64,000 bases of DNA, from NCBI GenBank assembly GCA_023898625.1, contig CP060231.1, positions 481,890 through 545,889 on the forward strand. Reading direction: 5' to 3'. The position numbers were made by a program, and so were the translations under genes. The notes under the pieces were generated by a model, which was given only the letters and a program-made list of their open reading frames with translations, ran no database searches and was not told the origin of the DNA. Below are positions 1 to 64,000 of this stretch, in pieces (positions within the stretch are counted from its first letter, which is position 1; every line of letters starts with the position of its first letter). Source of the DNA: Candidatus Nomurabacteria bacterium. Lineage in GTDB: Bacteria; Patescibacteriota; Saccharimonadia; Saccharimonadales; JAGQNJ01.

Positions 1-2
1 TG

Positions 3-347
3 AGCTCTGATTGGTTTCCTAAGGTTAAGGCGACCGTGTTAGTTGGAGCATTTCTTAACGAGAGGCTACTTAAGTCTGTATCTCCGGACTGGTACGATAG
101 CAGGCAGTTTGAGCGCTTGTTTAAAGACGAATACGACGCAGGTGTATTAAAGGTTAAGGGTGGCAAAATATATTTTGTTCACGGTAGTGACGATCCGTAT
201 TGTAGCATTGACGATGCTAAAGATCTCTGTAATCAAGTCGAGGGAACATTTATAACAATACCAAACGGGGGTCACCTATCGGCTTCATGGAACACAACTG
301 AAGTACCTCAAATTATTGACCAGCTTAAGGTCGACAGTGTCTTATGA
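3..347 (+). CDS. alpha/beta hydrolase, YdeN/RBBP9-like serine hydrolase (5' end outside window)
   Basis: The frame is open to the window edge. The C-terminal 'KIYFVHGSDDPYC...IPNGGHLS' resembles the Asp/His end of YdeN-type esterases. The listed start at 36 is a GTG and is probably internal. Confidence 0.5.
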   Translation, partial: SSDWFPKVKATVLVGAFLNERLLKSVSPDWYDSRQFERLFKDEYDAGVLKVKGGKIYFVHGSDDPYCSIDDAKDLCNQVEGTFITIPNGGHLSASWNTTEVPQIIDQLKVDSVL

Positions 348-946
348 AAATAACAAGTATTAAACAGCAGGTTAAGCGAGCAGATCGTTACTCAATATAT
401 GTTGATGACAAATATTCATTTAGCTTGTCTGAACAGGAACTATTAAGTATCAAGATTAAAGTTGGTCAAGAAGTTACAAAATTAGAATTAAAAGAGCTAT
501 TAAACAAAGCAGAAGACGATAAAGCTTATATGAGGGTATTAGATTATCTGTCTAGACGACCAAGAAGTAGGTGGGAGGTGGGACAATACTTATTAAGAAA
601 GGGTCATAACGACAACACAATCACAAAGATACTTAACAGGTTAAGTGAGAGGGGTTATATAGATGATAATAAGTTTGCCGAAAGTTGGGTACGTAGCCGT
701 CGAGCACTCAAACCAATAAGTAAGCGCAAACTAAGGTATGAACTACAACAAAAACATATTTCAAAATCTATTGTTCAGACAGCTTTAGAACAAGACCATA
801 CAGATGAACAACTTGTTTTAAGTGATTTAATAGCAAGAAAACGCCAACAAACTAGATATCAAGATGAGCAAAAGCTAAAAGCATATTTAGTTCGTCAAGG
901 ATTTGGCTTTGATGATATTAACGTAGTTATTAGAGAGCATCAATAA
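344..946 (+). CDS. recX: RecA regulator RecX
   Basis: 200 aa with repeated three-helix modules: 'LDYLSRRPRSRWEVGQYLLRKG', 'ILNRLSERGYIDDNKFAESWVRSR'. There is an ATGA overlap with the upstream gene. Confidence 0.8.
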   Translation: MKITSIKQQVKRADRYSIYVDDKYSFSLSEQELLSIKIKVGQEVTKLELKELLNKAEDDKAYMRVLDYLSRRPRSRWEVGQYLLRKGHNDNTITKILNRLSERGYIDDNKFAESWVRSRRALKPISKRKLRYELQQKHISKSIVQTALEQDHTDEQLVLSDLIARKRQQTRYQDEQKLKAYLVRQGFGFDDINVVIREHQ

Positions 947-954
947 TAAAAATA

Positions 955-1473
955 TTAGGCAACCGCTGGCATTGGGGATGTGTCTCGGGCTGTTGCTTCG
1001 CTGACCGTTATTTTTTTATGTGTGATTTCAATAATCTGTGAGCGATCTATCATTAGGGCTCCACCGGTAAAACTTTTTACTATTGATTGGCTGACGTGTA
1101 GCTTTTGAACAAAGAAATTGTCGGTATTTATTGCGTAATCTGATACTTTGCCTAATCTTCGTTTTTGATCAGTGATAATGTTCATGCCGAGCAAGATAAA
1201 TTTGTGTTTAATGATTTCTTGTAATCGCACTAACTCATCAGGATTTGATAGTGAATTATGATCGTTTACTACCATCCCATCTTGTATTATTTCTCTAACG
1301 TCTTGTGATAAGAGGATTACATTATGTTTGGTGTAATGATCTTTGGCGTACCAGCCTTCTAGTTTAAGATTGAATGGATTTATAATTGCCTCTGTAACAA
1401 CGCCAATTGGCGCTCCTATTTGAAGACTGAGAACTTGTTTGTTTAGTAAAGACTGTCCAAGCATTAACATCAA
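955..1473 (-). CDS. PRC-barrel domain protein (two PRC-like halves)
   Basis: 'LLNKQVLSLQIGAPIGVVTEAIINP' and 'LLGMNIITDQKRRLGKVSDYAIN' resemble PRC-barrel N-terminal strands. Called by pattern recognition only. Confidence 0.45.
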   Translation of the reverse strand: MMLMLGQSLLNKQVLSLQIGAPIGVVTEAIINPFNLKLEGWYAKDHYTKHNVILLSQDVREIIQDGMVVNDHNSLSNPDELVRLQEIIKHKFILLGMNIITDQKRRLGKVSDYAINTDNFFVQKLHVSQSIVKSFTGGALMIDRSQIIEITHKKITVSEATARDTSPMPAVA

Positions 1474-1545
1474 CGATTATTATAAACCATTACAATAAAA
1501 CAATTTTGTGGTTTGTTGGATATTTGCATACAATTGTAATTAATA

Positions 1546-2007
1546 ATGAAACTAGAATTGGTATCAAACAATGAAGCGAGAACACGATTAATAGCTAGTC
1601 AGGTCGGGGCTAAATTAAAAGGCGGTGAATGCATTGAGTTAATTTCAGACATTGGTGGTGGCAAGACTACTTTTGTTAGGGGGTTAGTAAAGGGTGCTGG
1701 AAGCAAAAGCCACGTTTCTAGCCCGACATTTTCTATAAGTAAACTATATAAAACCAAGAGATTTAATATTGTACACTTTGATTTTTATAGACTTGAAGAA
1801 GTGGACTTGATTGAGTATGAAGTTGAAGAGTCTATTTTAGACGACACTACAGTTATTATTGTTGAATGGTCGGAAGCTATCAGACATGTCCTACCCGAGG
1901 ACCGGTTGCAGTTAACTATTAAGCCTATAGATGAAAACAAGAGATTATTATCTTTTGTGGCTCCTGATAGGTTGGAATATCTAATTAATGATTGCTTAAT
2001 GTCATAA
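1546..2007 (+). CDS. tsaE: tRNA t6A37 biosynthesis ATPase TsaE
   Basis: 153 aa with the P-loop 'SDIGGGKTTFVRG', 'SPTFSI' and 'HFDFYRL' motifs typical of TsaE/YjeE. Confidence 0.85.
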   Translation: MKLELVSNNEARTRLIASQVGAKLKGGECIELISDIGGGKTTFVRGLVKGAGSKSHVSSPTFSISKLYKTKRFNIVHFDFYRLEEVDLIEYEVEESILDDTTVIIVEWSEAIRHVLPEDRLQLTIKPIDENKRLLSFVAPDRLEYLINDCLMS

Positions 2008-2059
2008 AATGTATAGAATATAAGCATAACCAAGACAAACCAAAGAGCAGGAGATTTAG

Positions 2060-3220
2060 ATGCAACCAGATAATCAAAATAGTCAGCCCATGAACCCTAA
2101 TCCACCTACTCCTCCTTCGCCTCCTACTCCGCCAGTACCGCCAATTCCTCAAGCTCCTACACCTCCCCCTGGTTCCACTACATCAATAGGTTCTGCAAAC
2201 AATTCTGCGCAACCTACAACTCAAAGCCCCATAGCCAGTGGCACGCCTAATACTATGCAATCTGCAAGCACGAACCAATTTCAGACTAATCCAACACCAA
2301 GAAAAAGCCACAAAGGCTTGATTATTGGCTTGATAATCGGAGCCATTTGCATTGTTATTATCCCAATAGTATTATTTTTCTTTTTTACAGTATTAAGCAC
2401 CATGCAGATCTCATCTACTTCTAGTTCATTTATGACTGCCATGACTGCGGGAGATGTTGATAAGGCACTTTCTTACACTGACGGTAGCGCTGAAACTAAA
2501 CAGTTTTTACAAAGTATGGCGCCTGGCATGAAGGCCACAAGCTTTAGTAAGGTTGATAGCACAAATAAATCTGGGAAACATTATTTTTTGTATACACTGC
2601 AAGGAGCAAATAATAAAATGGCTCGAACAGCGCTAGAAAAAGGCGACAAGGGTTGGCAAGTAATAGAGCTTGTTACGGGTAGTAACGTTGCCTTAGTGGG
2701 CGCAAGCAGTAACCAGACAGATACAACAGCTTCATCAGAACCAGCTACACAATCTAGCGGTAGTCAGTGCCTTGTTCAGGCAGATTTTGACAATTGGTAC
2801 AAGGATATGTACGGCAAGACAGCTACAGAGTATGGGTTCCATTTTGAAGATCCAACCAGACCTTATACTGCAAATGTGCATTTTGAACCAGATTCATTAG
2901 ACACTAGTTCGGATAATACTGGTGCGGTGGAAAACATGGCAAATTTAGCTAATGATCCATCGGTTAAGGGGAAATCATTTACCATAAAGCTTTATGGTGG
3001 AGTGGCAACATCACAGGCAGATAAAGATTTCGCGAATAAGCGAGCAGAAGTAGTTAAGAAGGAACTAATCGCCAAAGGAGTTCCTGCAGATAAAATTGCA
3101 ATTGACCCTGCCACCTCTGCAACAGATTACGAAAGCAACCCTAACGAAGTATCTAAAAGAATGAACAGAGTGGTTGTTCTTACCTTTGATCCAACTTGTA
3201 GTGCCTCTGGGCAACGTTGA
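2060..3220 (+). CDS. membrane-anchored protein with Pro-rich N-terminus and OmpA-like C-terminal peptidoglycan-binding domain
   Basis: RBS AGGAG lies upstream. The protein has a PTPPSPPTPP low-complexity head and one TM helix ('GLIIGLIIGAICIVIIPIVLFFFF'). The C-terminal 'NKRAEVVKKELIAKGVPADKIA...RMNRVVVL' is OmpA_C-like. Confidence 0.6.
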   Translation: MQPDNQNSQPMNPNPPTPPSPPTPPVPPIPQAPTPPPGSTTSIGSANNSAQPTTQSPIASGTPNTMQSASTNQFQTNPTPRKSHKGLIIGLIIGAICIVIIPIVLFFFFTVLSTMQISSTSSSFMTAMTAGDVDKALSYTDGSAETKQFLQSMAPGMKATSFSKVDSTNKSGKHYFLYTLQGANNKMARTALEKGDKGWQVIELVTGSNVALVGASSNQTDTTASSEPATQSSGSQCLVQADFDNWYKDMYGKTATEYGFHFEDPTRPYTANVHFEPDSLDTSSDNTGAVENMANLANDPSVKGKSFTIKLYGGVATSQADKDFANKRAEVVKKELIAKGVPADKIAIDPATSATDYESNPNEVSKRMNRVVVLTFDPTCSASGQR

Positions 3221-3225
3221 TTAAG

Positions 3226-3618
3226 ATGATTTTGACGATTCGCACAGATCGGCCCGTTGCAGAGGTTGGTCTGTTCTTTAAGGCAGGACAAGAACGTCAG
3301 TATGAGAAGTGGCAAGCACATAGAGAGCTTGCAGAAACTATACACCTTAAGATCAGTGCCCTTCTTAAAGCTGAGAACAAAAATTGGCAGGATATTACTG
3401 GTGTTGTTTGCTATAAAGGTCCTGGGAGTTTTACTGGGTTAAGAATAGGCGCTACGGTCGCCAATAGCCTAGCGTATAGCTTAGATATTCCAGTGGTTGG
3501 CACAACTGGTGATGATTGGATATCTAAAGGTATAAAACAACTGCCAAAAAATGCCGATGAACAAATAGTTGTACCTGAGTATGGAAGACCAGCAAGAATC
3601 ACCGAGCCAAAGAAGTAA
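3226..3618 (+). CDS. tsaB: tRNA t6A37 biosynthesis protein TsaB (short form)
   Basis: 'YKGPGSFTGLRIGATVANSLAYSLDIPVVG' is the TsaB/YeaZ signature. ATG 3226 is chosen over the listed TTG 3217. Confidence 0.75.
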   Translation: MILTIRTDRPVAEVGLFFKAGQERQYEKWQAHRELAETIHLKISALLKAENKNWQDITGVVCYKGPGSFTGLRIGATVANSLAYSLDIPVVGTTGDDWISKGIKQLPKNADEQIVVPEYGRPARITEPKK

Positions 3619-3723
3619 CGTAGTGAATAACTCAACAGATTTGCGAAAAATGCTTGACAAACTAACAGCTTAAAAATAAGCTTAACTCATAGTACTTTAA
3701 ACAATAAAAAAGGAGACAAAAAC

Positions 3724-5418
3724 GTGAAAAAACACAAAATAGTAATTGGTATTGGATTATTTGTTGCAACCTTATTGGGTGCGCTAACAATAAGTCGTGG
3801 CAATGCATTTGCAGCCACTAAAACTTGGGATGGTGGTGGTGCAGATGATAAATTTAGCACCGGCACAAACTGGGATGGAGACACGGCACCAGCAAATGGC
3901 GACAGCCTTGCATTCCCTATGGATACAATTTTTAGTGGTGACTGTTCTGCAGATTTAACATTTAATAATGATTTAGACCCCAATTCTATAACTCTTTCAG
4001 GTATCTCGACTAGTGGCGCAAAGCCCAGCGGTTGCTATCATTACATTATCGTGACAGGAAATGATTTTAAATTATCTGGTGATTTTTCACCCCTAGAATC
4101 TTATCAGATAAATTTAGGGGTGGGTATAATTGCAGATGGTGACATTACTGTTAAAAACGCAATATTAAACTCTAATGAACCTGTACTTGATATTGGCAAT
4201 CATACTGTAACTGTTATTGACGGTTATCTTAATAGCGTGTCTGGTACAGGTACTCTGATTTTGGACTCTATTCAAGAAGGATCTGGTGGAGGAGGTTGTT
4301 TGTCGGTTCCTTATTCTCACCCAGTTTCGAAGGATAGCCCAAGCTTTAGTGGTAACATAGTTGTTCAAGGGTATCAGCCTCTAATTGTTACATCTAGGGC
4401 CAACGATATCGCAAACAAGGCATCAAGCATTTCTTTTGTTGGAGGCAATAGTGGTTTATATCTAGTAACTGATAACGGGTCTGATATGACCTTCAGTAAA
4501 GACTTTACAATTAATGGCGGCTCTATTAATGTTATTCAAGCAAAAGGCGAAGATTGTATTACTCCTGCCGCAAATACAACTGTGAATTTGAGTGGTGTGG
4601 TTACGGTGGGAGCATCTACTAAGGTATCTTTAGATCATGCTAATCTAAAATTTAGTGGAGTATTAAATGGTAAAGATAATTTACAAGTACAACCTGGGGG
4701 TAGCGGAGCTGTAACCTATCCAGATGGATCCTCGGTGAATAGTGAGATGAGGGTTGTAACAATATCAAAGGAAGAAGATTGTCCCGATACTTATTATGCT
4801 CTAACAGCGAACAATAAAGTGCTTGTTAATTTTGATTGTAGCGAATCAATACTAGGTACGGTAGATAACCCCTTTCAAGTTAAAGGTATTCTTGGTGGTA
4901 CAGGAAAAATAGGAGGATTTTTAAAGATCCTTGCTGGAGGAGCAATCGCTCCAGGACACAGTCCAGGAACATTAACGGTTGGCAATATTGAATGGGTCGA
5001 AGGCGGAATATACGAGTTTGAAATAGGCAAAGATGGTGGTGACCAAATTATTGCTAACGGAACAGTTACGCTTGGCAACGGAACATTGAAGGTCTTAAGG
5101 TTTGAAGATTATGTTCCAAAAGCAAATGATGTATATACAATTATTGCCAACGACGGATCTGATGCAGTAACTGGGACATTCAAAGACTTACCGGAAGGTG
5201 CAACCTTTACAAATAGCGATGGTGGCGTATATAAGATTAGCTACAAAGGTGGTGATGGCAATGACGTGACCATAACTGTCGTTACTGCACCAAAAGTTCC
5301 AAATACCGGATTCGCAATGCTAAAGAATAATCCATTGCTTACCCTGCTAGCAACTACCGGATCAGCATTAGCAATTGCATTCGTAGCTCGCAAGACTACA
5401 ATCAAAAAACAAGCCTAG
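3724..5418 (+). CDS. secreted beta-strand-repeat surface protein with C-terminal VPNTG sorting signal
   Basis: GTG start with AAAGGAGA upstream, followed by a signal peptide. 'KTWDGGGADDKFSTGTNWDG' is an autotransporter-associated beta-strand-type repeat. The C-terminus 'KVPNTG' + hydrophobic 'LLTLLATTGSALAIAFVA' + 'RKTTIKKQA' is a tripartite sortase signal. Confidence 0.7.
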   Translation: MKKHKIVIGIGLFVATLLGALTISRGNAFAATKTWDGGGADDKFSTGTNWDGDTAPANGDSLAFPMDTIFSGDCSADLTFNNDLDPNSITLSGISTSGAKPSGCYHYIIVTGNDFKLSGDFSPLESYQINLGVGIIADGDITVKNAILNSNEPVLDIGNHTVTVIDGYLNSVSGTGTLILDSIQEGSGGGGCLSVPYSHPVSKDSPSFSGNIVVQGYQPLIVTSRANDIANKASSISFVGGNSGLYLVTDNGSDMTFSKDFTINGGSINVIQAKGEDCITPAANTTVNLSGVVTVGASTKVSLDHANLKFSGVLNGKDNLQVQPGGSGAVTYPDGSSVNSEMRVVTISKEEDCPDTYYALTANNKVLVNFDCSESILGTVDNPFQVKGILGGTGKIGGFLKILAGGAIAPGHSPGTLTVGNIEWVEGGIYEFEIGKDGGDQIIANGTVTLGNGTLKVLRFEDYVPKANDVYTIIANDGSDAVTGTFKDLPEGATFTNSDGGVYKISYKGGDGNDVTITVVTAPKVPNTGFAMLKNNPLLTLLATTGSALAIAFVARKTTIKKQA

Positions 5419-5455
5419 AATTTGCTTTTGTAAAAACTAAAAACTAAACAAAAAA

Positions 5456-6517
5456 ATGCAACAAAAACAGAAGTTACAACTTAGCGCCCTTGAACTGTCT
5501 GATAGAATGCGAACATATCGCACCAGACAGCCTCATAGAGTTATTCCACGAAGCGGAGCTACTCACTTACGACGGCGAATAGGCATGGATGTATGGGAGC
5601 CCTCTAACATGGCGCTGGATACTTCTGAACATAAAGCGTTGCAAAGTACTCGCCCAGACACCACTACAAAACAAGTAAATACTACTGCAAATAGTTTCAA
5701 AAAACCAACACCATTACTTAACGATTCAAAGTTAAATGTTAAAGATAGTAATATCGCTCCCGAAGGTAGTAATCCTAAGGCGTTCGATTTCCAGGAATCC
5801 GCTAGTAAATGGAAGAAGTCTCAACAAAACAAGAAAACACTGTCCTTTAGAAGGCTCAAGTCGATATCACCAAATTATTTCATGTATGGCATGGCGGTAG
5901 TAGTGTTTATGGTTGGCATAACGGTCGCAATCAGATCGTTCATGCTCGACAACAAGATTGCCCAAACAGTTTCTGCTCAAGCTTCAAACTCTGAAGCAAC
6001 TAGTGATGTTGATGAAAAAAAACCGTCTGATGATGATGTTCGTTCGTATTCTGTTGCCCCTGACTTGCCAAGAATAGTGGCAATTCCAAAGCTTGGCATT
6101 AATGGTAGAGTAAGGCAAATGTCTGTCGACAAGAACGGGTCTCTTGAGGCCCCAAGGAGTATCCATGATGCAGGATGGTACAATCAAAGTGCCAAGCCCG
6201 GAACTCCTGGTGGCGCTGTATTGCTTGACGGTCATGTGTCTGGGCCGACACAAAAAGGAGTGTTCTACAAGATAGAAACTCTAAATAAAGGCGATATTGT
6301 AACTATAGAGCGTGGCGACGGCAAGAAGATTGACTACAAAGTTGTCAAAGTAGAAATCAAGAAGGCAACAAATTTAGATATGACCGAAATGATTTTACCT
6401 ATCACTAAAGGTACACATGGGCTCAACCTCATATCTTGCACTGGTAAATTTAATGCTTCTAACAAAACATTTGAAGATAGGGCTTTAGTTTTTACTGAAG
6501 TTAGTCGTATTTACTGA
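5456..6517 (+). CDS. sortase (membrane-anchored, long N-terminal region)
   Basis: One TM helix ('YGMAVVVFMVGITVAI'). The catalytic-domain motifs are His 'LLDGHVSG', Cys 'LNLISCTG' and Arg 'EDRALVF'. It lies directly downstream of a PNTG substrate gene. Confidence 0.75.
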   Translation: MQQKQKLQLSALELSDRMRTYRTRQPHRVIPRSGATHLRRRIGMDVWEPSNMALDTSEHKALQSTRPDTTTKQVNTTANSFKKPTPLLNDSKLNVKDSNIAPEGSNPKAFDFQESASKWKKSQQNKKTLSFRRLKSISPNYFMYGMAVVVFMVGITVAIRSFMLDNKIAQTVSAQASNSEATSDVDEKKPSDDDVRSYSVAPDLPRIVAIPKLGINGRVRQMSVDKNGSLEAPRSIHDAGWYNQSAKPGTPGGAVLLDGHVSGPTQKGVFYKIETLNKGDIVTIERGDGKKIDYKVVKVEIKKATNLDMTEMILPITKGTHGLNLISCTGKFNASNKTFEDRALVFTEVSRIY

Positions 6518-6669
6518 CTTATTGGTGCAAATATGAATTTTGCAGTATAATCTTACGTAGGATATATTTTTGGGATAAATCCAACATTTTATTGATTTGA
6601 TTTTGATAATCTTACTAAAGAAGTGATAGTGATTGTGGGGTTATCAAACACGAAAAGAAAGGAACTACG

Positions 6670-8184
6670 ATGGAACCAATTACCATAGTTTTAGCTGTGG
6701 CTGGTCTTGCTGTTGGTTTTGGTGGTAATGTTTTGATTACTCGCCAAAAAGCAGGAAAAGCCGAAGAAAATGCCAAGAAAGAGGTTGATAAAGCAAAAAA
6801 AGAGGCTCGTAAAATAGTCCAAGACGCAAAAGATGATGCTCTTAAAATTGCTGATGATGCACGTAAAGAAGAACAACAGCGTCGCAAAGAATTTAAGGAT
6901 ATTGAGAAGCGTTTGCTTGATCGTGAAGACGCATTAGATAAAAAACTCGACCAACTAGATAAACGTAATGAGGCATTGCGTAAGAGTGAGGACGAAGTTG
7001 AAACCCTAAAAGACGAGATTCGAAAAATTCGAACCAAACAACAAGAAAAATTAGAGAAGGTTGCAAAGCTCTCTAAATCAGAAGCTACAGAAAAATTAAT
7101 GCAGATGACAGAGCGCGATATCAAGAGCGACCTTACTGGACTTATTGCTAAATTGCAAACCGAAGCTCAAGAAATGGCTGAAGAAAAAGCAGGATATATT
7201 ATTGTTTCAGCTATGGAGCGTATGGCCAGCGAGGTAACCGCCGAACGAACACTGACCAGCGTAAAACTTGACGATGAAGAGATGAAGGGGCGAATTATCG
7301 GGAAAGAAGGTCGCAATATTCAAGCCCTGCAACGCTCAACAGGTGTTGATATCATGGTTGATGACACACCCGGTTATATAGTGCTTTCAAGTTTTGATCC
7401 TGTGCGTCGTGAGGTTGCACGCCAGGCTGTCGAAATGTTGCTTAAGGATGGTCGCGTTCATCCAGGGCGAATTGAGGAAGTTGTTGAAAAAGCTCAGAAG
7501 AATGTACAAAAGGATGTTATTAGAGCAGGTGAAGACGCCGCCCGAGAAGTTGGAGTAATTGGGATACCTAAAGAAATTTTACAAATCTTAGGGGAGCTTA
7601 AATACCGTACATCATATGGCCAAAATGTCCTTAAGCACAGTACGGAGATGGCGCATATTGCAGGGATTATTGCCGAAGAAGTTGGCGCAGATGTTAGGAT
7701 TGCTAAATATTCTGCATTGGTGCATGATATAGGTAAGGCCTTAACTCACAAGATAGAAGGAAAGCATCACCATATTAGTGGTGAGATATTGCGTAAGTAC
7801 GGTGCTCCAGAAGAGGTAGCATTGGCTGCCGAGCAACATCATGATGATGTTGAGGCTACGACCGTAGAGGCCTTAATCGTACGAGTGGTTGATGCGATAA
7901 GCGCCGCCAGGCCGGGTGCTCGAAACATTAGCGCCGAGAACTTTGCAGAACGCATGAAGGAACTTGAAAACGTTGCAAATAGTTTTAGTGGTATAGAAAA
8001 ATCATACGCCATTAGTGCTGGTCGAGAAGTTAGGGTGTTTGTTAAGCCTCAAAGTGTTGACGATCTGTCGGCAATTAAGTTGGCGCGAGATATTGCCACA
8101 AAAATCGAAAGCACCATGCAGTATCCGGGAACCATTAAAGTAAATGTGATTCGCGAAACTCGAGCCATTGAGTTTGCTAAATAG
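6670..8184 (+). CDS. rny: ribonuclease Y
   Basis: N-terminal TM helix, a K/E-rich coiled coil, a KH domain ('GRIIGKEGRNIQAL') and an HD domain ('ALVHDIGKA', 'HHH'). 504 aa. Confidence 0.9.
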   Translation: MEPITIVLAVAGLAVGFGGNVLITRQKAGKAEENAKKEVDKAKKEARKIVQDAKDDALKIADDARKEEQQRRKEFKDIEKRLLDREDALDKKLDQLDKRNEALRKSEDEVETLKDEIRKIRTKQQEKLEKVAKLSKSEATEKLMQMTERDIKSDLTGLIAKLQTEAQEMAEEKAGYIIVSAMERMASEVTAERTLTSVKLDDEEMKGRIIGKEGRNIQALQRSTGVDIMVDDTPGYIVLSSFDPVRREVARQAVEMLLKDGRVHPGRIEEVVEKAQKNVQKDVIRAGEDAAREVGVIGIPKEILQILGELKYRTSYGQNVLKHSTEMAHIAGIIAEEVGADVRIAKYSALVHDIGKALTHKIEGKHHHISGEILRKYGAPEEVALAAEQHHDDVEATTVEALIVRVVDAISAARPGARNISAENFAERMKELENVANSFSGIEKSYAISAGREVRVFVKPQSVDDLSAIKLARDIATKIESTMQYPGTIKVNVIRETRAIEFAK

Positions 8185-8227
8185 ATATAGATTTTTACAG
8201 GGTAATAAAGTATAATTTCCCTGTTGC

Positions 8228-8304
8228 CGGGGTTTGGCGCAGTTGGCTAGCGCGCGCGGTTTGGGACCGCGAGGTCACAGGTTCGAGTCCTGTAACCCCG
8301 ACCA
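8228..8304 (+). tRNA. tRNA-Pro (anticodon UGG), CCA encoded
   Basis: Hand-folded 77-nt cloverleaf. The acceptor is CGGGGTT/AACCCCG, the anticodon stem-loop is CGCGG-TTTGGGA-CCGCG, and the T arm is ACAGG-TTCGAGT-CCTGT. Confidence 0.9.
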
Positions 8305-8321
8305 CATAGAATATTTTTTTA

Positions 8322-8354
8322 ATCTACCATTACTGATGGTAGATTTGTATTTTT
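8322..8354 (+). terminator. intrinsic terminator after rny/tRNA-Pro
   Basis: Perfect 9-bp stem ATCTACCAT/ATGGTAGAT with a 5-nt loop, followed by TTGTATTTTT. Confidence 0.6.
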
Positions 8355-8411
8355 AAAGACGCAAGCTTTGTTGAATTTAGTATAGATTAGATATAAAATG
8401 ACTCTATAATC

Positions 8412-9710
8412 ATGAGCGTATTGAAGGCATGGAATATTAAGCGGTTCTTTATAACCTTGATGGCTGTTTTTGTGCCCATAATGACTGTCTTTTTTGGGAT
8501 GATGTCACTTACCTTTGCAGATCCTGGTGATGAAGAACCATACTCTATTTTTATTCTAGCTGGTCAGTCTTGGGCAGAGGGTACTAACTCTTTTCGGGTT
8601 AATTTGCCTGCTGGCACAGGAATAGATAAGCAAAATCATCCAGCAGATACAGTGACTGGTTTTTGGTGGGCTGGGGCCGATGGTAACGGTCCAGATACCC
8701 TTTCAGAATATATTGATTACTTTAATGGAATTAGTCCTGCTGGGTGGATTCAGTCGGGTGGTGTTGGCGCTACAGGTGCTAACAGATATAAAAACATGAA
8801 TGATGTTCAGAGATTGGGTCAATTTGGTCCAGAGCTATCAATGGCAAGGAAATTGTATGAAAACGGTAGAAGAAAAGTAATTATTTTGAAAGTTTCTTAT
8901 GGCTTCCAAAGTCTTGCCCAGTCAACAAGTCCAACAGTTCCGTTTGACTTTAATTCTGCTCCAGGAAGGAACAAGAGTTATGACAGGATGAAAACAGAAT
9001 TTAATGCTTTAACTAACTATCTTAAGAGCACAAATAAAAAATATACAGTCGATGGTTTTTACTGGTATCAGGGTGGAACAGATGCACTACAACAGTCGTA
9101 TGCCGATCAATACGAACAGAACCTAAGAGACCTAATTACAAGATCAAAAACAGATCTTCAATTTTCTTCTCAGGCACATTTCGTTGTTGCAAAATTTAGC
9201 ATGAGAAATTGTTATGAATATTCATACCCCTTGGACTCCATTGATTATTGCGGGTTTCCATATATGGGTTCTTTAGATCCGCTGACTCTCTCTTCTGATT
9301 TCTACACAACTCATGCCGTAGGATGGAACAGGCAAGAAAAAGTAAGAAATGCAATCCAAAAAGTTGCAGACGATGATAATAATGGAGTAATGAAGGTGGA
9401 TGCAGTTGAAGATGGTGACTTAATTAGGTCGGGAGATAGAATTCACCTAAATGAAGCCAGTAATATTATCATGGGGCAACGTTTTGTCTCGATGTTTAAC
9501 CCAGCATATCAGCCAGGTACCCCGAGTAGTGATTATGACGGAGATGGCATAACAAACAATAATGAAGATGTAGGAAGGGGTGCTGGTTGTCAACTCCCAT
9601 ATATTACACAAAATAATAGCAATCTTGGTGATGATGATTCTGACTGCGATGGCTATCCAAACTATATAGATAAACTTGATGGTAGTAATGGAAATGGGTT
9701 AGGTCTATGA
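8412..9710 (+). CDS. secreted SGNH/SASA-type carbohydrate esterase with C-terminal Asp-rich calcium-binding-type repeats
   Basis: Signal-anchor N-terminus. 'ILAGQSWAEGTN' matches the GQS nucleophile block of sialate-O-acetylesterase-like enzymes, and 'GDRIHLN' matches the DxxH block. The C-terminal 'DYDGDGITNNNED' and 'DDDSDCDGYPNYID' are thrombospondin-type-3-like. Confidence 0.55.
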   Translation: MSVLKAWNIKRFFITLMAVFVPIMTVFFGMMSLTFADPGDEEPYSIFILAGQSWAEGTNSFRVNLPAGTGIDKQNHPADTVTGFWWAGADGNGPDTLSEYIDYFNGISPAGWIQSGGVGATGANRYKNMNDVQRLGQFGPELSMARKLYENGRRKVIILKVSYGFQSLAQSTSPTVPFDFNSAPGRNKSYDRMKTEFNALTNYLKSTNKKYTVDGFYWYQGGTDALQQSYADQYEQNLRDLITRSKTDLQFSSQAHFVVAKFSMRNCYEYSYPLDSIDYCGFPYMGSLDPLTLSSDFYTTHAVGWNRQEKVRNAIQKVADDDNNGVMKVDAVEDGDLIRSGDRIHLNEASNIIMGQRFVSMFNPAYQPGTPSSDYDGDGITNNNEDVGRGAGCQLPYITQNNSNLGDDDSDCDGYPNYIDKLDGSNGNGLGL

Positions 9711-12700
9711 CTAATAAGCTTAAAAGTGTGACAGGATTTTTATTACGAGAAAAAGAAATACCTATTGCAGTAATCGTTGCATTGGGGCTCAGTGGATTAA
9801 CAATATTTATATATCTAAAAAATACCAAAACAGATCCCCCAAATGTTAAAAATTCAATTGCCATTGAGTCATCAGTCGTTCCCGAGTCAAATGCTTCAAT
9901 TGCTCAAAAAGGAGAATCTTTACAATGGAAAAAGAGTGTTGGTGTAAGTGGTAGTGTTGTTAATGTTGATGGAACTATCACAGAAAAAATTAACAAAGAT
10001 CAGCAAGTTTTTGATGGAGAACTAGAACTGCCAAAAGGATGGTCTGCCACATATTCTTGCGATGATGGCGTAAGTTTTGTTGCAACAACCACTACCTCAC
10101 CTTGCGTATCTGATGCTGACGTTGATTATATTAAAATTCAAACCGGAACATCCCAAACACTAAAGCCGTTCTCTCAGGCAGGGATGATCCTACCTCCCAA
10201 GGAAGTTGAGCTAGACAATGGTGCTTTTCATGGCATGGGGCCAATAATGTATAAAGACAAGTTCTATCAAATAATGCAGTCGGTAACAGTTCAAGACGCA
10301 GGTAGTCAAGATGATTTTACGATAAATTGTTTTGATCTAAAAGTATATTCTCAATGTGAAGGTTATCCTACGTATATGAGCACCTCAGTTGGGACTTTGG
10401 GTACCGGACCAAAGGATATAAATACTCCTATGGCTGGTCAATTTTATGTAGACGATGGAACGTACGGCAATGATGGACGACTTTACGTCGCTGGTCAGTC
10501 TGGCGCAAATTACGGTGTAGTATGTGTGGATTTAGTTTTGCAACAAAATTGCGGGTTCACTATTCTTGGGTCAACAGGTAGTACGTATGGTGGCGTGGAC
10601 AACCCGGTTAAGTTATCAGGGTTTGTTATGAGCGATGGAAAGCTATATGGTGACGCAGCAGATCTTGATCAAGCAAAACAAACAGTGGTTTGCTATGACT
10701 TAAATAGTGACGGAAATGGAGCTGATGCACCATGTTCTGGATATTCAAGCTCAACGACATTAAGTATTGATACATACTATACCCCAGAACATTACAACGT
10801 CTACTATAACGGCGGAACTCATATAGCCAAAGGTGGAAAACTATATTCATTATTACCTTATTCATATAAAAACATCTATGCAACCACCTTGTTTCCCCCT
10901 CCTAGTTCACAAAGATCTTATGGGTATATTCTAAGTTGCTTCGATTTAAATACTAAGGTGAAGTGTAGTGGATGGAATGACCCTGCTCTATTTTGGCCTA
11001 ACGGTGGAATGTTTATAAGCTCTGTTCGTATTCCTGGGATGTTTGCTTGGAAGAACACTGATAATTCATTACGCGCCGTGTGTTTGACGTATATTTTTGA
11101 CGAAGGAATACTCGATCCTCATATGCAGTGCCTTGATCAAGAGACAGGAGACAATATTCTTTCGAATGAAACCACTCCAGATCATCCCGTCAAGATGCTT
11201 CCTACGTCTTTGATGTATGCTCCTTGGGAGTTTGGTAGGTATACTACAGATATTACTGACAGCGAAGGATCAAAAACATACTTTCCGGTTGCAAAGCGTA
11301 TTTCTACGGACCCAAATAACCCATCTAAAGATAAAGGTGGAACCATGTGCTGGAATTGGACTACCGGATCAAAATGCTCAGGACAAGCATGGCAGAATCA
11401 GCCTAAGTACTGGTACGGAGTGAATAATAATCAGTCTAATGATCTTGGGTATGTTTATGATGGTTCTTGTATGTGGGGTGTGGGCGATAAGGCCGTTGGG
11501 GCAGGAAGTTGGGTGGTTAGTAATCCTAGGCTCTGGTCTTTTGACGCAAAAACCGGTGAAAGCCCTTGTCGTATTGAAGACATGGAATTTACGACAAGTA
11601 TAAATGCTGATGATTTTTATTGTGATGGTCAGAGTCATGTTTTTTCTTGGGGTAAAGTTAAATTAAGTAACGCGAGCATGTATGATTTCGATAGTCTTGA
11701 AGTAACAGTAAAGAACTCTGCTGGCACCGTTCTAAAACAAGAAAATATAAAAGCAAATGGATATCTAGATCTTTCCTCAATTAGTTATTCAGGAAACGAG
11801 AATCTTAAACTTGAAATAAAAGCTGTTAATCTAAATACTACTCCTTGGGCAAATAACAATAAACCTTTTGTTTCTGTAGAGGCAGATGCCGATAATGCTC
11901 AGATTTGTTACAAAACTAAAGCCACAAATTATTGCGACATTAGTAATATAGCCGTTACATCAGGCGCACAGATTGCAACAGGCAATGATATTCTTTCTAA
12001 AGACGAAACGACATCTATTGCCTTAAATCAACCCAGCAACGAACAATGCTTTAAGGATGCTAAAATTACGATTACTGCTGATAAACAGAGAATTTCAGAA
12101 GGCGAAAACGTAAGCTACCAAATAAATATTGACAACAAAGCAAACAGCAATATTTACAATCGAGGTAATATTGTTGGCGCTCAGGTTAGGGCTAGCTTGC
12201 CAGCAGGGTTTAGTTATGTGTCATCCAGTAATGGTGGGTATCAGTCGGGATCATACGTATATTGGGATAACGTATCGCTAAATGCTGGAAGTAATACAAC
12301 GTATTCATTGGTAGTTAAGGCGCCACAAAATTTGTCGTCAATTCAGAAGAGTACGGCAAATAAGGTATTCGCTGCCACAACAGATGTTCCCGCAGTCTTA
12401 ACAGCAACCATCATTTATGATGATGACGTTGATCAGGCTGACAACACAACTTCAAACCAAGTGACTTTGGTTAAAGAAATACCTGATAATGATGGTGGAC
12501 AAGTGGGAAACAATGGTGGAGAGGAGCCACCGGTAGATCAGGAGGCGCCTATTGATAATAACGAAACAACGCAAGACGATAATCAAGCAACAGGACTACC
12601 CCAATCATCAAACAATACCAATAATAATAAACCAAGTTTGATACCAGGGTTTATAAGAAGGTTGGTGCCAAATAGTTTGATGAATCAGACAGAGAGCATA

Positions 12701-14011
12701 TTTAGGTTTGCAAATTCAGTTGTTCAACCTATACCAAATACTGTTGCTATAGCTATACCGTATGCAATAATAGCCTTCCTGATCGCTTTTGTTGCGGTGT
12801 ATATTTATCAGGCAATAATAGCGAAGAGAGAAAAGGATAGATTGGATAAAGTAAGAAAAGACTTAAAAAGAACAGAAGAGCTAAGCCGTAATTACGTAAG
12901 TCTAACAACACATTATTTGCATACACCTATCGCAACAATGGAATCTACCATCGAACTTCTAGCCAAAGAGAATAAATTACCTAAGAGTACGGTTGATTCT
13001 GCAGAGCGCCGATTAGGGCGACTAAAATATCATATTCAGTTCTTATTAGACGGAATTAGTGGCATAGCAGAAAGTATTAAAGACCAGGCTGGACAAATTG
13101 AATCGAAAATAAAAAGACGATCATTGATAGGTAAAACCATTCTTATCCCAATATTTAGCGTTCTAATAGGGATTGTCTTTATTAATAGTTTATTCATTTG
13201 GTCTGGTAAATACGATGCGAGTCGTGCTGTAATCTTCACTCAGTCATTAAACTATTTATTGGCAACGGGTGCATTTGTGATTGCTTTTGTCGTGTATAGA
13301 AATCAAGCGTACGCACAGAAGGTTGCCGAACATGAGTTGAAACTAGAACAGGACTTATCGCTGTCGCAACTAAACTTTGTTAAAAATTCTAGTGCAACTT
13401 TAGATAAAGATATTGAAGAAATGAGTAGAATATCCAAAGAACTTGCCAATAGTCCTCGTGCTAAGCTATTTGACTCAGGACTAGTGTCACTAAAAGACCT
13501 AGCGTCAAAATTTGACTATCTGAGCATTCTGCAAAGTGAATCAAAGTCGCCAATTATAGCAGATGCTACTATAAAAAACCTTGCGTTAAATGTTGTCGAT
13601 GAACTTCAAGCCTTTGCTAACCAAAATAACATCAAGATAGAGTGCATTGTAGACTCTGGTCTGACGGCAAAAATCGATAAAGAAGGTCTAAATCAACTCC
13701 TGTACTCTACATTGCATAATGCCATCAAATTTAGCAAAGTAGGAGATATTGTTAAGCTATCGATCAATAATAGCGATACAAGGCATGTGGTTATAACGGT
13801 GAGCGATACGGGTAGTGGCATACCTAAGGAGAAGATTGATACGTTGATGATGCCTTTCGGTAGATTAACGAGTACTGAACAATTTGACTTCTCGGGAATT
13901 GGCCTTGATCTTTATATGGATAGATTAATAATCGATAAAGTTGGTGGTGAAATATCGATAGTCTCGAAATTAGGAGAGGGAACAAATATAAAAATGACCA
14001 TACCATCATAA
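9707..14011 (+). CDS. giant sensor histidine kinase (about 1000-aa ectodomain, atypical split kinase core)
   Basis: ATGA overlap with the esterase gene and an N-terminal TM helix. The ectodomain has Cys-containing repeats ('VVCVDL','VVCYDL','LSCFDL') and a DUF11-like repeat ('ITITADKQRISEGENVSYQINIDN...TYSLVVKAP'). The H-box is 'LTTHYLHTPIATMES'. The HATPase_c boxes are N 'HNAIKFS', G1 'DTGSGIP' and G2 'GIGLDL'. Confidence 0.8.
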   Translation: MTNKLKSVTGFLLREKEIPIAVIVALGLSGLTIFIYLKNTKTDPPNVKNSIAIESSVVPESNASIAQKGESLQWKKSVGVSGSVVNVDGTITEKINKDQQVFDGELELPKGWSATYSCDDGVSFVATTTTSPCVSDADVDYIKIQTGTSQTLKPFSQAGMILPPKEVELDNGAFHGMGPIMYKDKFYQIMQSVTVQDAGSQDDFTINCFDLKVYSQCEGYPTYMSTSVGTLGTGPKDINTPMAGQFYVDDGTYGNDGRLYVAGQSGANYGVVCVDLVLQQNCGFTILGSTGSTYGGVDNPVKLSGFVMSDGKLYGDAADLDQAKQTVVCYDLNSDGNGADAPCSGYSSSTTLSIDTYYTPEHYNVYYNGGTHIAKGGKLYSLLPYSYKNIYATTLFPPPSSQRSYGYILSCFDLNTKVKCSGWNDPALFWPNGGMFISSVRIPGMFAWKNTDNSLRAVCLTYIFDEGILDPHMQCLDQETGDNILSNETTPDHPVKMLPTSLMYAPWEFGRYTTDITDSEGSKTYFPVAKRISTDPNNPSKDKGGTMCWNWTTGSKCSGQAWQNQPKYWYGVNNNQSNDLGYVYDGSCMWGVGDKAVGAGSWVVSNPRLWSFDAKTGESPCRIEDMEFTTSINADDFYCDGQSHVFSWGKVKLSNASMYDFDSLEVTVKNSAGTVLKQENIKANGYLDLSSISYSGNENLKLEIKAVNLNTTPWANNNKPFVSVEADADNAQICYKTKATNYCDISNIAVTSGAQIATGNDILSKDETTSIALNQPSNEQCFKDAKITITADKQRISEGENVSYQINIDNKANSNIYNRGNIVGAQVRASLPAGFSYVSSSNGGYQSGSYVYWDNVSLNAGSNTTYSLVVKAPQNLSSIQKSTANKVFAATTDVPAVLTATIIYDDDVDQADNTTSNQVTLVKEIPDNDGGQVGNNGGEEPPVDQEAPIDNNETTQDDNQATGLPQSSNNTNNNKPSLIPGFIRRLVPNSLMNQTESIFRFANSVVQPIPNTVAIAIPYAIIAFLIAFVAVYIYQAIIAKREKDRLDKVRKDLKRTEELSRNYVSLTTHYLHTPIATMESTIELLAKENKLPKSTVDSAERRLGRLKYHIQFLLDGISGIAESIKDQAGQIESKIKRRSLIGKTILIPIFSVLIGIVFINSLFIWSGKYDASRAVIFTQSLNYLLATGAFVIAFVVYRNQAYAQKVAEHELKLEQDLSLSQLNFVKNSSATLDKDIEEMSRISKELANSPRAKLFDSGLVSLKDLASKFDYLSILQSESKSPIIADATIKNLALNVVDELQAFANQNNIKIECIVDSGLTAKIDKEGLNQLLYSTLHNAIKFSKVGDIVKLSINNSDTRHVVITVSDTGSGIPKEKIDTLMMPFGRLTSTEQFDFSGIGLDLYMDRLIIDKVGGEISIVSKLGEGTNIKMTIPS

Positions 14012-14109
14012 GTGTTGTGGTTATAACATATTCTTGCAAATATTGCTGATTGGTTGATATAATTTTTCATTATAAGCATAATCGGTGGGCAAGGAGGGTT
14101 TCCTAGTTC

Positions 14110-14568
14110 ATGAAAAATATTAAGCTAATCGGCGCTGGTTTATTTACCGTTTCTGTAATGGTCTTAGGGCTATTGTTTGTAGTTAAGGGGACTGCAAATG
14201 CCCAAGAAATGATACAGTCAACAGATCAAGCACAATCTTCGCAAACTCAGCAACAAGGTAGTGTCTATTCATATGTTGCTCAACCTGGCGACTCATACAG
14301 TTTAATGGCGCGTAAGGCAATTCAAACATATGGCATTACTAACAAAGTTAATTTGAGCGAGGCCCAAATAATTTTTGCAGAAACACACTTAACTCAGGAT
14401 GCTGGATCTCCGGCTTTAGTAAAAGGGCAAAAGGTTGAGATTAAAGAAGATGCAGTAAAAAATTGGGTCAATAAGGCTAAGGATCTTAGTGCTCAACAAC
14501 AGTCCGCATGGAATGTTTATGCGCAGAACGCAAACTTTAATACAAACAAAGTCGGTCAAGCATCTTAG
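14110..14568 (+). CDS. secreted LysM-like domain protein
   Basis: RBS GGAGGG and a signal peptide ending 'GTANA'. 'YSYVAQPGDSYSLMARKAI' is LysM-like. Confidence 0.45.
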   Translation: MKNIKLIGAGLFTVSVMVLGLLFVVKGTANAQEMIQSTDQAQSSQTQQQGSVYSYVAQPGDSYSLMARKAIQTYGITNKVNLSEAQIIFAETHLTQDAGSPALVKGQKVEIKEDAVKNWVNKAKDLSAQQQSAWNVYAQNANFNTNKVGQAS

Positions 14569-14616
14569 GCAATAAACTGCTTAAGTTTAGTATTCGCCAG
14601 TGCTACAATAGCATAT

Positions 14617-15255
14617 ATGCAAGAGTTAGCACTGGCGGTATTGCCAGTTTTTGCCATCCTAATACTAACAGAAGTACTATGGCGTAATAACAGTTTACGT
14701 GGTGAATCTGCCCGTAAACTTGTGCATATTTTTGTGGGGTCTTATGTTGCCTTCTGGCCATTTTTGATTAGTTTTCAAGCAATTCAGTTAATTAGCGTCG
14801 CCTTTCTTGTTGTGGTTGGGATTTCTCTTAAATTTGGTATTTTCAAGGCTATTCATGGAGTTGCGCGTCGAACATGGGGCGAGGTTTTATTTGCGGTGGG
14901 CATCGGGTTGACTGCCGTACTAACAAGTCAACCTTGGGTATTCACAGCATGCATATTACATATGAGCGTAGCTGATGGGTTTGCAGCACTAGCAGGAAAA
15001 AAATGGGGTAAAAATAATAGATACCATGTTGCTGGTCACGAAAAAAGCATTATTGGAACAGCAGTCTTTTGGTTTTGTTCGTTAATAATAACTGGTTTGG
15101 CTGTTGTTAATCTGCCAGAACTACAAGCAGATGCAAGTGTATATTTGTTTGTTATACCTATAGTTACTAGCTTGATGGAGAACATTGGTATAGGTGGTAC
15201 AGATAATGTTTTTGTGCCTGTTTTGGTATATTTTATGCTGACCTTCCATCCATAA
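14617..15255 (+). CDS. polytopic membrane CTP-dependent polyprenol/phytol-kinase-like protein (CdsA/dolichol kinase superfamily)
   Basis: Six or so hydrophobic segments. 'VADGFAALAGKKWGK...KSIIGT' and the C-terminal 'GGTDNVFVP' resemble this superfamily. Confidence 0.45.
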   Translation: MQELALAVLPVFAILILTEVLWRNNSLRGESARKLVHIFVGSYVAFWPFLISFQAIQLISVAFLVVVGISLKFGIFKAIHGVARRTWGEVLFAVGIGLTAVLTSQPWVFTACILHMSVADGFAALAGKKWGKNNRYHVAGHEKSIIGTAVFWFCSLIITGLAVVNLPELQADASVYLFVIPIVTSLMENIGIGGTDNVFVPVLVYFMLTFHP

Positions 15256-15301
15256 TTAAGACCAATCAATACTCAGCTAATAACAAGTAAATAATGATTT
15301 T

Positions 15302-17176
15302 CTAAGACTTCTTGTTCTTAAATGATTTGTGAGAATGCCTATCTTTCCAGGGGCCGTGTGCTCGTAGAGCGTAAACAATAACCGTAACGTCCACTAGTTC
15401 TTGAATAATGGCCCCGCTTGTTGCACTGAATTTACCGGTGGAATAGAGTAGCATTAAGGCAATGCTAATACAAATACCAATCATTATGCTTTGAGTGGCT
15501 ATCTTTAGAGTATTCTTTGCAATATCAAATCCTTGAGCTACCTTACTGATGTCATCTAGCATAATAACTACGTCTGCTGTTTCACTCGCTGCGGTTGACC
15601 CCCTAGCGCCTAAAGCAATTCCAACTTCTGCGGATGTTAGTACTGGGGCATCATTTACGCCATCGCCAACAAATGCAACCGGACGTTTTTTTATTGATTC
15701 AATCGCAACTAGTTTATCTGCTGGCAAACAATCAGCTTTGACGTTTGATATGCCTAGTTGCTTGGCTATAGCATTAGCGGTGGTCTTGTTATCGCCAGTC
15801 ACCATCAGGATATTTTTTACTCCAAGTTTCTTAATTTTTGCGAGCATCGATTTGGTTTCTGGTCTTATCGCGTCTTCAAAGCTGATTGATCCAATTACAG
15901 TACCATTAACGGCTACGAGTGCCGTTGTATCTGTGAGTGTAGATGGTTTCAATTTACTCGGTAATGATATGTTATGAGAAATAATGTAGTTTACCTTTCC
16001 AACAAGTACCAACTTTCCGTTAACATTTCCAGTTAGCCCGTGGCCAGATTCCTCTTTAACGTTTTTAGTTTTAGGAAACTTAATATCCTGGTTATTTGCT
16101 TTGTCAACGATAGCGTGAGCTAAGATGTGGTTTGAGTTTTGCTCCAGTGCCCCAGCATATAAAAGGACATCCTCAGTCTTGTTCTTGCCAAACGCAGTTA
16201 TTTTTTTGACTGTTGGTTGGCCAGCAGTTAAGGTTCCAGTTTTATCGAAAGCAAATGTTTTTATTGCTGAGAGCTGTTCGATTGCCCCTCCATTTTTGAT
16301 AATAATTCCGTGACGTGCCGCTCGACTAATACCGGAAATTAGGGCAATCGGCGCTCCTAGAATGAGCGGGCAAGGAGTAGCAACTACCAAAACTTGCAGA
16401 AAGCGCATTGAGTCACCAGACATAAGCCAGGCTCCACCAGCAATAATAAACGAAATAATAGTAAATGGTATGCTATAACGGTCGGCCAATCTTACAAATG
16501 GGGACTGAGTAGTAGACGCTGTTTTTACGAGTTTTATTATTTGCTCATATTGACTATCCGCAGACGAGTGTATGGCTTTAATAGTTATAGTACCATCAAT
16601 TACAACAGCACCACTTAACACTGTGTCGCCAGATTTCTTATTAATTGGGAGACTTTCACCAGTCAGGCTAGATTCATCAAAGCTAGTATCACCTTCAATA
16701 ATTACTCCATCAACCGGAACAACCTCACCTGGTTTTATTAGTACTTTATCGCCAACAGCAACTTTACTAACTACTACATCAATAGTTTTTCTGCCTTTGA
16801 TAAGGTGAGCCTTCTTTGGCGCATTATCAAGCAGGGCGCTGAGTTCTGATTTGGCACGATTTTCAGCATAATCTTCAAGTGCTTCACCCCCAGTTAACAT
16901 CAGTACAATAATAATACCGGCCCAATATTCACCCATGATGACAGATGTAATGATGGCGGTAGCAGCCAAAATATCAACCCCATATGTTCCGTCTCGCAAA
17001 TCTTGAATCATACCCCAAATGAGCGGAATTACATTAATAATGGTCACAATTGCCAACAATATATGGCTAGCTTTAGTAAAACCAGCAAAAGTTAGAATGA
17101 GCGCAACAATCAAAGTTACGAATGCCCACGCAAATTGATAATACTCTCTAAAGAAACGTCCAAGCTTTTTGAACAC
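15302..17176 (-). CDS. P1B-type heavy-metal P-type ATPase, TPCP-motif subgroup, no N-terminal metal-binding domain
   Basis: Motifs 'DKTGTLT', 'GDGVNDAP', 'TGES' and the TM6 motif 'VVATPCPL'. The start is revised to GTG 17176, which has AGGAGG 5 nt upstream. The listed ORF start at 17428 adds 84 unlikely residues. Confidence 0.85.
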   Translation of the reverse strand: MFKKLGRFFREYYQFAWAFVTLIVALILTFAGFTKASHILLAIVTIINVIPLIWGMIQDLRDGTYGVDILAATAIITSVIMGEYWAGIIIVLMLTGGEALEDYAENRAKSELSALLDNAPKKAHLIKGRKTIDVVVSKVAVGDKVLIKPGEVVPVDGVIIEGDTSFDESSLTGESLPINKKSGDTVLSGAVVIDGTITIKAIHSSADSQYEQIIKLVKTASTTQSPFVRLADRYSIPFTIISFIIAGGAWLMSGDSMRFLQVLVVATPCPLILGAPIALISGISRAARHGIIIKNGGAIEQLSAIKTFAFDKTGTLTAGQPTVKKITAFGKNKTEDVLLYAGALEQNSNHILAHAIVDKANNQDIKFPKTKNVKEESGHGLTGNVNGKLVLVGKVNYIISHNISLPSKLKPSTLTDTTALVAVNGTVIGSISFEDAIRPETKSMLAKIKKLGVKNILMVTGDNKTTANAIAKQLGISNVKADCLPADKLVAIESIKKRPVAFVGDGVNDAPVLTSAEVGIALGARGSTAASETADVVIMLDDISKVAQGFDIAKNTLKIATQSIMIGICISIALMLLYSTGKFSATSGAIIQELVDVTVIVYALRAHGPWKDRHSHKSFKNKKS

Positions 17177-17264
17177 TGTATCCTCCTCTTGTTTCAATCT
17201 TCTAAACTGTATTATAGCAGATATTGTACTGCAAGCATGACGATTGTAGGTTACAATAAATGCT

Positions 17265-17642
17265 ATGGTTATAATGTTGGTCTTAAGGTGGTGGTATGGC
17301 CAAGGTTGGCGCTGGGTATGGCGCCGAGCAACGATTGAAAGAGTGCAGTGGCTAAATGAAGCTTTTTCTATTTCTGCTCTAGTTAAAACTTGGTTTGCTC
17401 CCTTTAAACAGACATACAGAAAGGTCAATAAAGGATCTATTGATTTGCATGTTCAGGCTTTTATAGATAATTTAGTATCCCGATTTATTGGCACCATACT
17501 CAGGACTATCATTATATTTGTTGGATTATTCGGCATCGTCTTAACGCTATTATTTGGGCTGATTTCATTATTGGCTTGGCCATTAATTCCGCTTTCTCCT
17601 ATTTTAGCTATTGCGTTGTTCATGGTCGGGGTTGGTGTATGA
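17265..17642 (+). CDS. small membrane protein (two C-terminal TM helices), translationally coupled to the downstream AAA+ gene
   Basis: 'IIFVGLFGIVLTLLFGLISLLAWPLIPLSPILAIALFMVGVG'. Its stop overlaps the next ATG (ATGA at 17639-17642). Confidence 0.45.
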   Translation: MVIMLVLRWWYGQGWRWVWRRATIERVQWLNEAFSISALVKTWFAPFKQTYRKVNKGSIDLHVQAFIDNLVSRFIGTILRTIIIFVGLFGIVLTLLFGLISLLAWPLIPLSPILAIALFMVGVGV

Positions 17643-20065
17643 ATAGTGATAACTTGCATTGTGACATTAGTAGCCAGCGCGCAATTAAGGCAAGAGTCGG
17701 ATCTTGGTTAGAAAAATCATCAATCAGAAACTTGATGATGATGGTTATTTTTTTGAGCTTGCTAACTTTATTGTGGTTGATAATCATTCAACAAAATGCA
17801 GTGGGTTGGCTACTCTTAATTCCAATAGGTATTTTGAGTGTGTTTTTAATTTGGTATCATGGTGAGCTTAATGAATTGTCGCCTGCATCATCACTTGATG
17901 ATGTTCGAGATTTAAGCGATGTAATGAGTCGTAACCTATTATCTAAAATAACAAAAGACCAAACACCAAAAGGATTAGCGCAGGTTGTGAGTAAGCAACC
18001 GGGTGGCTACTTTTTTGGCGCACGTTTTGGTATAGGCAGGGAGTTTTTGCAAGAGCTTTCGGCTGTGGACGAAGGTTCAACAGCGTTGGTATGGAAACTT
18101 GCAATTGAGCTGGCAAAAAAAACTGGCAATATTGAGGTAGATTCTGGCGCGCTTGCAGGAGCACTGATTATGTCAATTCCTGATGCCGAACCAATTCTTG
18201 CTAAGCTATCTTTAGAAAAACAAGATATAGAAAATGGTGTTGAATGGTTTGCGCATATTCGTAAAATGATAGAAAACGCTAACGAGAAGAGTCATTTTGG
18301 GGGTATTGGACGTGATTTAAGTTTTGGCTGGGCCCCGATATTAAATCATGTTGGGTTTAATATTACTGAGAGCATTCAGGCTGGGGGTTTCTTGCGTCGT
18401 AGCGTAGCTAGTAGAGAGCAGAATATTGATCAAATGATGCGATTACTTGACCAATCTGGTCGACGAAATGTTGTGCTTGTTGGTGAAGCCGGCGTAGGTA
18501 AGACCACTTTAGTTTATAGTTTAGCCTCACGTTTGTTGAGTGCAAAAGTTAAGCATTCACACCAACTAAAATATCAGCAAGTAATAGCGCTCGATGCTTC
18601 AAATTTGATTGCCAACGCAAAGGCTAAGGGGCAGTTAGAAGACCTATTGATTCGTGTATTTAATGAGGCAATTCATGCCAAGAATGTAGTAATTTTTTTG
18701 GATGACGCACAGTTATTCTTGAGAGACGGCACCGGGTCGGTTGATTTATCCAATCTGCTGTTACCAATCTTGCAAGGTGGGGCGCTAAGAATTATTTTAT
18801 CGATGACAGACCAAGAATGGCTTAGATTAAGTCAAGAAAATCCTGGATTAGCACAATTGGCTAATAGGGTAATAGTTAGTCCACTTGAACATGAAGAAAC
18901 GATTCAGGTAGTCGAAGATGAGGTCATTTTACTGGAGTCAAAAAATAAACAAATCTATATGTATCAATCAATTGGCGAAGCCTATCAGCTTGCCGAAAGG
19001 TTTATTCACGAACAAGCTTTTCCGGGCAAGGCAATAAAGTTGCTTGAATCGGCTAGTAATTTTCCTGAATCGGAGCGCTTCATAACGGCCAAAAGTGTCA
19101 AACAGGCAGTAGAAAAATCCTTTGATGTCAAAGTACAATCTGCCGATACAGCCTCAGAAAGAGACATATTGTTGAATTTAGAGCAGAAAATTCACCAGAG
19201 AATGATTAACCAAACTCGAGCAGTAACCCTGGTGAGTGATGCTTTGAGACGCGCGCGTAGTGGTGTGCGAAACCAAAATAAGCCTATCGGTACTTTCTTG
19301 TTTCTGGGACCAACAGGTGTCGGCAAGACTGAGCTCTCTAAAGCTTTAGCATCAGTATATTTTGGCGGAGAAGAACGATTGGTGCGTGTTGATTTAAACG
19401 AATATTCACGAGCCGATGATACCAATCGATTATTAGCAATTGGTTCAACGGATCCATATAGTCTATGTGCTCAAATCGCTAAACAGCCTTTTAGTGTAGT
19501 GTTGTTGGATGAAATAGAGAAGGCTCACCCTAATGTTTTGAATATTTTACTTCAGATGTTGGATGAAGGAATTTTGCGTGATAGCGCCAATAAGGCTATT
19601 AGTTTTCGTGATGCCATAATTATTTGCACCAGTAATGCTGGTGCTGAGCAAATAAGGGCACATATTGCTCAGGGTCAAAATCTTGAAGATTTTGAAGACG
19701 CTTTTATAGATGAGTTAATTAACGCAAATATTTTTAGACCAGAATTTTTGAACAGATTTGATGAAATTATCTTATTCAGGCCTCTTAAAAAAGAAGAACT
19801 TATTCAGCTAGTTGATCTATTACTAAATTCACTGAACAAAACTTTGGCAGATCGCAAAGTTAGTGTTGTTCTAACCGATCGTGCTAAATCTTTCTTGGCG
19901 GAAAAAGGATACGATCCACGTTTAGGTGCGCGCCCTCTCCGTCGAGTAATGCAACGTGCAGTAGAGAATGTTGTTGCGCAGAAATTATTATCTGGCCAGA
20001 TTTCTCCAGGTCAACAAATCCAAATAGACGCCCCAGAACTTCACCAAGCACTATCTTCAAGATAA
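17639..20065 (+). CDS. membrane-anchored Clp/Hsp100-family double AAA+ ATPase
   Basis: The start is revised to ATG 17639. Two N-terminal TM helices. D1 has Walker A 'GEAGVGKTT' and Walker B 'VIFLDDAQ'. D2 has Walker A 'GPTGVGKTE', Walker B 'VVLLDEIEKA' and 'RPEFLNRFDEII'. Confidence 0.8.
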   Translation: MNSDNLHCDISSQRAIKARVGSWLEKSSIRNLMMMVIFLSLLTLLWLIIIQQNAVGWLLLIPIGILSVFLIWYHGELNELSPASSLDDVRDLSDVMSRNLLSKITKDQTPKGLAQVVSKQPGGYFFGARFGIGREFLQELSAVDEGSTALVWKLAIELAKKTGNIEVDSGALAGALIMSIPDAEPILAKLSLEKQDIENGVEWFAHIRKMIENANEKSHFGGIGRDLSFGWAPILNHVGFNITESIQAGGFLRRSVASREQNIDQMMRLLDQSGRRNVVLVGEAGVGKTTLVYSLASRLLSAKVKHSHQLKYQQVIALDASNLIANAKAKGQLEDLLIRVFNEAIHAKNVVIFLDDAQLFLRDGTGSVDLSNLLLPILQGGALRIILSMTDQEWLRLSQENPGLAQLANRVIVSPLEHEETIQVVEDEVILLESKNKQIYMYQSIGEAYQLAERFIHEQAFPGKAIKLLESASNFPESERFITAKSVKQAVEKSFDVKVQSADTASERDILLNLEQKIHQRMINQTRAVTLVSDALRRARSGVRNQNKPIGTFLFLGPTGVGKTELSKALASVYFGGEERLVRVDLNEYSRADDTNRLLAIGSTDPYSLCAQIAKQPFSVVLLDEIEKAHPNVLNILLQMLDEGILRDSANKAISFRDAIIICTSNAGAEQIRAHIAQGQNLEDFEDAFIDELINANIFRPEFLNRFDEIILFRPLKKEELIQLVDLLLNSLNKTLADRKVSVVLTDRAKSFLAEKGYDPRLGARPLRRVMQRAVENVVAQKLLSGQISPGQQIQIDAPELHQALSSR

Positions 20066-20092
20066 TGTAATCTTTACCCATAGTAAATTACG

Positions 20093-20124
20093 AAAAAAAT
20101 AGAGGTCCTCCCACCTCTATTTAA
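20093..20124. terminator. bidirectional intrinsic terminator between convergent genes
   Basis: Stem ATAGAGGT/ACCTCTAT (20099-20120) flanked by AAAAAAA upstream and TTTAAT downstream. Confidence 0.5.
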
Positions 20125-22067
20125 TATCCAATATCTCTAGTTGATACGGAGAGCTCTTCTAATCCAACAGATCTCAAGTAGTTATAAGTATTATCATAAT
20201 ATTCTTGTTTTCTTGTTGGGTCAGGTGGATAGTTGCCATGAGGTATGAAGATAACCATTCCTTGCCTAGCTCTTGTTAACAGTACGCGATATGCGTTTTT
20301 TGCTTCTTGTTGATTCGATTTGTTATTCTGCCAGACGATACCTTTTTCAATATTATTTTTTGAATTGAAATATTGCCACCCATCGTCATTAAAACGCATG
20401 TCTGCATCCCAGCAAAGGAGCGTGTAGTCAAGCTCTAGTCCTTGACAGACAAATTCTGATGCGGCATCTTCTAAGAAATACGAACTTTTATTACTCTCTT
20501 TACTCCCCAGAAAATAATGCACCTCGTTAACCTTCTTGTTTGAGTCTATCGCATATGGAATTAGTCTTTGGGCTCTGCTGGTTGCAACCATTCCAATTCT
20601 CTCTGTGCCCTTTGCTTGACTTCTAATCCATTTTTTTGCAAGCTTTAAGTCTCTCGTTATTCTGATGGGGTAGGTTTCTTTAAGGTCATTGTATATTTTA
20701 CTGGCTGAATCATCAATGTCTAAGAGTGCTTTGATAAAATGTGATAGTTTCTCTGATCTAAATGAGCGCATCGTTGTAGATAGATGAAGCTCTTTAATCT
20801 TCCTCGCACTTGCAGGTACTTTTGAAACGTTATACTCAGAGTCCATAATGTTTGGTGATATTGCAATTTGCCAATTTTCAGGAACGGCATCTATCCAGGC
20901 ACCGATACCTGCTTCTCCCTTTTTTAACTCTTGTCCACCGCCCACAAGACACACTATGCATGCCCAGTCATCATGTCTATCCATGGTGCTTATTAAAAAC
21001 CCAGGTTCTGATTCACCATGCACCCATTCTCTATTATTTCTATTCATCCAATTTGTAATTGTGTCACCGTCCCAAGCTCTTTGTGCTTCATCAAATATTG
21101 CGACATGCTCACTGGGTGCATTTATGTCTTTAATATACTCATCGCGGTAATGATGAACTATTTGAATGAAAGATTTTACTTTGTTCCTAGCATCGACAAT
21201 TTTGGTGCCATAACTACACTTATCATCTCTAGCTAATGCTTCCGTCAATACGTTAACTAACGGTCCATTACCCGACAGCAGTATAGCGTGGTCATTAGAA
21301 CTAAGATCCCGTTTTTGGGTTGCTATGTTTAACCCTACTAATGTTTTTCCTGCGCCGGGAACACCAGTCACAAAAATAATTACTTTTCTTTTATTCTTTT
21401 TACAATCTTCGATAATTTCGTTGATCTTTCGGCAAGTAGTGACGATATTATCTCCCGCTTCGTTTCTAGTAATCTCCTGAACGTTATGTCCTGAGTATAA
21501 GGCTTGAGCTGCCTCAATTATTGTAGGAGTTGGTTTATAGGGTGATTCTTCCCATCCATTCGCTCCAAATCCAGTGACGTATTCAATACTATCAACATAC
21601 TTCTTAATGCCATGTACACCAATACAGCAAACGCCTTCGATATTTTGTGACTCACCATAATAGTCAGACGCAATTAATACCGGGAATATATCTGCATTAT
21701 GTGATCCTAAGTGGAAATTTTTGAGTTCAAGCATATAATCTGTTACTTGATCTATATCCTTAGTTATAAATTTTTTCTGGCCAATTTTAAACTCTAAGAT
21801 TACTATATGAGGTTTATCTGAATGTATCAACAAGACAGAGTCTATTCTTTTACCCATTCGAGGAATTTTGAATTCCAAAAATATGGTTATATTTTTGGAA
21901 TACCGTAATTGGTTTTTTAATATTTCAATTTCTTTCTTCCATGTTTCAACTTGTGGTTGTTCAACACTGAAGCCGTCATTAACACTCCCTTGAGTTAAAT
22001 GACTAATAATAATATCAGTACTTTGTTCTAAAAAATCTGCCAATGATGATTTGTGCCATGCTCTCAT
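20121..22067 (-). CDS. DUF2075-like P-loop NTPase with N-terminal PD-(D/E)xK-like nuclease motif
   Basis: N-terminal 'RIDSVLL...HIVILEFKIGQK' follows the D...ExK pattern. Walker A is 'TGVPGAGKTLVG', Walker B is 'VAIFDEAQRAW', and the C-terminal 'YRVLLTRARQGMVIFIP' is SF1/UvrD_C-like. A TATAAT box lies 13 nt before the ATG. Confidence 0.65.
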   Translation of the reverse strand: MRAWHKSSLADFLEQSTDIIISHLTQGSVNDGFSVEQPQVETWKKEIEILKNQLRYSKNITIFLEFKIPRMGKRIDSVLLIHSDKPHIVILEFKIGQKKFITKDIDQVTDYMLELKNFHLGSHNADIFPVLIASDYYGESQNIEGVCCIGVHGIKKYVDSIEYVTGFGANGWEESPYKPTPTIIEAAQALYSGHNVQEITRNEAGDNIVTTCRKINEIIEDCKKNKRKVIIFVTGVPGAGKTLVGLNIATQKRDLSSNDHAILLSGNGPLVNVLTEALARDDKCSYGTKIVDARNKVKSFIQIVHHYRDEYIKDINAPSEHVAIFDEAQRAWDGDTITNWMNRNNREWVHGESEPGFLISTMDRHDDWACIVCLVGGGQELKKGEAGIGAWIDAVPENWQIAISPNIMDSEYNVSKVPASARKIKELHLSTTMRSFRSEKLSHFIKALLDIDDSASKIYNDLKETYPIRITRDLKLAKKWIRSQAKGTERIGMVATSRAQRLIPYAIDSNKKVNEVHYFLGSKESNKSSYFLEDAASEFVCQGLELDYTLLCWDADMRFNDDGWQYFNSKNNIEKGIVWQNNKSNQQEAKNAYRVLLTRARQGMVIFIPHGNYPPDPTRKQEYYDNTYNYLRSVGLEELSVSTRDIGY

Positions 22068-22137
22068 ATCTTATGGATTATATATCTTCAACAATTTTAT
22101 TAAAATGGATCTACTAATAATAGAAATTATCTAATAG

Positions 22138-22239
22138 TTAGGCGTCTAATATCTCATCAACATATAGAGACTCAAGTCTTGGGTCAGACATGTCGCCGCC
22201 ACACACAATTTTAGCTTCTTCATATTCTAATTTTGTCAT
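22138..22239 (-). CDS. 33-aa micro-ORF (MTKLEYEEAKIVCGGDMSDPRLESLYVDEILDA)
   Basis: Not in the ORF track because it is under 60 aa. GAGGAG lies 6 nt upstream, and the ATG overlaps the stop of the preceding micro-ORF (ATGA). Confidence 0.3.
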   Translation of the reverse strand: MTKLEYEEAKIVCGGDMSDPRLESLYVDEILDA

Positions 22240-22415
22240 ATTATTCTCCTCGATCTCAAAATGATGTTGATCCAACGATCAAAAATACCACCAATGTAAT
22301 CGCTTTTACCACTTAAGCCACCATACATTCTGCCACGCTGTGCAATTGAACACACAAAGTAAATGTATGAAATTACATCTTCCTTATTTATGATAACTTT
22401 GTTGTTATTTGCCAT
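22236..22415 (-). CDS. 59-aa micro-ORF (MANNNKVIINKEDVISYIYFVCSIAQRGRMYGGLSGKSDYIGGIFDRWINIILRSRRII)
   Basis: Not in the ORF track. It is coupled to the 33-aa ORF by an ATGA overlap. It could also be the N-terminal remnant of a decayed larger gene. Confidence 0.3.
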   Translation of the reverse strand: MANNNKVIINKEDVISYIYFVCSIAQRGRMYGGLSGKSDYIGGIFDRWINIILRSRRII

Positions 22416-22620
22416 AACAGAGTGTATTTTAACAGATTTTACAATGTGCGATATAAAATAATTGGGGTGAATAAGTCAGGCAATCATTAAATCAGGAGTG
22501 CGAATTTGCAATTTAGCAAATATTAAAGTCTAAATTCTGAATTGGTGGCTTTCTACAGGAAAGCTCGAACCCATTTCCAAAAAAACTGTTGAATCAAGCC
22601 CCGCCTCCTAGCACAGTGGA

Positions 22621-22770
22621 GCCGTGCTGCGCCCCGACTAGAAACCCCTTTGCGTATTTTGAGATTTCCCCGCTGAGATTTTTTAGGAATTGGATAAGGT
22701 TTTTTTGGTTCGGGTCGCCTACCGTAAAAGCAGTAGAGGCGTCGTAGTTCGGGTCAACACAGCTGATGCG
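22621..22770. repeat. intergenic repeat copy E1 (relatively GC-rich, about 130-150 nt)
   Basis: Shares ordered blocks with 24781-24915: CTTTG..TATTTT, GAGATT(T)CCCC, AATTG, GTTTTT, GGTTCG, CGCC-ACCG-AAGC-GT-GG-GTCGT-G-TTCG. It abuts the stop codon of a minus-strand gene. Confidence 0.45.
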
Positions 22771-23457
22771 CTACTCACTAACCGTCAATAAATTGTCTAG
22801 TAATTTCAGGTCTACTTCCAGTAGAGAGTGAACAATAATATCAGCTCCGTTCAAATCGTCATCGGTAGTATACACCGCAGTTATTGCGATACACTTCATA
22901 CCCGCCCGTTTTGCTGCTTCGATACCAGATGGAGCGTCCTCGATGACTATACACTGGCTCGGCTGGATATGTAGCTTTTTGGCAGCGGCGAGATATACAG
23001 TAGGGTCTGGTTTGTGCTCCGTAATATCATCGTGGGTTACTAATGTTTCAAAGTTATGAAAAATGCCAGCATCAGTTAACTTTCGCTCAGTATCTGCTGT
23101 TGTGCTACTCGTGCCGATGGCGATAGGAATACCGTTTTCGTGAAGGAGCCCTATGAGTTGATCGACGCCCTCTTTTGGCTGTATCCCTTTCTGTAAATCT
23201 TCCTTTATCGGCTTTAATTCCTCTATTATTGTATCTATATTAAGTGTGGTTTGGAACTTTTCGCTAATTTGATTGAGTTGATGTATGACTGATTGACCAA
23301 TGTAGTGTCTGCGTTCACTGTCCTCAATATGGATATTGTACTTTGCGAGCACTTGGTTCATTGCTTGCCAATGATACTTAACGCTGTCAATCAGGACACC
23401 GTCCATATCAAAGATGACGGCAAAATTACTCACTAATTTTCCTAAAACCTTGTTCAT
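22771..23457 (-). CDS. HAD-superfamily hydrolase, beta-phosphoglucomutase-like subfamily
   Basis: Motif I is 'VIFDMDGVLIDS', motif II is 'AIGTSS', and motif III/IV is 'K...IVIEDAPSGIEAAKRAGM'. Confidence 0.8.
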   Translation of the reverse strand: MNKVLGKLVSNFAVIFDMDGVLIDSVKYHWQAMNQVLAKYNIHIEDSERRHYIGQSVIHQLNQISEKFQTTLNIDTIIEELKPIKEDLQKGIQPKEGVDQLIGLLHENGIPIAIGTSSTTADTERKLTDAGIFHNFETLVTHDDITEHKPDPTVYLAAAKKLHIQPSQCIVIEDAPSGIEAAKRAGMKCIAITAVYTTDDDLNGADIIVHSLLEVDLKLLDNLLTVSE

Positions 23458-24739
23458 CTAATGACTTGGAAATCAAATGATAGAGTTCATCCCAGTCGTG
23501 GGCGGTTTTTTCCGGTGGCCAGTCATGCTTACCATTTTGGTTGTATGCCTGAGCAAGTACAAAGGATGCAACACCAGCCTTTTGAGCACTCAATGCGTTT
23601 TTAACGCTGTCTTCAACCATGATGTGTGCACCAAGCTTTTCGCGGAGGTACGTTCCTTTGTCTGTCAGATCAATTTTTTTGCCGTTTTCATCTACCTGAT
23701 TGTCATGGTCAGGATCACCAGAGAAATGTAGCTCATCAATCAGATATTCTTCTTCCTCACCGACACCGAAATGTTCGCCGAGAGCAGTAAGAGTTACGTC
23801 TCCTAGATTTGCTTTCTTGCGAGCAGTTAATGCGTGAAGTGAGGCTCCGTATTCATGTTTGAGCCTTGCTAGGACTTCACGAGCACCTGGTATAAGTAGG
23901 TAGTTAGCAACGTCTTTTTGTGCACCGTAAAATCCATCGTCGTATTTCTCGCCGGTATCTTTATCGGTCTCTATTCCACTGTCATGCCAGTGGCGGAATA
24001 ACACTTTGTCGTGAACGGCATTATGATCAAAGATATCTTCAACTTTGTAGCTGGTGCCGTGAATACTATTCCATCGCTCTACGGCGTGCCCAGGGGTATC
24101 AAACAATACACCGTCAATGTCCACGGCAATTACAGGGTGCTCCTTCAATACTTCTGAGCTTACCGGCTGTTCTGGTAATAGTTCGGTCATATTACTCTCT
24201 ACTCTCCATAGTTCCACAAACTCTGCGTTATTCATCTCGGCTGGTGAGTCAAAGTCCTCGAAACGAGTGCGACCTTTTGAAACTTGTGTCGTGTAGTAAC
24301 CAATCTGTCCGTGAGCGATAGCTAATGTCGTACCGCCACGCTCCTCGGTGATTTCCTTGAGCTTTGCGATAGCTTTAGTGGCGCGGTCAATCATGTGCTG
24401 GCGCGATTCAATTCCTCCCTCATTGTCAGAGTTTAGAAAGAACTCTGGTGGTCTGCCAGTTGTTCCCTCAAACTCACCTAAATAGCGTTCTTGTAGTTCG
24501 TCAATCGTAACAATTTCATACACAGGGTAGTTGAGCTCTTGCGCGATAATCTCGGCAGTCTGGCGAGCACGAATAAATGGCGAGCAAGCAATCGTAACGA
24601 CACCTTCGTTTTTTAGATGTTGCCCAGTAATTTTTGCTTGTTCTGCGCCTTTTTCGGTGAGCTGCGCATCGCTTACGCCTGCAACGCCGTTGATATTGGC
24701 AGTACTTTCGCCGTGACGAACATAAAGTATTCTTTTCAT
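23426..24739 (-). CDS. fusion of histidine phosphatase (PGAM-like) and HAD-type 5'(3')-nucleotidase-like domain
   Basis: The N-terminal 'ILYVRHGESTAN' is the RHG motif and is followed by 'LAIAHG'. The C-terminal half has 'IAVDIDGVLFD' (DxDxV), 'LTAR' and 'MVEDS'. Confidence 0.65.
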   Translation of the reverse strand: MKRILYVRHGESTANINGVAGVSDAQLTEKGAEQAKITGQHLKNEGVVTIACSPFIRARQTAEIIAQELNYPVYEIVTIDELQERYLGEFEGTTGRPPEFFLNSDNEGGIESRQHMIDRATKAIAKLKEITEERGGTTLAIAHGQIGYYTTQVSKGRTRFEDFDSPAEMNNAEFVELWRVESNMTELLPEQPVSSEVLKEHPVIAVDIDGVLFDTPGHAVERWNSIHGTSYKVEDIFDHNAVHDKVLFRHWHDSGIETDKDTGEKYDDGFYGAQKDVANYLLIPGAREVLARLKHEYGASLHALTARKKANLGDVTLTALGEHFGVGEEEEYLIDELHFSGDPDHDNQVDENGKKIDLTDKGTYLREKLGAHIMVEDSVKNALSAQKAGVASFVLAQAYNQNGKHDWPPEKTAHDWDELYHLISKSLDEQGFRKISE

Positions 24740-24780
24740 CTGTTCCGATTGTACTATTTACACTGCTGTTTTGCCATAAG

Positions 24781-24915
24781 GCAAAGCACGCCCGAACCAA
24801 AAAACTCTTTGTATTATTTTTTGAGATTCCCCAGTAGAACTTCTTTTTTTAATTGAAAAGAGTTTTTCTGACGGTTCGCCAACCGCAAGCGTTGGGGTGT
24901 CGTGGCTTCGTAAAA
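24781..24915. repeat. intergenic repeat copy E2
   Basis: Same orientation and block order as E1, and it also abuts the stop codon of a minus-strand gene (24916). The hairpin core CCAAC-N7-GTTGG corresponds to CTAC...GTAG in E1, with one compensatory pair. Confidence 0.45.
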
Positions 24916-26274
24916 TCAGTCTGAGTTAAGCTGGTACTGGCCATCATCAAGCGTAGTAACAATGAAATATTTTTCACACGGCTTACTAAACTTACCGCAA
25001 TCTTGTGAATCGTTACCCAGTGCAGGAACATAAGCATACTGACTGCCGCTTTGACCGATAAATCTTCCACTCGGATCTTTAAAAACTTCAAAATCGGCTC
25101 CTGACATTTGATTACCAATAAATGCCTGTTGATTAACCGCCATCTCGTACCTTTCCGGATAATGACCGGTCCGAGCTTTGTATATTTCCAGAGCCGTTTT
25201 AATTCCTTTAAGATCCGCAATTCGTTCACGGTCAGTTTCACTATCACCCTGCTGGAACTGCTTATTAAATAGCTTACCGGAGACGATACCAAATCCAAGT
25301 TTGCTTGTTAATTTTTCTGCTTTGGGTGCATCTATGGAGTTATGGTCACTTGCTACCAGCTTAAGACTAAAGGTTGCATCACGAAATGGCCTACCCTCGT
25401 AGCTTATTTGTTCAATAGTTTTGGTTTTCAGGTTAATCCAAACACTGGCTTTGATATCTGCTGTTGTTAAACCATCTTTCGGAAAGATACTAGACGGCAT
25501 ATGAATATTTGCTGATTTGTCTATTCCTGTTACAACTTGTTTAAAAGCATCACTTGTAAGAGTAACTTCATACTTACGTGTTGGTTTGTTGCCAACATTC
25601 TCCTTACTTCCAATTGATCTAAGAGTAACTCCATTCAATCCCGATGGCTGAGAGTCGCTACTTTTATCTGTTCCATGTTGCGCCAAAACATAATCCCCAA
25701 CTTCTAGCCACTGATCTTGATTAGTCGATAAATTAGCTCTTTCTGTAAACTCCGCGATGTATTCCTGAATACCTTTCTCGCCCGAATTAGAATAGTGAGT
25801 GGCTAACTTTTTGAAATCTTCAAAACCAGTAAACCGAACATACAGCTTACCATTTACTTTTTTAACAAAAACGCTTGGTTGTTGAAGAAAGGTACTCATA
25901 TGGACTTCTGCTGATGAATCATTTTGTGTATTTGTTTTGACTGAGTAATCGAAGTCTGGGTCATTCGGCCCAGCTTGGTCAAGGCGACCAGTTATCGTAT
26001 AGTTTCTTGATTTCGTAGCATAATCCAAGACTGCTTTTTTAAAGACATTCTCTGGTTTATTCGGTATATACACCATAAAAATATAGGCAGCTCCGCTACC
26101 CATAGCTAGCACCAAGAAGATAAGTATCCCGAGAGTTATATATTTTTTAGTACTAGTTTTAGGTTTACTAAAATCGCTCGCGGATATTAATGGTTGCTGT
26201 GGTGATGTAGTAGTCTGATCAGTTTTAATTTCTTGATTATGAGTTTTATGCGGTTGTACTTGTTCGGGTTCCAT
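24916..26274 (-). CDS. membrane-anchored extracytoplasmic protein with pseudopilin(GspG)-like C-terminal domain
   Basis: RBS AAGGAG and one TM helix ('ITLGILIFLVLAMGSGAAYIFMV'). The C-terminal 'RERIADLKGIKTALEIYKARTGHYPE' resembles the globular-domain start of type II secretion G-type pilins, but there is no prepilin leader. Confidence 0.4.
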   Translation of the reverse strand: MEPEQVQPHKTHNQEIKTDQTTTSPQQPLISASDFSKPKTSTKKYITLGILIFLVLAMGSGAAYIFMVYIPNKPENVFKKAVLDYATKSRNYTITGRLDQAGPNDPDFDYSVKTNTQNDSSAEVHMSTFLQQPSVFVKKVNGKLYVRFTGFEDFKKLATHYSNSGEKGIQEYIAEFTERANLSTNQDQWLEVGDYVLAQHGTDKSSDSQPSGLNGVTLRSIGSKENVGNKPTRKYEVTLTSDAFKQVVTGIDKSANIHMPSSIFPKDGLTTADIKASVWINLKTKTIEQISYEGRPFRDATFSLKLVASDHNSIDAPKAEKLTSKLGFGIVSGKLFNKQFQQGDSETDRERIADLKGIKTALEIYKARTGHYPERYEMAVNQQAFIGNQMSGADFEVFKDPSGRFIGQSGSQYAYVPALGNDSQDCGKFSKPCEKYFIVTTLDDGQYQLNSD

Positions 26275-26323
26275 TTTTTATTGCTCCTTAAGACTTAATG
26301 TAACTAATTATAGCTTATGGCAA

Positions 26324-26347
26324 TCAAAAAATGACCGCAACGCGGTC
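26324..26347 (-). terminator. intrinsic terminator after tRNA-Gly
   Basis: On the minus strand, GACCGC-GTT-GCGGTC is followed by ATTTTTTG. Confidence 0.5.
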
Positions 26348-26369
26348 AAATTCTAAAAATTCTCTACTT

Positions 26370-26444
26370 TGGTGCGGGTGGAGGGAGTCTAACCCTCGTC
26401 GCCTGCTTGGAAGGCAGGAATAATAAACGTTATACCACACCCGC
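26370..26444 (-). tRNA. tRNA-Gly (anticodon UCC), CCA encoded, atypical D/T loops
   Basis: Hand-folded 75-nt cloverleaf. The acceptor is GCGGGTG/CACCCGC, the anticodon stem-loop is CCTGC-CTTCCAA-GCAGG, the variable loop is 4 nt, and the T arm is GAGGG-TTAGACT-CCCTC. The D loop AACGTTTA lacks the usual GG. Confidence 0.75.
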
Positions 26445-26564
26445 ATCGGATGATATAATAACATACCCCTGTAAAAGATACTATCTTTTTGTTTGTGTGT
26501 TTTGTTTTGTAGTTAATAATGTTACACAATAGAGTTACATAATTGCGTATACTAGCATGTACTG

Positions 26565-26903
26565 ATGAGTGTAGAAAAATCCATATCAAAAGAGGAATCT
26601 AATTGGTGGGACCCGAGAGAGCGAGGTACTATTGCCAACTTTACTGCCAAGGTGGCAATTGTAGGATTAATGTTAAACTTCGTAACTCATAGAGCGATTG
26701 ATTACAGCAGTGATAAAGTTGGGGGAGTTGTTGACTCGCAGGCCGACTTAATAAGGAAGGATATTCAAGAACCTATGAATGCAGTTCAAGAAAAGGTTCA
26801 GGGTGCAGTGGAGTCTGTGGAGAATATCGAGGATGGCGTCGAGCAAATGAAGAAATTTTTACATGAAGAATTCGGAATAGATTTCAAAAAACACAAAGAT
26901 TGA
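26565..26903 (+). CDS. hypothetical protein (one TM, acidic C-terminal helix)
   Basis: 112-aa ORF with 'FTAKVAIVGLMLNFV' as a hydrophobic segment. No recognisable family. Confidence 0.35.
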   Translation: MSVEKSISKEESNWWDPRERGTIANFTAKVAIVGLMLNFVTHRAIDYSSDKVGGVVDSQADLIRKDIQEPMNAVQEKVQGAVESVENIEDGVEQMKKFLHEEFGIDFKKHKD

Positions 26904-26931
26904 AAAGTTCTATAGATTAATAAAAGTGTAA

Positions 26932-27485
26932 AGTCAGGTATAGATTGAGAATATGGTTTTGGGGAAGGGTTGCCTGAGAGCAGGGAGTGTGGATTCGTGA
27001 AGGCCTCGAAAATTCGTTGGCAAACATAAATCTCAAACACTCCCTGCTCACGGCTTCCTGGTTCCCGCCAGATCATGGTCTCCTGCGAGACTACCCGCAG
27101 TCGACGATACTGCCGTCAGGCAGTCGCTCGACGCATGAGCCAGTGCCAGGCCCGTTGGGGGCGAGGCTGGGCTCGATGGCCGACGGCGGCGTCGTGGTAG
27201 TCGTCACCACAGTCGTGGTTGTCGACGTGTACTCGCTTCTCGGAACGAATTCCGTCTGCGAGGCCTGGGCAATCGCCCAGAAGACGATCACTCCCGCAAA
27301 CGCGAGAGCAAGAATGCCAACTATTACTGACTTGATCTGCTTCTTCATCAGAAGCTCCCTTCTGGGGGGTCGACTACTGCCGAATGAGCAGGATTTCTGC
27401 TCGGATGAACCTATGCGAGGCTCATAGTGGCGTCAATTAATTATTAACTACACTATGAGCCTCACAACATAATCTATACCTGACT
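26932..27485. mobile_element. candidate small non-autonomous insert: GC-rich core bounded by perfect 15-bp terminal inverted repeats
   Basis: AGTCAGGTATAGATT (26932-26946) is the exact reverse complement of AATCTATACCTGACT (27471-27485). The interior is far more GC-rich than the flanks. There are internal perfect 13-bp hairpins at 26978-26990/27037-27049 and 27417-27429/27451-27463. No transposase is present. Confidence 0.45.
27091..27348 (-). CDS. small secreted Thr-rich, two-Cys peptide precursor (85 aa) encoded in the GC-rich insert
   Basis: AAGGGAG lies 7 nt upstream of the ATG. The signal peptide is 'MKKQIKSVIVGILALAFAGVIVFWAIAQA|SQ'. It is followed by 'TSTTTTVVTTTTTPP' and the C-terminal 'GSCVERLPDGSIVDCG'. 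Codon usage is GC-rich, unlike the neighbours. Confidence 0.55.
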   Translation of the reverse strand: MKKQIKSVIVGILALAFAGVIVFWAIAQASQTEFVPRSEYTSTTTTVVTTTTTPPSAIEPSLAPNGPGTGSCVERLPDGSIVDCG

Positions 27486-27645
27486 GTTAAGGCAGAAATT
27501 AGGCATTTCGCTACATGCGTAATTCAACTAAAACTTCTGCCACAGGCTAAAAAGCCAACACACATAATAGCATAAACATAAACAATTGTCAATGCGAACC
27601 AGTATAAATACTTTGCAATTACAGGGGTGGATAAGCTTTTTGTGA

Positions 27646-27674
27646 TTGCAAAAACAGATAGTATTGTGTATAAT
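27646..27674 (+). promoter_or_regulatory. sigma70-type promoter for tRNA-His
   Basis: TTGCAA (27646-27651), a 17-nt spacer, then TATAAT (27669-27674). The tRNA begins 14 nt downstream. Confidence 0.5.
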
Positions 27675-27687
27675 CACCCCTGTTTTT

Positions 27688-27763
27688 GGCGAATGTAGTT
27701 CAACGGTTAGAACGTCGGGTTGTGGTTCCGAAGACGAGGGTTCGATTCCCTTCATTCGCCCCA
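27688..27763 (+). tRNA. tRNA-His (anticodon GUG) with encoded G-1 and CCA
   Basis: Hand-folded. G-1 precedes the acceptor GCGAATG/CATTCGC with C73. The anticodon stem-loop is TCGGG-TTGTGGT-TCCGA and the T arm is GAGGG-TTCGATT-CCCTT. Confidence 0.9.
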
Positions 27764-27777
27764 AGAGCATTATTAAG

Positions 27778-27809
27778 CACCCATGTAGCTAGGGTGTTAT
27801 TTTTGTTTT
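27778..27809 (+). terminator. intrinsic terminator after tRNA-His
   Basis: Stem CACCC/GGGTG with a 9-nt loop, followed by TTATTTTTGTTTT. Confidence 0.5.
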
Positions 27810-27901
27810 AACAGATTAGAAAACAATATTTTTGATGATAATTTTGACAACGGGGCGTATAATAGATAGTGGTGAATTTTAAGTAAGCAAGAAGATAAAC
27901 A

Positions 27902-28645
27902 ATGCAAACTTTAGAACGACACTTAAACGAATTACCTATTGTTGATTACGTTGGTCTGCAAAATTATGATGATTTGTTGCATGATGCTCATATTTTAGCC
28001 AAAGAAAACCATGTAGATGAGATGTTGCAAAGCTCAACGTTTGAACTCTTAGAAGAAATGAGGGTTTACGATGAAGATATTGCTATTGGTGGGCTCCGTA
28101 CTTTGCCGGTAGCCTTAAGTACTGCTAGTGAGATAGGGTTGTTTTATGATATTGACATAGATCGGGGATCAATTTTTGCAAGCTCTTTATTGCATGATGT
28201 CGGAAAGATGGCTTTACCAAAAGAATTGTTAGTAAAAAGCACTATTGGGCAAGAATGGACAACTGCAGATACTCTTACGATGCGTCAACATATATATACT
28301 GGCGGAATGATATTACGTAACAGATGTTTGCCGGTTACGGTAATACGTTCGGTTGAAGAACATCACCATAAGCAAACTGGCGGTAACGAATATGGTATTG
28401 ATGCACACTTAAATAACGAAGAACGAATTTGTCGTGATGCTGTGGCTATCGCTGATTTTGCAGAAGCGGATATTAATCGAACCAATACTAGAAATCAGGA
28501 CTTATCGCGCGCTCAAAGAGAGCAAGAAATCTGTAAAGATATCCGCTATGTTTTAGGTGATTATTCTTATTGTGATGAGCTTTCTCGGGTTGTGGCAGGC
28601 CAAATTCTTGGATATACCAGTACTTCTTTGTTGCTAGCAGGTTAA
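27902..28645 (+). CDS. stand-alone HD-domain phosphohydrolase, HD-GYP-like with degenerate GYP
   Basis: 'SLLHDVGKMALPKELL' and 'EEHHHKQTGGNEYG' (compare HHExxDGxGYP). No receiver or sensor domain. Confidence 0.6.
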   Translation: MQTLERHLNELPIVDYVGLQNYDDLLHDAHILAKENHVDEMLQSSTFELLEEMRVYDEDIAIGGLRTLPVALSTASEIGLFYDIDIDRGSIFASSLLHDVGKMALPKELLVKSTIGQEWTTADTLTMRQHIYTGGMILRNRCLPVTVIRSVEEHHHKQTGGNEYGIDAHLNNEERICRDAVAIADFAEADINRTNTRNQDLSRAQREQEICKDIRYVLGDYSYCDELSRVVAGQILGYTSTSLLLAG

Positions 28646-28774
28646 TTTCGCATAGTATATAACACAACAAGCACTTGCACTCTCCCCTTATATCATCTAT
28701 CATAAGCACTATAAGAAATAATTTCTTATATAACATTAAATTAATAAAAGAGGGGTGTAATAAATAAACTAACC

Positions 28775-31172
28775 ATGAAAGACCTACTAACTAAGCTATC
28801 TATAACAAACAAAGTAAAAATTATAAACTATCTAGTACTATCCCTACTATTCACTATAACTACCCTTATACCATTAACTACCAGCACAGCCAATGCTACA
28901 CCACTACCTACTGATGTGCCTGAGCATGTGTTAAATATTGGTACTTCCGATGGAATATTAAACTCCCCCCAAGACATCACCACTGACTCCTCCGGCAATG
29001 TCTATGTAGTTGATATAGACACCAATCGCATCCAAAAGTTCGACTCCAATGGCACATTTCTTGCCAAGTGGGGCAGTAACGGTTCTGCTGATGGTCAGTT
29101 TAATGATCCTCGCAGCATCACCACCGACTCCTCCGGCAATGTCTATGTCGTAGATACCTACAACTACCGTATCCAGAAGTTCACCTCCACCGGCACCTTC
29201 CTAGCTAAGTGGGGAACATCTGGCTCGGCAGATGGTGAGTTTAGCTATCCTTCCGGCATTACCACCGACGCCTCTGGCAATGTCTATGTGACTGATATGG
29301 GCAACAACCGCATCCAAAAGTTCGACTCTACTGGCACCTTCCTAGCTAAGTGGGGAACATATGGCTCAGCAGATGGTGAGTTCCAATCTCCTTACGGCAT
29401 CACCACCGACTCCTCTGGTAATGTCTATGTGGCCGACTCTGGCAATGACCGCATCCAAAAGTTCAACCTTCCGGTACTTTCTAACCAAATGGGGCAGTAA
29501 TGGCTCGGCCGATGGTCAGTTCAGTAATCCTGACGGCATCACCACCGACTCCTCTGGCAATGTCTATGTAGCTGATTCGAGCAACAACCGCATCCAAAAG
29601 TTCAACTCTTCTGGCACCTTCCTAGCCAAGTGGGGCAGTAATGGCTCGGCCGATGGTCAGTTTAGCTCGCTTCGTGGCATCACCACCGACTCCTCTGGTA
29701 ATGTCTATGTGGCCGACTCTGGCAATGACCGCATCCAAAAGTTTGACTCCTCTGGAGATTTCCTACTTAAATTTGGTATGCCGAGTAGTGAAAACGGTAA
29801 ATTCTACTTCCCATATAGCATCACCACCGACTCCTCCGGCAATGTCTTCGTAGCAGATATTGGCAACAGCCGCATCCAAAAGTTCACCTCCACCGGCACC
29901 TTCCTAGCCAAATGGGGCAGTAATGGTTCAGCTGATGGTCAGTTCAATATACCTACTGACATCACCACCGACTCTTCCGGCAATGTCTATGTAGCAGATA
30001 CTTACAACAACCGCATCCAAAAGTTCGATTCTAACGGTACTTTCCTAACCAAATGGGGCACCTCTGGCTCAGCTGATGGTCAGTTTAGCTCTCCTTCTGG
30101 CATCACCACCGACTCCTCCGGCAATGTCTATGTGACTGATATGGATAACAGCCGCATCCAAAAGTTCAACTCCACCGGCACCTTCCTAGCCAAGTGGGGC
30201 AGTAATGGCTCAGGCGATGGAGAATTTAATGGTCCTTTCGGCATCACCACCGACTCCTCCGGCAATGTCTATGTGACTGATATTGGCAACAGCCGCATCC
30301 AAAAGTTCAACTCCTCCGGCACCTTCCTAGCCAAGTGGGGCAATAATGGCTCAGCCGATGGTGAGTTTAATACACCCCTAGGAATCACCACCGACTCTTC
30401 CGGCAATGTCTACGTGGCCGATACAGGCAACAACCGCATCCAAAAGTTCGATTCTTCTGGCACCTTCCTAGCCAAGTGGGGCAATAATGGCTCAGCCGAT
30501 GGTGAGTTTTACTATCCTTATGGCGTAGCATCTGACACTACAGACAGTATCTATGTAGCTGATTCTGGCAACAACCGCATCCAAAAGTTCGCCTACCCTA
30601 GCGAAGAACCTGAAACCCCAGAAGAACCTTCCTCCGACTCTGATGGTATCCCCGACACCATCGAAAACTCTTCCCCCAATAGTGGTGATGCTAACAATGA
30701 CGGTACACCAGATAGCACTCAAGCTAATGTAGCTAGCTATGTTAACCCAGTAACAAATAGCTATGTAGTACTCCAAACATCTAGTGAATGTAGTATCACT
30801 GCCACTACTACAACTAGTGAAGATAACCTAACTATAAAAGACTCTGGCTATAACTATCCAGTAGGACTAACTAACTTCACTACTGACTGTAACACCCCAG
30901 GCTTTACTGCTACCATAAATCTCTACTACTACAACCTAGATAGTACTAACTACACTCTAAGAAAACATAACCCTAACAATAACTCTTTCCTTACTATAGC
31001 TAACCCTACACTAACTAACCTAACTATAGACAATAAACCAGTAACCAAAGTAACCTACCAAGTTACTGACGGACAACAACTAGACATAGACAACACCACT
31101 AACGGAACCATAGTAGACCCAGTAGGCCTAGCTACACTAGCTGTAGGAAGTCCTAATACGGGGTTGAGATAG
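28775..31172 (+). pseudogene. 12-blade NHL-repeat surface protein, reading frame broken near 29465-29485
   Basis: ORFs 28775..29500 and 29361..31172 are one gene split by a net frameshift. Local sequence is GTTCAACCTTCCGGTACTTTCTAACC, whereas intact repeats read GTTCAACTCTTCTGGCACCTTCCTAGCC. There are 12 copies of '(G/S/D)ITTDSSGNVYV(A/V/T)D..N.RIQKF...G.F..KWG..GS.DG.F'. The C-terminus has a Pro/Glu linker, a beta-rich domain, and ends '...LAVGSPNTGLR*'. Confidence 0.65.
28960..30595 (+). repeat. tandem ~141-bp coding repeats (NHL blades)
   Basis: CATCACCACCGACTCCTC(C/T)GGCAATGTCTATGT recurs at about 141-bp spacing eleven times, plus one diverged copy. Confidence 0.85.
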
Positions 31173-31387
31173 AGCAAGATAAAACCATAAAAAGCTATTC
31201 TCTGAGGACTGTCCTCATAAAGAGGGAAAATATGGTGTAGTATAGTTTTGGGTGGATTCCTGAGAGATTGGGGGTGCGTATTATTTGCGAACAACGTAGG
31301 AATACTATAAGCAACACTATTGACAAAAGTGCAACAAATATGTAATATGACTACAATTAAGTAATGTGGTGGGACTAAGGTTGAGTG

Positions 31388-33133
31388 ATGTTTAAATCTT
31401 TTGTCCAAAAAATTCAGTTTCTTGTATTATTAACTTTATGTAGTTTTGTTTTTGGGTCTATCAGGAGTCCTCATGTACATGCTAGTGTACAGAATCCAAC
31501 TCCCCAAGCACAGGTATCGTTTACTTTTGATGATGGTGCTTCGAGCGTGTATAACAAGGCCGTTCCAACTTTAGCGCAATATGGGTTTACTGGTACAAGT
31601 TATGTTATTACCGGTTGTGTAGGTATGGTGACGGTTCCTAATAATTGTGAAGCAGATAACGATGTGCCGTATATGACATGGAGCCAGGTTGTTTCACTGC
31701 AAAATACTTATGGCTGGGAGGTTGGATCGCACGGGGTTAGTCATCAATTGATGTCTGAGATTTCAGCAAAAAAGATTGATAAAGAATTGTTAGATAGTAA
31801 AAACCAGTTAGTTGCACATGGGCTTAACGTTTCTTCTTTTGCCACACCTTACGGTGATTATAATCAAAAAGTTTTAGCAAATATTGCTAAATATTACTCT
31901 AGCCATCGCCCTTTCCATGATACCGGGTATAATCATTGGCCATATAATGATTATTTACTTCGCGTTCAGCAAGTTCAGGCTGGAGTGAGTGTCGATACTG
32001 TTAAGAGTTATATTGATCAAGCATCGAACGATGGAACGTGGTTAATTTTGGTATTCCATGATATCAGAGATGTGCCAAGCACCAACCCGGAGGATTACCA
32101 ATATAGCACTGCAGATTTATCTGCGATTGCCTCTTACATTAAAAGCAAAAATATTAAAGTGACGAATATTGATAAAGGGATTGTTAAGTCAGACGCAAGC
32201 GATAATTTGGTGGCATCACCTGATACGGGTAAAACTATTGGTGGTGGCTGGACAACCGATACGCCTAAGGCAGTAAAGATTGACGCAACATCTAAGGGTA
32301 GTAATCCTGATCCAGTAAAATCAATAAAGGTTACTGCAAATGCCAAGAAGAGTATACATGTCTTTACTCCATTAGTAACTATTCAGCCAAATGATCAATA
32401 TGTGGTTAAAGGCTATATTAATTTGGATAAGAATTCAAAAGGTGTCGGATTGTATATCGATGAATACGATGCCAGTGGCAATTGGATTAGTGGGCAGTAT
32501 AAGCAAACAATTAATACTTGGTATGACAAAGATATTTCATTTATGTACGTTGCTAGCTCGAGCTCAGTAGCTTGTGCTCGCTTACAGATTATTGTTACAG
32601 CAAATTCTGGTGTTAAAGTTTACATTGATAACGTTAGATGGTTTGTCGCTGTTAGTGGCCCTGCCCCAGATCCGGAATTAGTGAATTTGCTTACCAATGG
32701 TGATTTTGAGCAAGGCTTGACTGGTTGGAGTATTGATGATCCTGCCATATCTTTAGATACTGCAAATAACGGAACATCGCCAACGCCCGTGAATTCCATA
32801 AAACTAACTAACATTGAAGACCGAAGCGTACAACTATTTTCGTCAAAGGTTAACGTAATAAATTCTAAAACCTACAATATCAATGCAGATATGAATGTAC
32901 TGTCTTTGAATGCGAACGGTGAAATAGGTTTTTATATCGATGAATACGATACCAGTGGCAATTGGATTAGCGGACAGTACCTATATACAGTAAGACAAAA
33001 TGGGTTAAATAAAGTTGATTTTTCATATACTCCAACCTCTATAAATGTTGCTTCATCTAGCTTGCAGGTTATCGTGTCTAAAGGTATTGGCACCGTAGCA
33101 TATCTAGATAACGTGAAATTCACCACTGCATGA
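31388..33133 (+). CDS. secreted polysaccharide deacetylase (NodB/CE4 domain) with two duplicated C-terminal carbohydrate-binding-like domains
   Basis: Signal peptide, then the NodB motifs 'SFTFDDGASS' and 'GSHGVSH'. An internal duplication is marked by near-identical 'G(L/F)YIDEYD(A/T)SGNWISGQY' (DNA around 32452-32500 and 32932-32980). Confidence 0.75.
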   Translation: MFKSFVQKIQFLVLLTLCSFVFGSIRSPHVHASVQNPTPQAQVSFTFDDGASSVYNKAVPTLAQYGFTGTSYVITGCVGMVTVPNNCEADNDVPYMTWSQVVSLQNTYGWEVGSHGVSHQLMSEISAKKIDKELLDSKNQLVAHGLNVSSFATPYGDYNQKVLANIAKYYSSHRPFHDTGYNHWPYNDYLLRVQQVQAGVSVDTVKSYIDQASNDGTWLILVFHDIRDVPSTNPEDYQYSTADLSAIASYIKSKNIKVTNIDKGIVKSDASDNLVASPDTGKTIGGGWTTDTPKAVKIDATSKGSNPDPVKSIKVTANAKKSIHVFTPLVTIQPNDQYVVKGYINLDKNSKGVGLYIDEYDASGNWISGQYKQTINTWYDKDISFMYVASSSSVACARLQIIVTANSGVKVYIDNVRWFVAVSGPAPDPELVNLLTNGDFEQGLTGWSIDDPAISLDTANNGTSPTPVNSIKLTNIEDRSVQLFSSKVNVINSKTYNINADMNVLSLNANGEIGFYIDEYDTSGNWISGQYLYTVRQNGLNKVDFSYTPTSINVASSSLQVIVSKGIGTVAYLDNVKFTTA

Positions 33134-33201
33134 GCAGTACAATCACACAATAACATTTACAAACCTGCACTAAAGTAGTAAAATACATTGTGTACAAGCG
33201 T

Positions 33202-33226
33202 GAGGGTCGTTTGGCCCTCTTTTTTG
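33202..33226 (+). terminator. intrinsic terminator after the deacetylase gene
   Basis: GAGGGTC-GTTT-GGCCCTC followed by TTTTTTG. Confidence 0.65.
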
Positions 33227-33273
33227 TTGGCTAAATTACCATCACGTGTCTTAACAAGCAAAGGAGAGACATT

Positions 33274-33441
33274 ATGTACGAAGGTGGTAAAGGCGCTGGT
33301 GCCGTTGTAGCTGGTAGTGTTGTTCTACCAAATACCGGTGGAAGCCAAATACTAACTGCAATTGCAGTAACCAGTATTGCTGTGGGCGTAGTGATTGTTA
33401 TTTCAACAATTGTACGTTTTGCAGTAAATAAGGCTCGATAG
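33274..33441 (+). CDS. 55-aa micro-protein consisting of a bare LPNTG sorting signal
   Basis: Not in the ORF track. AAGGAG (33261-33266) lies 7 nt before the ATG. Translation: MYEGGKGAGAVVAGSVVLPNTGGSQILTAIAVTSIAVGVVIVISTIVRFAVNKAR. An in-frame stop lies 13 codons upstream. A sortase gene starts 45 nt downstream. Confidence 0.55.
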   Translation: MYEGGKGAGAVVAGSVVLPNTGGSQILTAIAVTSIAVGVVIVISTIVRFAVNKAR

Positions 33442-33455
33442 GGCCAGAACGAGGG

Positions 33456-33486
33456 GGGTAGCGTTAATGCGCTACCCTTTAGTTTT
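33456..33486 (+). promoter_or_regulatory. hairpin plus T-rich tract between micro-ORF and sortase (partial terminator or attenuator)
   Basis: GGGTAGCG-TTAATG-CGCTACCC followed by TTTAGTTTT, ending at the sortase ATG. Confidence 0.4.
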
Positions 33487-34104
33487 ATGAAGAATAAGTT
33501 ACGTATTTTAATTGCGATATTTGGACTGTTCTTACTTCTTGTTGGGTCGTGGATACTAATGAAGGGTAGCTACGTGGATGAGGAATATAAGTATATACCT
33601 ACCCAGGCTGAAGCACTCAGACAGGATAGTGGAAGTTCGGTAAATAAGACGCAAGCCACACCCAGTAATTCGCCCAATTCCAATTTGTCTGGCTATCCAG
33701 TCCGTATTGTGTTGCCGGATGTGAATATTGATATTGGGGTCGCAAAAGGCTATTACAATAGCTCTACAAAGAAATGGACTATTAGTCGGGACAAAGCTTA
33801 TTATGCTGTGATGACTAAACGACCAAATACTGAAGGTGGAAACACCTTTATTTATGGACATAATAGATCAAATGTTTTTTCAAGGTTGCTGAAGATAAAA
33901 TCTGGAAGCATAGCTACCATAACAACAGACAATAACAAGAAGTTTGTTTATCAACTAGAACGTTCTTATACCACAAATCCAAACGACAGCGGAATTCTTA
34001 ATTACGAAGGCGACCCCATACTAACCCTACAAACCTGCTCTGGAGCAAATTTTCAACATCGAACATTATATATTTTTAAACTTATTAAGGTAAAAAATGC
34101 TTAA
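33487..34104 (+). CDS. sortase (compact, single N-terminal TM)
   Basis: TM helix 'ILIAIFGLFLLLVGSWIL'. The catalytic motifs are His 'FIYGHNRSN', Cys 'PILTLQTCSG' and Arg 'QHRTLYIF'. Confidence 0.8.
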   Translation: MKNKLRILIAIFGLFLLLVGSWILMKGSYVDEEYKYIPTQAEALRQDSGSSVNKTQATPSNSPNSNLSGYPVRIVLPDVNIDIGVAKGYYNSSTKKWTISRDKAYYAVMTKRPNTEGGNTFIYGHNRSNVFSRLLKIKSGSIATITTDNNKKFVYQLERSYTTNPNDSGILNYEGDPILTLQTCSGANFQHRTLYIFKLIKVKNA

Positions 34105-35356
34105 AGATGTATTATTTTACACGTTTGCTTTCATAGCAATTCTGAATACAATTCATTTTGGGTTATATATAGCTGGTGCAAATTTTTACGATATTCGTGA
34201 GGCGTTACGAAAGAAAAAGCCACATAAAAAGCAAAGAGGATTAAGGCCATTACTAACCTTAGTGATTCCAGCTCATAATGAGGAGGCAGGAATAGTAAGG
34301 ACTCTAGAATCAGTTCGAAAAAATACGTACCGTAAGTTACAAATTTTGGTTGTCGACGATGCGTCTACCGACAATACACGTGGCTTGGTTTGGCGATACA
34401 TAAATGAACACCCACATATGAATATTCAGCTAGTCTGTATGAAAAAAAATGTCGGTAAGGGAGAGGCTATGAATTATGCCTTACGACATTTTGCGAAAGG
34501 TGATTTATTAATGACTCTCGATGCTGATTCTTTGTTGGCTCGCCGGTCAATTAATAATGCCGTTAAGCATTTTGATGATCCAAACATTGTCGGTTTGGCT
34601 GCTAATGTCAGGGTGCTTGATGACGGAAGTGTGTTGAGTTTAATACAAAAATTTGAACATATGATTGGTTATCGTTCAAAGAAGTTTTATACATTAACCA
34701 ATAGTGAATTTATTATAGGTGGAGTGGCGTCAACTTATCGTATGAATGTAATTCGAGAATCAGGATATTATGATACAGATACACAAACCGAGGATATAGG
34801 TTTAAGTATGAAGTTAACATCAAAAGGAAATACTCAACAGAAAATTATCTATGGGTCTGACGTATTGGCATTAACTGAGGGCGTACAAAGCTACAAAGCT
34901 CTTTTTAAACAGCGTTATCGTTGGAAACTCGGCATGTTACAGAATCTATTAAAATATAAATCTATGGTTGGAAATCCTAGCTCAATGTATAGTAAAACAT
35001 TAACATATTATAGGCTCCCTATGGCATTCACTAGCGAGATTATTTTATTAGTAGAACCTATTCTGTTAATTTATGTAATATATTTGAGCATTATTAATAA
35101 AAATCCATATGCATTGGTCGGAGCATATTTAACAATAACTTTATATATACTGTGGAGCCTCTGGCCTGATGAATATTTGTTGCGTAAAAGCAAGATTCGA
35201 TTGAGTCTATATGCGCCATTTATGTATTTTATGTTTTATGTAATGAATGCCGTTCAGTTGGTTGCAGTTTTGCGATGTATTAAGAATTATAAAAAAGTGT
35301 TGAGAAAAGTTAAAACTGGTGGGGCATGGACATCGCCGGCTAGAGCAACAAATTAG
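34097..35356 (+). CDS. processive family-2 glycosyltransferase (PgaC/IcaA/NodC/cellulose-synthase-like)
   Basis: Overlaps the sortase stop by 8 nt. Motifs are 'VIPAHNEE', 'VVDDASTDNT', 'TLDADS', 'TEDIGLS' and 'QRYRWKLG' (QxxRW). One N-terminal and three or more C-terminal TM helices. Confidence 0.8.
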   Translation: MLKDVLFYTFAFIAILNTIHFGLYIAGANFYDIREALRKKKPHKKQRGLRPLLTLVIPAHNEEAGIVRTLESVRKNTYRKLQILVVDDASTDNTRGLVWRYINEHPHMNIQLVCMKKNVGKGEAMNYALRHFAKGDLLMTLDADSLLARRSINNAVKHFDDPNIVGLAANVRVLDDGSVLSLIQKFEHMIGYRSKKFYTLTNSEFIIGGVASTYRMNVIRESGYYDTDTQTEDIGLSMKLTSKGNTQQKIIYGSDVLALTEGVQSYKALFKQRYRWKLGMLQNLLKYKSMVGNPSSMYSKTLTYYRLPMAFTSEIILLVEPILLIYVIYLSIINKNPYALVGAYLTITLYILWSLWPDEYLLRKSKIRLSLYAPFMYFMFYVMNAVQLVAVLRCIKNYKKVLRKVKTGGAWTSPARATN

Positions 35357-35359
35357 TTA

Positions 35360-36880
35360 TTAAAATTCATGCATGACAGATATCTTAGCGCCTAATGAAT
35401 TAAATCGATCAGCTAGATCTTCATACCCGCGATTAATCGTATAGACATTACGCAACATACTTACTCCACTGCCAGCGAGCATTCCAATCAGAATAATGAC
35501 TGCTGGTCGGATACCGCTAGGTGCTACCATGTCTGCTGGCTTGAATCGTGTTGGGCCATCTACGTACAGGCGATGTGGATCGGCAAGCTCCAATTTTACT
35601 CCAATTTTTTTCATTTCCGTGAACATTAATGCCCTATCTTCATACACCCAATCATGAATCAATGTTCTGCCATGCGCAACAGCAACTATTGGTACAAAGT
35701 AGGGTAGATGGTCGATGTTGAGGCCGGGGAACGGTCTGCCATAAATTTTTTCAGCTGGAGCAATCAATTTGCCATTATGTTTATGAATTGTAATATCGAT
35801 TAAATCAGTCTGGTTGTTGTTTGCCTTATATATCTTAGATTTATCAAACTTGAGACCCATTTTTTCTAGCTTAAGAAGCTCTAGTTCGAGAAAATCAATC
35901 GGTACTCGTTTTATGGTGATTGACGAATTTGTAACAATTGAAGCCGTAATAAACGTCATTGCCTCAACAGGGTCTTCACTTGGATAATAGGTGACGTTTT
36001 TCTTGATATTTTTGATGCCACGAATTCTTAGAGTGCTTGTTCCTATGCCGTCTATTTTTACGCCCAAACGTCTCAAGAAAAAGCAGATATCTTGAACCAT
36101 ATAATTGGCGCTGGCCATTTTTATGATAGTTTCACCATCAAAACGAGAGGCTGCCATGAGGATGTTTTCTGTTGTGGTATCGCCAGATTCATACAATACT
36201 ATTGGCTCTGTGGGTTGTTTTTTCTGCACAGTCACTTTATATACACCTGTCTTTGTGTCAACAGATACCCCAAACTCTTCAAGAGCGTATAAGTGGGGTA
36301 GAACAGTACGTTTGCCTAGCTCACAACCCCCTGCGTAAGGAATATCAAACCTCGTCATTAAATGCATTAATGGCCCCATTAACATAATTACGCTTCTGGT
36401 GCGTCGGGCCGCAGATTTATCAATATTGTCTATGTTAAGTTTTTCTGGAGGTTTGATCTCGATATCATTGCCAATCCAGCGCACAGCTACACCAATACTT
36501 CGTAAAACCTCTATAATTCTGTTAACTTCTTCAATGTGTGGCGCACTTTTAATGCGAGTCGTACCTTTGTTTAATAAGCTTGCACAAAGTAGGGCTACTG
36601 TAGCATTCTTAGAGCTTTTGACTGAAATTTCTCCATGTAGCTCATGACCACCCTCAACTCTTAAATTGATTGCACCACTTGAAATGTTTATCAAAGGCTT
36701 GTTAAGTACATCACTAATACGTGCCAAATAATCTAGGCTTAAGTTTTGGCCACCATGCTCAATGCGATTAACGGCAGATTGGCTAGTTTTTAGCTGTTTA
36801 GCAAACTCCGCTTGGGTTAAGCCTCGTTCTTGCCTTATTTGATAAATAAGCTTGCCGATTTTTTCGTTATTCGATTGCAT
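35360..36880 (-). CDS. murA: UDP-N-acetylglucosamine 1-carboxyvinyltransferase with N-terminal XRE-type HTH domain
   Basis: Residues 1-65, 'IRQERGLTQAEFAKQLKTSQSAVNRIEHG', form an HTH_3 domain. The remainder is MurA: 'SSKNATVALLCASLL' and the catalytic-loop Cys in 'YAGGCELGKRTV'. 506 aa against roughly 420 for a typical MurA. Confidence 0.85.
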   Translation of the reverse strand: MQSNNEKIGKLIYQIRQERGLTQAEFAKQLKTSQSAVNRIEHGGQNLSLDYLARISDVLNKPLINISSGAINLRVEGGHELHGEISVKSSKNATVALLCASLLNKGTTRIKSAPHIEEVNRIIEVLRSIGVAVRWIGNDIEIKPPEKLNIDNIDKSAARRTRSVIMLMGPLMHLMTRFDIPYAGGCELGKRTVLPHLYALEEFGVSVDTKTGVYKVTVQKKQPTEPIVLYESGDTTTENILMAASRFDGETIIKMASANYMVQDICFFLRRLGVKIDGIGTSTLRIRGIKNIKKNVTYYPSEDPVEAMTFITASIVTNSSITIKRVPIDFLELELLKLEKMGLKFDKSKIYKANNNQTDLIDITIHKHNGKLIAPAEKIYGRPFPGLNIDHLPYFVPIVAVAHGRTLIHDWVYEDRALMFTEMKKIGVKLELADPHRLYVDGPTRFKPADMVAPSGIRPAVIILIGMLAGSGVSMLRNVYTINRGYEDLADRFNSLGAKISVMHEF

Positions 36881-37013
36881 GTGCGATAATTATATCATTA
36901 TTGATGTTTAATCTAAATGTATTTTTTGGTTTTCGTTAATCTGTAAATACAGTACAATAAAGATATGATATAGCGCAAGTGGATTACTGAACAGAAATTA
37001 ATTAGGAGATATT

Positions 37014-38291
37014 ATGAAGGATAGTAAAGTTGCGCAGGCTATAAAAGATGAAGAAATCAGGCAGAGGACCGGTCTGGAGCTCATACCGTCAGAGAATTAT
37101 GTTAGCAGAGATGTGCTGGATGCCTTAGGAAGTATATTTACGAATAAGTATTCTGAAGGTTATCCTGGTAAACGTTATTATGGTGGGCAAGAAAATACAG
37201 ATATTGTTGAGCAACTAGCGATAGATCGAGCAAAAGATTTATTTAATTCTGATCATGCTAATGTTCAGCCACATAGTGGGGCCCCGGCTAATATCGCAGT
37301 TTATCAGGCATGGCTCGAGCCTGGCGACACGGTTATGGCTATGCGTTTAGATCACGGTGGCCACTTGACGCACGGCCATCCAATAACAAGTAGTTCAAAA
37401 CTGTATAACTTCGTTAGATACGGAATAAAAGATATTGAAACTGGCGAGATTGATTATGAGGCGATGCGAGAAGTCGCGCTCCGGGAGAAGCCCAAAATTA
37501 TTCTGGCTGGTTTTAGTGGATATCCTCGTAATTTAGATTACGCTAAATTTGCTGAAATAGGCAAAGAGGTGAACGCAATGCTAATGGCAGACATTGCTCA
37601 TATTGCTGGATTAATCGCAGGTAAGGCCTTACCTAACCCATTTGACTTTGGATTTCATGTAATGACTAGCACGACACATAAAACTTTGCGAGGACCTCGA
37701 GGTGGCCTGATTTTAAGTCGGGGCAGGGTTGGTAATCCACTCAAGGCGCCAGAAAAAACTATTAAAAATCTACCAACACTGATTGATCGAGAGGTTTTTC
37801 CAGGATTTCAAGGTGGTCCCCACATGCATACGATTGCAGCAAAAGCTATCGCTTTTGGAGAAGCTCAACAAATAGAATTTCAGGAATATTCTAAACAAGT
37901 ACTTTTAAATGCAAAAAGTTTAGCCAAAGAACTAATCAAACAAGGATTTAAACTAGTTACAAATGGTACAGACAATCATTTAATACAAATAGACATGATG
38001 ACTAGCTATAAAATTGACGGGCGTGAAGCTCAAGATTTATTTGATTCTATTGGGCTAACTGCTAACTGCAATGCTATTCCTAACGATAAGCTACCACCTT
38101 ATCGACCCAGTGGCTTGCGCATTGGAACACCAGCTATTACTACTCGTGGGTTAAAGGAGTCAGATATGGCGACAGTTGCTGAGTGGATGAAGCAAGCTAT
38201 AGCCTCAAAAGATGACCCCAAGAGTTTATCTAATATTAAGCAAGAGGTTGCAGAATTCGCCATCCAGTTTCCATTACCTAGCGACAAATAG
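37014..38291 (+). CDS. glyA: serine hydroxymethyltransferase
   Basis: RBS AGGAG. Motifs 'YSEGYPGKRYYGG' and 'TSTTHKTLRGPRGG' (PLP lysine). Confidence 0.95.
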   Translation: MKDSKVAQAIKDEEIRQRTGLELIPSENYVSRDVLDALGSIFTNKYSEGYPGKRYYGGQENTDIVEQLAIDRAKDLFNSDHANVQPHSGAPANIAVYQAWLEPGDTVMAMRLDHGGHLTHGHPITSSSKLYNFVRYGIKDIETGEIDYEAMREVALREKPKIILAGFSGYPRNLDYAKFAEIGKEVNAMLMADIAHIAGLIAGKALPNPFDFGFHVMTSTTHKTLRGPRGGLILSRGRVGNPLKAPEKTIKNLPTLIDREVFPGFQGGPHMHTIAAKAIAFGEAQQIEFQEYSKQVLLNAKSLAKELIKQGFKLVTNGTDNHLIQIDMMTSYKIDGREAQDLFDSIGLTANCNAIPNDKLPPYRPSGLRIGTPAITTRGLKESDMATVAEWMKQAIASKDDPKSLSNIKQEVAEFAIQFPLPSDK

Positions 38292-39320
38292 TTAGATTAG
38301 TTCTGGTTCTTGTTGAAGCTTAATGTTAAATTCGTGGTAAACGGCGTTCATAATCTTTTGCTTAAAGATTAGTAAATCATTGGTTGTTTTAGCTGTTTCG
38401 TTTACTAACACTAACGCTTGATTTTTCCATAATGCCATACCAGTTTCAAGGTCTTGGTGGCCTTTTTTATAGCCCGCTTGTTCGATTAACCAAGCAGAGG
38501 ATAGTTTTATTCCACTGGCCATTTCCCAATGTGGTGCATCGGGGTATTTAGCTAAAATCTTTTGCGCTTGCGTTTTGTTTATGATTGGGTTAGCAAAGAA
38601 AGAACCATTATTGGCGATTTTATCTGGGTTGGGCAATTTACTCTCTCTAATGCTTATGATTGCCTTGCGAATATTTTTTGGAGTGTACGACGTTATCTTT
38701 TTGTCATTAAGATATTTTTGTAGGCTTTCGTAAAATGGGGGTTTTTGGTTTTGCTTATGAAGTTTACAAGTGATCGATACGATAACGTAACGACCTTTCT
38801 GTGATGACTTAAAACAACTGTCGCGATATGCAAATTCACATTGTTTGTTAGAGAGAGTTCTGAATAGATGTTGTTTTTTATCGTATACCCGAACCGAAAC
38901 TAACGTATCCTTAAGCTCTGTACCGTACGCACCGATGTTTTGCACTGGACTTGCTCCAACCGTTCCTGGTATGAGAGATAAATTTTCCAGGCCACTATAT
39001 CCTATTTCAACCGTCTTTCTGACAGAATCATCCCAATTCTCTCCTGCACCCATGGTAAAAAGAGCAGTGTTTGATCCGCCAATTTCTTGTACCTGCCATT
39101 GCCTTATTCTATTAACTATAACGAGACCACCAAATCCACTGTCGCGCCACACAATATTGCTACCGGCGCCGATTGTTATAGTATCTAGGATATGTTGTTC
39201 GGCCCAAGTAAGGGCTTCGGTTAGCTGATTAATGCTGTTTATTTGTACAAGGTAGCGCGCATCTCCGCCAAGACGCATAGAGCTAAAATTCTTAAGACTT
39301 ACATTAGATTGAATATCCAT
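38292..39320 (-). CDS. murB: UDP-N-acetylenolpyruvoylglucosamine reductase
   Basis: The FAD-binding N-terminus has 'SSMRLGGDARYL' and 'IGAGSNIV'. A MurB C-terminal domain is present. Its stop abuts the glyA stop (38291/38292). Confidence 0.85.
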   Translation of the reverse strand: MDIQSNVSLKNFSSMRLGGDARYLVQINSINQLTEALTWAEQHILDTITIGAGSNIVWRDSGFGGLVIVNRIRQWQVQEIGGSNTALFTMGAGENWDDSVRKTVEIGYSGLENLSLIPGTVGASPVQNIGAYGTELKDTLVSVRVYDKKQHLFRTLSNKQCEFAYRDSCFKSSQKGRYVIVSITCKLHKQNQKPPFYESLQKYLNDKKITSYTPKNIRKAIISIRESKLPNPDKIANNGSFFANPIINKTQAQKILAKYPDAPHWEMASGIKLSSAWLIEQAGYKKGHQDLETGMALWKNQALVLVNETAKTTNDLLIFKQKIMNAVYHEFNIKLQQEPELI

Positions 39321-39383
39321 ACGGGTATATTATAGACGGTTTTGCTTGCATTTTGTACGATCAACAGCGTAACATAGTAGCGT

Positions 39384-39950
39384 ATGGGAGAATCTACGCC
39401 TTATAAAGTTATTGGTCTGCGCCTTAAGAATCTGCGAGAACAAGCAAAAGAAAGTTTGCTAGAAGTTAGTGGTGCTGTTGAGGTCGACTTAGATCTACTC
39501 AAAGATATTGAGGCCGGAAAACGTTTACCAGATGAGGATGTGTTATTAATGTTGATTAATCACTTTAAAGTATCAGATCAAGAATCAATGAAGCTCTGGG
39601 AGTTGGCAGGATATGGAAAAGATGCTGACAAAGAACCATTGATTGATGAGCAACTCTTAAAACAGATAACTATGGTTATACCGATAGACAATAAAGTTGC
39701 TTTTACAGACTCTGCTAGAGTTAGCTCAAATATCAATGGCGTGACAATTGACTTTACTGTCATGGCAGGCAACACAAAACCACAAACAGTTTCAAGAGTG
39801 GGTATGAGTCTGGATCAGGCAATACAACTTTCAAAACTCATAGAAATGGCAGTAAAGGTAGCAAAACAGCCCAGAGCGCCACTACAATTACCACCTGGCG
39901 ATAATAAACGCGAGCTTCATCAAAAAACAGATAAGAATAATCCTAAATAA
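39384..39950 (+). CDS. HTH (XRE-like) domain protein with uncharacterised C-terminal domain
   Basis: 'IGLRLKNLREQAKESLLEVSGAVEVDLDLLKDIEAGKRLP' is HTH_3-like. It is divergent from murB. Confidence 0.45.
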   Translation: MGESTPYKVIGLRLKNLREQAKESLLEVSGAVEVDLDLLKDIEAGKRLPDEDVLLMLINHFKVSDQESMKLWELAGYGKDADKEPLIDEQLLKQITMVIPIDNKVAFTDSARVSSNINGVTIDFTVMAGNTKPQTVSRVGMSLDQAIQLSKLIEMAVKVAKQPRAPLQLPPGDNKRELHQKTDKNNPK

Positions 39951-40025
39951 TCTGTTATAATATACATTGTTATTTTGCCATGTGCTAGATAACTTTAGGA
40001 TTGCATTACGATTTTGCGCCAACTC

Positions 40026-40102
40026 GCACCGGTAGCTCAGCGGATTAGAGCACTTGTCTTCGGAACAAGGGGTCGGGGGTTCGAATCCCTCCCGGTGTAC
40101 CA
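40026..40102 (+). tRNA. tRNA-Arg (anticodon UCG), CCA encoded
   Basis: Hand-folded 77 nt. The acceptor is GCACCGG/CCGGTGT (G1:U72 wobble), the anticodon stem-loop is CTTGT-CTTCGGA-ACAAG, and the T arm is GGGGG-TTCGAAT-CCCTC. Confidence 0.9.
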
Positions 40103-40124
40103 CAACGAAATCTTTCAAGAAATG

Positions 40125-40146
40125 CCACCCTCTAGGGTGGTTTTTA
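40125..40146 (+). terminator. intrinsic terminator after tRNA-Arg
   Basis: CCACCC-TCTA-GGGTGG followed by TTTTTA. Confidence 0.6.
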
Positions 40147-40196
40147 TGCTTTGATAAAACTTGAATCACACTTGGTCGTTCATTATACTGGCCAGT

Positions 40197-40550
40197 ATGA
40201 GAAGAAAAAAATACCTAGAGATGGTGGTAATTCTGGTGGTATCCTTGGGGTTGTCGATTTTTCTATATCGGAGCGAAGTAAGCTACAACTCTAATCCATG
40301 CATTAGCCCTAGTGCTTGCGAAGAAACAATTCTAGGCACTAAGACAGAGAAATGGCTAGGCTTTCCGGCATATTATAAAATTCATGTAACATTTGTGCCA
40401 AACGAAGACACTAATCAAGGTTTTGAGAGCTTAGGAGGAGATACTCAATACAATATGATTTTAATCAATACTCTATTTTGGGCTTTTGCTATATACGGTA
40501 GTGCACAAATTGTATATTTCTTAGTTAAGAAAAATAAATCAAAGAAATAA
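40197..40550 (+). CDS. small two-TM membrane protein
   Basis: ATG 40197 is chosen over the listed TTG 40161. 'MVVILVVSLGLSIFLY' and 'LINTLFWAFAIYGSAQIVYFLV' are the hydrophobic segments. Confidence 0.4.
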   Translation: MRRKKYLEMVVILVVSLGLSIFLYRSEVSYNSNPCISPSACEETILGTKTEKWLGFPAYYKIHVTFVPNEDTNQGFESLGGDTQYNMILINTLFWAFAIYGSAQIVYFLVKKNKSKK

Positions 40551-40765
40551 GTTTGATAATTATTTCAAACTGTTGTTTTGTTTATTTAAGGCACAATATA
40601 GGGTTGAGTGCATAGCATACATTTGGTAGTTTTAAAAATTATGATCAATCAATTAAGAGTTTACCAAACTAAGCCAGATCTTAATCCATGGCATGGTATC
40701 AGCTTTCTTGATGATATAACATCATATGAACTGGGAGTATCAGACTCGAATATGTACTGAGATAA

Positions 40766-41104
40766 TCATTGTAAAGGTGGATTCTCTGGAGGTTGTTGAT
40801 TATTTGTGTGGTTTTCTCCTATTTGTGTTGGTGTATTTGACTGCTGTTGGTTTTGCGATAGAACATTTGATGCTGGGACTTGAGGCTGTGGTGCTGTTTG
40901 TGGGGTGGTAGTCTCATTGAACTGGGCTTTGACTTTCCTGTTCTTTTTCTTTTGCATAACAACTACAACAATAACGGCGATTAGAATACTTATTGTTCCT
41001 AGTATAGCTACTGATATAAGGGTGCTATTTGATTTTTGCTTAGTTGGAGGAGTATAAGGTATTGTTGTATCAATGGTATTGCTTGTTTGCGCTAATGTAT
41101 CCAT
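40766..41104 (-). CDS. single-TM membrane protein (Gln/Pro-rich tail), last gene of the pilin operon
   Basis: 'LISVAILGTISILIAVIVVVVM' followed by a basic stretch and a QP-rich C-terminus. Confidence 0.4.
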   Translation of the reverse strand: MDTLAQTSNTIDTTIPYTPPTKQKSNSTLISVAILGTISILIAVIVVVVMQKKKNRKVKAQFNETTTPQTAPQPQVPASNVLSQNQQQSNTPTQIGENHTNNQQPPENPPLQ

Positions 41105-41149
41105 GTATCAAGAATAACATTCGTATATCATAAAGCTCAAGCGCAGAAA

Positions 41150-41518
41150 CTATTCTTGGTCTTTGAGGTCTTGGACTTCTTTTGTGGTATCTATTAACTG
41201 TTTTACAGTATCATCGTTACTGGTCTTTTCTGCACCAGATCCACTCAATATAGACCTGGAAATAAATAAACCAATAATACTAACAATAAGTGATAGCACG
41301 ATGTAAATTAATGTTTTTTTGGAAATGAAGTGTTTAATTTCTGGTTGTTGTTTCTCTTGCATCTTGGAGTCGAGTAACGCCATACTGGCAAGTGCCTGAG
41401 CGTATTTATCGTCCTTTTTGTTGTCATGAACGTTAGAAGTTTGCCCTAATGTACTGTTCTCGTTAATAGGAGCTGAAGAAGGGGTATCTGTTTTGTTGGT
41501 TGGGTAACTTGGCTCCAT
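41150..41518 (-). CDS. single-TM membrane protein in the pilin operon
   Basis: 'LIYIVLSLIVSIIGLFI'. It starts 3 nt after the upstream stop. Confidence 0.4.
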   Translation of the reverse strand: MEPSYPTNKTDTPSSAPINENSTLGQTSNVHDNKKDDKYAQALASMALLDSKMQEKQQPEIKHFISKKTLIYIVLSLIVSIIGLFISRSILSGSGAEKTSNDDTVKQLIDTTKEVQDLKDQE

Positions 41519-41521
41519 GAT

Positions 41522-42949
41522 TTAATCCGGGAATGACTCTTGATAACTACTGATAGTCCAAGTTCGGTTTCCTGATGATAATTCAGTTCCAAAGGTGACG
41601 GTTCCAGCGCCGCTTAAGTCGATGGTTTGGCCAGCGGCTGCACCGATATTTCCACTACCGCCAATGGTAATTTTTCCCCAGTAAGATTGAAAAATCATGC
41701 CAGGCAAGTTAGCTGCACCACCTACTGAAACAGTTTGTAGGGTTTGACTATTCTTTAGATCGTTACCCGATAAGCTAGTACAGTTTGGGTTACAGCTAGC
41801 ATTTGTCTTAAAACTAATAAAATGTGCTCCAGTACCCGAGGAGTTAGATATTATCTGCGCCGAACCACCTGTAGTTATGTTGCCATCAGTAATAATCATT
41901 GGTCGGGTTGTGCCAACTCCGTCGGCAATTCTTACCTTTGCGGCGCCATTGATTGTCAGGTTTCCAGTGATGTATACATTGCCATTAATGGTTACATCAC
42001 AACTGCCTCCTATGGTTACGTTTCCTGTTAGCTCTAAATTAGCAGGCCAGGTTCGAGTGAACGGCCAATTTTTACAAACGTAAGTGTTGCTATTACCGGA
42101 TCCTGTAGTTGTTACTGATGCAATTTGTCCCGCTCGGTCATAACTCGGTGGCTGTACTGGTGGTGCGGTACAGCCAGTTTTAAGGCCTTCACCGGTGCTT
42201 CCTGGCAAAATGTTTCCGCTAGGGTTTCCGCTAGGGTAATTATTACTAGTCTGGTTGGTTGCACAGACCGTTCCGTAGATAGCCGTACTCCAAGCTGTAG
42301 AGATTGGCTGACCAGAAGAACAAACCGTTGGATAGGTTGGTCCAGGGTTGTTTCCGGCAGGACAAGAATTATAGGCCACATTTACATTAACGGGTTGCGC
42401 ATAAGTCCCAATTTTAGCAGATCCATTCATTGTTATGGTACCGTTAACGTAGACATCTGAGTTTGTGATATTTGCACTACCTCCAAGTATTAGCCCTCCT
42501 GGCCCAGAATGTACTGAATATCCGGTTGAGCTTGTCCCAACTATGGTTACTTTAACAATACGCGTTCCAATTGGGTTTGTTGTTTGATTGTAGCGATAAA
42601 CTTTTCCTGTTGAAGTAATAATCTTAGCGTTAGTATCACCAGGATCGTCGGTCACCGTTGAGGTATAAACTCCTCGACCCTGGGTAGTGTTATTGAAGAA
42701 AACCTGTTCAGTTGTATCACCAGTAAAATTCTCATTTTGATTTAACTGAAGCATTGCTTGTTCTACTCCAGCTTCGGCTACCATCAAAGAGTTGGCGGTG
42801 TAAACTTTGTTGTTGCTGATGGTAAATTGACTAATAGATAGGCTAGCTATCGAAAATCCTATAATAATCAGAACGCCCGCAATAATCATAATACTAATGA
42901 GTAGCATTCCATTTTGGTTTTTGTTAAGGCTGTTTGCTTTCTTAATCAT
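41522..42949 (-). CDS. large PilX-like minor pilin / pilus-tip protein with beta-helix-like repeats
   Basis: The N-terminal hydrophobic helix 'GMLLISIMIIAGVLIIIGFSIASLSISQ' and 'AEAGVEQAM' are PilX_N-like. The repeats include 'GSANITNSDVYVNGTITMNGSAKIG', 'GNVTIGGSCDVTINGNVYITGNLTINGAAKV' and 'ITDGNITTGGSAQI'. Confidence 0.5.
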   Translation of the reverse strand: MIKKANSLNKNQNGMLLISIMIIAGVLIIIGFSIASLSISQFTISNNKVYTANSLMVAEAGVEQAMLQLNQNENFTGDTTEQVFFNNTTQGRGVYTSTVTDDPGDTNAKIITSTGKVYRYNQTTNPIGTRIVKVTIVGTSSTGYSVHSGPGGLILGGSANITNSDVYVNGTITMNGSAKIGTYAQPVNVNVAYNSCPAGNNPGPTYPTVCSSGQPISTAWSTAIYGTVCATNQTSNNYPSGNPSGNILPGSTGEGLKTGCTAPPVQPPSYDRAGQIASVTTTGSGNSNTYVCKNWPFTRTWPANLELTGNVTIGGSCDVTINGNVYITGNLTINGAAKVRIADGVGTTRPMIITDGNITTGGSAQIISNSSGTGAHFISFKTNASCNPNCTSLSGNDLKNSQTLQTVSVGGAANLPGMIFQSYWGKITIGGSGNIGAAAGQTIDLSGAGTVTFGTELSSGNRTWTISSYQESFPD

Positions 42950-43601
42950 TTCTAAACACCATTCTTGTTGAATATTCTACTGATAGTGGTTGACCATAAG
43001 AAGTCTTTTGTAGTTTAACAAATAATTCGACAGACCGTGCTTCTGTGGGTGTCACTTCTGCGTTTTGGTCGTTATAGTATTTGACCTGGAATGTCTCAAT
43101 ATTACTTAACAATTTTCTGTCAGCGGGACATGTTTCGGTCGCCTGGGGTGGTGGGCAGGTAGTTTTTGTGGTATTTCCAGAAACGTCATTTGCTAAAGTG
43201 CGCTTATACAGAGTGCCGTTGTCTAGATAGTAAACATTGTTATCTTTTTCAGAAATATACAGTGCGGGGTCTGCAAAAATAATATCACCATTAGTATCTT
43301 CTACTGCTGTGGCTAAAATTAATGTATCAGAGTCTGAAAGCCAGCTTAGTTTATCATCAGGGGCTCCAGGTGCATTATCATCAGATATTCTGTTATTAAG
43401 ATCGGCATTGCCCGATAGCCTTATATCATTGTTAATAACATCTAAACCTGCTTGAGCTTCGTTGAGCAGATCCGTTCTTACTTCAGTCTTAGCATATTGA
43501 ACCAAGCTGTTCATAGCAAAAGTCAACACTACTCCCATAAGTAAGGCTGTCAGGCCGATCGTTATCATAAGCTCTACCAAGGTAAATCCGTTATCTTTCA
43601 T
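42942..43601 (-). CDS. prepilin-type N-terminal cleavage/methylation domain protein (PilW/GspJ-like minor pilin)
   Basis: 'MKDNGFTLVELMITIGLTALLMGVV' matches the G|FTLxE class III signal. Confidence 0.7.
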   Translation of the reverse strand: MKDNGFTLVELMITIGLTALLMGVVLTFAMNSLVQYAKTEVRTDLLNEAQAGLDVINNDIRLSGNADLNNRISDDNAPGAPDDKLSWLSDSDTLILATAVEDTNGDIIFADPALYISEKDNNVYYLDNGTLYKRTLANDVSGNTTKTTCPPPQATETCPADRKLLSNIETFQVKYYNDQNAEVTPTEARSVELFVKLQKTSYGQPLSVEYSTRMVFRND

Positions 43602-43990
43602 TGCGCGATTCCGATTACTCCTATTAATGAGCTTAAGTTTACATTTTTAGTTTGTCCTTCATAACTATATGTAACGGTTACGTCGACTCTTTTTAGTCCC
43701 GGTGAAGGCTCAGTAACGGCTACACTTCCTGTGCTTCCGGTTGGCAGATCAACTAGCTGGTCACTAAAGTCAATGTTTTGACCAGCGGTTAAATTGTTAT
43801 AGTTAATATTGCGTAATGATTCGATTTCTTTTTGCGCTGACCTAGTCGCACTTTCTAAATAGGCTGTTTTGACTTGTATACGCTGAATGCTGATGAAAAT
43901 ACTACTAAGCCCCATAAATACAATACCGATGACTACTATTGTCACTAAAAGCTCGGGTAGTGTAAAGCCATGTAAGTTTGCGCGAATCAT
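43598..43990 (-). CDS. prepilin-type minor pilin (PilV/GspI-like)
   Basis: 'ANLHGFTLPELLVTIVVIGIVFMGL'. There is an ATGA overlap with the next gene. Confidence 0.7.
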   Translation of the reverse strand: MIRANLHGFTLPELLVTIVVIGIVFMGLSSIFISIQRIQVKTAYLESATRSAQKEIESLRNINYNNLTAGQNIDFSDQLVDLPTGSTGSVAVTEPSPGLKRVDVTVTYSYEGQTKNVNLSSLIGVIGIAQ

Positions 43991-44100
43991 GCTTAAGGTA
44001 TAGTATAGGGCAAATATTTGAAAATTCAGAAAAAAACAAATATTGACAAATGAATATAAGCATATAAACTATGAAATAAGGTAAGATAAAGTTATCAAAG

Positions 44101-45339
44101 ATGTATATAAAAATACTTAAATCAACAAAATTACAGATGATAGTACTACTCACGGCTCTTCTTTTGTCGGTGTCGCTAGTTTTATCATTACACAAGGCAC
44201 AGGCAGCAACGGAGTGCTCAGACGAATCTTTAGGTAAAGTTACCCAACAATATACCGTACCATCAGGACAAGAGGGAGAGTATAAGCTTTGGGTTAGGAT
44301 GAGTGCTGAAACAGCAGGAAACGATTCAGTATGGTTTAAAAATGACGACGGTGGCTGTGTTGCCATCGGGGACGTTAATGTGCCCGTGGGGTCATGGAAG
44401 TGGGTCGACTATCATAGCGGAAATGAAAGTTATAAAACAGTAGGCGTTAACCTTTCTGCACGAACCTATACTATGAGTTTGATAGGAAGGGAAAGTGGGG
44501 TCAAGGTAGATAAAGTACTGTTCGTAAAAGACACCGGATGTGTGCCTACAGATGCGCAAGGAAATCCTTGTTTAACGGTTATTGATACTACTCCACCACA
44601 AGTGTCGGTATCTGCACCCACATCACCATTAAGCGGAACCAAGCAATTAACTGCTCAGGCAAGTGATAATGACGCTATTAAGAGTGTTACATTTCTACTC
44701 AACGGAAGTCCACTTACTCCAGCAGATAGCATGTCGCCGTATACCTACGACTTAGACACTACTAAATATACAAATGGAACATATAAACTCACTGCGATGG
44801 CCGAAGATGTATCTGGAAATAAAAGAACAAGCACTGAAATCAGCATAACAATAAATAATGTTATACCAGATACTACAAAACCGAATGTTAGTATTACCAA
44901 TCCACCAAACTCGAGTACTCCAATTCCCGAAGGATCATTTACCTTCTCAGCAAATGCATCCGATAATATAGCGATACAAAGAGTTGTATTCAAACTAGAT
45001 GGACAAGAAATTGGCTCAGACAATTCTTCGCCATATTCCGCTACGACAACTGTAACTAAAGGTACCCATACATTAGAAGTAACGGCTGTGGATACATCCA
45101 ACCTGGAGGCAAAACAAACCATGAGCTTCACAGTAACTGCGCCATCTTCTGGAGGTAAGGCATGTGACTTTGATTCAAGTGGTACAGTTGACTTGCCGGA
45201 TCTGGCTAGATTGCTGGCAAATTGGAAGAAGTCAGTTACGAGCGGAAAGGATGGAGATTGCAATGGCGCGAATGGGCAACCCGATGGCATGGTAGGCATT
45301 GAAGATCTAGGTAAGTTATTAGCATTATGGAAGAAATAA
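44101..45339 (+). CDS. secreted protein: CBM-like N-domain, two Ig-like domains, C-terminal dockerin-like EF-hand pair
   Basis: Signal peptide ending 'HKAQA|A'. The Ig-like units carry 'DNDAIKSVTFLLNG...SPYTYDLDT' and 'DNIAIQRVVFKLDG...SPYSATT'. The C-terminal 'CDFDSSGTVDLPDLARLLANWKK' and 'DCNGANGQPDGMVGIEDLGKLLALWKK' are dockerin-like. Confidence 0.55.
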   Translation: MYIKILKSTKLQMIVLLTALLLSVSLVLSLHKAQAATECSDESLGKVTQQYTVPSGQEGEYKLWVRMSAETAGNDSVWFKNDDGGCVAIGDVNVPVGSWKWVDYHSGNESYKTVGVNLSARTYTMSLIGRESGVKVDKVLFVKDTGCVPTDAQGNPCLTVIDTTPPQVSVSAPTSPLSGTKQLTAQASDNDAIKSVTFLLNGSPLTPADSMSPYTYDLDTTKYTNGTYKLTAMAEDVSGNKRTSTEISITINNVIPDTTKPNVSITNPPNSSTPIPEGSFTFSANASDNIAIQRVVFKLDGQEIGSDNSSPYSATTTVTKGTHTLEVTAVDTSNLEAKQTMSFTVTAPSSGGKACDFDSSGTVDLPDLARLLANWKKSVTSGKDGDCNGANGQPDGMVGIEDLGKLLALWKK

Positions 45340-45340
45340 T

Positions 45341-46423
45341 ATGAAAAATAATATGAAGAATATAAAGAATAGCACAAAACAAACTCACGGACGTCACTAT
45401 CGCTCGTTTAAATTAACACCAATGAAACTAAGCTTTATTGTATTGATTAGTGCGTTTATGGCTTGGATTGTGTTTGCTACTTATGCAGCGACTGGCGATT
45501 TTAACCTATCTACGAACACTAAGACCGTTACACAAGGCTCTGATGTTTATGTAACTTTGTCATCAACTACTGATTCAGGTGTGACAGTTGCTCATGCAGT
45601 TGTGAACTATGACAGCACCAAGTTGTCTTATGGAGGTGCAGATTACACGGGATCTCCAATAAGTAATGATGTTCCTGAATCAACTTCTAGCCCAGGTTCA
45701 GTTACAATAAGTAGATATAATGTAGCCAATTATCCGAAAGGCACGGTATTTATTGCAAAGCTCAGGTTTACAGCAAAAACTAGTGGAGGGAATACAAATA
45801 TTAGTGTATTGGCCAGTCCATCTTCAAAATTATTCACAGAAGCATCAAATGGTGATGTGGTGTCTGTGGGCGCAAAAACGCTAACATTATCACTAGTTCC
45901 ACCTCAAGTTCCTGCGTCACCCACTCAGCCAACGGTATCTCCGAACCCAGCCACCCCCACACAACAACCGGTACAGAGCGTTACCAGGCCTACGCCTACT
46001 CAAACTCCAGCACCAACCACCCCACCGCAAAGTTCTAATACTACGACTCTAGTTCCTGATGCGACAACACCAGCGCCAGAAGTATATTATCCGCAAACAA
46101 GTATACCTAAGCCAGGGACGTCTTATGTATCTACAAAGCCATCTCTTTTTGCCAGATTGTCCAAGTTATTAAAGGTAATTATTCCGATTGTTGTAATTTC
46201 GGGAATTACGGGAGGCGCTGTTTGGTTTGTTATGTCGAGAACGAATCATAATTCCATGCATGGTTTCACGGGTGCAATGCACTCATCGCCTACGCCCGGT
46301 ACAGTGACTTCTGTAACCCCTCCCTCAAATAACGGTTCATCTCCAAATAATTACGTTAATAAACCTAGCGTTGGCTCAAACAACATTAATGATAATACAC
46401 CCAAGACATTTTCTGGCCTTTAA
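45341..46423 (+). CDS. cohesin-like domain protein with Pro/Thr linker and C-terminal membrane anchor
   Basis: Starts 1 nt after the upstream stop. 'TVTQGSDVYVTLSSTTDSGVTVAHAVVNYDSTKLSYGG...GTVFIAKLRFTAKTSGGNTNISV' follows the cohesin beta-sandwich pattern. It is followed by a PTQP-rich linker and the TM helix 'VIIPIVVISGITGGAVWFVM'. Confidence 0.5.
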   Translation: MKNNMKNIKNSTKQTHGRHYRSFKLTPMKLSFIVLISAFMAWIVFATYAATGDFNLSTNTKTVTQGSDVYVTLSSTTDSGVTVAHAVVNYDSTKLSYGGADYTGSPISNDVPESTSSPGSVTISRYNVANYPKGTVFIAKLRFTAKTSGGNTNISVLASPSSKLFTEASNGDVVSVGAKTLTLSLVPPQVPASPTQPTVSPNPATPTQQPVQSVTRPTPTQTPAPTTPPQSSNTTTLVPDATTPAPEVYYPQTSIPKPGTSYVSTKPSLFARLSKLLKVIIPIVVISGITGGAVWFVMSRTNHNSMHGFTGAMHSSPTPGTVTSVTPPSNNGSSPNNYVNKPSVGSNNINDNTPKTFSGL

Positions 46424-46496
46424 TATTGCTGATATTGTAAAAATATAACAAATATTTCTCGATGACATTATAGTGAAGCCCTTTTTGATAGCTAAC

Positions 46497-47222
46497 CTAA
46501 CTGTGAAGTTTCCTCAACTCTGAGTCTGAGCTTTTCCAGGGTGTAGTAGTTTGTATCCATAACAACTCAGTCGATTCGACTTTTCTTGTATGTGGATTAA
46601 CATTTGTACAATAAGTAATTTGGCTATTTTCAATTTTTTCGGTGTCCACGCTTTCTATATTTTCAACCGATGTGATCATTAAAGGCAGATAGGATGACCA
46701 AATCAAGTCACGATGTGTCATAAATATAGCTGAATTTGCATCACTTTCCATAAAACTATTTATCAATTCCCCAATACGCATTGAAACTCGTAGCAATGAT
46801 TCACCATTTGGTGGGCGCCAATAGTATGGATGTTCTTTCATTTCTGTGAAACTGTTTGGATATTCTGCTTGATGTTCTGCTCTTGTCATTCCTTGAATCA
46901 AGCCCCTATCTCTCTCAAGTAGTTTAGGTTCTTCTATCCATGGTTTATTAAGTGAGAGCGATTCTGTAGATTGAATTGTGCGTATTAGTGGTGATGTCAT
47001 TTGCCAATCAAAACACTCAATATTGTTTCTTTGTAGGATATGTTTTAAAATCCACCTACCCGTAATTAAAGATTGGCGATGCCCTAGTTCTGTTTGCTCC
47101 TCATCTCTAGGGTGTTTTTTCAGGACATTTCTTGTGGGTTGGTCCATCTTTGATCTTCTAACATCGCCTTCGCTTTCTCCATGCCTAACAAGTACTAGAT
47201 GTTTTGGTCGGATATTATTCAC
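46497..47222 (-). CDS. histidine phosphatase family protein
   Basis: 'HLVLVRHGESEGD' is the RHG motif and is followed by 'IFMTHRD'. The start is moved to GTG 47222, since the listed TTG 47240 overlaps a TATAAT box. Confidence 0.65.
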   Translation of the reverse strand: MNNIRPKHLVLVRHGESEGDVRRSKMDQPTRNVLKKHPRDEEQTELGHRQSLITGRWILKHILQRNNIECFDWQMTSPLIRTIQSTESLSLNKPWIEEPKLLERDRGLIQGMTRAEHQAEYPNSFTEMKEHPYYWRPPNGESLLRVSMRIGELINSFMESDANSAIFMTHRDLIWSSYLPLMITSVENIESVDTEKIENSQITYCTNVNPHTRKVESTELLWIQTTTPWKSSDSELRKLHS

Positions 47223-47401
47223 TTGAAGTATTATACACAAGTATCGTACCCGTTAAGTTATATTTTCTTGAAACAAAAATATACAAGTTGGTGGTAATTA
47301 GAATTTCTTTTACTGGTTTAATATATTTAGGGTAGTTCTTAGTATGTGGTGTGGATCCGTATTTGTCGGTAGTTAACTAGCTTATGTTATGCTAGTGATA
47401 G

Positions 47402-48604
47402 ATGAAAATATTAAGGACTAGAAATCTTAGACCTGGACGTGCAACTATTACAATAAGGCAATCTAGTATTTATGTTATTGGGCTTATTGCAGTTTTGGGT
47501 ATCTCTATGCTTGTAATTTCTAAGGCCTCAACAATATCATTACAGATAGAAGCAGAGAATGGGGCAAGCGATGGTATAGCAAAAGTTGTTAATGATCAGA
47601 CTGCTTCAGGAGGTAAAGCGATAATTTTTGGTAGTGTCAACAGTAAATGTCAACAAGGCGGGGCTTATTTATGGTCTCACCTAGAAGATTGTGGATGGGC
47701 AGGACCGAATAATACTGGCCCAAAATTAAGCGAATGTTCAGGTGGTGTTCTAATAAAGAATTCAGGGAGCCTATCAAGAGTTATTGATGTCAATAAAGAT
47801 AATACAACAATAAGTTGTCAAGATATTTCTGGATGTATAAGGGCGACCGGTAACAATATTGTTATAAAAAACGTAAAGATTACATGTAATACTGGACTTG
47901 TTGGAACTGCAGCTAATGGTCGGGGCTCTATATATATCGAAAATGGCGCAAGTGCCACTATATCAAATGTGGAGATTAATGGATCTAAAGGCGTTCATGC
48001 TTGCATTTGGCATCAAGGTAAGAGTGTTAATATAGAGTCAATAAATTGTTACGGAGCCGATGATGGGGTGTTTAGTTGGGCAGATGTGGCATATTCGCAG
48101 ACGACTGGCGATAATTTTACTATTAAAAATAGCTATTTCCATGATTTTACGAACAAAACATCCAATGGTCATATTGACGGATACCAGACGGAAGGTGCGA
48201 ATAATGGCATGATTGATCATAATACATTTTATATGACATCAGATGACAGTAACTACACCGATTCTGCTATTGCAATATGGAACAGCTTACGGTCAAGTAA
48301 TAACATTACAGTGCAAAATAATCTTTTTGCAGGTGGTGGCGCTACTATATATGCTGAAGATTATAGCCCTTCAGAGTCGAATAATTTAGGTGGGTTTAGT
48401 ACTTCTAATATTATTTTCAAATACAATCGCTTCAGTACTATATTCAATCCTTGTGTGGGTTTTGGCCCTGGATGGGACGGCATGACATGGTTTAGGGTTG
48501 GTCCCACAGATGGCTGGAAACGAACTGGTAATACTGTAATCGAAACAGGAGAAAATATCGATAATGGTAATCCGCATCTATCTAATGGATCGGTTTGTGG
48601 TTAG
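47402..48604 (+). CDS. secreted right-handed parallel beta-helix protein (polysaccharide lyase/hydrolase-like fold)
   Basis: Signal-anchor, then 'ISLQIEAENGASDG...ASGGKAIIFG'. Repetitive 'NNIVIKNVKITC', 'ATISNVEINGS' and 'ITVQNNLFAGGG' are typical of pectate-lyase-fold coils. Confidence 0.5.
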   Translation: MKILRTRNLRPGRATITIRQSSIYVIGLIAVLGISMLVISKASTISLQIEAENGASDGIAKVVNDQTASGGKAIIFGSVNSKCQQGGAYLWSHLEDCGWAGPNNTGPKLSECSGGVLIKNSGSLSRVIDVNKDNTTISCQDISGCIRATGNNIVIKNVKITCNTGLVGTAANGRGSIYIENGASATISNVEINGSKGVHACIWHQGKSVNIESINCYGADDGVFSWADVAYSQTTGDNFTIKNSYFHDFTNKTSNGHIDGYQTEGANNGMIDHNTFYMTSDDSNYTDSAIAIWNSLRSSNNITVQNNLFAGGGATIYAEDYSPSESNNLGGFSTSNIIFKYNRFSTIFNPCVGFGPGWDGMTWFRVGPTDGWKRTGNTVIETGENIDNGNPHLSNGSVCG

Positions 48605-48628
48605 CGCTTGAGGTAGAGTGGTATACTA

Positions 48629-49826
48629 ATGTATATGCAAACAACAAAACTTAAAGACACGAAGAAAAGAAAAACTACTCTTATTGTCATAAGCTTGTTT
48701 GCGTTGGTGGGTACAATAGTGCTGGCGTTTTCTAAAGCATCGTCAATGTTGTATATCTCTAGAAGCTGAAAATGGTACCAGGACAGGAAATGTAACCATT
48801 GCTCACGATGATTCTGCATCAGGAACTGGCAATAATTTTGTAAAGTTTGGTAATGATGTTAGTGCTGAATGGACCTGGCCGGCCACCCTGCAAAACACTG
48901 GTCCAGCTAAGGGAACAAGTTTTACTACTATGGCACAGCGAGACTTTACTACTTCGGATAATGGCAAAACTTTTGATGGTATTCAAATTAACGCCACAGA
49001 TCCCAGAGGTATTTATATAACTGCCAGTAATGTGACCTTTAAAAATTGTAAGATTTTATATACTGGTTCAGCCACTTCAGAGAACGGATTTTTGTTTATC
49101 GGTGATGGTTCAACTTCTCCAAAGAATGTAAATTTTGACCATTGTATCATTGATGATGGTAATAGATTTGAATACAATATCAGGGCGCGTTACGGGCAAT
49201 TTAATCTTAAATATTCTCAGGTAAGAGGGGGGTCGCATAATATTGATGCATTCGGAGATACTGACCCTGGTGGAACGATCAATATTTACAGAAATTACAT
49301 TTATGATTATGACGATAAGCCATTCCATTCAGATACTCGTTATGAAGGTCATGCAGCAGACGTATACTTTTCTAGCAATAACGGCACGGTTAATATAGAG
49401 GAAAATACAATTATAGGAAACCGATGGGAAGCATGCACAAATGGTGGTTTCTCTAACGGTCCGGGTGCAGGCTGTCGAGATAATTCAAGCTCGCCACCGT
49501 TTAACGGTACTGGATCAGTTGTGGTTTATGCTGACGAAGATAGCTATCCAGATAAGAATTATATTGTAAAACATAATCAAATATCAGGCGGTAGCTATTA
49601 TCCAGTAAGATTTTATGGAGGATCATCTGGGATCGGATCAATCCAAATAATTGATAATGTATACACAGCCCAATCCGGATATCCAAAATTTAGCCTAGAG
49701 GGTGGTATTTATGCATTTGATACAGGTGCAAAAAATAAAACATTCTCTGGAAACTCTTGGGGAAAGGACACTGTTTGTTATTCAGCACCGTCATCATGTC
49801 CTGGCGACCCAAATTCAGCGAACTAG
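48629..49826 (+). pseudogene. paralog of the upstream beta-helix gene with a frameshift between signal peptide and mature region
   Basis: Frame 1 (48629-48769) encodes 'MYMQTTKLKDTKKRKTTLIVISLFALVGTIVLAFSKASSMLYISRS*'. The frame of ORF 48930..49826 is open from 48720 and reads '...ISLEAENGTRTGNVTIAHDDSASGTGNNFVKFG', matching the neighbour's N-terminal module. The shift lies at about 48746-48760. Confidence 0.55.
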
Positions 49827-49838
49827 TAGCATTTTCTG

Positions 49839-51326
49839 ATGGTTCCTGCATCTGATATAATCACCTCTATGATTGACAATTTAACGTGGACAGCAGTTGC
49901 ATTATTTATTATTGATTGGATTATTCGGATTGGATTTATTATCTATATTCCCAGGAAGAGAAATCCAAATTCAGCTATTGCATGGCTACTACTATTATTT
50001 ATATTGCCGGGCTTAGGGATACTTTTGTTTTTGATAATCGGTAACCCAAGGTTATCAAAAAACCGAAGAAATATGCAGAGGACTGCCGATAAGCTTATAT
50101 CAAACATAACAGATAGCATGAAGGATGATATAGGGAGTTTATCTGAACAACAAAAGGCCCGAGCAAGGTCATTGATATCCTTAAACAGATCACTTGCTAA
50201 ATTCCCGGCTAGTGGTGGCAACTCTGTGATAATACAGCCAGAATATAATGATTCGGTCAAGGATCTTATTAATGAAGTGAAAAAAGCTAAGGAATTCGTA
50301 CATATAGAGTACTTTATTGTTGCATTAGATAAGACCACAAAACCTCTTTTTGATGCTATGAAGGAGGCAGTAGATAGAGGAGTAAGGGTTCGGTTACTTT
50401 TTGACGGTATGGGATACAGAGCATATCCAAAACGCAAAGAAATGAAAAAGCTTCTAACAGAAATTGGTGTTGAATGGCACGAAATGTTGCCAATTAAGTT
50501 TAGGCCAAGCCAGTATAATCGGCCTGACCTTAGAAACCACCGCAAGATTGTAGTTATAGATGACAAATATGCCTACATCGGTTCACTTAATATGATAGAC
50601 AGGACATACCATAGAAAGGACGATATATATTACGATGAATTGGTTGTTAAGTTAAGTGGGCCAATAGTTAGACAATGCTCGGCGGTATTTGCATGTGATT
50701 GGTATTTTGAAAGTGGAGAACGACTGCAGAAAATCATTAGCCCTAAGTTTAGGAAAATGCCCAAAAAAGCAGGAGATGTAGTTGCTCAATTAGTACCAAG
50801 TGGGTCAGGGTTTGACAACTCAAATAACTCAAGATTGTTTGCGTCATTGATGTATAAAGCTCAAAGCAAGGTTGTAATAACAAATCCATATTTTGTGCCA
50901 AATGAGGCTATGTTGGAGGCGGTAACCTCTGCGTCTTTGAGAGGTGTTGATGTAAAGATAATTAACTCTATGGCAATGGATCAATGGATGGTTGGACATG
51001 CCCAGAGGTCATTTTACGACCAGTTAATGAAGGCAGGTGTGAAAATATACTTATATAAGTATCCAAAGTTATTGCATTCAAAACACATGACAATAGATGA
51101 TGATATAGCAGTGATAGGCTCGAGTAATATGGATATTAGGTCGTTTGAGTTAAATCAAGAATGTGTTGTCGTGGCTTATGATAAAAAGGTGGTAAGCGAT
51201 TTAGCTAAAGTTCAAAAACAAAATCTTAGCAACTCTAAAAGAGTGGATGTTAATGAATGGGATAGAAGAAAATTATTTGACAAGTTCTTAGATAGCCTTG
51301 CTCGTTTAACATCTGCTTTGCAGTAA
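49839..51326 (+). CDS. cls: cardiolipin synthase (PLD superfamily)
   Basis: Two N-terminal TM helices and two HKD motifs, 'HRKIVVIDDKYAYIGSLN' and 'HSKHMTIDDDIAVIGSSN'. Confidence 0.9.
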   Translation: MVPASDIITSMIDNLTWTAVALFIIDWIIRIGFIIYIPRKRNPNSAIAWLLLLFILPGLGILLFLIIGNPRLSKNRRNMQRTADKLISNITDSMKDDIGSLSEQQKARARSLISLNRSLAKFPASGGNSVIIQPEYNDSVKDLINEVKKAKEFVHIEYFIVALDKTTKPLFDAMKEAVDRGVRVRLLFDGMGYRAYPKRKEMKKLLTEIGVEWHEMLPIKFRPSQYNRPDLRNHRKIVVIDDKYAYIGSLNMIDRTYHRKDDIYYDELVVKLSGPIVRQCSAVFACDWYFESGERLQKIISPKFRKMPKKAGDVVAQLVPSGSGFDNSNNSRLFASLMYKAQSKVVITNPYFVPNEAMLEAVTSASLRGVDVKIINSMAMDQWMVGHAQRSFYDQLMKAGVKIYLYKYPKLLHSKHMTIDDDIAVIGSSNMDIRSFELNQECVVVAYDKKVVSDLAKVQKQNLSNSKRVDVNEWDRRKLFDKFLDSLARLTSALQ

Positions 51327-51430
51327 CTCCGTGTTCCTCACTCAGCAAACTCAACTAGAGTGTTAATATTTATCTAACCTTATGATCTAAGCAATGGCAA
51401 CAAAATAATATATGATCTATTGTCAGAGTT

Positions 51431-52051
51431 CTATTTTACAGCCACAAAGCTTGCTACTGCGCTTTTCTGTGTTTCTCCATTAATCGTTGCTACCACGCGA
51501 TAATAGTAGGTATTGCCGGGCTCTAATTCGGAATTACTAACAGCAACACTATATCCTTGTGTATACGTATCCGATCCCATTCCAAGTTCTTTTGTTAGTT
51601 TTGATGACGATTTATCAAGATTACTTGGGTCAGTTCCATACTCCATCCATACTTCAGTAGGTTTTAGGGATTGCTTCCAAACGAGAGTTATTAATGTTCT
51701 GCCATCGTCTCGGTGAGTATCAGCGTCTCCTGGAATTAGGTCAGGGTTTGGTGTGTTGCTAGTCTTGGGTTGATTAACAGTCGTTTGCGGTTTTTCTTTT
51801 TCGTTGGTTAACTCGGTTAGCTTTTGTTCCAACTGATTTATTTTTGATTGAGATTCGTTTAGCTTTACAACTGAAGCATTATTTTTTGATTTTTGCCAAA
51901 AATAAGTAGCACCAGAGGCAATTAAAGCAGTAGCTATTATTAACAAAACGATAAGTAAAATAGGTTTTTTTGATTCTTTGCTTGTATTCGTCGTGTTTAA
52001 TTCTGGTATATTTGCTTGAGGTAAATTTTGATTTTGTTCTTGATAATCCAT
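51431..52051 (-). CDS. membrane-anchored protein with coiled-coil and FN3-like C-terminal domain
   Basis: TM helix 'ILLIVLLIIATALIASGATYFW'. The C-terminal 'VWMEYGTDPS...LEPGNTYYYRVVA' is fibronectin-III-like. Confidence 0.4.
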   Translation of the reverse strand: MDYQEQNQNLPQANIPELNTTNTSKESKKPILLIVLLIIATALIASGATYFWQKSKNNASVVKLNESQSKINQLEQKLTELTNEKEKPQTTVNQPKTSNTPNPDLIPGDADTHRDDGRTLITLVWKQSLKPTEVWMEYGTDPSNLDKSSSKLTKELGMGSDTYTQGYSVAVSNSELEPGNTYYYRVVATINGETQKSAVASFVAVK

Positions 52052-52704
52052 GTAATAAGCATAAACTAAATGCAGGAATAATGATAGTGCTATTTGCTAG
52101 TATAGCGAACTCGAAAGCTAACAACTGAAAACAAGTTTTAATCGGAAGATTTCCTTGCAAATTGCCTCTGACAATTCGCACCCCTCCACCACACGAGTGT
52201 CACGGGTTCTAGCCATTACTGTGTCAATTTAAAAGTCACACTTTGGTGGCTTCATGAACTTGATGGACATCGTGGATGCTACTACAACTATGTTTAGAGA
52301 AAATAAAGCGCATATTTAGTATTCATAGAGCAACTAACATTTGTAGGTGGTTCAACATCGCTATTTTTGATTTCTTGTATTGAATCCCTAAATATTAAAT
52401 GAAGTCTTTTGGTAGGAGTCGGGTCGACAGGGCATCCTTTTGTAGTTGTATAACTTCCTAATGGCAAAAATAAACCAACAAGTATTAAAACAATTACGAC
52501 ACCGACTTTAATATTTTTCTGTTTTTCATTATTTTTTATTGTAGCAAAAACGTTAAAAAGAAACTCAGTGTACTAGAGAATTTGGATGGTATTAGCAGAG
52601 GCTATCGCAACCAAAATATGGCTATTTTATGGACTTAGATCAACAGTTTTGGCTCTTTAAAATATTTGGTTGGTTTTTTTGAAAAAATAGTTAAAATCAA
52701 TACT

Positions 52705-53145
52705 ATGATTAAATCTAGTGTTGAGATTAATCGAAAACCCGATGACGTGTTTGCGTACATAGCTCAGCTCGACAAACACGGCGAGTGGCAAGAAGCAATC
52801 ATAAGTTCTAAAAAAGAACCTAAAGGCCCCACTAGAGTTGGTACGCGTAATACTGAACTCCGAAAAATGCCAGGTGGCCCTAGAGAAGTTACGTCGGAGG
52901 TGATTGAGTATAATCCACCGAAGAGAATTTCTGCTAAGGGAATAGACAATGGTCCAATGCAGGCTCTTATCTCAATAAGTGTCAAACCTGTGCAGGGTGG
53001 GTTACACTCGAAAGTTACATTTGAACTTGAACTCATAGGGCGTGGTATTGGTAAGTTATTTGTAGGATTTGCCAGACGTAAGAGCAAAAAGCAAGTTCCA
53101 AAAGATCTCTTTTCCCTCAAGCAAAAACTCGAAGACAAAGCTTAG
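52705..53145 (+). CDS. SRPBCC (START/Bet v1-like) family protein
   Basis: 'MIKSSVEINRKPDDVFAYIAQLDKHGEWQ' is a typical SRPBCC N-terminus. ATG 52705 is chosen over the listed TTG 52666. Confidence 0.65.
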   Translation: MIKSSVEINRKPDDVFAYIAQLDKHGEWQEAIISSKKEPKGPTRVGTRNTELRKMPGGPREVTSEVIEYNPPKRISAKGIDNGPMQALISISVKPVQGGLHSKVTFELELIGRGIGKLFVGFARRKSKKQVPKDLFSLKQKLEDKA

Positions 53146-53209
53146 AGCAAAGTATGTAGCCCACAGATTAAAATTCAGTACTAGAGGGCCATCGTGTATG
53201 ATGCGGTAG

Positions 53210-53629
53210 CTATTTTTCAGAGTTCTTATAGGTCAACCAGTCGTTAATCGATTTAGTTTTGAGATAACCAATTTTCTTAGCAAAAGCAGTTGCATCAGCT
53301 TCAAGCTTATCGCCGTCATGCATTTGCCAATTTCTCCCCTGCATTACATGTCCTAGCTCGTGTGCAATAACCCATCTTAGAACATCGTTTGGTATGTCTT
53401 TTGGAATGTAAAGTTGCATAACTGCAAAGTTATCGTTTCTTGCCTCAAAGTGCATTACTTGACCAATCGTTCCTTCATGAAAAGCCATAATTATTAGATA
53501 CTTACGCATTCTCTCGAATTGCTCTTTGGGTAACTTGCTTAGCACATCAATAAAAGCGTTTTGCAGTTCTTTATATAAATGCAGGCTCTTCTGCGACTCT
53601 ATATAACTAACTACTTCTGCTTTATTCAC
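53210..53629 (-). CDS. small HExxH zinc-metallopeptidase-like protein
   Basis: 'VIAHELGHVMQG' is the only recognisable motif. 139 aa. Confidence 0.4.
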   Translation of the reverse strand: MNKAEVVSYIESQKSLHLYKELQNAFIDVLSKLPKEQFERMRKYLIIMAFHEGTIGQVMHFEARNDNFAVMQLYIPKDIPNDVLRWVIAHELGHVMQGRNWQMHDGDKLEADATAFAKKIGYLKTKSINDWLTYKNSEK

Positions 53630-53752
53630 TCTTGTATTGTAGCAAAAAGGAAGACTTTCATATATGCATCGGCGAGATAGAATTAGCTGACATAGCTGAT
53701 CGTACTACAACTAAAATAATGTTAGATTCTGTGATTAATATATGCTTATAAC

Positions 53753-54199
53753 ATGAGCAAAGAATACACAATCTCAATTCCTATCTATACCTTTAACGAT
53801 AAACTAGATCTGGAGAAAGTTGGTAAGTACATTGATGGAGCATTGCTCGCTAACTTTAAGGGCAAGGATTTAATAATACGTGGCATTCAGTCTGAAAAAC
53901 ATAAATTGCCCAAAAATGAACTAATCAATCAGATTATAGCCACAGGCACGGATCGTTACAGTCAGAACAGCAAAAATGAGGTAAGAGTAAGCGACAAGCA
54001 TATTGATCTTTTTGGATATGCCCGCAAGATCGATGTTGCACCAATTGTACTGCCAATACTAGAAGGTTTTCATAAATGGAAACCAAAGTCACTGGAAAGA
54101 CCTAGGTGTCGCGTAGACTTATGGATGGTCTATGATGTGAACCTTCTTGAAAATGTTGAATATACTCATATGAAGTACAAAGTAAAAAGTAAAAAGTAA
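53753..54199 (+). CDS. hypothetical protein
   Basis: 148-aa ORF with no recognisable motif, divergent from the HExxH gene. Confidence 0.3.
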   Translation: MSKEYTISIPIYTFNDKLDLEKVGKYIDGALLANFKGKDLIIRGIQSEKHKLPKNELINQIIATGTDRYSQNSKNEVRVSDKHIDLFGYARKIDVAPIVLPILEGFHKWKPKSLERPRCRVDLWMVYDVNLLENVEYTHMKYKVKSKK

Positions 54200-54293
54200 A
54201 AATGGTTATAGATTTAGAATGACCGAGAACAAGACAGATGCTTTGCTTGGGTTAATAATCATAGAGTAGTAGATATAAAAACATAAACAATAA

Positions 54294-54370
54294 TGGAGGG
54301 CCAGGAGGGGCTCGAACCCTCGACACCCTGCTTAAGAGGCAGGTGCTCTAACCAACTGAGCTACTGGCCC
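54294..54370 (-). tRNA. tRNA-Lys (anticodon CUU), CCA encoded
   Basis: Hand-folded 77 nt. The acceptor is GGGCCAG/CTGGCCC, the D arm is GCTC-AGTTGGTTA-GAGC, the anticodon stem-loop is CCTGC-CTCTTAA-GCAGG, and the T arm is GAGGG-TTCGAGC-CCCTC. Confidence 0.9.
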
Positions 54371-54498
54371 AACACGCTAGATATATTAACAGATATATAG
54401 TGGTTTGTAAAATGTTAGATTGCGCAAAAAAAGCATTTTATTTTTAGCAAAACAGGTATATAATTCGAGCATATTAATTAAGAGCATAGGAGGGGAAT

Positions 54499-55035
54499 AT
54501 GCTTGATGTTTTAGCACAAACATACAGTACTACATATAATTCAACGGCTAGTCCAGAGGCAACTGCTGGGTTGCTAATATTTTCAGGGTTTTTTATGATC
54601 ATATGGCTTGTCTTTGTGGTCGTTGCTATTGTTGCATTATGGAAGGTATTCACAAAGGCCGGGGTAGAAGGCTGGAAAGCTATCATCCCAATTTACAACG
54701 GATGGGTGTTGGCCGAAATTGCTGGTAAGCCTGGATGGTGGGCAATTGTCGGTTTAGGGGGTGTTATCCCAATAATCGGATTTGTTTTTGGAATAGCTGC
54801 CTTAGTCTTGTATGTGTTAATAGCTTTAGAATTGGCTAAAAAATTTGGCAAAGATACTGTTTTTGCGGTGTTTGGATTGATAATATTTTCATTAATCGGA
54901 TTATTGATTTTGGGCTTTGGCGACGCAAAGTATGAAGGGTCTGTTCCTGCAAAGGCAACTCCATCAACTAGCGGAGGAAACTCTCAGACGCCACCAGCGC
55001 AAAACAATAACACAACCACTCCACCAAGCGCATAG
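54499..55035 (+). CDS. polytopic membrane protein, DUF5684-like
   Basis: Strong RBS AGGAGGGG. 'WKVFTKAGVEGWKAIIPIYNGWVLAEIAGKPGWW' matches the conserved core of that family as I recall it. Confidence 0.45.
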   Translation: MLDVLAQTYSTTYNSTASPEATAGLLIFSGFFMIIWLVFVVVAIVALWKVFTKAGVEGWKAIIPIYNGWVLAEIAGKPGWWAIVGLGGVIPIIGFVFGIAALVLYVLIALELAKKFGKDTVFAVFGLIIFSLIGLLILGFGDAKYEGSVPAKATPSTSGGNSQTPPAQNNNTTTPPSA

Positions 55036-55121
55036 AAATTCAATATATAAGTATATCAGTTGATAACGACCTATTTAGAGGATGGGTCGTTATTCAATTA
55101 TGCTAAAATAACAAATTAGAT

Positions 55122-55940
55122 ATGAAAGAATTAAATGGCGGTGAGTTGGCTGGATTTATTAAAGAACGTCAGGCAAAACAAGTTCGTACTTTGCGTCAAT
55201 CACATAAAATTAGTCCCAAGTTGGCGATTATTCGAACCAACCCTGACCCTATTGTTGATAGCTATATGAGATTAAAGCAGAACTATGGTGCAGATATTGG
55301 AGTTGAAGTTGATGTTCATACTATTGATCAGTCAGAAGCGACCAGGCTTATAAATAGCCTAAACAAGAACAATGATGTTCACGGAGTTATCGTTCAAATC
55401 CCATTGCCTGATAAATCACAGACCTCAGAAGTTTTAGATTCTGTCACGCCAGTTAAGGATGTCGATGCTTTGGGCAAAAACGCCATCTATGACCCTGCTA
55501 CACCAATGGCTATCAGTTGGTTGTTGGCTGGATATAACGTGAATTTTACAGATAAACAAGTAGTTATTGTTGGTCACGGCAGATTGGTTGGTAGGCCTTT
55601 GGCAAAGATGTGGCTACAGTCGGGATACAATATTCATGTTGTTAACAAAAAGGTCAACAACTTAACAGAAGAGGTACAAAAAGCTGATATTTTAATTTGC
55701 GCAACAGGGGTTCCAGGATTAATTACTAAAGATATGATAAAAGAAAAAGCAGTCGTAGTTGATGCGGGCGTCGCAACTGATAGTAATGGATTAGTTGGTG
55801 ATGTAGCAGAAGAAGTTAGGAACTTGCCCAACATAACAATAACGCCCGTTAAGGGTGGGGTTGGTCCATTAACTGTGTGTGCATTGTTTGAGAATGTAAT
55901 TAGAGCAACAAGGGCTCAGATGTCCACAAGCAATTTATGA
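55122..55940 (+). CDS. folD: bifunctional methylene-THF dehydrogenase / methenyl-THF cyclohydrolase
   Basis: 'VIVQIPLP', 'VVIVGHGRLVGRPLAKMW' and 'TPVKGGVGPLTV'. Confidence 0.9.
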   Translation: MKELNGGELAGFIKERQAKQVRTLRQSHKISPKLAIIRTNPDPIVDSYMRLKQNYGADIGVEVDVHTIDQSEATRLINSLNKNNDVHGVIVQIPLPDKSQTSEVLDSVTPVKDVDALGKNAIYDPATPMAISWLLAGYNVNFTDKQVVIVGHGRLVGRPLAKMWLQSGYNIHVVNKKVNNLTEEVQKADILICATGVPGLITKDMIKEKAVVVDAGVATDSNGLVGDVAEEVRNLPNITITPVKGGVGPLTVCALFENVIRATRAQMSTSNL

Positions 55941-56587
55941 AGATAGGGGTTTTTGATTCTGGTGTCGGTGGGTTGTCAGTTGCCAAGGCTATAGAAGAGG
56001 CTTTCCCGAAAGACAATATTGTTTTTATGAATGATCCCCAAAACGTACCTTACGGGACGAAGACAAAAGCAGAGTTGATAAAACTTGTGCTACCAATTCT
56101 AAAAAAAATGACTACCGATGGGTGTGATGTCATTGTGATAGCTTGCAATACGGTTACAACGACGTTAATAGATCGACTGCGGAGTGAAATAACAGTTCCT
56201 TTAATAGGCATGGAGCCAATGGTTAAGCCAGCTTGTGAGAGTACAAAATCTAACAAAATTGCTGTTTTGGCAACCCCATCAACTCTATCTAGCGATAGGT
56301 ATCAAGGTCTAAAGAAGTCTTATGCGCAAAATATTGAGGTGATCGAGCCTGATTGTAGTGACTGGGCGAAAATGATCGAGGAAAGTAAAATTGACCAGGA
56401 AAAGATATCAATGATCACTAACGATGTTTGCAGTAAAGGAGTTGATGTAATTGTTCTCGGGTGCACACATTATCATTGGATTGAAAATCGAATAAAAACA
56501 GTATCAAACGGTAGAGCTAAAGTTTTACAACCAGAAGAACCAGTGATTAAACAACTACAAAGGGTTATGCAAGGTTTTGGGCGTTAA
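55937..56587 (+). CDS. murI: glutamate racemase (short form)
   Basis: ATGA overlap with folD. Motifs 'IGVFDSGVGGLSV', 'VIACNT' and 'LGCTHY' (both catalytic Cys). 216 aa. Confidence 0.85.
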   Translation: MKIGVFDSGVGGLSVAKAIEEAFPKDNIVFMNDPQNVPYGTKTKAELIKLVLPILKKMTTDGCDVIVIACNTVTTTLIDRLRSEITVPLIGMEPMVKPACESTKSNKIAVLATPSTLSSDRYQGLKKSYAQNIEVIEPDCSDWAKMIEESKIDQEKISMITNDVCSKGVDVIVLGCTHYHWIENRIKTVSNGRAKVLQPEEPVIKQLQRVMQGFGR

Positions 56588-57926
56588 CCTCTGCCTTAAA
56601 CTGCTCGCCACGGTCTTTATAGTTTTTGAACATATCAAAGCTGGCGCAAGCTGTCGATAGTAATACTACATCTCCACTTTGAGCAAAGTGTATCGCGGTG
56701 GATACTATGTCCTTCATTGTTTGAGAGGAATTTATGATCGTATATGGTGTGTTTTTATTGTTAGGCGAGTTTTTCAACATTTCTATAATACGTGGGCCCA
56801 TTTCGCCAATTGCCACAATGTGGCGAATGTTACTGTTATTGATGGTTTCTATTAGGTCGGTGAAGTCGTTATTTTTATCTGAACCACCAATAATTAATAC
56901 TTTTGGTTGGTCATATGCTTTGATTGCTACTTCTGCGGTTGCTGGATTAGTGCCAAACGAGTCGTCCACAAAAGTTACTCCATTTAGAGTGCCGATTTCC
57001 TCAAGTCTATGTGGCAAGCCAACAAAACCGTCTAAAGCTTTTTTGATAATTTTTGGTCGTTTTCCAATCAAGTCCCAAGTCGCGCCAATCGAAGCGCAGA
57101 CGTTTTGTAGATTATGACGACCCTTGAGGTGGATATCATGCAGACTGACAACATGCTTACCAAAGGCCTTGATATGGTTGCCGTCAACGTAAATTCCGTC
57201 AGTAGATTCAATCGGTTCATGTTCGTCTATGGGTGCATCGTAGCCTATCTTGTAGTGTGCTGGAGATGCCGTAGCTATCTCAGTGGAGTAAACATTTTTG
57301 GCGTTGTATACAGCAACATCGTTGACTGTCTGATGTGCAAAAATCTGTTTTTTTGCATTAATATACTCGTACATATCAGGGTGCCAATCAAGGTGCTCTT
57401 CTGTAATCATCAAACAGACTGCAATATGCGGACTGTATCTAAGGTCGATTAGTTGAAAGTTTGCTAGTTCAAGAACAACAATATCATTCTCGGATATATT
57501 GTTTTTTAATAGGTCAAGTGGGGGTGTGCCAATATTACCGCCAAGATGTACGTTTTTACCCGACTCTTCTAATATGCGTGTAATTAATGTTGAGGTGGTT
57601 CCTTTACCTTTACTACCAGTTACCCCAATTATCGGTGCTTTGCATACTTTAAAGAACTCTTCTGTATTCGAGGTGATTTTATCGATAATTTCAGGGTGAT
57701 CTGGGTTTGCTTCAAGGATTGTTCTTGGATGTACTGCAGGACTCCTAACTATGAGATCAAATTCATGGAGATCATCCAGATAACTGTAACCAAGTTTATC
57801 GATAGCGCCCGCTGGAAGCTCTAGGTCACGTTTTTTATCACAAATAACCACTACGTCACCTTTACTAAACCAATAATTAAAAGATGAGCGACCTTGTTCG
57901 CCAAACCCAACAATTGCAATGTTCAT
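56565..57926 (-). CDS. murD: UDP-N-acetylmuramoyl-L-alanine--D-glutamate ligase
   Basis: 'IGVTGSKGKGTTSTL' P-loop within the Mur ligase central and C-terminal domains. 453 aa. Confidence 0.9.
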   Translation of the reverse strand: MNIAIVGFGEQGRSSFNYWFSKGDVVVICDKKRDLELPAGAIDKLGYSYLDDLHEFDLIVRSPAVHPRTILEANPDHPEIIDKITSNTEEFFKVCKAPIIGVTGSKGKGTTSTLITRILEESGKNVHLGGNIGTPPLDLLKNNISENDIVVLELANFQLIDLRYSPHIAVCLMITEEHLDWHPDMYEYINAKKQIFAHQTVNDVAVYNAKNVYSTEIATASPAHYKIGYDAPIDEHEPIESTDGIYVDGNHIKAFGKHVVSLHDIHLKGRHNLQNVCASIGATWDLIGKRPKIIKKALDGFVGLPHRLEEIGTLNGVTFVDDSFGTNPATAEVAIKAYDQPKVLIIGGSDKNNDFTDLIETINNSNIRHIVAIGEMGPRIIEMLKNSPNNKNTPYTIINSSQTMKDIVSTAIHFAQSGDVVLLSTACASFDMFKNYKDRGEQFKAEVNAQNLA

Positions 57927-57968
57927 AAGTATTATTATCAGTTAAATCAATGGTTAAAACAAATTTTT

Positions 57969-58340
57969 TTAAGAAGACAGGAGTTTTTTTACTAGATCGG
58001 CTACTTGTTTGGGCGTCATGTCTGCCTTAAGGATTACTGCTGAAACGTTCAGTTGTTTGATTTCTTCTGGTATTTCTTGTTCACCCATATTTGTAAGAAC
58101 AACAACTTTGATATTTCTACCCCAGGAGGTTGCTCGGAGTTTGGCAAGCATTTCTGAGCCATTCATCTCAGGCATCATTAGATCAAGCAGAATAATATCA
58201 GGTTTCATGTTTTCGGCAAGCTCTAAACCGAGCAGACCATTTTCGGCCGTGTCAACGTCGTACCCTTCTGCTTCGAATTTTATTCTGTACATCTGGGCTA
58301 TTGCTTGATCGTCTTCGACAATTGCGACCTTGTTCGCCAT
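57969..58340 (-). CDS. stand-alone response-regulator receiver (CheY-like) protein, paralog 1
   Basis: 'VAIVEDD', phospho-Asp 'IILLDLMMP', 'VVVLTN' and 'LKA'. No output domain. Confidence 0.85.
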   Translation of the reverse strand: MANKVAIVEDDQAIAQMYRIKFEAEGYDVDTAENGLLGLELAENMKPDIILLDLMMPEMNGSEMLAKLRATSWGRNIKVVVLTNMGEQEIPEEIKQLNVSAVILKADMTPKQVADLVKKLLSS

Positions 58341-58407
58341 ATATGTATGTTACGGCAAAAGCCTAAGTTGCACAAGCAAGAGCACAAATATTATCTAATA
58401 ATAAGAG

Positions 58408-58800
58408 TTAGATAATCTCTTGAACAATTTCTAATACTTGTGACGGAGTATGATGCGCCTTAACTATGTATCGATCAATGTTTAAAAATTGCAGATTGCG
58501 TGGAGCTTCATCTCTACTAATGTTCGTCAAGACAATTACGCGAATCTCTGCACCCCACTCTGTTTCTCTAAGCTTAGCTAACATTTCGTCGCCACTCATA
58601 ATAGGCATTTTCAAGTCGAGCAAAATGAGTTGTGGCCTAAAGTTGTTGAGTAATTCTAGCCCTTCTTGCCCGTTGTGAGCAGTTTCTACGGCGTAACCAG
58701 CAGAAGATAGCTTCATCTTGTACATATCACAAATACTAATTTCGTCTTCGATTACGGCAACTTTAACACTGCCTTTTTGTGGGGTCTTATCTGGATTCAT
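58408..58800 (-). CDS. stand-alone response-regulator receiver protein, paralog 2
   Basis: 'VAVIEDE', 'LILLDLKMP', 'VIVLTN' and 'VKA'. No output domain. Confidence 0.85.
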   Translation of the reverse strand: MNPDKTPQKGSVKVAVIEDEISICDMYKMKLSSAGYAVETAHNGQEGLELLNNFRPQLILLDLKMPIMSGDEMLAKLRETEWGAEIRVIVLTNISRDEAPRNLQFLNIDRYIVKAHHTPSQVLEIVQEII

Positions 58801-58880
58801 ATCTTAAACATGATAAAGTACGGGTGTGATTACTGCAATAGTCATTCACGGCTAATTACAAATTTGGTAATATATAAAAA

Positions 58881-59042
58881 GTGGCTATTTATCCAAAATG
58901 CAATAAATGTGGCAAGATCCTTGATGACTTCGGTGCTATACTGTTGAGTCCACCGGATTTGAATAGTAAAGTGGTTAAATTTCATATTTGTAAAGAGTGC
59001 TACTCTAAATACAAGTTAGACCTAGAGGTTAACGAGAACTAA
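58881..59042 (+). CDS. 53-aa zinc-ribbon-like micro-ORF (two CxxC pairs)
   Basis: Not in the ORF track. GTG start with no clear RBS. Translation: 'AIYPKCNKCGKILDD...FHICKECYSKYKL'. Its 3' end overlaps the folC-like gene convergently by 14 nt. Confidence 0.3.
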   Translation: MAIYPKCNKCGKILDDFGAILLSPPDLNSKVVKFHICKECYSKYKLDLEVNEN

Positions 59043-60432
59043 GTTTTATTATATGGTCATGAAGATCACTAAGCATATACATCGAGCCAGTTATTAAAAT
59101 TGTCTGGTTAGGCCTAGATTCTTTAAAGGCCATATCTAGTGCAGAGATGGGGTTATTGCATATAGTTACGTCGCCTCCGGATGTTATGATCTGCTGAGCA
59201 ATATCTTCAGGGTTAGTTGATAATTTTTGAAGGTGATTAGGCTGGTTATCGAAAAATCGAGTCGCAAATACCTTAGCTGAGTGTTTACTGACAATTGAGG
59301 TTGATGATTGCCAATCCTTTGTGGATTTGGCGGAAAAAACCACCAGAGGTTTAATAGGTAGCTTAAGGGAAGTTATTAACCCAAACAGTGCTTCTAACTT
59401 TTGAGGGTTATGGGCGGAATCAATTATTACGGGGGTATTATTGATGCGCATTATTTCAGCGCGAGCAGGAATTTTAGCGTTCATAAAACCTTTTCTGATT
59501 TTTTGATAATCTAACCTGAAATTATCCCGTTTACTTAGGAATTCTAATGTTGCTATGGCAAGGCATGCGTTCTCAGCTTGATATTTGCCAAGTATCGGAA
59601 TGAAGATGTTATTTATAGTTATGTTGTCGGATAGGTAATCAAATATTATTCCATTAATAGTTTGCTGAAGATTGAGTATACTTTTCTTTGGGTCAATAAA
59701 TTGCAAAGTGGCGTTTTTCTTGCTCGCTTCTGACTCAATTGCAACTTGAGCAGATTTGTCATCTGGGAGCAGGGCAATAGCGTGTCCGTTTATGGGAATT
59801 ATTCCTGCTTTTTGTTCGGCTATTTTGCTGATTGAGTCACCTAATATCTCTGTGTGGTCAAAGCCAAGTCTGGTAATAACAGCTAGTTTGTCTTCGCGGT
59901 TTATGGTATTTGTAGAATCAAACTTTCCTCCAATGCCGGTTTCAATGACTCCGTAGTCAATATTATGATTAGCAAAACATCTATGCGCTAGTCCAATCAT
60001 AACTTCAAAATAGGTGGGACGGCCAAAATCAGATTGCTGTAGCTTGATAATTGGGTTAAATAGATCTGTAACTAGTTGAGTAAATTCATTTTCAGAAATG
60101 AATGCATTATTTAACATTAAGCGCTCCCGAATATCGTATACATGTGGTGAAGTAACCGTGCCGGTGTTTTTGTTATGTATAGTCAACAATGTGCTGGTCA
60201 TATAAGCTGTTGAACCTTTACCTGATGTTCCAGCAATATGAATAGAAGGATAGTTTTCTTGAGGATTTCCTAGCTCTTTTAACAGTGTGTGGGTTCTTTG
60301 TAGTCCAATATTTGCGTTAAATAATCGGCTTCTGGTATCTGTTAGGTTGTGATATAAAAAATGAATAGCTGACTGAAAGTCAACAATCTTCAACCTATCG
60401 GAATAGTTAATTACCCTTGTTTTAACGGTCAT
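59029..60432 (-). CDS. folC: Mur-ligase-family protein, folylpolyglutamate synthase-like
   Basis: 'LLKELGNPQENYPSIHIAGTSGKGSTAYM' is FolC-like, and Mur ligase middle and C-terminal domains are present. Confidence 0.7.
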   Translation of the reverse strand: MTVKTRVINYSDRLKIVDFQSAIHFLYHNLTDTRSRLFNANIGLQRTHTLLKELGNPQENYPSIHIAGTSGKGSTAYMTSTLLTIHNKNTGTVTSPHVYDIRERLMLNNAFISENEFTQLVTDLFNPIIKLQQSDFGRPTYFEVMIGLAHRCFANHNIDYGVIETGIGGKFDSTNTINREDKLAVITRLGFDHTEILGDSISKIAEQKAGIIPINGHAIALLPDDKSAQVAIESEASKKNATLQFIDPKKSILNLQQTINGIIFDYLSDNITINNIFIPILGKYQAENACLAIATLEFLSKRDNFRLDYQKIRKGFMNAKIPARAEIMRINNTPVIIDSAHNPQKLEALFGLITSLKLPIKPLVVFSAKSTKDWQSSTSIVSKHSAKVFATRFFDNQPNHLQKLSTNPEDIAQQIITSGGDVTICNNPISALDMAFKESRPNQTILITGSMYMLSDLHDHIIKLSSR

Positions 60433-60444
60433 TTTATAGGTATG

Positions 60445-60807
60445 TTAAACCAAGGTTCGTACCTTATCAACTAGACTAGCAGGGGTTAGCTGAGCTTTGG
60501 TTAGCAATTCTATCACGCCAAGTTCTTTAACTTTCTCTGCAATTTTTGCCTCGCTTACATTAGTTAAAACAACTACCTTCATATTTTTACCCCAATCTGT
60601 TTCGCGGAGTTTAGCGAGCATTTCATCACCACTTATAATTGGCATCATTAGGTCAAGCAAGACAATATCTGGATTCTTACGTTCGCATAGTAATAGTCCA
60701 GCTTCGCCATTTTCTGCCGTGTAAACACTAAAACCCTCTGCCTCAAATTTTAATCGATACATTTGTAAAATGGCGGGGTCATCTTCGATTATTGCTACTT
60801 TTATCAT
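60445..60807 (-). CDS. stand-alone response-regulator receiver protein, paralog 3
   Basis: 'VAIIEDD', 'IVLLDLMMP', 'VVVLTN' and 'TKA'. No output domain. Confidence 0.85.
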   Translation of the reverse strand: MIKVAIIEDDPAILQMYRLKFEAEGFSVYTAENGEAGLLLCERKNPDIVLLDLMMPIISGDEMLAKLRETDWGKNMKVVVLTNVSEAKIAEKVKELGVIELLTKAQLTPASLVDKVRTLV

Positions 60808-60952
60808 AATTTTCCTATCCTAAACTAAAATAGCGCGTCAACCCATAGTGTTGACACGCTGTTAATCATATAAAGTGCTATGTTTAGTTATAGTCCTGAT
60901 AATATGGATTGTCAAGTTTCTAGGTTAGTTATAAGTATTTGACAAAAATATC

Positions 60953-60981
60953 TTGACATTTTTTAGTATTTTGATATTATA
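60953..60981 (+). promoter_or_regulatory. sigma70-type promoter facing the pdaD operon
   Basis: TTGACA (60953-60958), a 16-nt spacer, then TATTAT (60975-60980). A second TTGACA lies at 60939-60944. Confidence 0.4.
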
Positions 60982-61005
60982 GGCACTAGTACTTTATAAG
61001 ATTAA

Positions 61006-61050
61006 ACGTCGTAAGAACTCCAATTAAGGAGCTACTTACGACGTTTTTTA
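61006..61050 (+). terminator. strong terminator-like hairpin in the leader between promoter and first gene
   Basis: Perfect 10-bp stem ACGTCGTAAG/CTTACGACGT with a 19-nt loop containing AAGGAG, followed by TTTTTTAAT. Confidence 0.5.
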
Positions 61051-61065
61051 ATATGAAATTTGTAT

Positions 61066-61764
61066 ATGACAAGTCCAGAAGAATCAACGAACAACCTTAG
61101 CCAACCTGAGATTGAAATCGCTAACAATCATGCAAAAGTTAGTGATAAATCTAGCATTCTTCATAATTTTCGGAGAGCTGGAGAGATCGCCATGGTCGGC
61201 ATAGAAGTTAGTCCACTGAATGAAGCTATTAGATTTGGAGCCATTGGTACAGCTATTGCTTATGGGGCAGATCCAGTTACTGTCGGTGCAGTTGCAGGTG
61301 GTATTACGATGGCGGTTGAATCTGGGGGGGCTGTTGCGGCGACTGGATTATTAACAAGCCACAACGGGGGTAGGGCTATTGACTGGATTAACGCAAAATT
61401 AGAGAATAATTTAAAAGTGTCTCCTGAAGCAAAATTTAGTCCGTTAACCAAAGCTGGCATAGCCTTTTTAGGCGGGTCTGCCGTTGTATCTGCAGTTAAA
61501 TATCGAGAGAATCCAGAAATGACAGAGTCAGAAAGCCGTAATTATGGATTGATAAGCGCAACAGCGCTAGCTGGTTCTGCCTCTGTCATGGGTTATGCAT
61601 TTAGTAAGGGGATTGAGTTGCCAGGGCCACAAATGGTGGGTGCTGGGCTTATTGCCACCGGAGTACTAACAGCTGTATGGAGAAGAATAACTACTCGAAT
61701 TAGGCGTGAACAGGTTGAGGAAGGCATAGATATAGATAACATAAATAGGGAGGAAGCAGAATAA
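61066..61764 (+). CDS. Gly/Ala-rich polytopic membrane protein
   Basis: ATG 61066 is chosen over the listed TTG 61060. Hydrophobic segments include 'FGAIGTAIAYG', 'VGAVAGGITMAV', 'AGIAFLGGSAVVSAV' and 'GAGLIATGVLTAVW'. Its stop overlaps the pdaD ATG. Confidence 0.45.
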   Translation: MTSPEESTNNLSQPEIEIANNHAKVSDKSSILHNFRRAGEIAMVGIEVSPLNEAIRFGAIGTAIAYGADPVTVGAVAGGITMAVESGGAVAATGLLTSHNGGRAIDWINAKLENNLKVSPEAKFSPLTKAGIAFLGGSAVVSAVKYRENPEMTESESRNYGLISATALAGSASVMGYAFSKGIELPGPQMVGAGLIATGVLTAVWRRITTRIRREQVEEGIDIDNINREEAE

Positions 61765-62249
61765 TGGAAATTCAAATATCAACAGGTATAGGGATTGGCC
61801 CAACTCAGCTATCTGCTTTTGATTCTGCGCTAAATAATGCTGGCGTTGCAAACTATAATTTACTAAAACTTAGTTCTGTGATACCGCCAAAGTCAAAAAT
61901 AGTTATCAATAAAACCGCACTTACAGAGTTGCCTGGCGAATGGGGTGATAGATTGTATGTGGTAATGGCTGAACAGCGTGCTCATGTACCAAATGAAGAA
62001 GCTTGGGCAGGAATTGGCTGGGTGCAAGACAAAAAGACAGGTCGAGGCTTGTTCGTGGAGCACGAAGGCAGTAGCGAAAAGGCAGTAAAAAATGATATAA
62101 AACAAAGTCTAGAGGCGTTAATGGCTACCAGAAATGTAGATTTTGGAAAAATTCATATGCAAGTTGTGGGTGCGACTTGTAAACATCTACCTGTCTGTGC
62201 GATGGTTGTGGCGGTATATCAAGCCGATGGATGGAAAATTAGGGTATAG
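61764..62249 (+). CDS. pdaD: pyruvoyl-dependent arginine decarboxylase
   Basis: 'GIGIGPTQLSAFDSALNNAGVANYNLLKLSSVIPP', with the Ser-Ser self-cleavage site in 'KLSSV'. 161 aa. Confidence 0.85.
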   Translation: MEIQISTGIGIGPTQLSAFDSALNNAGVANYNLLKLSSVIPPKSKIVINKTALTELPGEWGDRLYVVMAEQRAHVPNEEAWAGIGWVQDKKTGRGLFVEHEGSSEKAVKNDIKQSLEALMATRNVDFGKIHMQVVGATCKHLPVCAMVVAVYQADGWKIRV

Positions 62250-62252
62250 TAA

Positions 62253-63404
62253 ATGGTAGATTGTGAGAAACTTGCTACGCAACAAATTGACTTGCAATAT
62301 CAACAATATGTAAGTCAATTACCTATTAATGATATTCCTCAAAAAATCGGGCTAAACAATGAAGATTATATACAATCAATTAGTCACGAGGATACTATAT
62401 CCATTGATGTCGTAGACTCATCCAGTAGCAGATTAACCATTCCTGTTATTACGTCACTAGACATTTTTCCTTGGTATAACAGAGACCTTATATCTAAATC
62501 GCTTCCAGGCTATTCTGTTAAATATATCCCTACATTGCCCGAAGGATTAAGTCATAATGATCAAGAAAAAGTCAATGATACTATCATTTCATCACTTAAT
62601 GCCGGCGATGCACTAGTGGTAGATGTTGATTTATCTAATCCTGATGATCGATTCAGGCCTCTGCAGACTGTTTCAGATATGGCCGGGATTAAAATTTGTA
62701 TAGATAATTTGGGTGGTGGTGAGGATGAGAGATATCTTAACCAGTACATAGCTAGGGTCACTTTTCAGAATGAACACACCGATTCGAGAAGTTTGTTCGC
62801 TTGCTACGAAGATATGGTTCAAGAAGGAATATTAGAGAATAATAGCCAAAATGGGCCATCATTGGCATTAAGTATAAAAGAATCTGAGATAAATAGTATT
62901 TGGCGTATGTACAAAGATAGGTTTGATGTACTAAGCGAAAATCATCCCGTTAATGCTGGATATAATGAAATTGAATTTAAGAATATTCTTAGAGACCCTA
63001 GTGTCGTTAAGGTTGTAAATAGAGTTGACGGCGAAGTAACTACCGTTTGTTTATTTCTTACTGATTTATACCAGTGTACCTGGTTAAATCGACAATATTT
63101 TTATGAAAACTATAGTTCTACAATCCAAAAGAATAATCTATTAGTATTCTTAGGGATTGTTACTGATGAGAGAAAACAGGGTAATGCGTATGCGACTGAT
63201 GTGGTTGATTTACTTGTAAGAGTGGCGGATGAGAAAAGTGAGCCAACGGTAATAACATTTGAGTGTAATGAAATATCTCAAAATGTAACTCCAATATTGG
63301 TCAAATCCGCAATAGAAAACAGTGGTCTTGGTATAGTAGAAGGTCTTGATAGGCAGGTATCTCAAATTGGTTTTTATGTAATCAGGAAAGCAACAAATAG
63401 TTAA
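62253..63404 (+). CDS. hypothetical protein, possible GNAT-like C-terminal half
   Basis: Starts 3 nt after pdaD. 'LLVFLGIVTDERKQGNAYATDVVDLL' weakly resembles acetyltransferase motif A. The N-terminal half is unrecognised. Confidence 0.35.
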   Translation: MVDCEKLATQQIDLQYQQYVSQLPINDIPQKIGLNNEDYIQSISHEDTISIDVVDSSSSRLTIPVITSLDIFPWYNRDLISKSLPGYSVKYIPTLPEGLSHNDQEKVNDTIISSLNAGDALVVDVDLSNPDDRFRPLQTVSDMAGIKICIDNLGGGEDERYLNQYIARVTFQNEHTDSRSLFACYEDMVQEGILENNSQNGPSLALSIKESEINSIWRMYKDRFDVLSENHPVNAGYNEIEFKNILRDPSVVKVVNRVDGEVTTVCLFLTDLYQCTWLNRQYFYENYSSTIQKNNLLVFLGIVTDERKQGNAYATDVVDLLVRVADEKSEPTVITFECNEISQNVTPILVKSAIENSGLGIVEGLDRQVSQIGFYVIRKATNS

Positions 63405-64000
63405 ATCAAGGAAATGCAATATTTTTTTAGGTACATAATGGGTTTTGCGTTTTGTTTGTTCTCTCGTAGCCCAGGAATGCCAAGGTCTTGCTCGTAATTA
63501 ACATATTTCACTCCCTCTTTATTCAGATATCTAAGTAGTTCAACCATCATGAATTCGTACATTCCTTTATGGGTTTTTAAGGCTTTGCCGAAATGTGTTA
63601 TTGCCCAATTTTGTTCGAGTAGTTCGTAAATACAATATGCTTCGAGCACAGAATTAACACGTATTCCAATACATCGTATTTGTAATGATTTTGACAAGTT
63701 TGAATAGTTGTCGAGTAGTTTATGTATTGCTTTTATATCACTTACATCAATAAACATATTAGAGTTTGATTCCTGTTTCCATCGCTGGTTAATATACTGA
63801 ATTTCATCGATATGTTTTGCATTCTTGAGGTCTAGCTCGCATATTTTAATATCCTTGCCAATGCTAGACAACAACTTGTTTATCTTCTTACGTTTATTTG
63901 AATACTTCGCACCTTCTAATTTAATTGCCTCATCAGTCGATAGTATGTAGTCATTATTATCTATGTCTTCGTACACTCTATACGATGCGTATTGATTGAT
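63401..64000 (-). CDS. DUF2156-like (MprF C-terminal / GNAT-fold) protein, 5' end outside window
   Basis: The frame stays open past the listed GTG 63976 to the window edge. 'GAKYSNKRKKINKL' and 'VNYEQDLGIPGLRENKQNAKP' resemble the DUF2156 family as I recall it. Confidence 0.4.
   Translation of the reverse strand: MNQYASYRVYEDIDNNDYILSTDEAIKLEGAKYSNKRKKINKLLSSIGKDIKICELDLKNAKHIDEIQYINQRWKQESNSNMFIDVSDIKAIHKLLDNYSNLSKSLQIRCIGIRVNSVLEAYCIYELLEQNWAITHFGKALKTHKGMYEFMMVELLRYLNKEGVKYVNYEQDLGIPGLRENKQNAKPIMYLKKYCISLI

What the first reader, a model, noticed from the sequence alone, without database searches (positions are those of the whole stretch)
31388..35356. Deacetylase / micro-LPNTG / sortase / processive GT2 cluster: an ica/pga-like exopolysaccharide module with a sortase embedded
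The GT2 (34097..35356) has the full processive beta-glycosyltransferase motif set (DDAS, DAD, TED, QRYRW) and the IcaA/PgaC/NodC-type TM topology. The upstream secreted CE4/NodB deacetylase (TFDDG, HGVSH) carries two duplicated CBM-like domains. A GT2 plus a deacetylase is the core logic of the PNAG (ica/pga) and chitin-oligomer systems. In this locus the sortase stop overlaps the GT2 start by 8 nt, implying co-translation, and the bare LPNTG micro-protein sits where ica operons carry the small membrane subunit IcaD. A polysaccharide synthase translationally coupled to a sortase is not a described arrangement to my knowledge.
Basis: partly seen in the sequence, partly recalled or inferred. Interest (0 to 1): 0.6.

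Follow-up and report, generated by a model that had tools for sequence, protein, structure and literature searches.

The report
Mini-LPNTG, sortase and glycan-synthase module
A Saccharibacteria-wide, so far undescribed gene module couples a cell-wall "stapling" enzyme (sortase) and its own 55-residue substrate to a membrane sugar-polymer synthase and a deacetylase, which suggests a new way of building or tethering a surface polymer.

Summary
The window (a Saccharibacteria genome piece) encodes four genes in a row. They are a secreted CE4 deacetylase with two CBM_4_9-type domains, a 55-aa ORF that is little more than an LPNTG sorting signal, a 205-aa sortase, and a 419-aa PgaC/IcaA-like GT2 whose ATG overlaps the sortase stop by 8 nt.

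The arrangement is conserved well beyond chance. Among GT2 homologues from about 80 species-representative genomes (43-84% identity), 69 of 77 copies have the sortase directly upstream. The sortase/GT2 junction is -11 to +10 nt in 66 of 67 loci. All 68 sortase-bearing loci carry the micro-ORF, and 60 of 70 micro-ORFs have LPNTG. A CE4 lies upstream in 55 of 58 loci, on either strand.

A strong terminator-like hairpin follows the micro-gene across the family. The window also holds a second sortase with its own substrate, so this sortase looks dedicated.

GT2 catalytic motifs are intact in 86 of 86 members. The protein scores far below the PgaC/IcaA equivalog cutoff, so the polymer is unknown.

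No paper describes the module. The closest concepts are ica/pga and the XrtG/PEP-CTERM sorting systems linked to exopolysaccharide. The chemistry that joins peptide, wall and polymer is inferred, not shown.

The parts
31385..33133 (+). Secreted CE4 polysaccharide deacetylase with two duplicated C-terminal CBM_4_9-type domains. The start is GTG 31385 or ATG 31388.
   Evidence: ORF. Polysacc_deac_1 1.1e-19. Best NCBIfam matches are HfsH (53 bits), IcaB (33) and PgaB (31), all far below their cutoffs. TFDDG, HGVSH and LVFHD motifs, and the internal repeat at 39% identity, E 5e-31. CBM_4_9 at 36.7 bits. An N-terminal hydrophobic segment is consistent with a signal peptide. A CE4 homologue lies upstream of the micro-ORF in 55 of 58 loci.
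33202..33229 (+). Terminator-like hairpin plus T run after the CE4 gene.
   Evidence: 7-pair stem with 5 GC pairs, followed by TTTTTTGTTG.
33261..33266 (+). Shine-Dalgarno-like AAGGAG, 8 nt upstream of the micro-ORF ATG.
   Evidence: Sequence read.
33274..33441 (+). Micro-protein of 55 aa: MYEGGKGAGAVVAGSVV-LPNTG-GS, then one TM helix, then RFAVNKAR. It is a sortase sorting signal with an 17-residue N-tail, no signal peptide and no passenger domain.
   Evidence: Gram_pos_anchor at 17.1 bits, below cutoff. Family of 70 loci: LPNTG in 60 of 70, MY start in 64 of 70, N-tail 11-38 aa rich in G, A, V and T. Conserved columns M1, Y2, L18, P19, T21, G22, G38, R48, A51. At least 351 clusters, named only 'hypothetical' or 'LPXTG anchor'. 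TM segment at residues 22-54 and at most 2 charged residues in the N-tails.
33446..33486 (+). Strong stem-loop followed by a U-rich tract, ending at the sortase ATG. It looks like a terminator or attenuator between the micro-ORF and the sortase.
   Evidence: -22.3 kcal/mol, z -4.0, 0 of 200 shuffles as stable. Conserved in the family: mean MFE of the 70 nt after the micro stop is -25.4 vs -13.9 for controls, 57 of 68 are at or below -18, and 41 of 68 also have a T-rich octamer.
33487..34104 (+). Membrane-anchored sortase of 205 aa, with an N-terminal TM helix and catalytic H125, C184 (TLQTC) and R192.
   Evidence: Pfam Sortase 1.3e-17. The triad is invariant in a 28-sequence alignment. AF2 model pLDDT 82.6. 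Foldseek hits sortases of classes C, A, E and D about equally. Nearest by sequence is B. anthracis SrtD, 2ln7. All NCBIfam class models score below cutoff.
34097..34104 (+). 8-nt overlap of the sortase stop with the GT2 start (ATGCTTAA), implying translational coupling.
   Evidence: The junction is -11 to +10 nt in 66 of 67 loci.
34097..35356 (+). Membrane-embedded GT2 synthase of 419 aa, PgaC/IcaA-like. It has an N-terminal TM helix, a GT-A domain with D88, D142xD144, T231-E-D and Q272RYRW, and C-terminal TM helices carrying the family motifs WPDEH and WxSPxR.
   Evidence: AF2 model with GT domain pLDDT above 90. Foldseek: PcManGT 3e-19, BcsA, hyaluronan synthases (TMq 0.64-0.70), Chs1. 1302 homologues at E<=1e-10.

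Best explanation
This is a conserved cell-envelope module of Saccharibacteria. A dedicated sortase and its co-encoded mini-substrate work together with a synthase-type GT2 and an extracellular CE4 deacetylase.

Proposed mechanism:
1. The GT2 polymerises a UDP-sugar, most likely a HexNAc, and extrudes the beta-glycan through its own membrane channel.
2. The secreted CE4, held on the glycan by its CBM_4_9 domains, deacetylates the glycan.
3. The 55-aa protein is made in excess from its own transcript, which ends at or is attenuated by the hairpin.
4. It inserts N-out/C-in without a signal peptide. Its short, almost uncharged N-tail is compatible with that.
5. The sortase is made in fixed ratio with the GT2 by translational coupling. 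It cleaves LPNT|G and transfers the roughly 20-residue G/A/V/T-rich peptide to an amine acceptor in the envelope. By default that acceptor is a peptidoglycan precursor.
6. The TM stub may stay with the synthase as a small partner.

Peptide and polymer are parts of one surface structure.

Shown: gene content, motifs, conserved order and coupling, the substrate-like nature of the micro-protein, and the hairpin.

Inferred: processivity, sugar identity, topology, the cleavage event, the acceptor, and any physical complex.
For: Synteny: sortase directly upstream of 69 of 77 GT2 copies, and micro-ORF present in 68 of 68 sortase-bearing loci. CE4 lies upstream in 55 of 58 loci although its strand flips, 30 same strand and 25 opposite. 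Flanking genes differ between clades.

Coupling: the junction is -11 to +10 nt in 66 of 67 loci.

Substrate-enzyme co-variation: LPNTG is kept wherever the sortase is present. In the one locus with a micro-ORF but no sortase (L021), the motif has decayed to LPNAS.

Dedicated enzyme: the window holds a second sortase (5456..6517) next to its own VPNTG protein. More distant sortases sit in other contexts.

Catalytic competence: the sortase triad is invariant, and the GT2 motifs are intact in 86 of 86 members. The GT2 has a synthase fold and an end-to-end PgaC_IcaA similarity.

Stoichiometry hint: a conserved terminator-like hairpin follows the micro-gene.

Topology: one C-terminal TM helix with a basic tail, and N-tails with at most 2 charges.
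Against: No biochemical or expression data exist.

The GT2 and the CE4 both fail the equivalog cutoffs of PgaC/IcaA and IcaB/PgaB, so the polymer is unknown. The top structural hit, PcManGT, is not known to be a processive synthase. GH10 neighbours in about 15 loci and the CBM_4_9 domains could mean the CE4 acts on foreign xylan or glucan.

Sortase-less GT2 paralogues keep a small TM ORF without LPXTG. Some distant sortases are coupled to catalytically eroded or truncated GT2-like proteins. So the sortase/GT2 link may be structural rather than centred on the polymer.

The cultivated oral strain with Tn-seq data appears to lack the module, judged from the annotation table only.
Confidence: 0.55

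Rival explanations
1. The micro-protein is primarily a small membrane subunit of the synthase, functionally like IcaD or PgaD. Sortase cleavage only matures, regulates or turns it over. The released N-peptide is a by-product.
For: The TM and tail carry conserved positions (G38, R48, A51, K) beyond what a generic anchor needs. Three sortase-less GT2 paralogues keep a 63-aa single-TM ORF that overlaps the GT2 start. That ORF matches only the TM and tail part of the micro profile, at 8-16 bits, against 3.6 bits for another sorting signal from the window. L021 keeps the micro-ORF next to the GT2 without a sortase.
Against: There is no sequence match to IcaD or PgaD models. M1-Y2 and LPNTG are the most conserved features. 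The hairpin suggests the micro-protein is made in excess over the synthase, which fits a consumed substrate better than a 1:1 subunit. The paralogue matches are weak, and TM segments match easily.
Confidence: 0.2
2. The sortase joins peptide and polysaccharide covalently. Either it uses the free amine of a CE4-generated GlcN residue as nucleophile, or the polymer is built on the micro-protein (for example on the conserved Tyr2) and is then sorted to the wall. That would give a synthase-made polymer a covalent anchor.
For: All four functions are retained together. The CE4 would create the amines a sortase needs. The micro-protein has no passenger domain of its own. Its N-terminal MY is conserved and its linker is thin and uncharged. 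From background knowledge, synthase-dependent polymers lack a lipid carrier for LCP-type wall attachment, and sortase A accepts aminosugars in vitro. Neither point was tested here.
Against: This is purely inferential. A CE4 is also standard in ica/pga, where no sortase is involved. Sortase pairing persists with apparently inactive GT2-like partners. No known GT2 synthase uses a protein primer.
Confidence: 0.15
3. The genes are neighbours without a shared function. On this view a housekeeping sortase and an unrelated glycosyltransferase are packed together in a compact genome, and the CE4 and GH10 are enzymes for degrading plant polymers.
For: Saccharibacteria genomes are compact. GH10, CE4 and CBM_4_9 together form a classic xylan-degrading set. 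The CE4 is transcribed separately.
Against: The order and the overlap are kept from 43 to 84% GT2 identity while the flanks change. The CE4 stays adjacent through strand flips. A second sortase/substrate pair exists in the window. The LPNTG motif decays where the sortase is absent.
Confidence: 0.05
4. The micro-ORF is a regulatory leader peptide. Its translation or membrane insertion controls read-through of the following hairpin and so sets sortase and GT2 expression.
For: A small ORF followed within about 5-10 nt by a strong hairpin that abuts the next start codon is conserved.
Against: Leader peptides do not normally keep a full, invariant sortase sorting signal. The motif co-varies with the presence of the sortase.
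Confidence: 0.05

Closest known systems
PNAG systems icaADBC and pgaABCD
   Same: A membrane GT2 synthase with D, DxD, ED and QxxRW motifs plus an extracellular CE4 deacetylase. A small membrane protein is encoded beside the synthase. PgaC_IcaA is the best-scoring NCBIfam model and aligns over the whole protein.
   Different: GT2 and CE4 both score far below the equivalog cutoffs (150 vs 422; 33 vs 248; 31 vs 322). There is no IcaD, PgaD, IcaC or PgaA. The small protein is a sortase substrate, and a sortase is translationally coupled to the synthase. The CE4 carries CBM_4_9 domains.
Exosortase G (XrtG) system of Firmicutes: Firmicu-CTERM protein, XrtG and two associated glycosyltransferases
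   Same: It uses the same logic, and as listed for L. plantarum the same order: sorting-signal protein, then sorting enzyme, then GT2 (PMC12854382). TIGR03111, the XrtG-associated GT, is the second-best NCBIfam hit of the window GT2 (96 bits).
   Different: The sorting enzyme here is a sortase (cysteine transpeptidase fold), not a polytopic exosortase. The signal is LPNTG. The GT2 scores below the TIGR03111 cutoff (96 vs 364). The XrtG system itself is uncharacterised.
PEP-CTERM/EpsH (exosortase) systems linked to exopolysaccharide loci
   Same: It is a genomic coupling of a C-terminal sorting signal and its processing enzyme with EPS biosynthesis (PMC1569441).
   Different: Those systems are in Gram-negative bacteria, use an unrelated enzyme family, have many targets that nearly all carry signal peptides, and use Wzx/Wzy-type EPS loci.
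Dedicated sortase/single-substrate pairs (class D SrtD with LPNTA-type targets, class GN 'marine' sortase with its target)
   Same: The sortase is encoded next to its one cognate target. The nearest sequence relatives are class D sortases (2ln7, 4d70; SrtD model as best NCBIfam hit).
   Different: The target has no passenger domain and no signal peptide. The sortase is fused in expression to a GT2. All class models score below cutoff, and the fold search does not resolve a class.
Actinomyces oris SrtA with the glycosylated surface protein GspA, which is LCP-dependent (from background knowledge; the paper was seen only as a citation)
   Same: It is a link between sortase anchoring and a glycopolymer attached to an LPXTG protein.
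   Different: GspA is a normal secreted protein. Its glycan comes from a lipid-linked pathway and an LCP enzyme, not from a synthase-type GT2. There is no gene fusion or overlap.

Membership tests
PgaC/IcaA poly-beta-1,6-GlcNAc synthase (TIGR03937) | Score at or above the curated equivalog cutoff | tested here: not met
   149.8 bits against a cutoff of 422.3, although the alignment covers residues 24-416 of 419.
PgaC/IcaA poly-beta-1,6-GlcNAc synthase (TIGR03937) | GT2 catalytic motifs D, DxD, (T)ED and QxxRW, and a membrane-embedded synthase fold | tested here: met
   Motifs invariant. Foldseek matches HAS, BcsA and Chs1 at TMq up to 0.70. The TM part of the model has only pLDDT 50-70.
ica/pga operon | Small partner subunit IcaD or PgaD | tested here: not met
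   The micro-ORF matches no NCBIfam family at E<=0.01. Its only Pfam hit is the LPXTG anchor, below cutoff.
ica/pga operon | IcaB or PgaB deacetylase equivalog | tested here: not met
   IcaB 32.6 vs 248, PgaB 30.7 vs 322. The best hit is HfsH at 52.7 vs 400. The CE4 domain and its metal and catalytic motifs are present.
ica/pga operon | Product is beta-1,6-linked GlcNAc polymer | not testable with these tools
   This needs polymer chemistry.
Sortase/LPXTG sorting system | Sortase domain with a His-Cys-Arg triad | tested here: met
   PF04203 at 64 bits against a cutoff of 26.6. H125, C184 and R192 are invariant. The fold is confirmed.
Sortase/LPXTG sorting system | Substrate with a tripartite C-terminal signal: LPXTG, a hydrophobic span and a basic tail | tested here: met
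   LPNTG plus a TM segment at residues 22-54 plus RFAVNKAR. 60 of 70 family members have LPNTG.
Sortase/LPXTG sorting system | Substrate has an N-terminal signal peptide and a passenger domain | tested here: not met
   Only 11-38 residues (median 18) precede the motif. They have at most 2 charges and no hydrophobic core of signal-peptide length.
Sortase class (A-F) | Score above an NCBIfam class model cutoff, or a clear structural nearest class | tested here: inconclusive
   SrtD 41 vs 140, class D 34 vs 165, class C 17 vs 160. Foldseek hits for classes C, A, E and D all lie at 3e-10 to 5e-9.
XrtG / Firmicu-CTERM system | Exosortase G enzyme and a TIGR03111 glycosyltransferase | tested here: not met
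   The enzyme is a sortase. TIGR03111 scores 96.2 against a cutoff of 364. Only the gene logic is shared.
Sortase-assembled pilus | Pilin-motif lysine nucleophile in the subunit | tested here: not met
   A lysine is present in the N-segment of only 34 of 70 members, and there is no folded pilin domain.
Intrinsic terminator / attenuator | GC-rich hairpin followed by a U tract | tested here: met
   Window hairpins. In the family, 57 of 68 are at or below -18 kcal/mol and 41 of 68 also have a T-rich octamer. Whether it functions as a terminator was not tested.

The most novel reading that the evidence does not exclude
The module makes a peptide-glycan conjugate. The sortase uses the mini-LPNTG protein to attach a synthase-made, CE4-deacetylated polymer covalently. 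The bond would be either a peptide-to-GlcN amide or a peptide-primed polymer that is sorted onto peptidoglycan. This would be a third route for wall attachment of polysaccharides in monoderm-type envelopes, besides LCP ligases and lipid anchors. The GT2 membrane domain would act as the docking platform for the sortase.
Probability: 0.15. Interest if true: 0.9.

Novelty: new variant of a known kind. Interest (0 to 1): 0.66.

Why it matters
Saccharibacteria and other CPR bacteria live attached to host cells, and almost nothing is known about how their envelopes are built.

This four-part module is conserved and phylum-wide. It pairs the best-understood Gram-positive surface-attachment enzyme with a synthase-type glycan machine and with a substrate that is nothing but a sorting signal.

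If peptide and polymer are joined or co-assembled, two things follow. It would add a new principle for anchoring synthase-made polysaccharides. It would also add a new natural class of minimal sortase substrates, which is of interest for sortase-based protein engineering. It would give a concrete target for studying epibiont adhesion.

The hypothesis can be tested directly with synthetic peptides, recombinant sortase and heterologous expression.

Tried and rejected
Literature. Nine full-text searches found no description of the module.
- The 'Novel Pilus System in CPR' preprint (Pam pili) is unrelated.
- The EPS genes flagged in the Southlakia Tn-seq study (SEML1_0081-0083) are a Wzx/Wzy-type cluster, not this one. 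That strain's two annotated sortases are not next to a GT2.

Promoter scan. Hits are not above the shuffle expectation (20 found vs 20.8 expected). I therefore assign no promoter.

Sortase class. Neither HMMs nor the fold search resolve it.

Pilus-like polymerisation of the micro-peptide. Rejected, because a lysine is present in only half of the members.

'The only sortase of the genome' explanation. Rejected, because the window holds a second sortase with its own substrate.

ORF extension. I looked for a longer ORF or a frameshift that would give the micro-protein a signal peptide. There is none: 33274 is the first start codon after the upstream stop, and homologues start at the same MY.

Complex prediction. 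Not attempted, because the structure tool takes single chains only.

Unused tools. The metagenome scan and the exhaustive representative search were not used. The GTDB loci already answered the synteny question.

Full report
**What is in the window.**
Between 31385 and 35356 the + strand carries four ORFs.

- **CE4 deacetylase, 582 aa.** Polysacc_deac_1 scores 1.1e-19. It has TFDDG, HGVSH and LVFHD motifs and an N-terminal hydrophobic segment. Its two C-terminal ~140-aa domains are 39% identical to each other (E 5e-31). The second matches CBM_4_9 above Pfam's cutoff.
- **Micro-ORF, 55 aa (33274..33441).** AAGGAG lies 8 nt upstream of its ATG. The product reads MYEGGKGAGAVVAGSVV-LPNTG-GS, then one TM helix, then RFAVNKAR.
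- **Sortase, 205 aa.** It has an N-terminal TM helix and H125, C184 (TLQTC) and R192.
- **GT2, 419 aa.** Its ATG overlaps the sortase stop by 8 nt.

GT2 homologues are named Candidatus Saccharibacteria or Saccharimonadales by their sources. The window is therefore a Saccharibacteria genome piece.

**Is it more than chance?**
I fetched 80 loci from species-representative genomes using a GT2 alignment. All are Saccharibacteria apart from a few records labelled otherwise. GT2 identity ranges from 43 to 84%.

- Of 77 GT2 copies with enough upstream sequence, 69 have the sortase immediately upstream.
- The distance from the sortase stop to the GT2 ATG is -11 to +10 nt in 66 of 67 loci.
- Every one of 68 sortase-bearing loci with at least 400 nt upstream has the micro-ORF.
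- A CE4 homologue lies upstream in 55 of 58 loci, 30 on the same strand and 25 on the opposite strand, at a median distance of 244 nt.
- The flanks differ between clades. Some have murA-like/glyA/murB, others RNase T/aldolase/FBPase, ATPase or GH10.

So the core is kept together by selection, not by inertia.

In a neighbour-joining tree the few sortase-less GT2 copies form small derived clades. Comparing the contig accession prefixes listed, most of them come from assemblies that also supplied a canonical copy.

**The micro-protein.**
- Across 70 loci it is 51-79 aa long (median 58) and starts with MY in 64 of 70.
- It has 11-38 residues (median 18) before the motif. Their composition is G 26%, A 20%, V 16%, T 10%.
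- The motif is LPNTG in 60 of 70.
- Conserved columns are M1, Y2, L18, P19, T21, G22, a mid-TM glycine (G38), R48 and A51.
- The N-tails have at most two charged residues, and 27 of 68 have none. None contains a hydrophobic core of signal-peptide length.
- A profile search finds at least 351 clusters of 55-62 aa proteins. Their sources call them only 'hypothetical' or 'LPXTG cell wall anchor domain-containing protein'.

It is therefore a genuine, conserved sorting signal with almost no cargo.

Where the sortase is missing but the micro-ORF remains (L021), the motif reads LPNAS. That fits selection on the motif coming from the sortase.

**Transcription.**
A terminator-like hairpin follows the CE4 (33202-33219). 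A stronger hairpin lies between the micro-ORF and the sortase (33446-33486; -22.3 kcal/mol; z -4.0).

The second element is conserved. The 70 nt after the micro stop fold at a mean of -25.4 kcal/mol, against -13.9 for random windows from the same loci. 57 of 68 are at or below -18, and 41 of 68 also have a T-rich octamer.

I read this as a sign that the micro-protein is made in excess over sortase and GT2, as expected for a consumed substrate. That is an inference.

**The enzymes.**
- The best NCBIfam match of the GT2 is PgaC_IcaA, aligned end to end at 150 bits. The equivalog cutoff is 422. The next best is the XrtG-associated GT, TIGR03111, at 96 bits against 364.
- D88, DxD, TED and QR[YF]RW are intact in all 86 family members, including the sortase-less ones. 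Family-specific WPDEH and W[VI]SPxR motifs sit in the C-terminal part.
- The AF2 model has pLDDT 69 overall and above 90 in the GT domain. It matches PcManGT, BcsA, hyaluronan synthases (TMq 0.64-0.70) and Chs1.
- The sortase model (pLDDT 82.6) has a sortase fold, but no class stands out. Sequence-wise it is closest to class D.
- The CE4 is closest to HfsH, IcaB and PgaB, all far below their cutoffs.

The polymer therefore cannot be named. A HexNAc beta-glycan is the best guess. GH10 genes beside about 15 loci and the CBM_4_9 domains leave other beta-glycans open.

**Is the sortase dedicated?**
The window has a second sortase (5456..6517, 353 aa) directly after a 564-aa protein that ends in VPNTG, a TM segment and KKQA. 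The GT2-linked sortase is therefore not the only sortase of the organism, and it has its own neighbouring substrate.

**Hints at a physical partnership.**
- Three sortase-less GT2 paralogues keep a 63-aa one-TM ORF that overlaps the GT2 start. It matches only the TM and tail half of the micro profile, at 8-16 bits. Another sorting signal from the window scores 3.6 bits.
- A sortase at 36% identity (P0194, locus L086) sits between a 167-aa LPNTG protein with an N-terminal hydrophobic leader and a 280-aa membrane protein that overlaps its stop. That membrane protein aligns to the WPDEH-containing C-terminal region of the GT2 (hhalign probability 70%, E 3.9e-5). It lacks the catalytic core.
- P0192 has the same gene layout, but its neighbours were not compared with the GT2.
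- Another sortase (locus L089) is coupled by a 4-nt overlap to a GT2 homologue with DxD changed to EAS and QRYRW lost.

These are few cases. They suggest that the GT2 membrane body matters to the sortase even when GT2 catalysis is gone.

**Best explanation and rivals.**
I favour an envelope module in which the synthase and the CE4 make a modified glycan. The dedicated sortase cleaves the mini-substrate at LPNT|G and transfers its short G/A/V/T-rich peptide to an envelope amine, by default peptidoglycan. Both products would form one surface structure (confidence 0.55).

Rivals:
- The micro-protein is chiefly a small synthase subunit (0.2).
- Peptide and polysaccharide are joined covalently, through GlcN amines or a peptide primer (0.15). 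This is the most novel reading.
- Mere neighbourhood (0.05).
- A leader-peptide attenuator (0.05).

**Comparison with known systems.**
The module works like ica/pga in its GT2-plus-CE4 core, but it fails every equivalog test.

Its logic of target, then sorting enzyme, then glycosyltransferase mirrors the uncharacterised XrtG/Firmicu-CTERM system (PMC12854382). It also mirrors the PEP-CTERM/EpsH link to EPS loci (PMC1569441). Here, though, the enzyme is a true sortase.

Nine literature searches found no description of the module. The Southlakia Tn-seq strain has a different, Wzx/Wzy-type EPS cluster, and its annotated sortases are not next to a GT2.

**Verdict.**
This is a new variant of known kinds: a dedicated sortase/substrate pair fused in expression to a synthase-type EPS core. 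The module is widespread in Saccharibacteria and untested experimentally. Interest 0.66.

Noticed in passing
window 3724..5418 and 5456..6517 (+): A second sortase/substrate pair. A 564-aa protein with no Pfam match ends in VPNTG, a TM segment and KKQA. A 353-aa sortase with a long N-terminal extension follows it directly.
   Followed up: partly
L086 4485..6433 (contig of sortase P0194); same gene layout on the P0192 contig: A distant sortase (36% identity) lies between a 167-aa LPNTG protein, which has an N-terminal hydrophobic leader and a G8 linker, and a 280-aa membrane protein that overlaps its stop. That membrane protein aligns to the C-terminal WPDEH region of the GT2 family (hhalign probability 70%, E 3.9e-5) but lacks the catalytic core. 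It looks like a GT2 remnant kept as a sortase partner.
   Followed up: partly
L089 482..2175: A sortase is coupled by a 4-nt overlap to a 392-aa GT2 homologue (26% identity, E 1e-30). In that homologue DxD reads EAS and QRYRW is lost, so it is probably inactive. No micro-ORF lies in the 480 nt upstream.
   Followed up: partly
L046 5813..6004, L057 5810..6004, L052 1383..1574: Tandem GT2 paralogues without a sortase are each preceded by a conserved 63-aa single-TM ORF that overlaps the GT2 start. This ORF lacks LPXTG and resembles only the TM and tail of the micro-protein.
   Followed up: partly
window 28775..29500 and 29361..31172 (+): An NHL-repeat surface protein is split into two overlapping ORFs, either by a frameshift or by an assembly problem in the repeats. 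It carries a 'choice-of-anchor U' domain and ends ...GSPNTGLR* with no TM segment. This looks like a truncated or decayed sorting signal.
   Followed up: partly
window 35360..36880 (-): A MurA-like protein (EPSP_synthase fold) with an N-terminal XRE-type HTH domain. It is conserved next to the module in 46 loci, together with glyA and murB. The HTH fusion to a cell-wall precursor enzyme is unusual.
   Followed up: no
loci L003, L015, L020, L022, L026, L027, L034, L041, L046, L052, L053, L057, L058, L062, L064: GH10 glycoside hydrolase genes sit directly beside the module in about 15 loci, at varying positions. They could be a polymer-trimming partner, or part of a xylan-use set together with the CE4-CBM protein.
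   Followed up: partly
L087 5607..7081 (- strand): In this locus the GT2 next to the micro-ORF and sortase is inverted and split into two ORFs (154 and 247 aa). The micro-protein motif there is LPFTG. It looks like a rearranged or decaying copy.
   Followed up: no
window 2060..3220 (+): A 386-aa protein with a weak OmpA-family (peptidoglycan-binding) domain lies just upstream of the second sortase/substrate pair.
   Followed up: no

Follow-up and report, generated by a model that had tools for sequence, protein, structure and literature searches.

An LPNTG micro-protein without cargo is conserved next to an unclassified sortase of Saccharibacteria

Almost every species of Saccharibacteria that we have sampled keeps, directly upstream of a sortase gene, a tiny ORF that encodes little more than an LPxTG sorting signal, and judging by its conservation this micro-ORF is a genuine gene under selection. 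In the current understanding, a sortase either displays folded proteins exported through Sec or builds pili. The reading that we favor, and to which we give a probability of about 0.55, is that the micro-protein is a dedicated sortase substrate that does without a signal peptide, and that its head is ligated to an amine of the envelope, most likely in the peptidoglycan. The analysis suggests that the Saccharibacteria (TM7), tiny epibionts in a class that is partly host-associated, covalently attach a short peptide, and not a protein, to their envelope.

In the window (by which we mean the whole stretch of 64,000 nucleotides analyzed), the micro-ORF occupies positions 33274–33441 of the + strand, with 55 codons from the ATG at 33274 followed by a TAG at 33439–33441, and its product is MYEGGKGAGAVVAGSVVLPNTGGSQILTAIAVTSIAVGVVIVISTIVRFAVNKAR. 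A Shine-Dalgarno sequence, AAGGAG (33261–33266, +), is found 7 nt before the ATG, and the reading frame upstream of M1 is open for 13 codons only, so that the ORF is not the tail of a longer frame. The initial annotation had reported the ORF, its product, its ribosome binding site, and the upstream stop, and all of these sequence facts are borne out by reading the letters again.

The micro-protein has four parts, all on the + strand. The head, residues 1–17 (MYEGGKGAGAVVAGSVV, 33274–33324), is predicted to be extracytoplasmic, and together with LPNT it is the part predicted to be transferred. The LPNTG motif, residues 18–22 (33325–33339), has its predicted scissile bond T21|G22 between positions 33336 and 33337. 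A TM helix follows at about residues 24–47 (33343–33414), and then a basic, putatively cytoplasmic tail, RFAVNKAR (33415–33438). The window micro-protein has neither a Sec signal peptide nor a passenger domain, as there are just 17 residues before the motif, with no n, h, and c regions, and the sorting-signal HMMs score it below their cut-offs (PF00746, 17.1 vs. 20 bits; TIGR01167, 12.9 vs. 15.9).

The comparative sample consists of 80 related sortase loci, all of them from Candidatus Saccharibacteria, and 78 are informative for the micro-ORF. An ORF of 51–72 aa with the layout of the one in the window lies directly 5′ of the sortase in 74/78 of these informative loci, which come from different species. 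The shared layout is a near-uncharged Gly/Ala/Val/Thr head of 10–28 aa usually starting with MY, the LPxTG motif, a TM helix, and a basic tail, and essentially all micro-ORF loci have a strong Shine-Dalgarno sequence (AAGGAG, GGAGG, or a close variant) no more than 20 nt 5′ of the ATG. A first search reported 28 near-full-length homologs of 55–85 aa (most of them 55–58) with 66–95% identity, and an exhaustive profile search reported 254 cluster representatives at 50% identity. The best 150 of those 254 representatives are all micro-proteins (48–139 aa), most of them matching from residue 1, and only one of them above 100 aa has a match that extends to its own C-terminus (P0229, 139 aa, match 85–138, start unverified). 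The dN/dS of the micro-ORF is 0.09–0.37, which indicates purifying selection, with 0.09 in the head and 0 in the motif. Because of the homologs, the 74/78 loci, and these dN/dS values, the micro-ORF is far beyond what chance would produce.

In the initial annotation, the product was described as a tripartite sorting signal that lacks a signal peptide and carries near-zero cargo, and its gene as paired with a sortase; the conserved loci and the profile search support that description. The annotation had proposed a search for homologs next to sortases and a dN/dS estimate, both of which came out in favor of the gene, and it had pointed to a lack of conservation in syntenic loci as evidence against it; the ORF is conserved in those loci. 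A conserved envelope gene of this size escapes routine annotation through ORF length cut-offs. We found no description of the family in Pfam, NCBIfam, or the searchable literature, where queries on sortase or LPXTG in Saccharibacteria, TM7, and Patescibacteria, and on LPXTG proteins that lack a signal peptide in connection with YidC, returned nothing about it. The pilins in a new paper on a CPR pilus are of the donor-strand-exchange type and unrelated to the micro-protein.

Among 60 members of the family, the heads have 10–28 aa, with at most one K/R and at most one D/E, and a composition dominated by G (20%), A (18%), V (16%), and T (11%). The second residue is Tyr in 51/60 members (the codon is TAC 43 times and TAT 9 times), and a Tyr appears among the first six residues in 56/60. 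There are one to nine Ser/Thr per head in 56/60 members and none at all in 4/60, while Lys is present in 27/60 heads and absent from 33/60, even if Lys6 is nearly invariant inside the clade of the window. Head types track the sortase tree. The head sequence varies greatly between clades, and therefore any sequence-specific function of it must be clade-local.

In 127 sequences, the P and T of the motif are invariant, and its L and G are conserved above 95%, with zero non-synonymous changes vs. a pS of 0.51 and all synonymous codons in use. In 60/60 members, LPxTG sits 5–8 residues before an uncharged hydrophobic stretch of 19–26 residues. Conservation in the TM helix is helically periodic (the moment at 100 degrees is 5.71 vs. 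2.79 when shuffled, p = 0.012), and it defines a face, L27-A31-I35-G38-I41-T45, in which G38 is found in 124/127 sequences. All 60/60 members have 2–7 K/R in the tail (usually 3–4), and only 5/60 have an acidic residue there.

The sortase gene (33487–34104, +) encodes 205 aa with an N-terminal TM helix and a catalytic domain, and its ATG at 33487 comes 45 nt after the micro-ORF stop. It matches the Pfam Sortase family (PF04203) with E = 1.3e-17, and H125, C184, and R192 are invariant in 34 homologs. The distance and the intact His/Cys/Arg residues first reported for it are confirmed. Its TM helix has a near-invariant Gly20. The AF2 model (pLDDT 86, helix at 2–28) matches sortase structures at E-values of ~1e-9 to 1e-10, with classes A, C, D, and E matched about equally at 15–22% identity. 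None of the NCBIfam class models scores the sortase above its cut-off; the best is SrtD with 41 vs. 140 bits, and for the class C, D, and F models it stays far below all cut-offs. Assignment to a defined class A–F failed both by sequence and by fold, and by these comparisons the lineage of the sortase is unclassified; in our sample it occurs in Saccharibacteria alone. The window also encodes a second sortase with a classical substrate of 564 aa, and therefore the sortase next to the micro-ORF looks dedicated.

The micro-ORF has its own promoter (33156–33184, +), with a −35 box TTTACA (33156–33161), a spacer of 17 nt, and a −10 box TAAAAT (33179–33184). It matches the consensus at 10/12 positions, and neither hexamer changes across 7 related loci with variable flanks. 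A match of at least 10/12 occurs 62–136 nt 5′ of the ATG in 49/58 loci, compared with 2.6% of random 170-nt windows, and TTTACA appears as the −35 box in 48/58 loci vs. 1.5% in the control.

Between the promoter and the ATG there is a structured leader of ~89 nt (33185–33273, +), which contains a hairpin (GAGGGTC-GTTT-GGCCCTC, 33202–33219, dG −16.5, z −3.6), a U-run (33220–33225), and a CACGTG (33243–33248). The initial annotation had taken the element at 33202–33226 for the intrinsic terminator of the previous gene. The hairpin does exist on the + strand, but because it lies 3′ of the conserved promoter it is part of the micro-ORF's own leader, and not solely a terminator of the gene before it. 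It is retained in two other loci (L004 and L007) with changes in both the arms and the loop, and most loci have leaders of 60–130 nt with stable folds. In another clade, the leader hairpin has covarying pairs, and the covariation is at clade level only; a single consensus structure across clades is unsupported, the global leader alignment being too divergent. The leader has no Rfam match (for the window, the only candidate is Termite-leu with E = 0.63, 17.6 vs. 51 bits), and a search of eleven loci reports tRNAs alone; on the strength of these Rfam searches, we rejected the idea that the 5′ UTR contains a riboswitch or leader of a known type. The leader could be an attenuator or a stabilizer of the mRNA, and a hairpin with a U-run inside it could lower rather than raise expression.

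A second hairpin, overlooked in the initial annotation, separates the micro-ORF from the sortase. It is terminator-like (33453–33480; 33453–33486 with its U-rich tail, +), and the tail reaches the start codon of the sortase. It has 12 base pairs, a dG of −22.3, and a z of −4.8, and 0/200 shuffles are as stable. A hairpin plus a T-run is found 3′ of the micro-ORF in about 44/60 loci, and in about 40 of those ~44 it beats all 30 random windows of its own locus. Taken together, the promoter, the leader, the strong Shine-Dalgarno sequence, and the hairpin before the sortase suggest the layout expected for an abundant structural product. We also considered programmed read-through, since in the window the micro-ORF and the sortase are in frame with only the TAG between them, and rejected it; the in-frame arrangement occurs in 15/60 loci, which is the chance level.

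The genes around the pair are syntenic envelope genes: GT2, CE4, HTH-MurA, and MurB. The GT2 membrane glycosyltransferase (34097–35356, +) is PgaC/IcaA-like, and the first 8 nt of its gene overlap the end of the sortase gene; it matches Pfam Glycos_transf_2 with E = 1.4e-27, and TIGR03937 PgaC_IcaA with 150 bits, below the cut-off of 422. In 57/80 loci its ortholog directly follows the sortase, and in 2 more it directly precedes the pair; in a subclade without the GT2 ortholog a different GT2 and a small CE4 flank the micro-ORF and the sortase. Upstream, a secreted CE4 polysaccharide deacetylase (31385–33133, +; Pfam Polysacc_deac_1, E = 1.1e-19) has a long C-terminal extension, and in 67/80 loci a CE4 homolog is no more than a few kb away from the sortase; the homolog in L081 has a weak CBM_4_9 match. 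These neighborhood counts agree with the link to the adjacent polysaccharide genes that was proposed early on. The window has MurD and FolC and no MurE, and the peptidoglycan type (Lys vs. DAP) is not readable there. A nearby NHL protein ends in a truncated SPNTGLR.

The mechanism that we propose for a dedicated substrate starts with transcription from the near-consensus promoter through the structured leader. Most transcripts would probably stop at the hairpin before the sortase, and the anatomy of the locus predicts a large excess of peptide over enzyme. The 55-aa product would then insert into the membrane with the N-terminus out and the C-terminus in, without Sec targeting, in the manner of the Pf3 coat protein via YidC, and this orientation would place LPNTG just outside the membrane. 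The conserved face of the helix with its near-invariant Gly may dock onto a membrane partner, for instance the N-terminal TM helix of the sortase. The sortase would cut between T21 and G22, and move the 21-residue head MYEGGKGAGAVVAGSVVLPNT, through its Thr carboxyl, onto a primary amine of the envelope. If it acts as housekeeping sortases do, the likeliest acceptor would be lipid II or a peptidoglycan stem peptide, and the outcome would be a wall with many copies of a short, flexible peptide rich in Gly, Ala, Val, and Thr, instead of a folded protein. The PgaC-like synthase and the CE4 next door suggest that such a peptide layer works with a partly de-N-acetylated exopolysaccharide.

Some observations count against a dedicated substrate of this kind. 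We know of no demonstrated sortase substrate that lacks a signal peptide, the sorting-signal HMMs stay below their cut-offs, the head differs widely from clade to clade, the conserved TM face is more than a disposable anchor requires, and the U-run hairpin of the leader could lower expression. The lack of a signal peptide poses no contradiction here, because a short near-uncharged N-tail and a basic C-tail fit Sec-independent N-out insertion. Pf3 coat and other YidC-only N-out proteins have about 45–55 aa, a near-uncharged N-tail of ~18 residues, one TM segment, and a basic C-tail, and the micro-protein resembles them in its short low-charge N-tail, single TM, and positive C-flank, from which an N-out/C-in topology is predicted. 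Head length and charge in 60/60 members support such an insertion; in contrast, the two loci with heads of ~140 aa carry classical signal peptides. Pf3 coat itself is unrelated in sequence; it is a structural protein of a phage, and no sortase processes it.

Compared with classical LPXTG substrates (protein A and SrtA; PF00746, TIGR01167), the micro-protein has the same LPxTG, hydrophobic helix, and basic tail, and the sortase has the same His-Cys-Arg residues, with a predicted cleavage after Thr and transfer to an amine likewise. It differs from them in having no signal peptide or passenger, in being 55 aa as a whole, in staying below the cut-offs of their HMMs, in its conserved TM face, in having a promoter, leader, and terminator of its own, and in being paired with a sortase of no defined class. 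The early remark that the pair does not fit classical protein display stands. Of the roles suggested at that time, ligation to peptidoglycan or lipid II and a connection with the neighboring polysaccharide machinery are still plausible.

The neighborhood also invites explanations in which the peptide carries or links a glycan, the sortase building a peptide-polysaccharide conjugate. Either the Tyr2 or a Ser/Thr of the head would bear the polymer made by the GT2 and CE4, and the sortase would then fix the glycopeptide to the peptidoglycan, or else the sortase would ligate the peptide directly to the free amines of de-N-acetylated GlcN. The overlap of GT2 and sortase genes, the GT2 and CE4 counts, the GT2 and CE4 replacements in the subclade that lacks the ortholog, and the frequent Ser/Thr and early Tyr of the heads all argue in this direction, and sortase A accepts amino-sugars as nucleophiles in vitro. 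However, PgaC-like synthases work without a protein primer, 4/60 heads have no Ser/Thr, no glycosyltransferase acting on proteins was identified, and the adjacency to murA/murB fits a generic envelope island equally well. We consider this unlikely. A related proposal, which we find distinctly doubtful, makes the peptide a covalent adaptor between the peptidoglycan and a partly de-N-acetylated GlcNAc-type exopolysaccharide of the co-located GT2/CE4; the 21-residue peptide, inserted without a signal peptide, would be glycosylated or amide-ligated to GlcN amines, and if true we would have a sortase-built peptidoglycan-peptide-polysaccharide conjugate. In other Gram-positive-type envelopes, LCP enzymes do the corresponding linking job. 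In the GspA-LcpA-SrtA system of Actinomyces oris, the substrate, which we take to be roughly 290 aa at full length, appears mainly to carry glycan to the wall and is gene-linked to glycan machinery. It sets a precedent for a sortase-anchored glycoprotein carrier, in which GspA has a signal peptide and is glycosylated by LCP (the recombinant construct, residues 31–256, leaves out the signal peptide and the sorting signal; PMC6381275). The micro-ORF locus differs from it in having no LCP gene, and in having the PgaC-like GT2 and the CE4 deacetylase as neighbors. The conserved TM face, for its part, exceeds the needs of a disposable anchor, and a role as a partner or regulator would also fit. In that case the micro-protein would not be consumed; bound by its TM to the sortase or to the GT2 synthase, it would be an active-site pseudo-substrate that could stabilize, localize, or gate the enzyme, comparable to SafA or to the IcaD/PgaD of PNAG synthases. 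The periodic face with its Gly, matched by Gly20 in the sortase TM helix, favors this, and so does the precedent of SafA of Actinobacteria, a 52-aa TM protein that is encoded 3′ of srtA, has PGP and FPW motifs, antagonizes the signal peptidase, and binds the TM segment of SrtA (PMC9282373). Both are single-TM micro-proteins of ~50 aa whose genes stay with a sortase gene throughout a lineage, and a TM interaction with the sortase is plausible for ours too. Unlike SafA, which is downstream and has no LPxTG, the micro-ORF is upstream, has LPNTG, and is predicted to be in excess; FPW and PGP are absent from the window protein and, in the family alignments, from the rows shown and from the consensus. 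If the micro-protein were simply a binder, there would be no need to keep a cleavable LPxTG with zero non-synonymous change, and its separate strong promoter and the terminator ahead of the sortase predict a large excess over the enzyme, as one would expect of a substrate more than of a 1:1 partner. We regard an associated factor as improbable.

A small precursor gene followed by a terminator-like hairpin and then a processing enzyme is an order reminiscent of pilin and RiPP operons, which raises the question of self-ligation. The Thr21 carboxyl would be joined to the N-terminus or Lys6 of another copy (a linear polymer or mini-pilus), or to its own N-terminus (a 21-residue macrocycle), and would thereby yield a ribosomally made peptide polymer or a cyclic peptide. 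The MY start and the Lys6 of the window's clade agree with this, and class C pilins share with our pair a substrate gene beside a dedicated sortase and a subunit expected to exceed the enzyme. They differ from it in that here there is no YPKN-type pilin motif Lys (just 27/60 heads have any Lys), no Ig-like domain, and, in the sortase, neither a lid nor a C-terminal TM helix. A head of 17 aa is too short for a domain, and the sortase, whose only TM helix is N-terminal, gets no class C assignment. With Lys missing from 33/60 heads, Lys6 is rejected as a pilin-type nucleophile, which weakens a Lys-linked version of the polymerized mini-subunit that the initial annotation had suggested; we know of no usual role for an N-terminal Met or Tyr as a sortase nucleophile, and the pair is inherited vertically and near-universally beside murA/murB, which one would not expect of a variable secondary-metabolite cluster. 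Self-ligation is in our opinion very unlikely. Finally, the micro-ORF could be the decayed C-terminal remnant of an LPxTG protein, or a functionless chance ORF. Two of the 78 loci (L069 and L078) have at its position an LPxTG protein of ~180 aa with a signal peptide, and the truncated end of the NHL protein is another hint of decay. Yet these long forms are nested within the sortase tree and have no detectable homology to the micro-proteins beyond the motif (hhalign probability 5%), P0229 is the one C-terminal match above 100 aa among the best 150 of 254, and an ORF with its own Shine-Dalgarno sequence, start codon, and promoter is conserved in 74 species under purifying selection. Decay from a long LPXTG protein had been foreseen as the outcome that would speak against the gene, and it is effectively refuted.

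If the peptide of the proposed dedicated substrate is indeed ligated to the wall, this would be a new use of sortases, the decoration or linkage of the envelope with peptides, and also a new, signal-peptide-independent entry into the sortase pathway. The peptide would probably be an abundant component of the surface that governs attachment to host bacteria, and the substrate gene looks built for very high expression as well. Because several Saccharibacteria can now be cultured and manipulated genetically, the idea is directly testable. A candidate motif-peptide substrate derived from the micro-protein is Abz-GSVVLPNTGGSQ-Dnp.

The micro-ORF at 33274-33441 (+) encodes MYEGGKGAGAVVAGSVVLPNTGGSQILTAIAVTSIAVGVVIVISTIVRFAVNKAR, which carries the LPNTG sorting signal that the initial annotation had read there. 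The claimed Shine-Dalgarno sequence, AAGGAG 7 nt 5′ of the ATG, lies at 33261-33266, and the frame upstream of M1 is open for only 13 codons, in agreement with the proposed in-frame stop. The gene starting 45 nt past the micro-ORF stop, at 33487-34104 (+), is indeed a sortase with intact catalytic residues: the 205-aa protein has a Pfam Sortase domain (E = 1.3e-17), and 34 homologues all keep His125, Cys184, and Arg192. It reaches no NCBIfam class cut-off. The AF2 model (pLDDT 86) has an N-terminal TM helix at 2-28, and its fold is about as close to class A sortases as to those of classes C, D, and E (15-22% identity). The two genes share one frame, with only a TAG and 15 sense codons between them (33439-33489); this same-frame arrangement is found in 15/60 loci, roughly as often as expected by chance.

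The micro-ORF is a real gene: it is conserved, and selection on it is purifying. Searching with its 55-aa product finds 28 near-full-length homologues (55-85 aa, most of them 55-58; 66-95% identity), among which M1, Y2, G5, G14, L18, P19, T21, G22, G23, and G38 are invariant. Scanning one genome per species with a sortase profile gives 80 loci, in which the sortase is 34-94% identical; every one comes from Candidatus Saccharibacteria or Saccharimonadales MAGs. Two loci are cut at the sortase and were left out, so that 78 are informative. The initial annotation had named conservation in syntenic loci and dN/dS as the checks to make, and both speak for the gene: an ORF of the same layout (51-72 aa) lies directly 5′ of the sortase, and on its strand, in 74/78 informative loci, and dN/dS of the window against relatives is 0.09-0.37. 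By segment, dN/dS is 0.09 in the head (the residues before the motif), 0 in LPNTGG (pS 0.51), and 0.32 in the TM helix and tail. Across the family, the L, P, T, and G of the motif take all synonymous codons, and Tyr2 takes both. The micro-ORF is co-inherited with a single sortase lineage.

Among 5.8 billion proteins a profile search finds 197 clusters, nearly all of 55-62 aa, and HMMER, run exhaustively over 1.84 billion representatives, finds 254 matches. The best 150 of these 254 are all short (48-139 aa), the majority aligned from residue 1, and therefore this is a family of dedicated micro-proteins rather than the ends of longer ones. In public records its members are named 'hypothetical protein' or 'LPXTG-motif cell wall-anchored protein'. 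Pfam and NCBIfam hold no model specific to it, and we found nothing on the family in the literature searched.

The sortase motif is intact, selected, and in canonical position. Over 60 distinct family members, the head is 10-28 aa long (median 18), contains no more than one K/R and no more than one D/E, and is rich in G (20%), A (18%), V (16%), T (11%), and S (7%); residue 2 is Tyr in 51. The motif is LPNTG in 41/60, the remainder being LPATG, LPSTG, LPKTG, and single variants. Then come 19-26 uncharged residues and a tail with 2-7 K/R. Applying the positive-inside rule to head, hydrophobic stretch, and basic tail, we predict an N-out/C-in orientation. The Pf3 coat protein shows how, with YidC, a short uncharged N-tail can be translocated in the absence of a Sec signal, and by analogy the N-tail of the micro-protein may be of this kind. 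As an internal control, both loci with a ~140-residue head at this position carry a classical signal peptide. Conservation along the TM helix has an alpha-helical period (moment at 100 degrees 5.71 vs. 2.79 in shuffles, p = 0.012). It marks out one face, L27-A31-I35-G38-I41-T45, in which G38 is kept in 124/127 sequences, and this points to a specific contact with another helix; in the TM helix of the sortase itself, Gly20 is near-invariant. One subclade has two tandem sortase-type motifs (MYNSTKGL-LPATG-AAVL-MPKTG...), in the related loci L034 (5681-5851), L046 (5725-5895), and L073 (~5617-5766).

The micro-ORF also carries high-expression signals. A near-consensus promoter, TTTACA-17-TAAAAT, lies at 33156-33184 (+), and both hexamers are invariant in 7 related loci while their flanks vary. 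We observe a promoter match of at least 10/12 located 62-136 nt 5′ of the ATG in 49/58 loci (vs. 2.6% of 170-nt windows drawn at random from those loci), and TTTACA as the -35 element in 48/58 (vs. 1.5%). The hairpin at 33202-33219 (dG -16.5, z -3.6), with the U-run after it, had been taken for the terminator of the previous gene. The hairpin is there, but because of the promoter's location it belongs to the 5′ leader of the micro-ORF. Comparable leader hairpins with U-runs also occur where the upstream gene is divergent, and that of another clade has compensatory pairs and a conserved CACGUGA loop. The leader, 33185-33273 (+), is structured in most loci, including L008, L013-L015, L023, L026, L030, and L035; a GAGGGT-type 5′ arm recurs in the hairpins of many clades, CACGTG recurs either in the loop or just 3′ of the hairpin, and an attenuator-like U-run terminates some leaders. 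No Rfam family matches this structured, recurrent leader, which may therefore be an undescribed cis-regulatory RNA.

Between the micro-ORF stop and the sortase ATG, at 33453-33486 (+), there is a 12-bp hairpin with a U-rich tail (dG -22.3, z -4.8; 0/200 shuffles equally stable). A hairpin and T-run occupy this position in about 44/60 loci, and in about 40 of these ~44 the hairpin is stronger than each of 30 random windows drawn from its own locus. No obvious Shine-Dalgarno sequence precedes the sortase ATG; the 5′ arm of the hairpin (GAGGGGGG) is Shine-Dalgarno-like. The sortase stop and the start of the next gene, the glycosyltransferase GT2, overlap by 8 nt. From its sequence elements, the succession of promoter, structured leader, strong Shine-Dalgarno sequence, short ORF, and terminator-like hairpin would suit a structural product made in abundance, and read-through into the processing-enzyme genes would be limited.

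Its neighborhood links the micro-ORF to genes for envelope polysaccharide and peptidoglycan. In 57/80 loci the gene immediately 3′ of the sortase is an orthologue of the PgaC/IcaA-like GT2 (34097-35356), and in 2 others this orthologue sits immediately 5′ of the pair. The CE4 deacetylase (31385-33133) has a homologue no more than a few kb away in 67/80. In a subclade without the GT2 orthologue, a different GT2 and a small CE4 still flank the pair. HTH-MurA, GlyA, and MurB come next in many loci. The MurA at 35360-36880 (-) has an XRE-type helix-turn-helix domain at its N-terminus; Pfam domains confirm the fusion in the window and in the related loci L081 and L082, and a homologue of the whole protein has the same position in 39/80.

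We classify the product as a cargo-less sortase micro-substrate without signal peptide, kept across the sampled Saccharibacteria. It would act as classical sortase substrates do, but it differs from them in having neither signal peptide nor passenger domain, it scores under the cut-offs of classical sorting-signal HMMs, and it does not match pilins. In the reading we favor, with a probability of roughly 0.55, the micro-protein would insert N-out independently of Sec, the sortase would cut at T21|G22, and the 21-residue head would be ligated to an envelope amine, most likely lipid II or a peptidoglycan stem peptide, leaving the wall densely covered by a layer of short, flexible peptides. The neighboring GT2 and CE4 genes suggest another role, that of a glycan carrier or adaptor tied to their product as in GspA/LcpA/SrtA (PMC6381275), which we regard as possible but rather unlikely. 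We give somewhat less credence to a partner or pseudo-substrate like SafA (PMC9282373), which the micro-protein does not match, and little to self-ligation of the head into a polymer or macrocycle.

A remnant or chance ORF is very improbable. What could recall a decayed full-length LPXTG protein are the ~180-aa proteins that take the micro-ORF position in 2/78 informative loci, L069 (5431-5964) and L078 (1019-1561): Ser/Thr/Asn/Gly-rich low-complexity proteins with signal peptide and LPETG or LPVTG. Yet in an approximate NJ tree of sortase domains, where head types are clade-specific, these two group together and are nested rather than basal, and beyond the motif they have no detectable homology to the micro-protein (hhalign probability 5%). 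The decay that the initial annotation had named as a refutation is thus not what the syntenic loci display. Another 2/78 have nothing at this position upstream of the sortase.

The micro-ORF's sortase looks like a dedicated enzyme. The window has a second pair, at 3724-6517 (+), so the genome has at least two substrate-sortase pairs. Here, a 564-aa protein with a signal peptide and a C-terminal VPNTG, TM helix, and basic tail precedes a 353-aa class-F-like sortase (5456-6517, +; 103 bits, below the cut-off of 166) with a long N-terminal extension. The 564-aa protein has no Pfam match and is possibly beta-helix/autotransporter-like, from a weak partial NCBIfam match only. An NHL-repeat surface-protein gene with a choice-of-anchor U domain (28775-31172, +) is broken by a frameshift near 29470-29500 and ends in ...SPNTGLR*, without TM helix; because the related locus L001 has the identical ending, the sorting signal seems to be truncated or degenerate. 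The window also contains two type IV pilin-like genes with the N_methyl motif (42942-43990, -), a Schlafen-group-3-like helicase (20121-22067, -), and a 1434-aa protein with DUF11 and a C-terminal HATPase_c domain (9707-14011, +).
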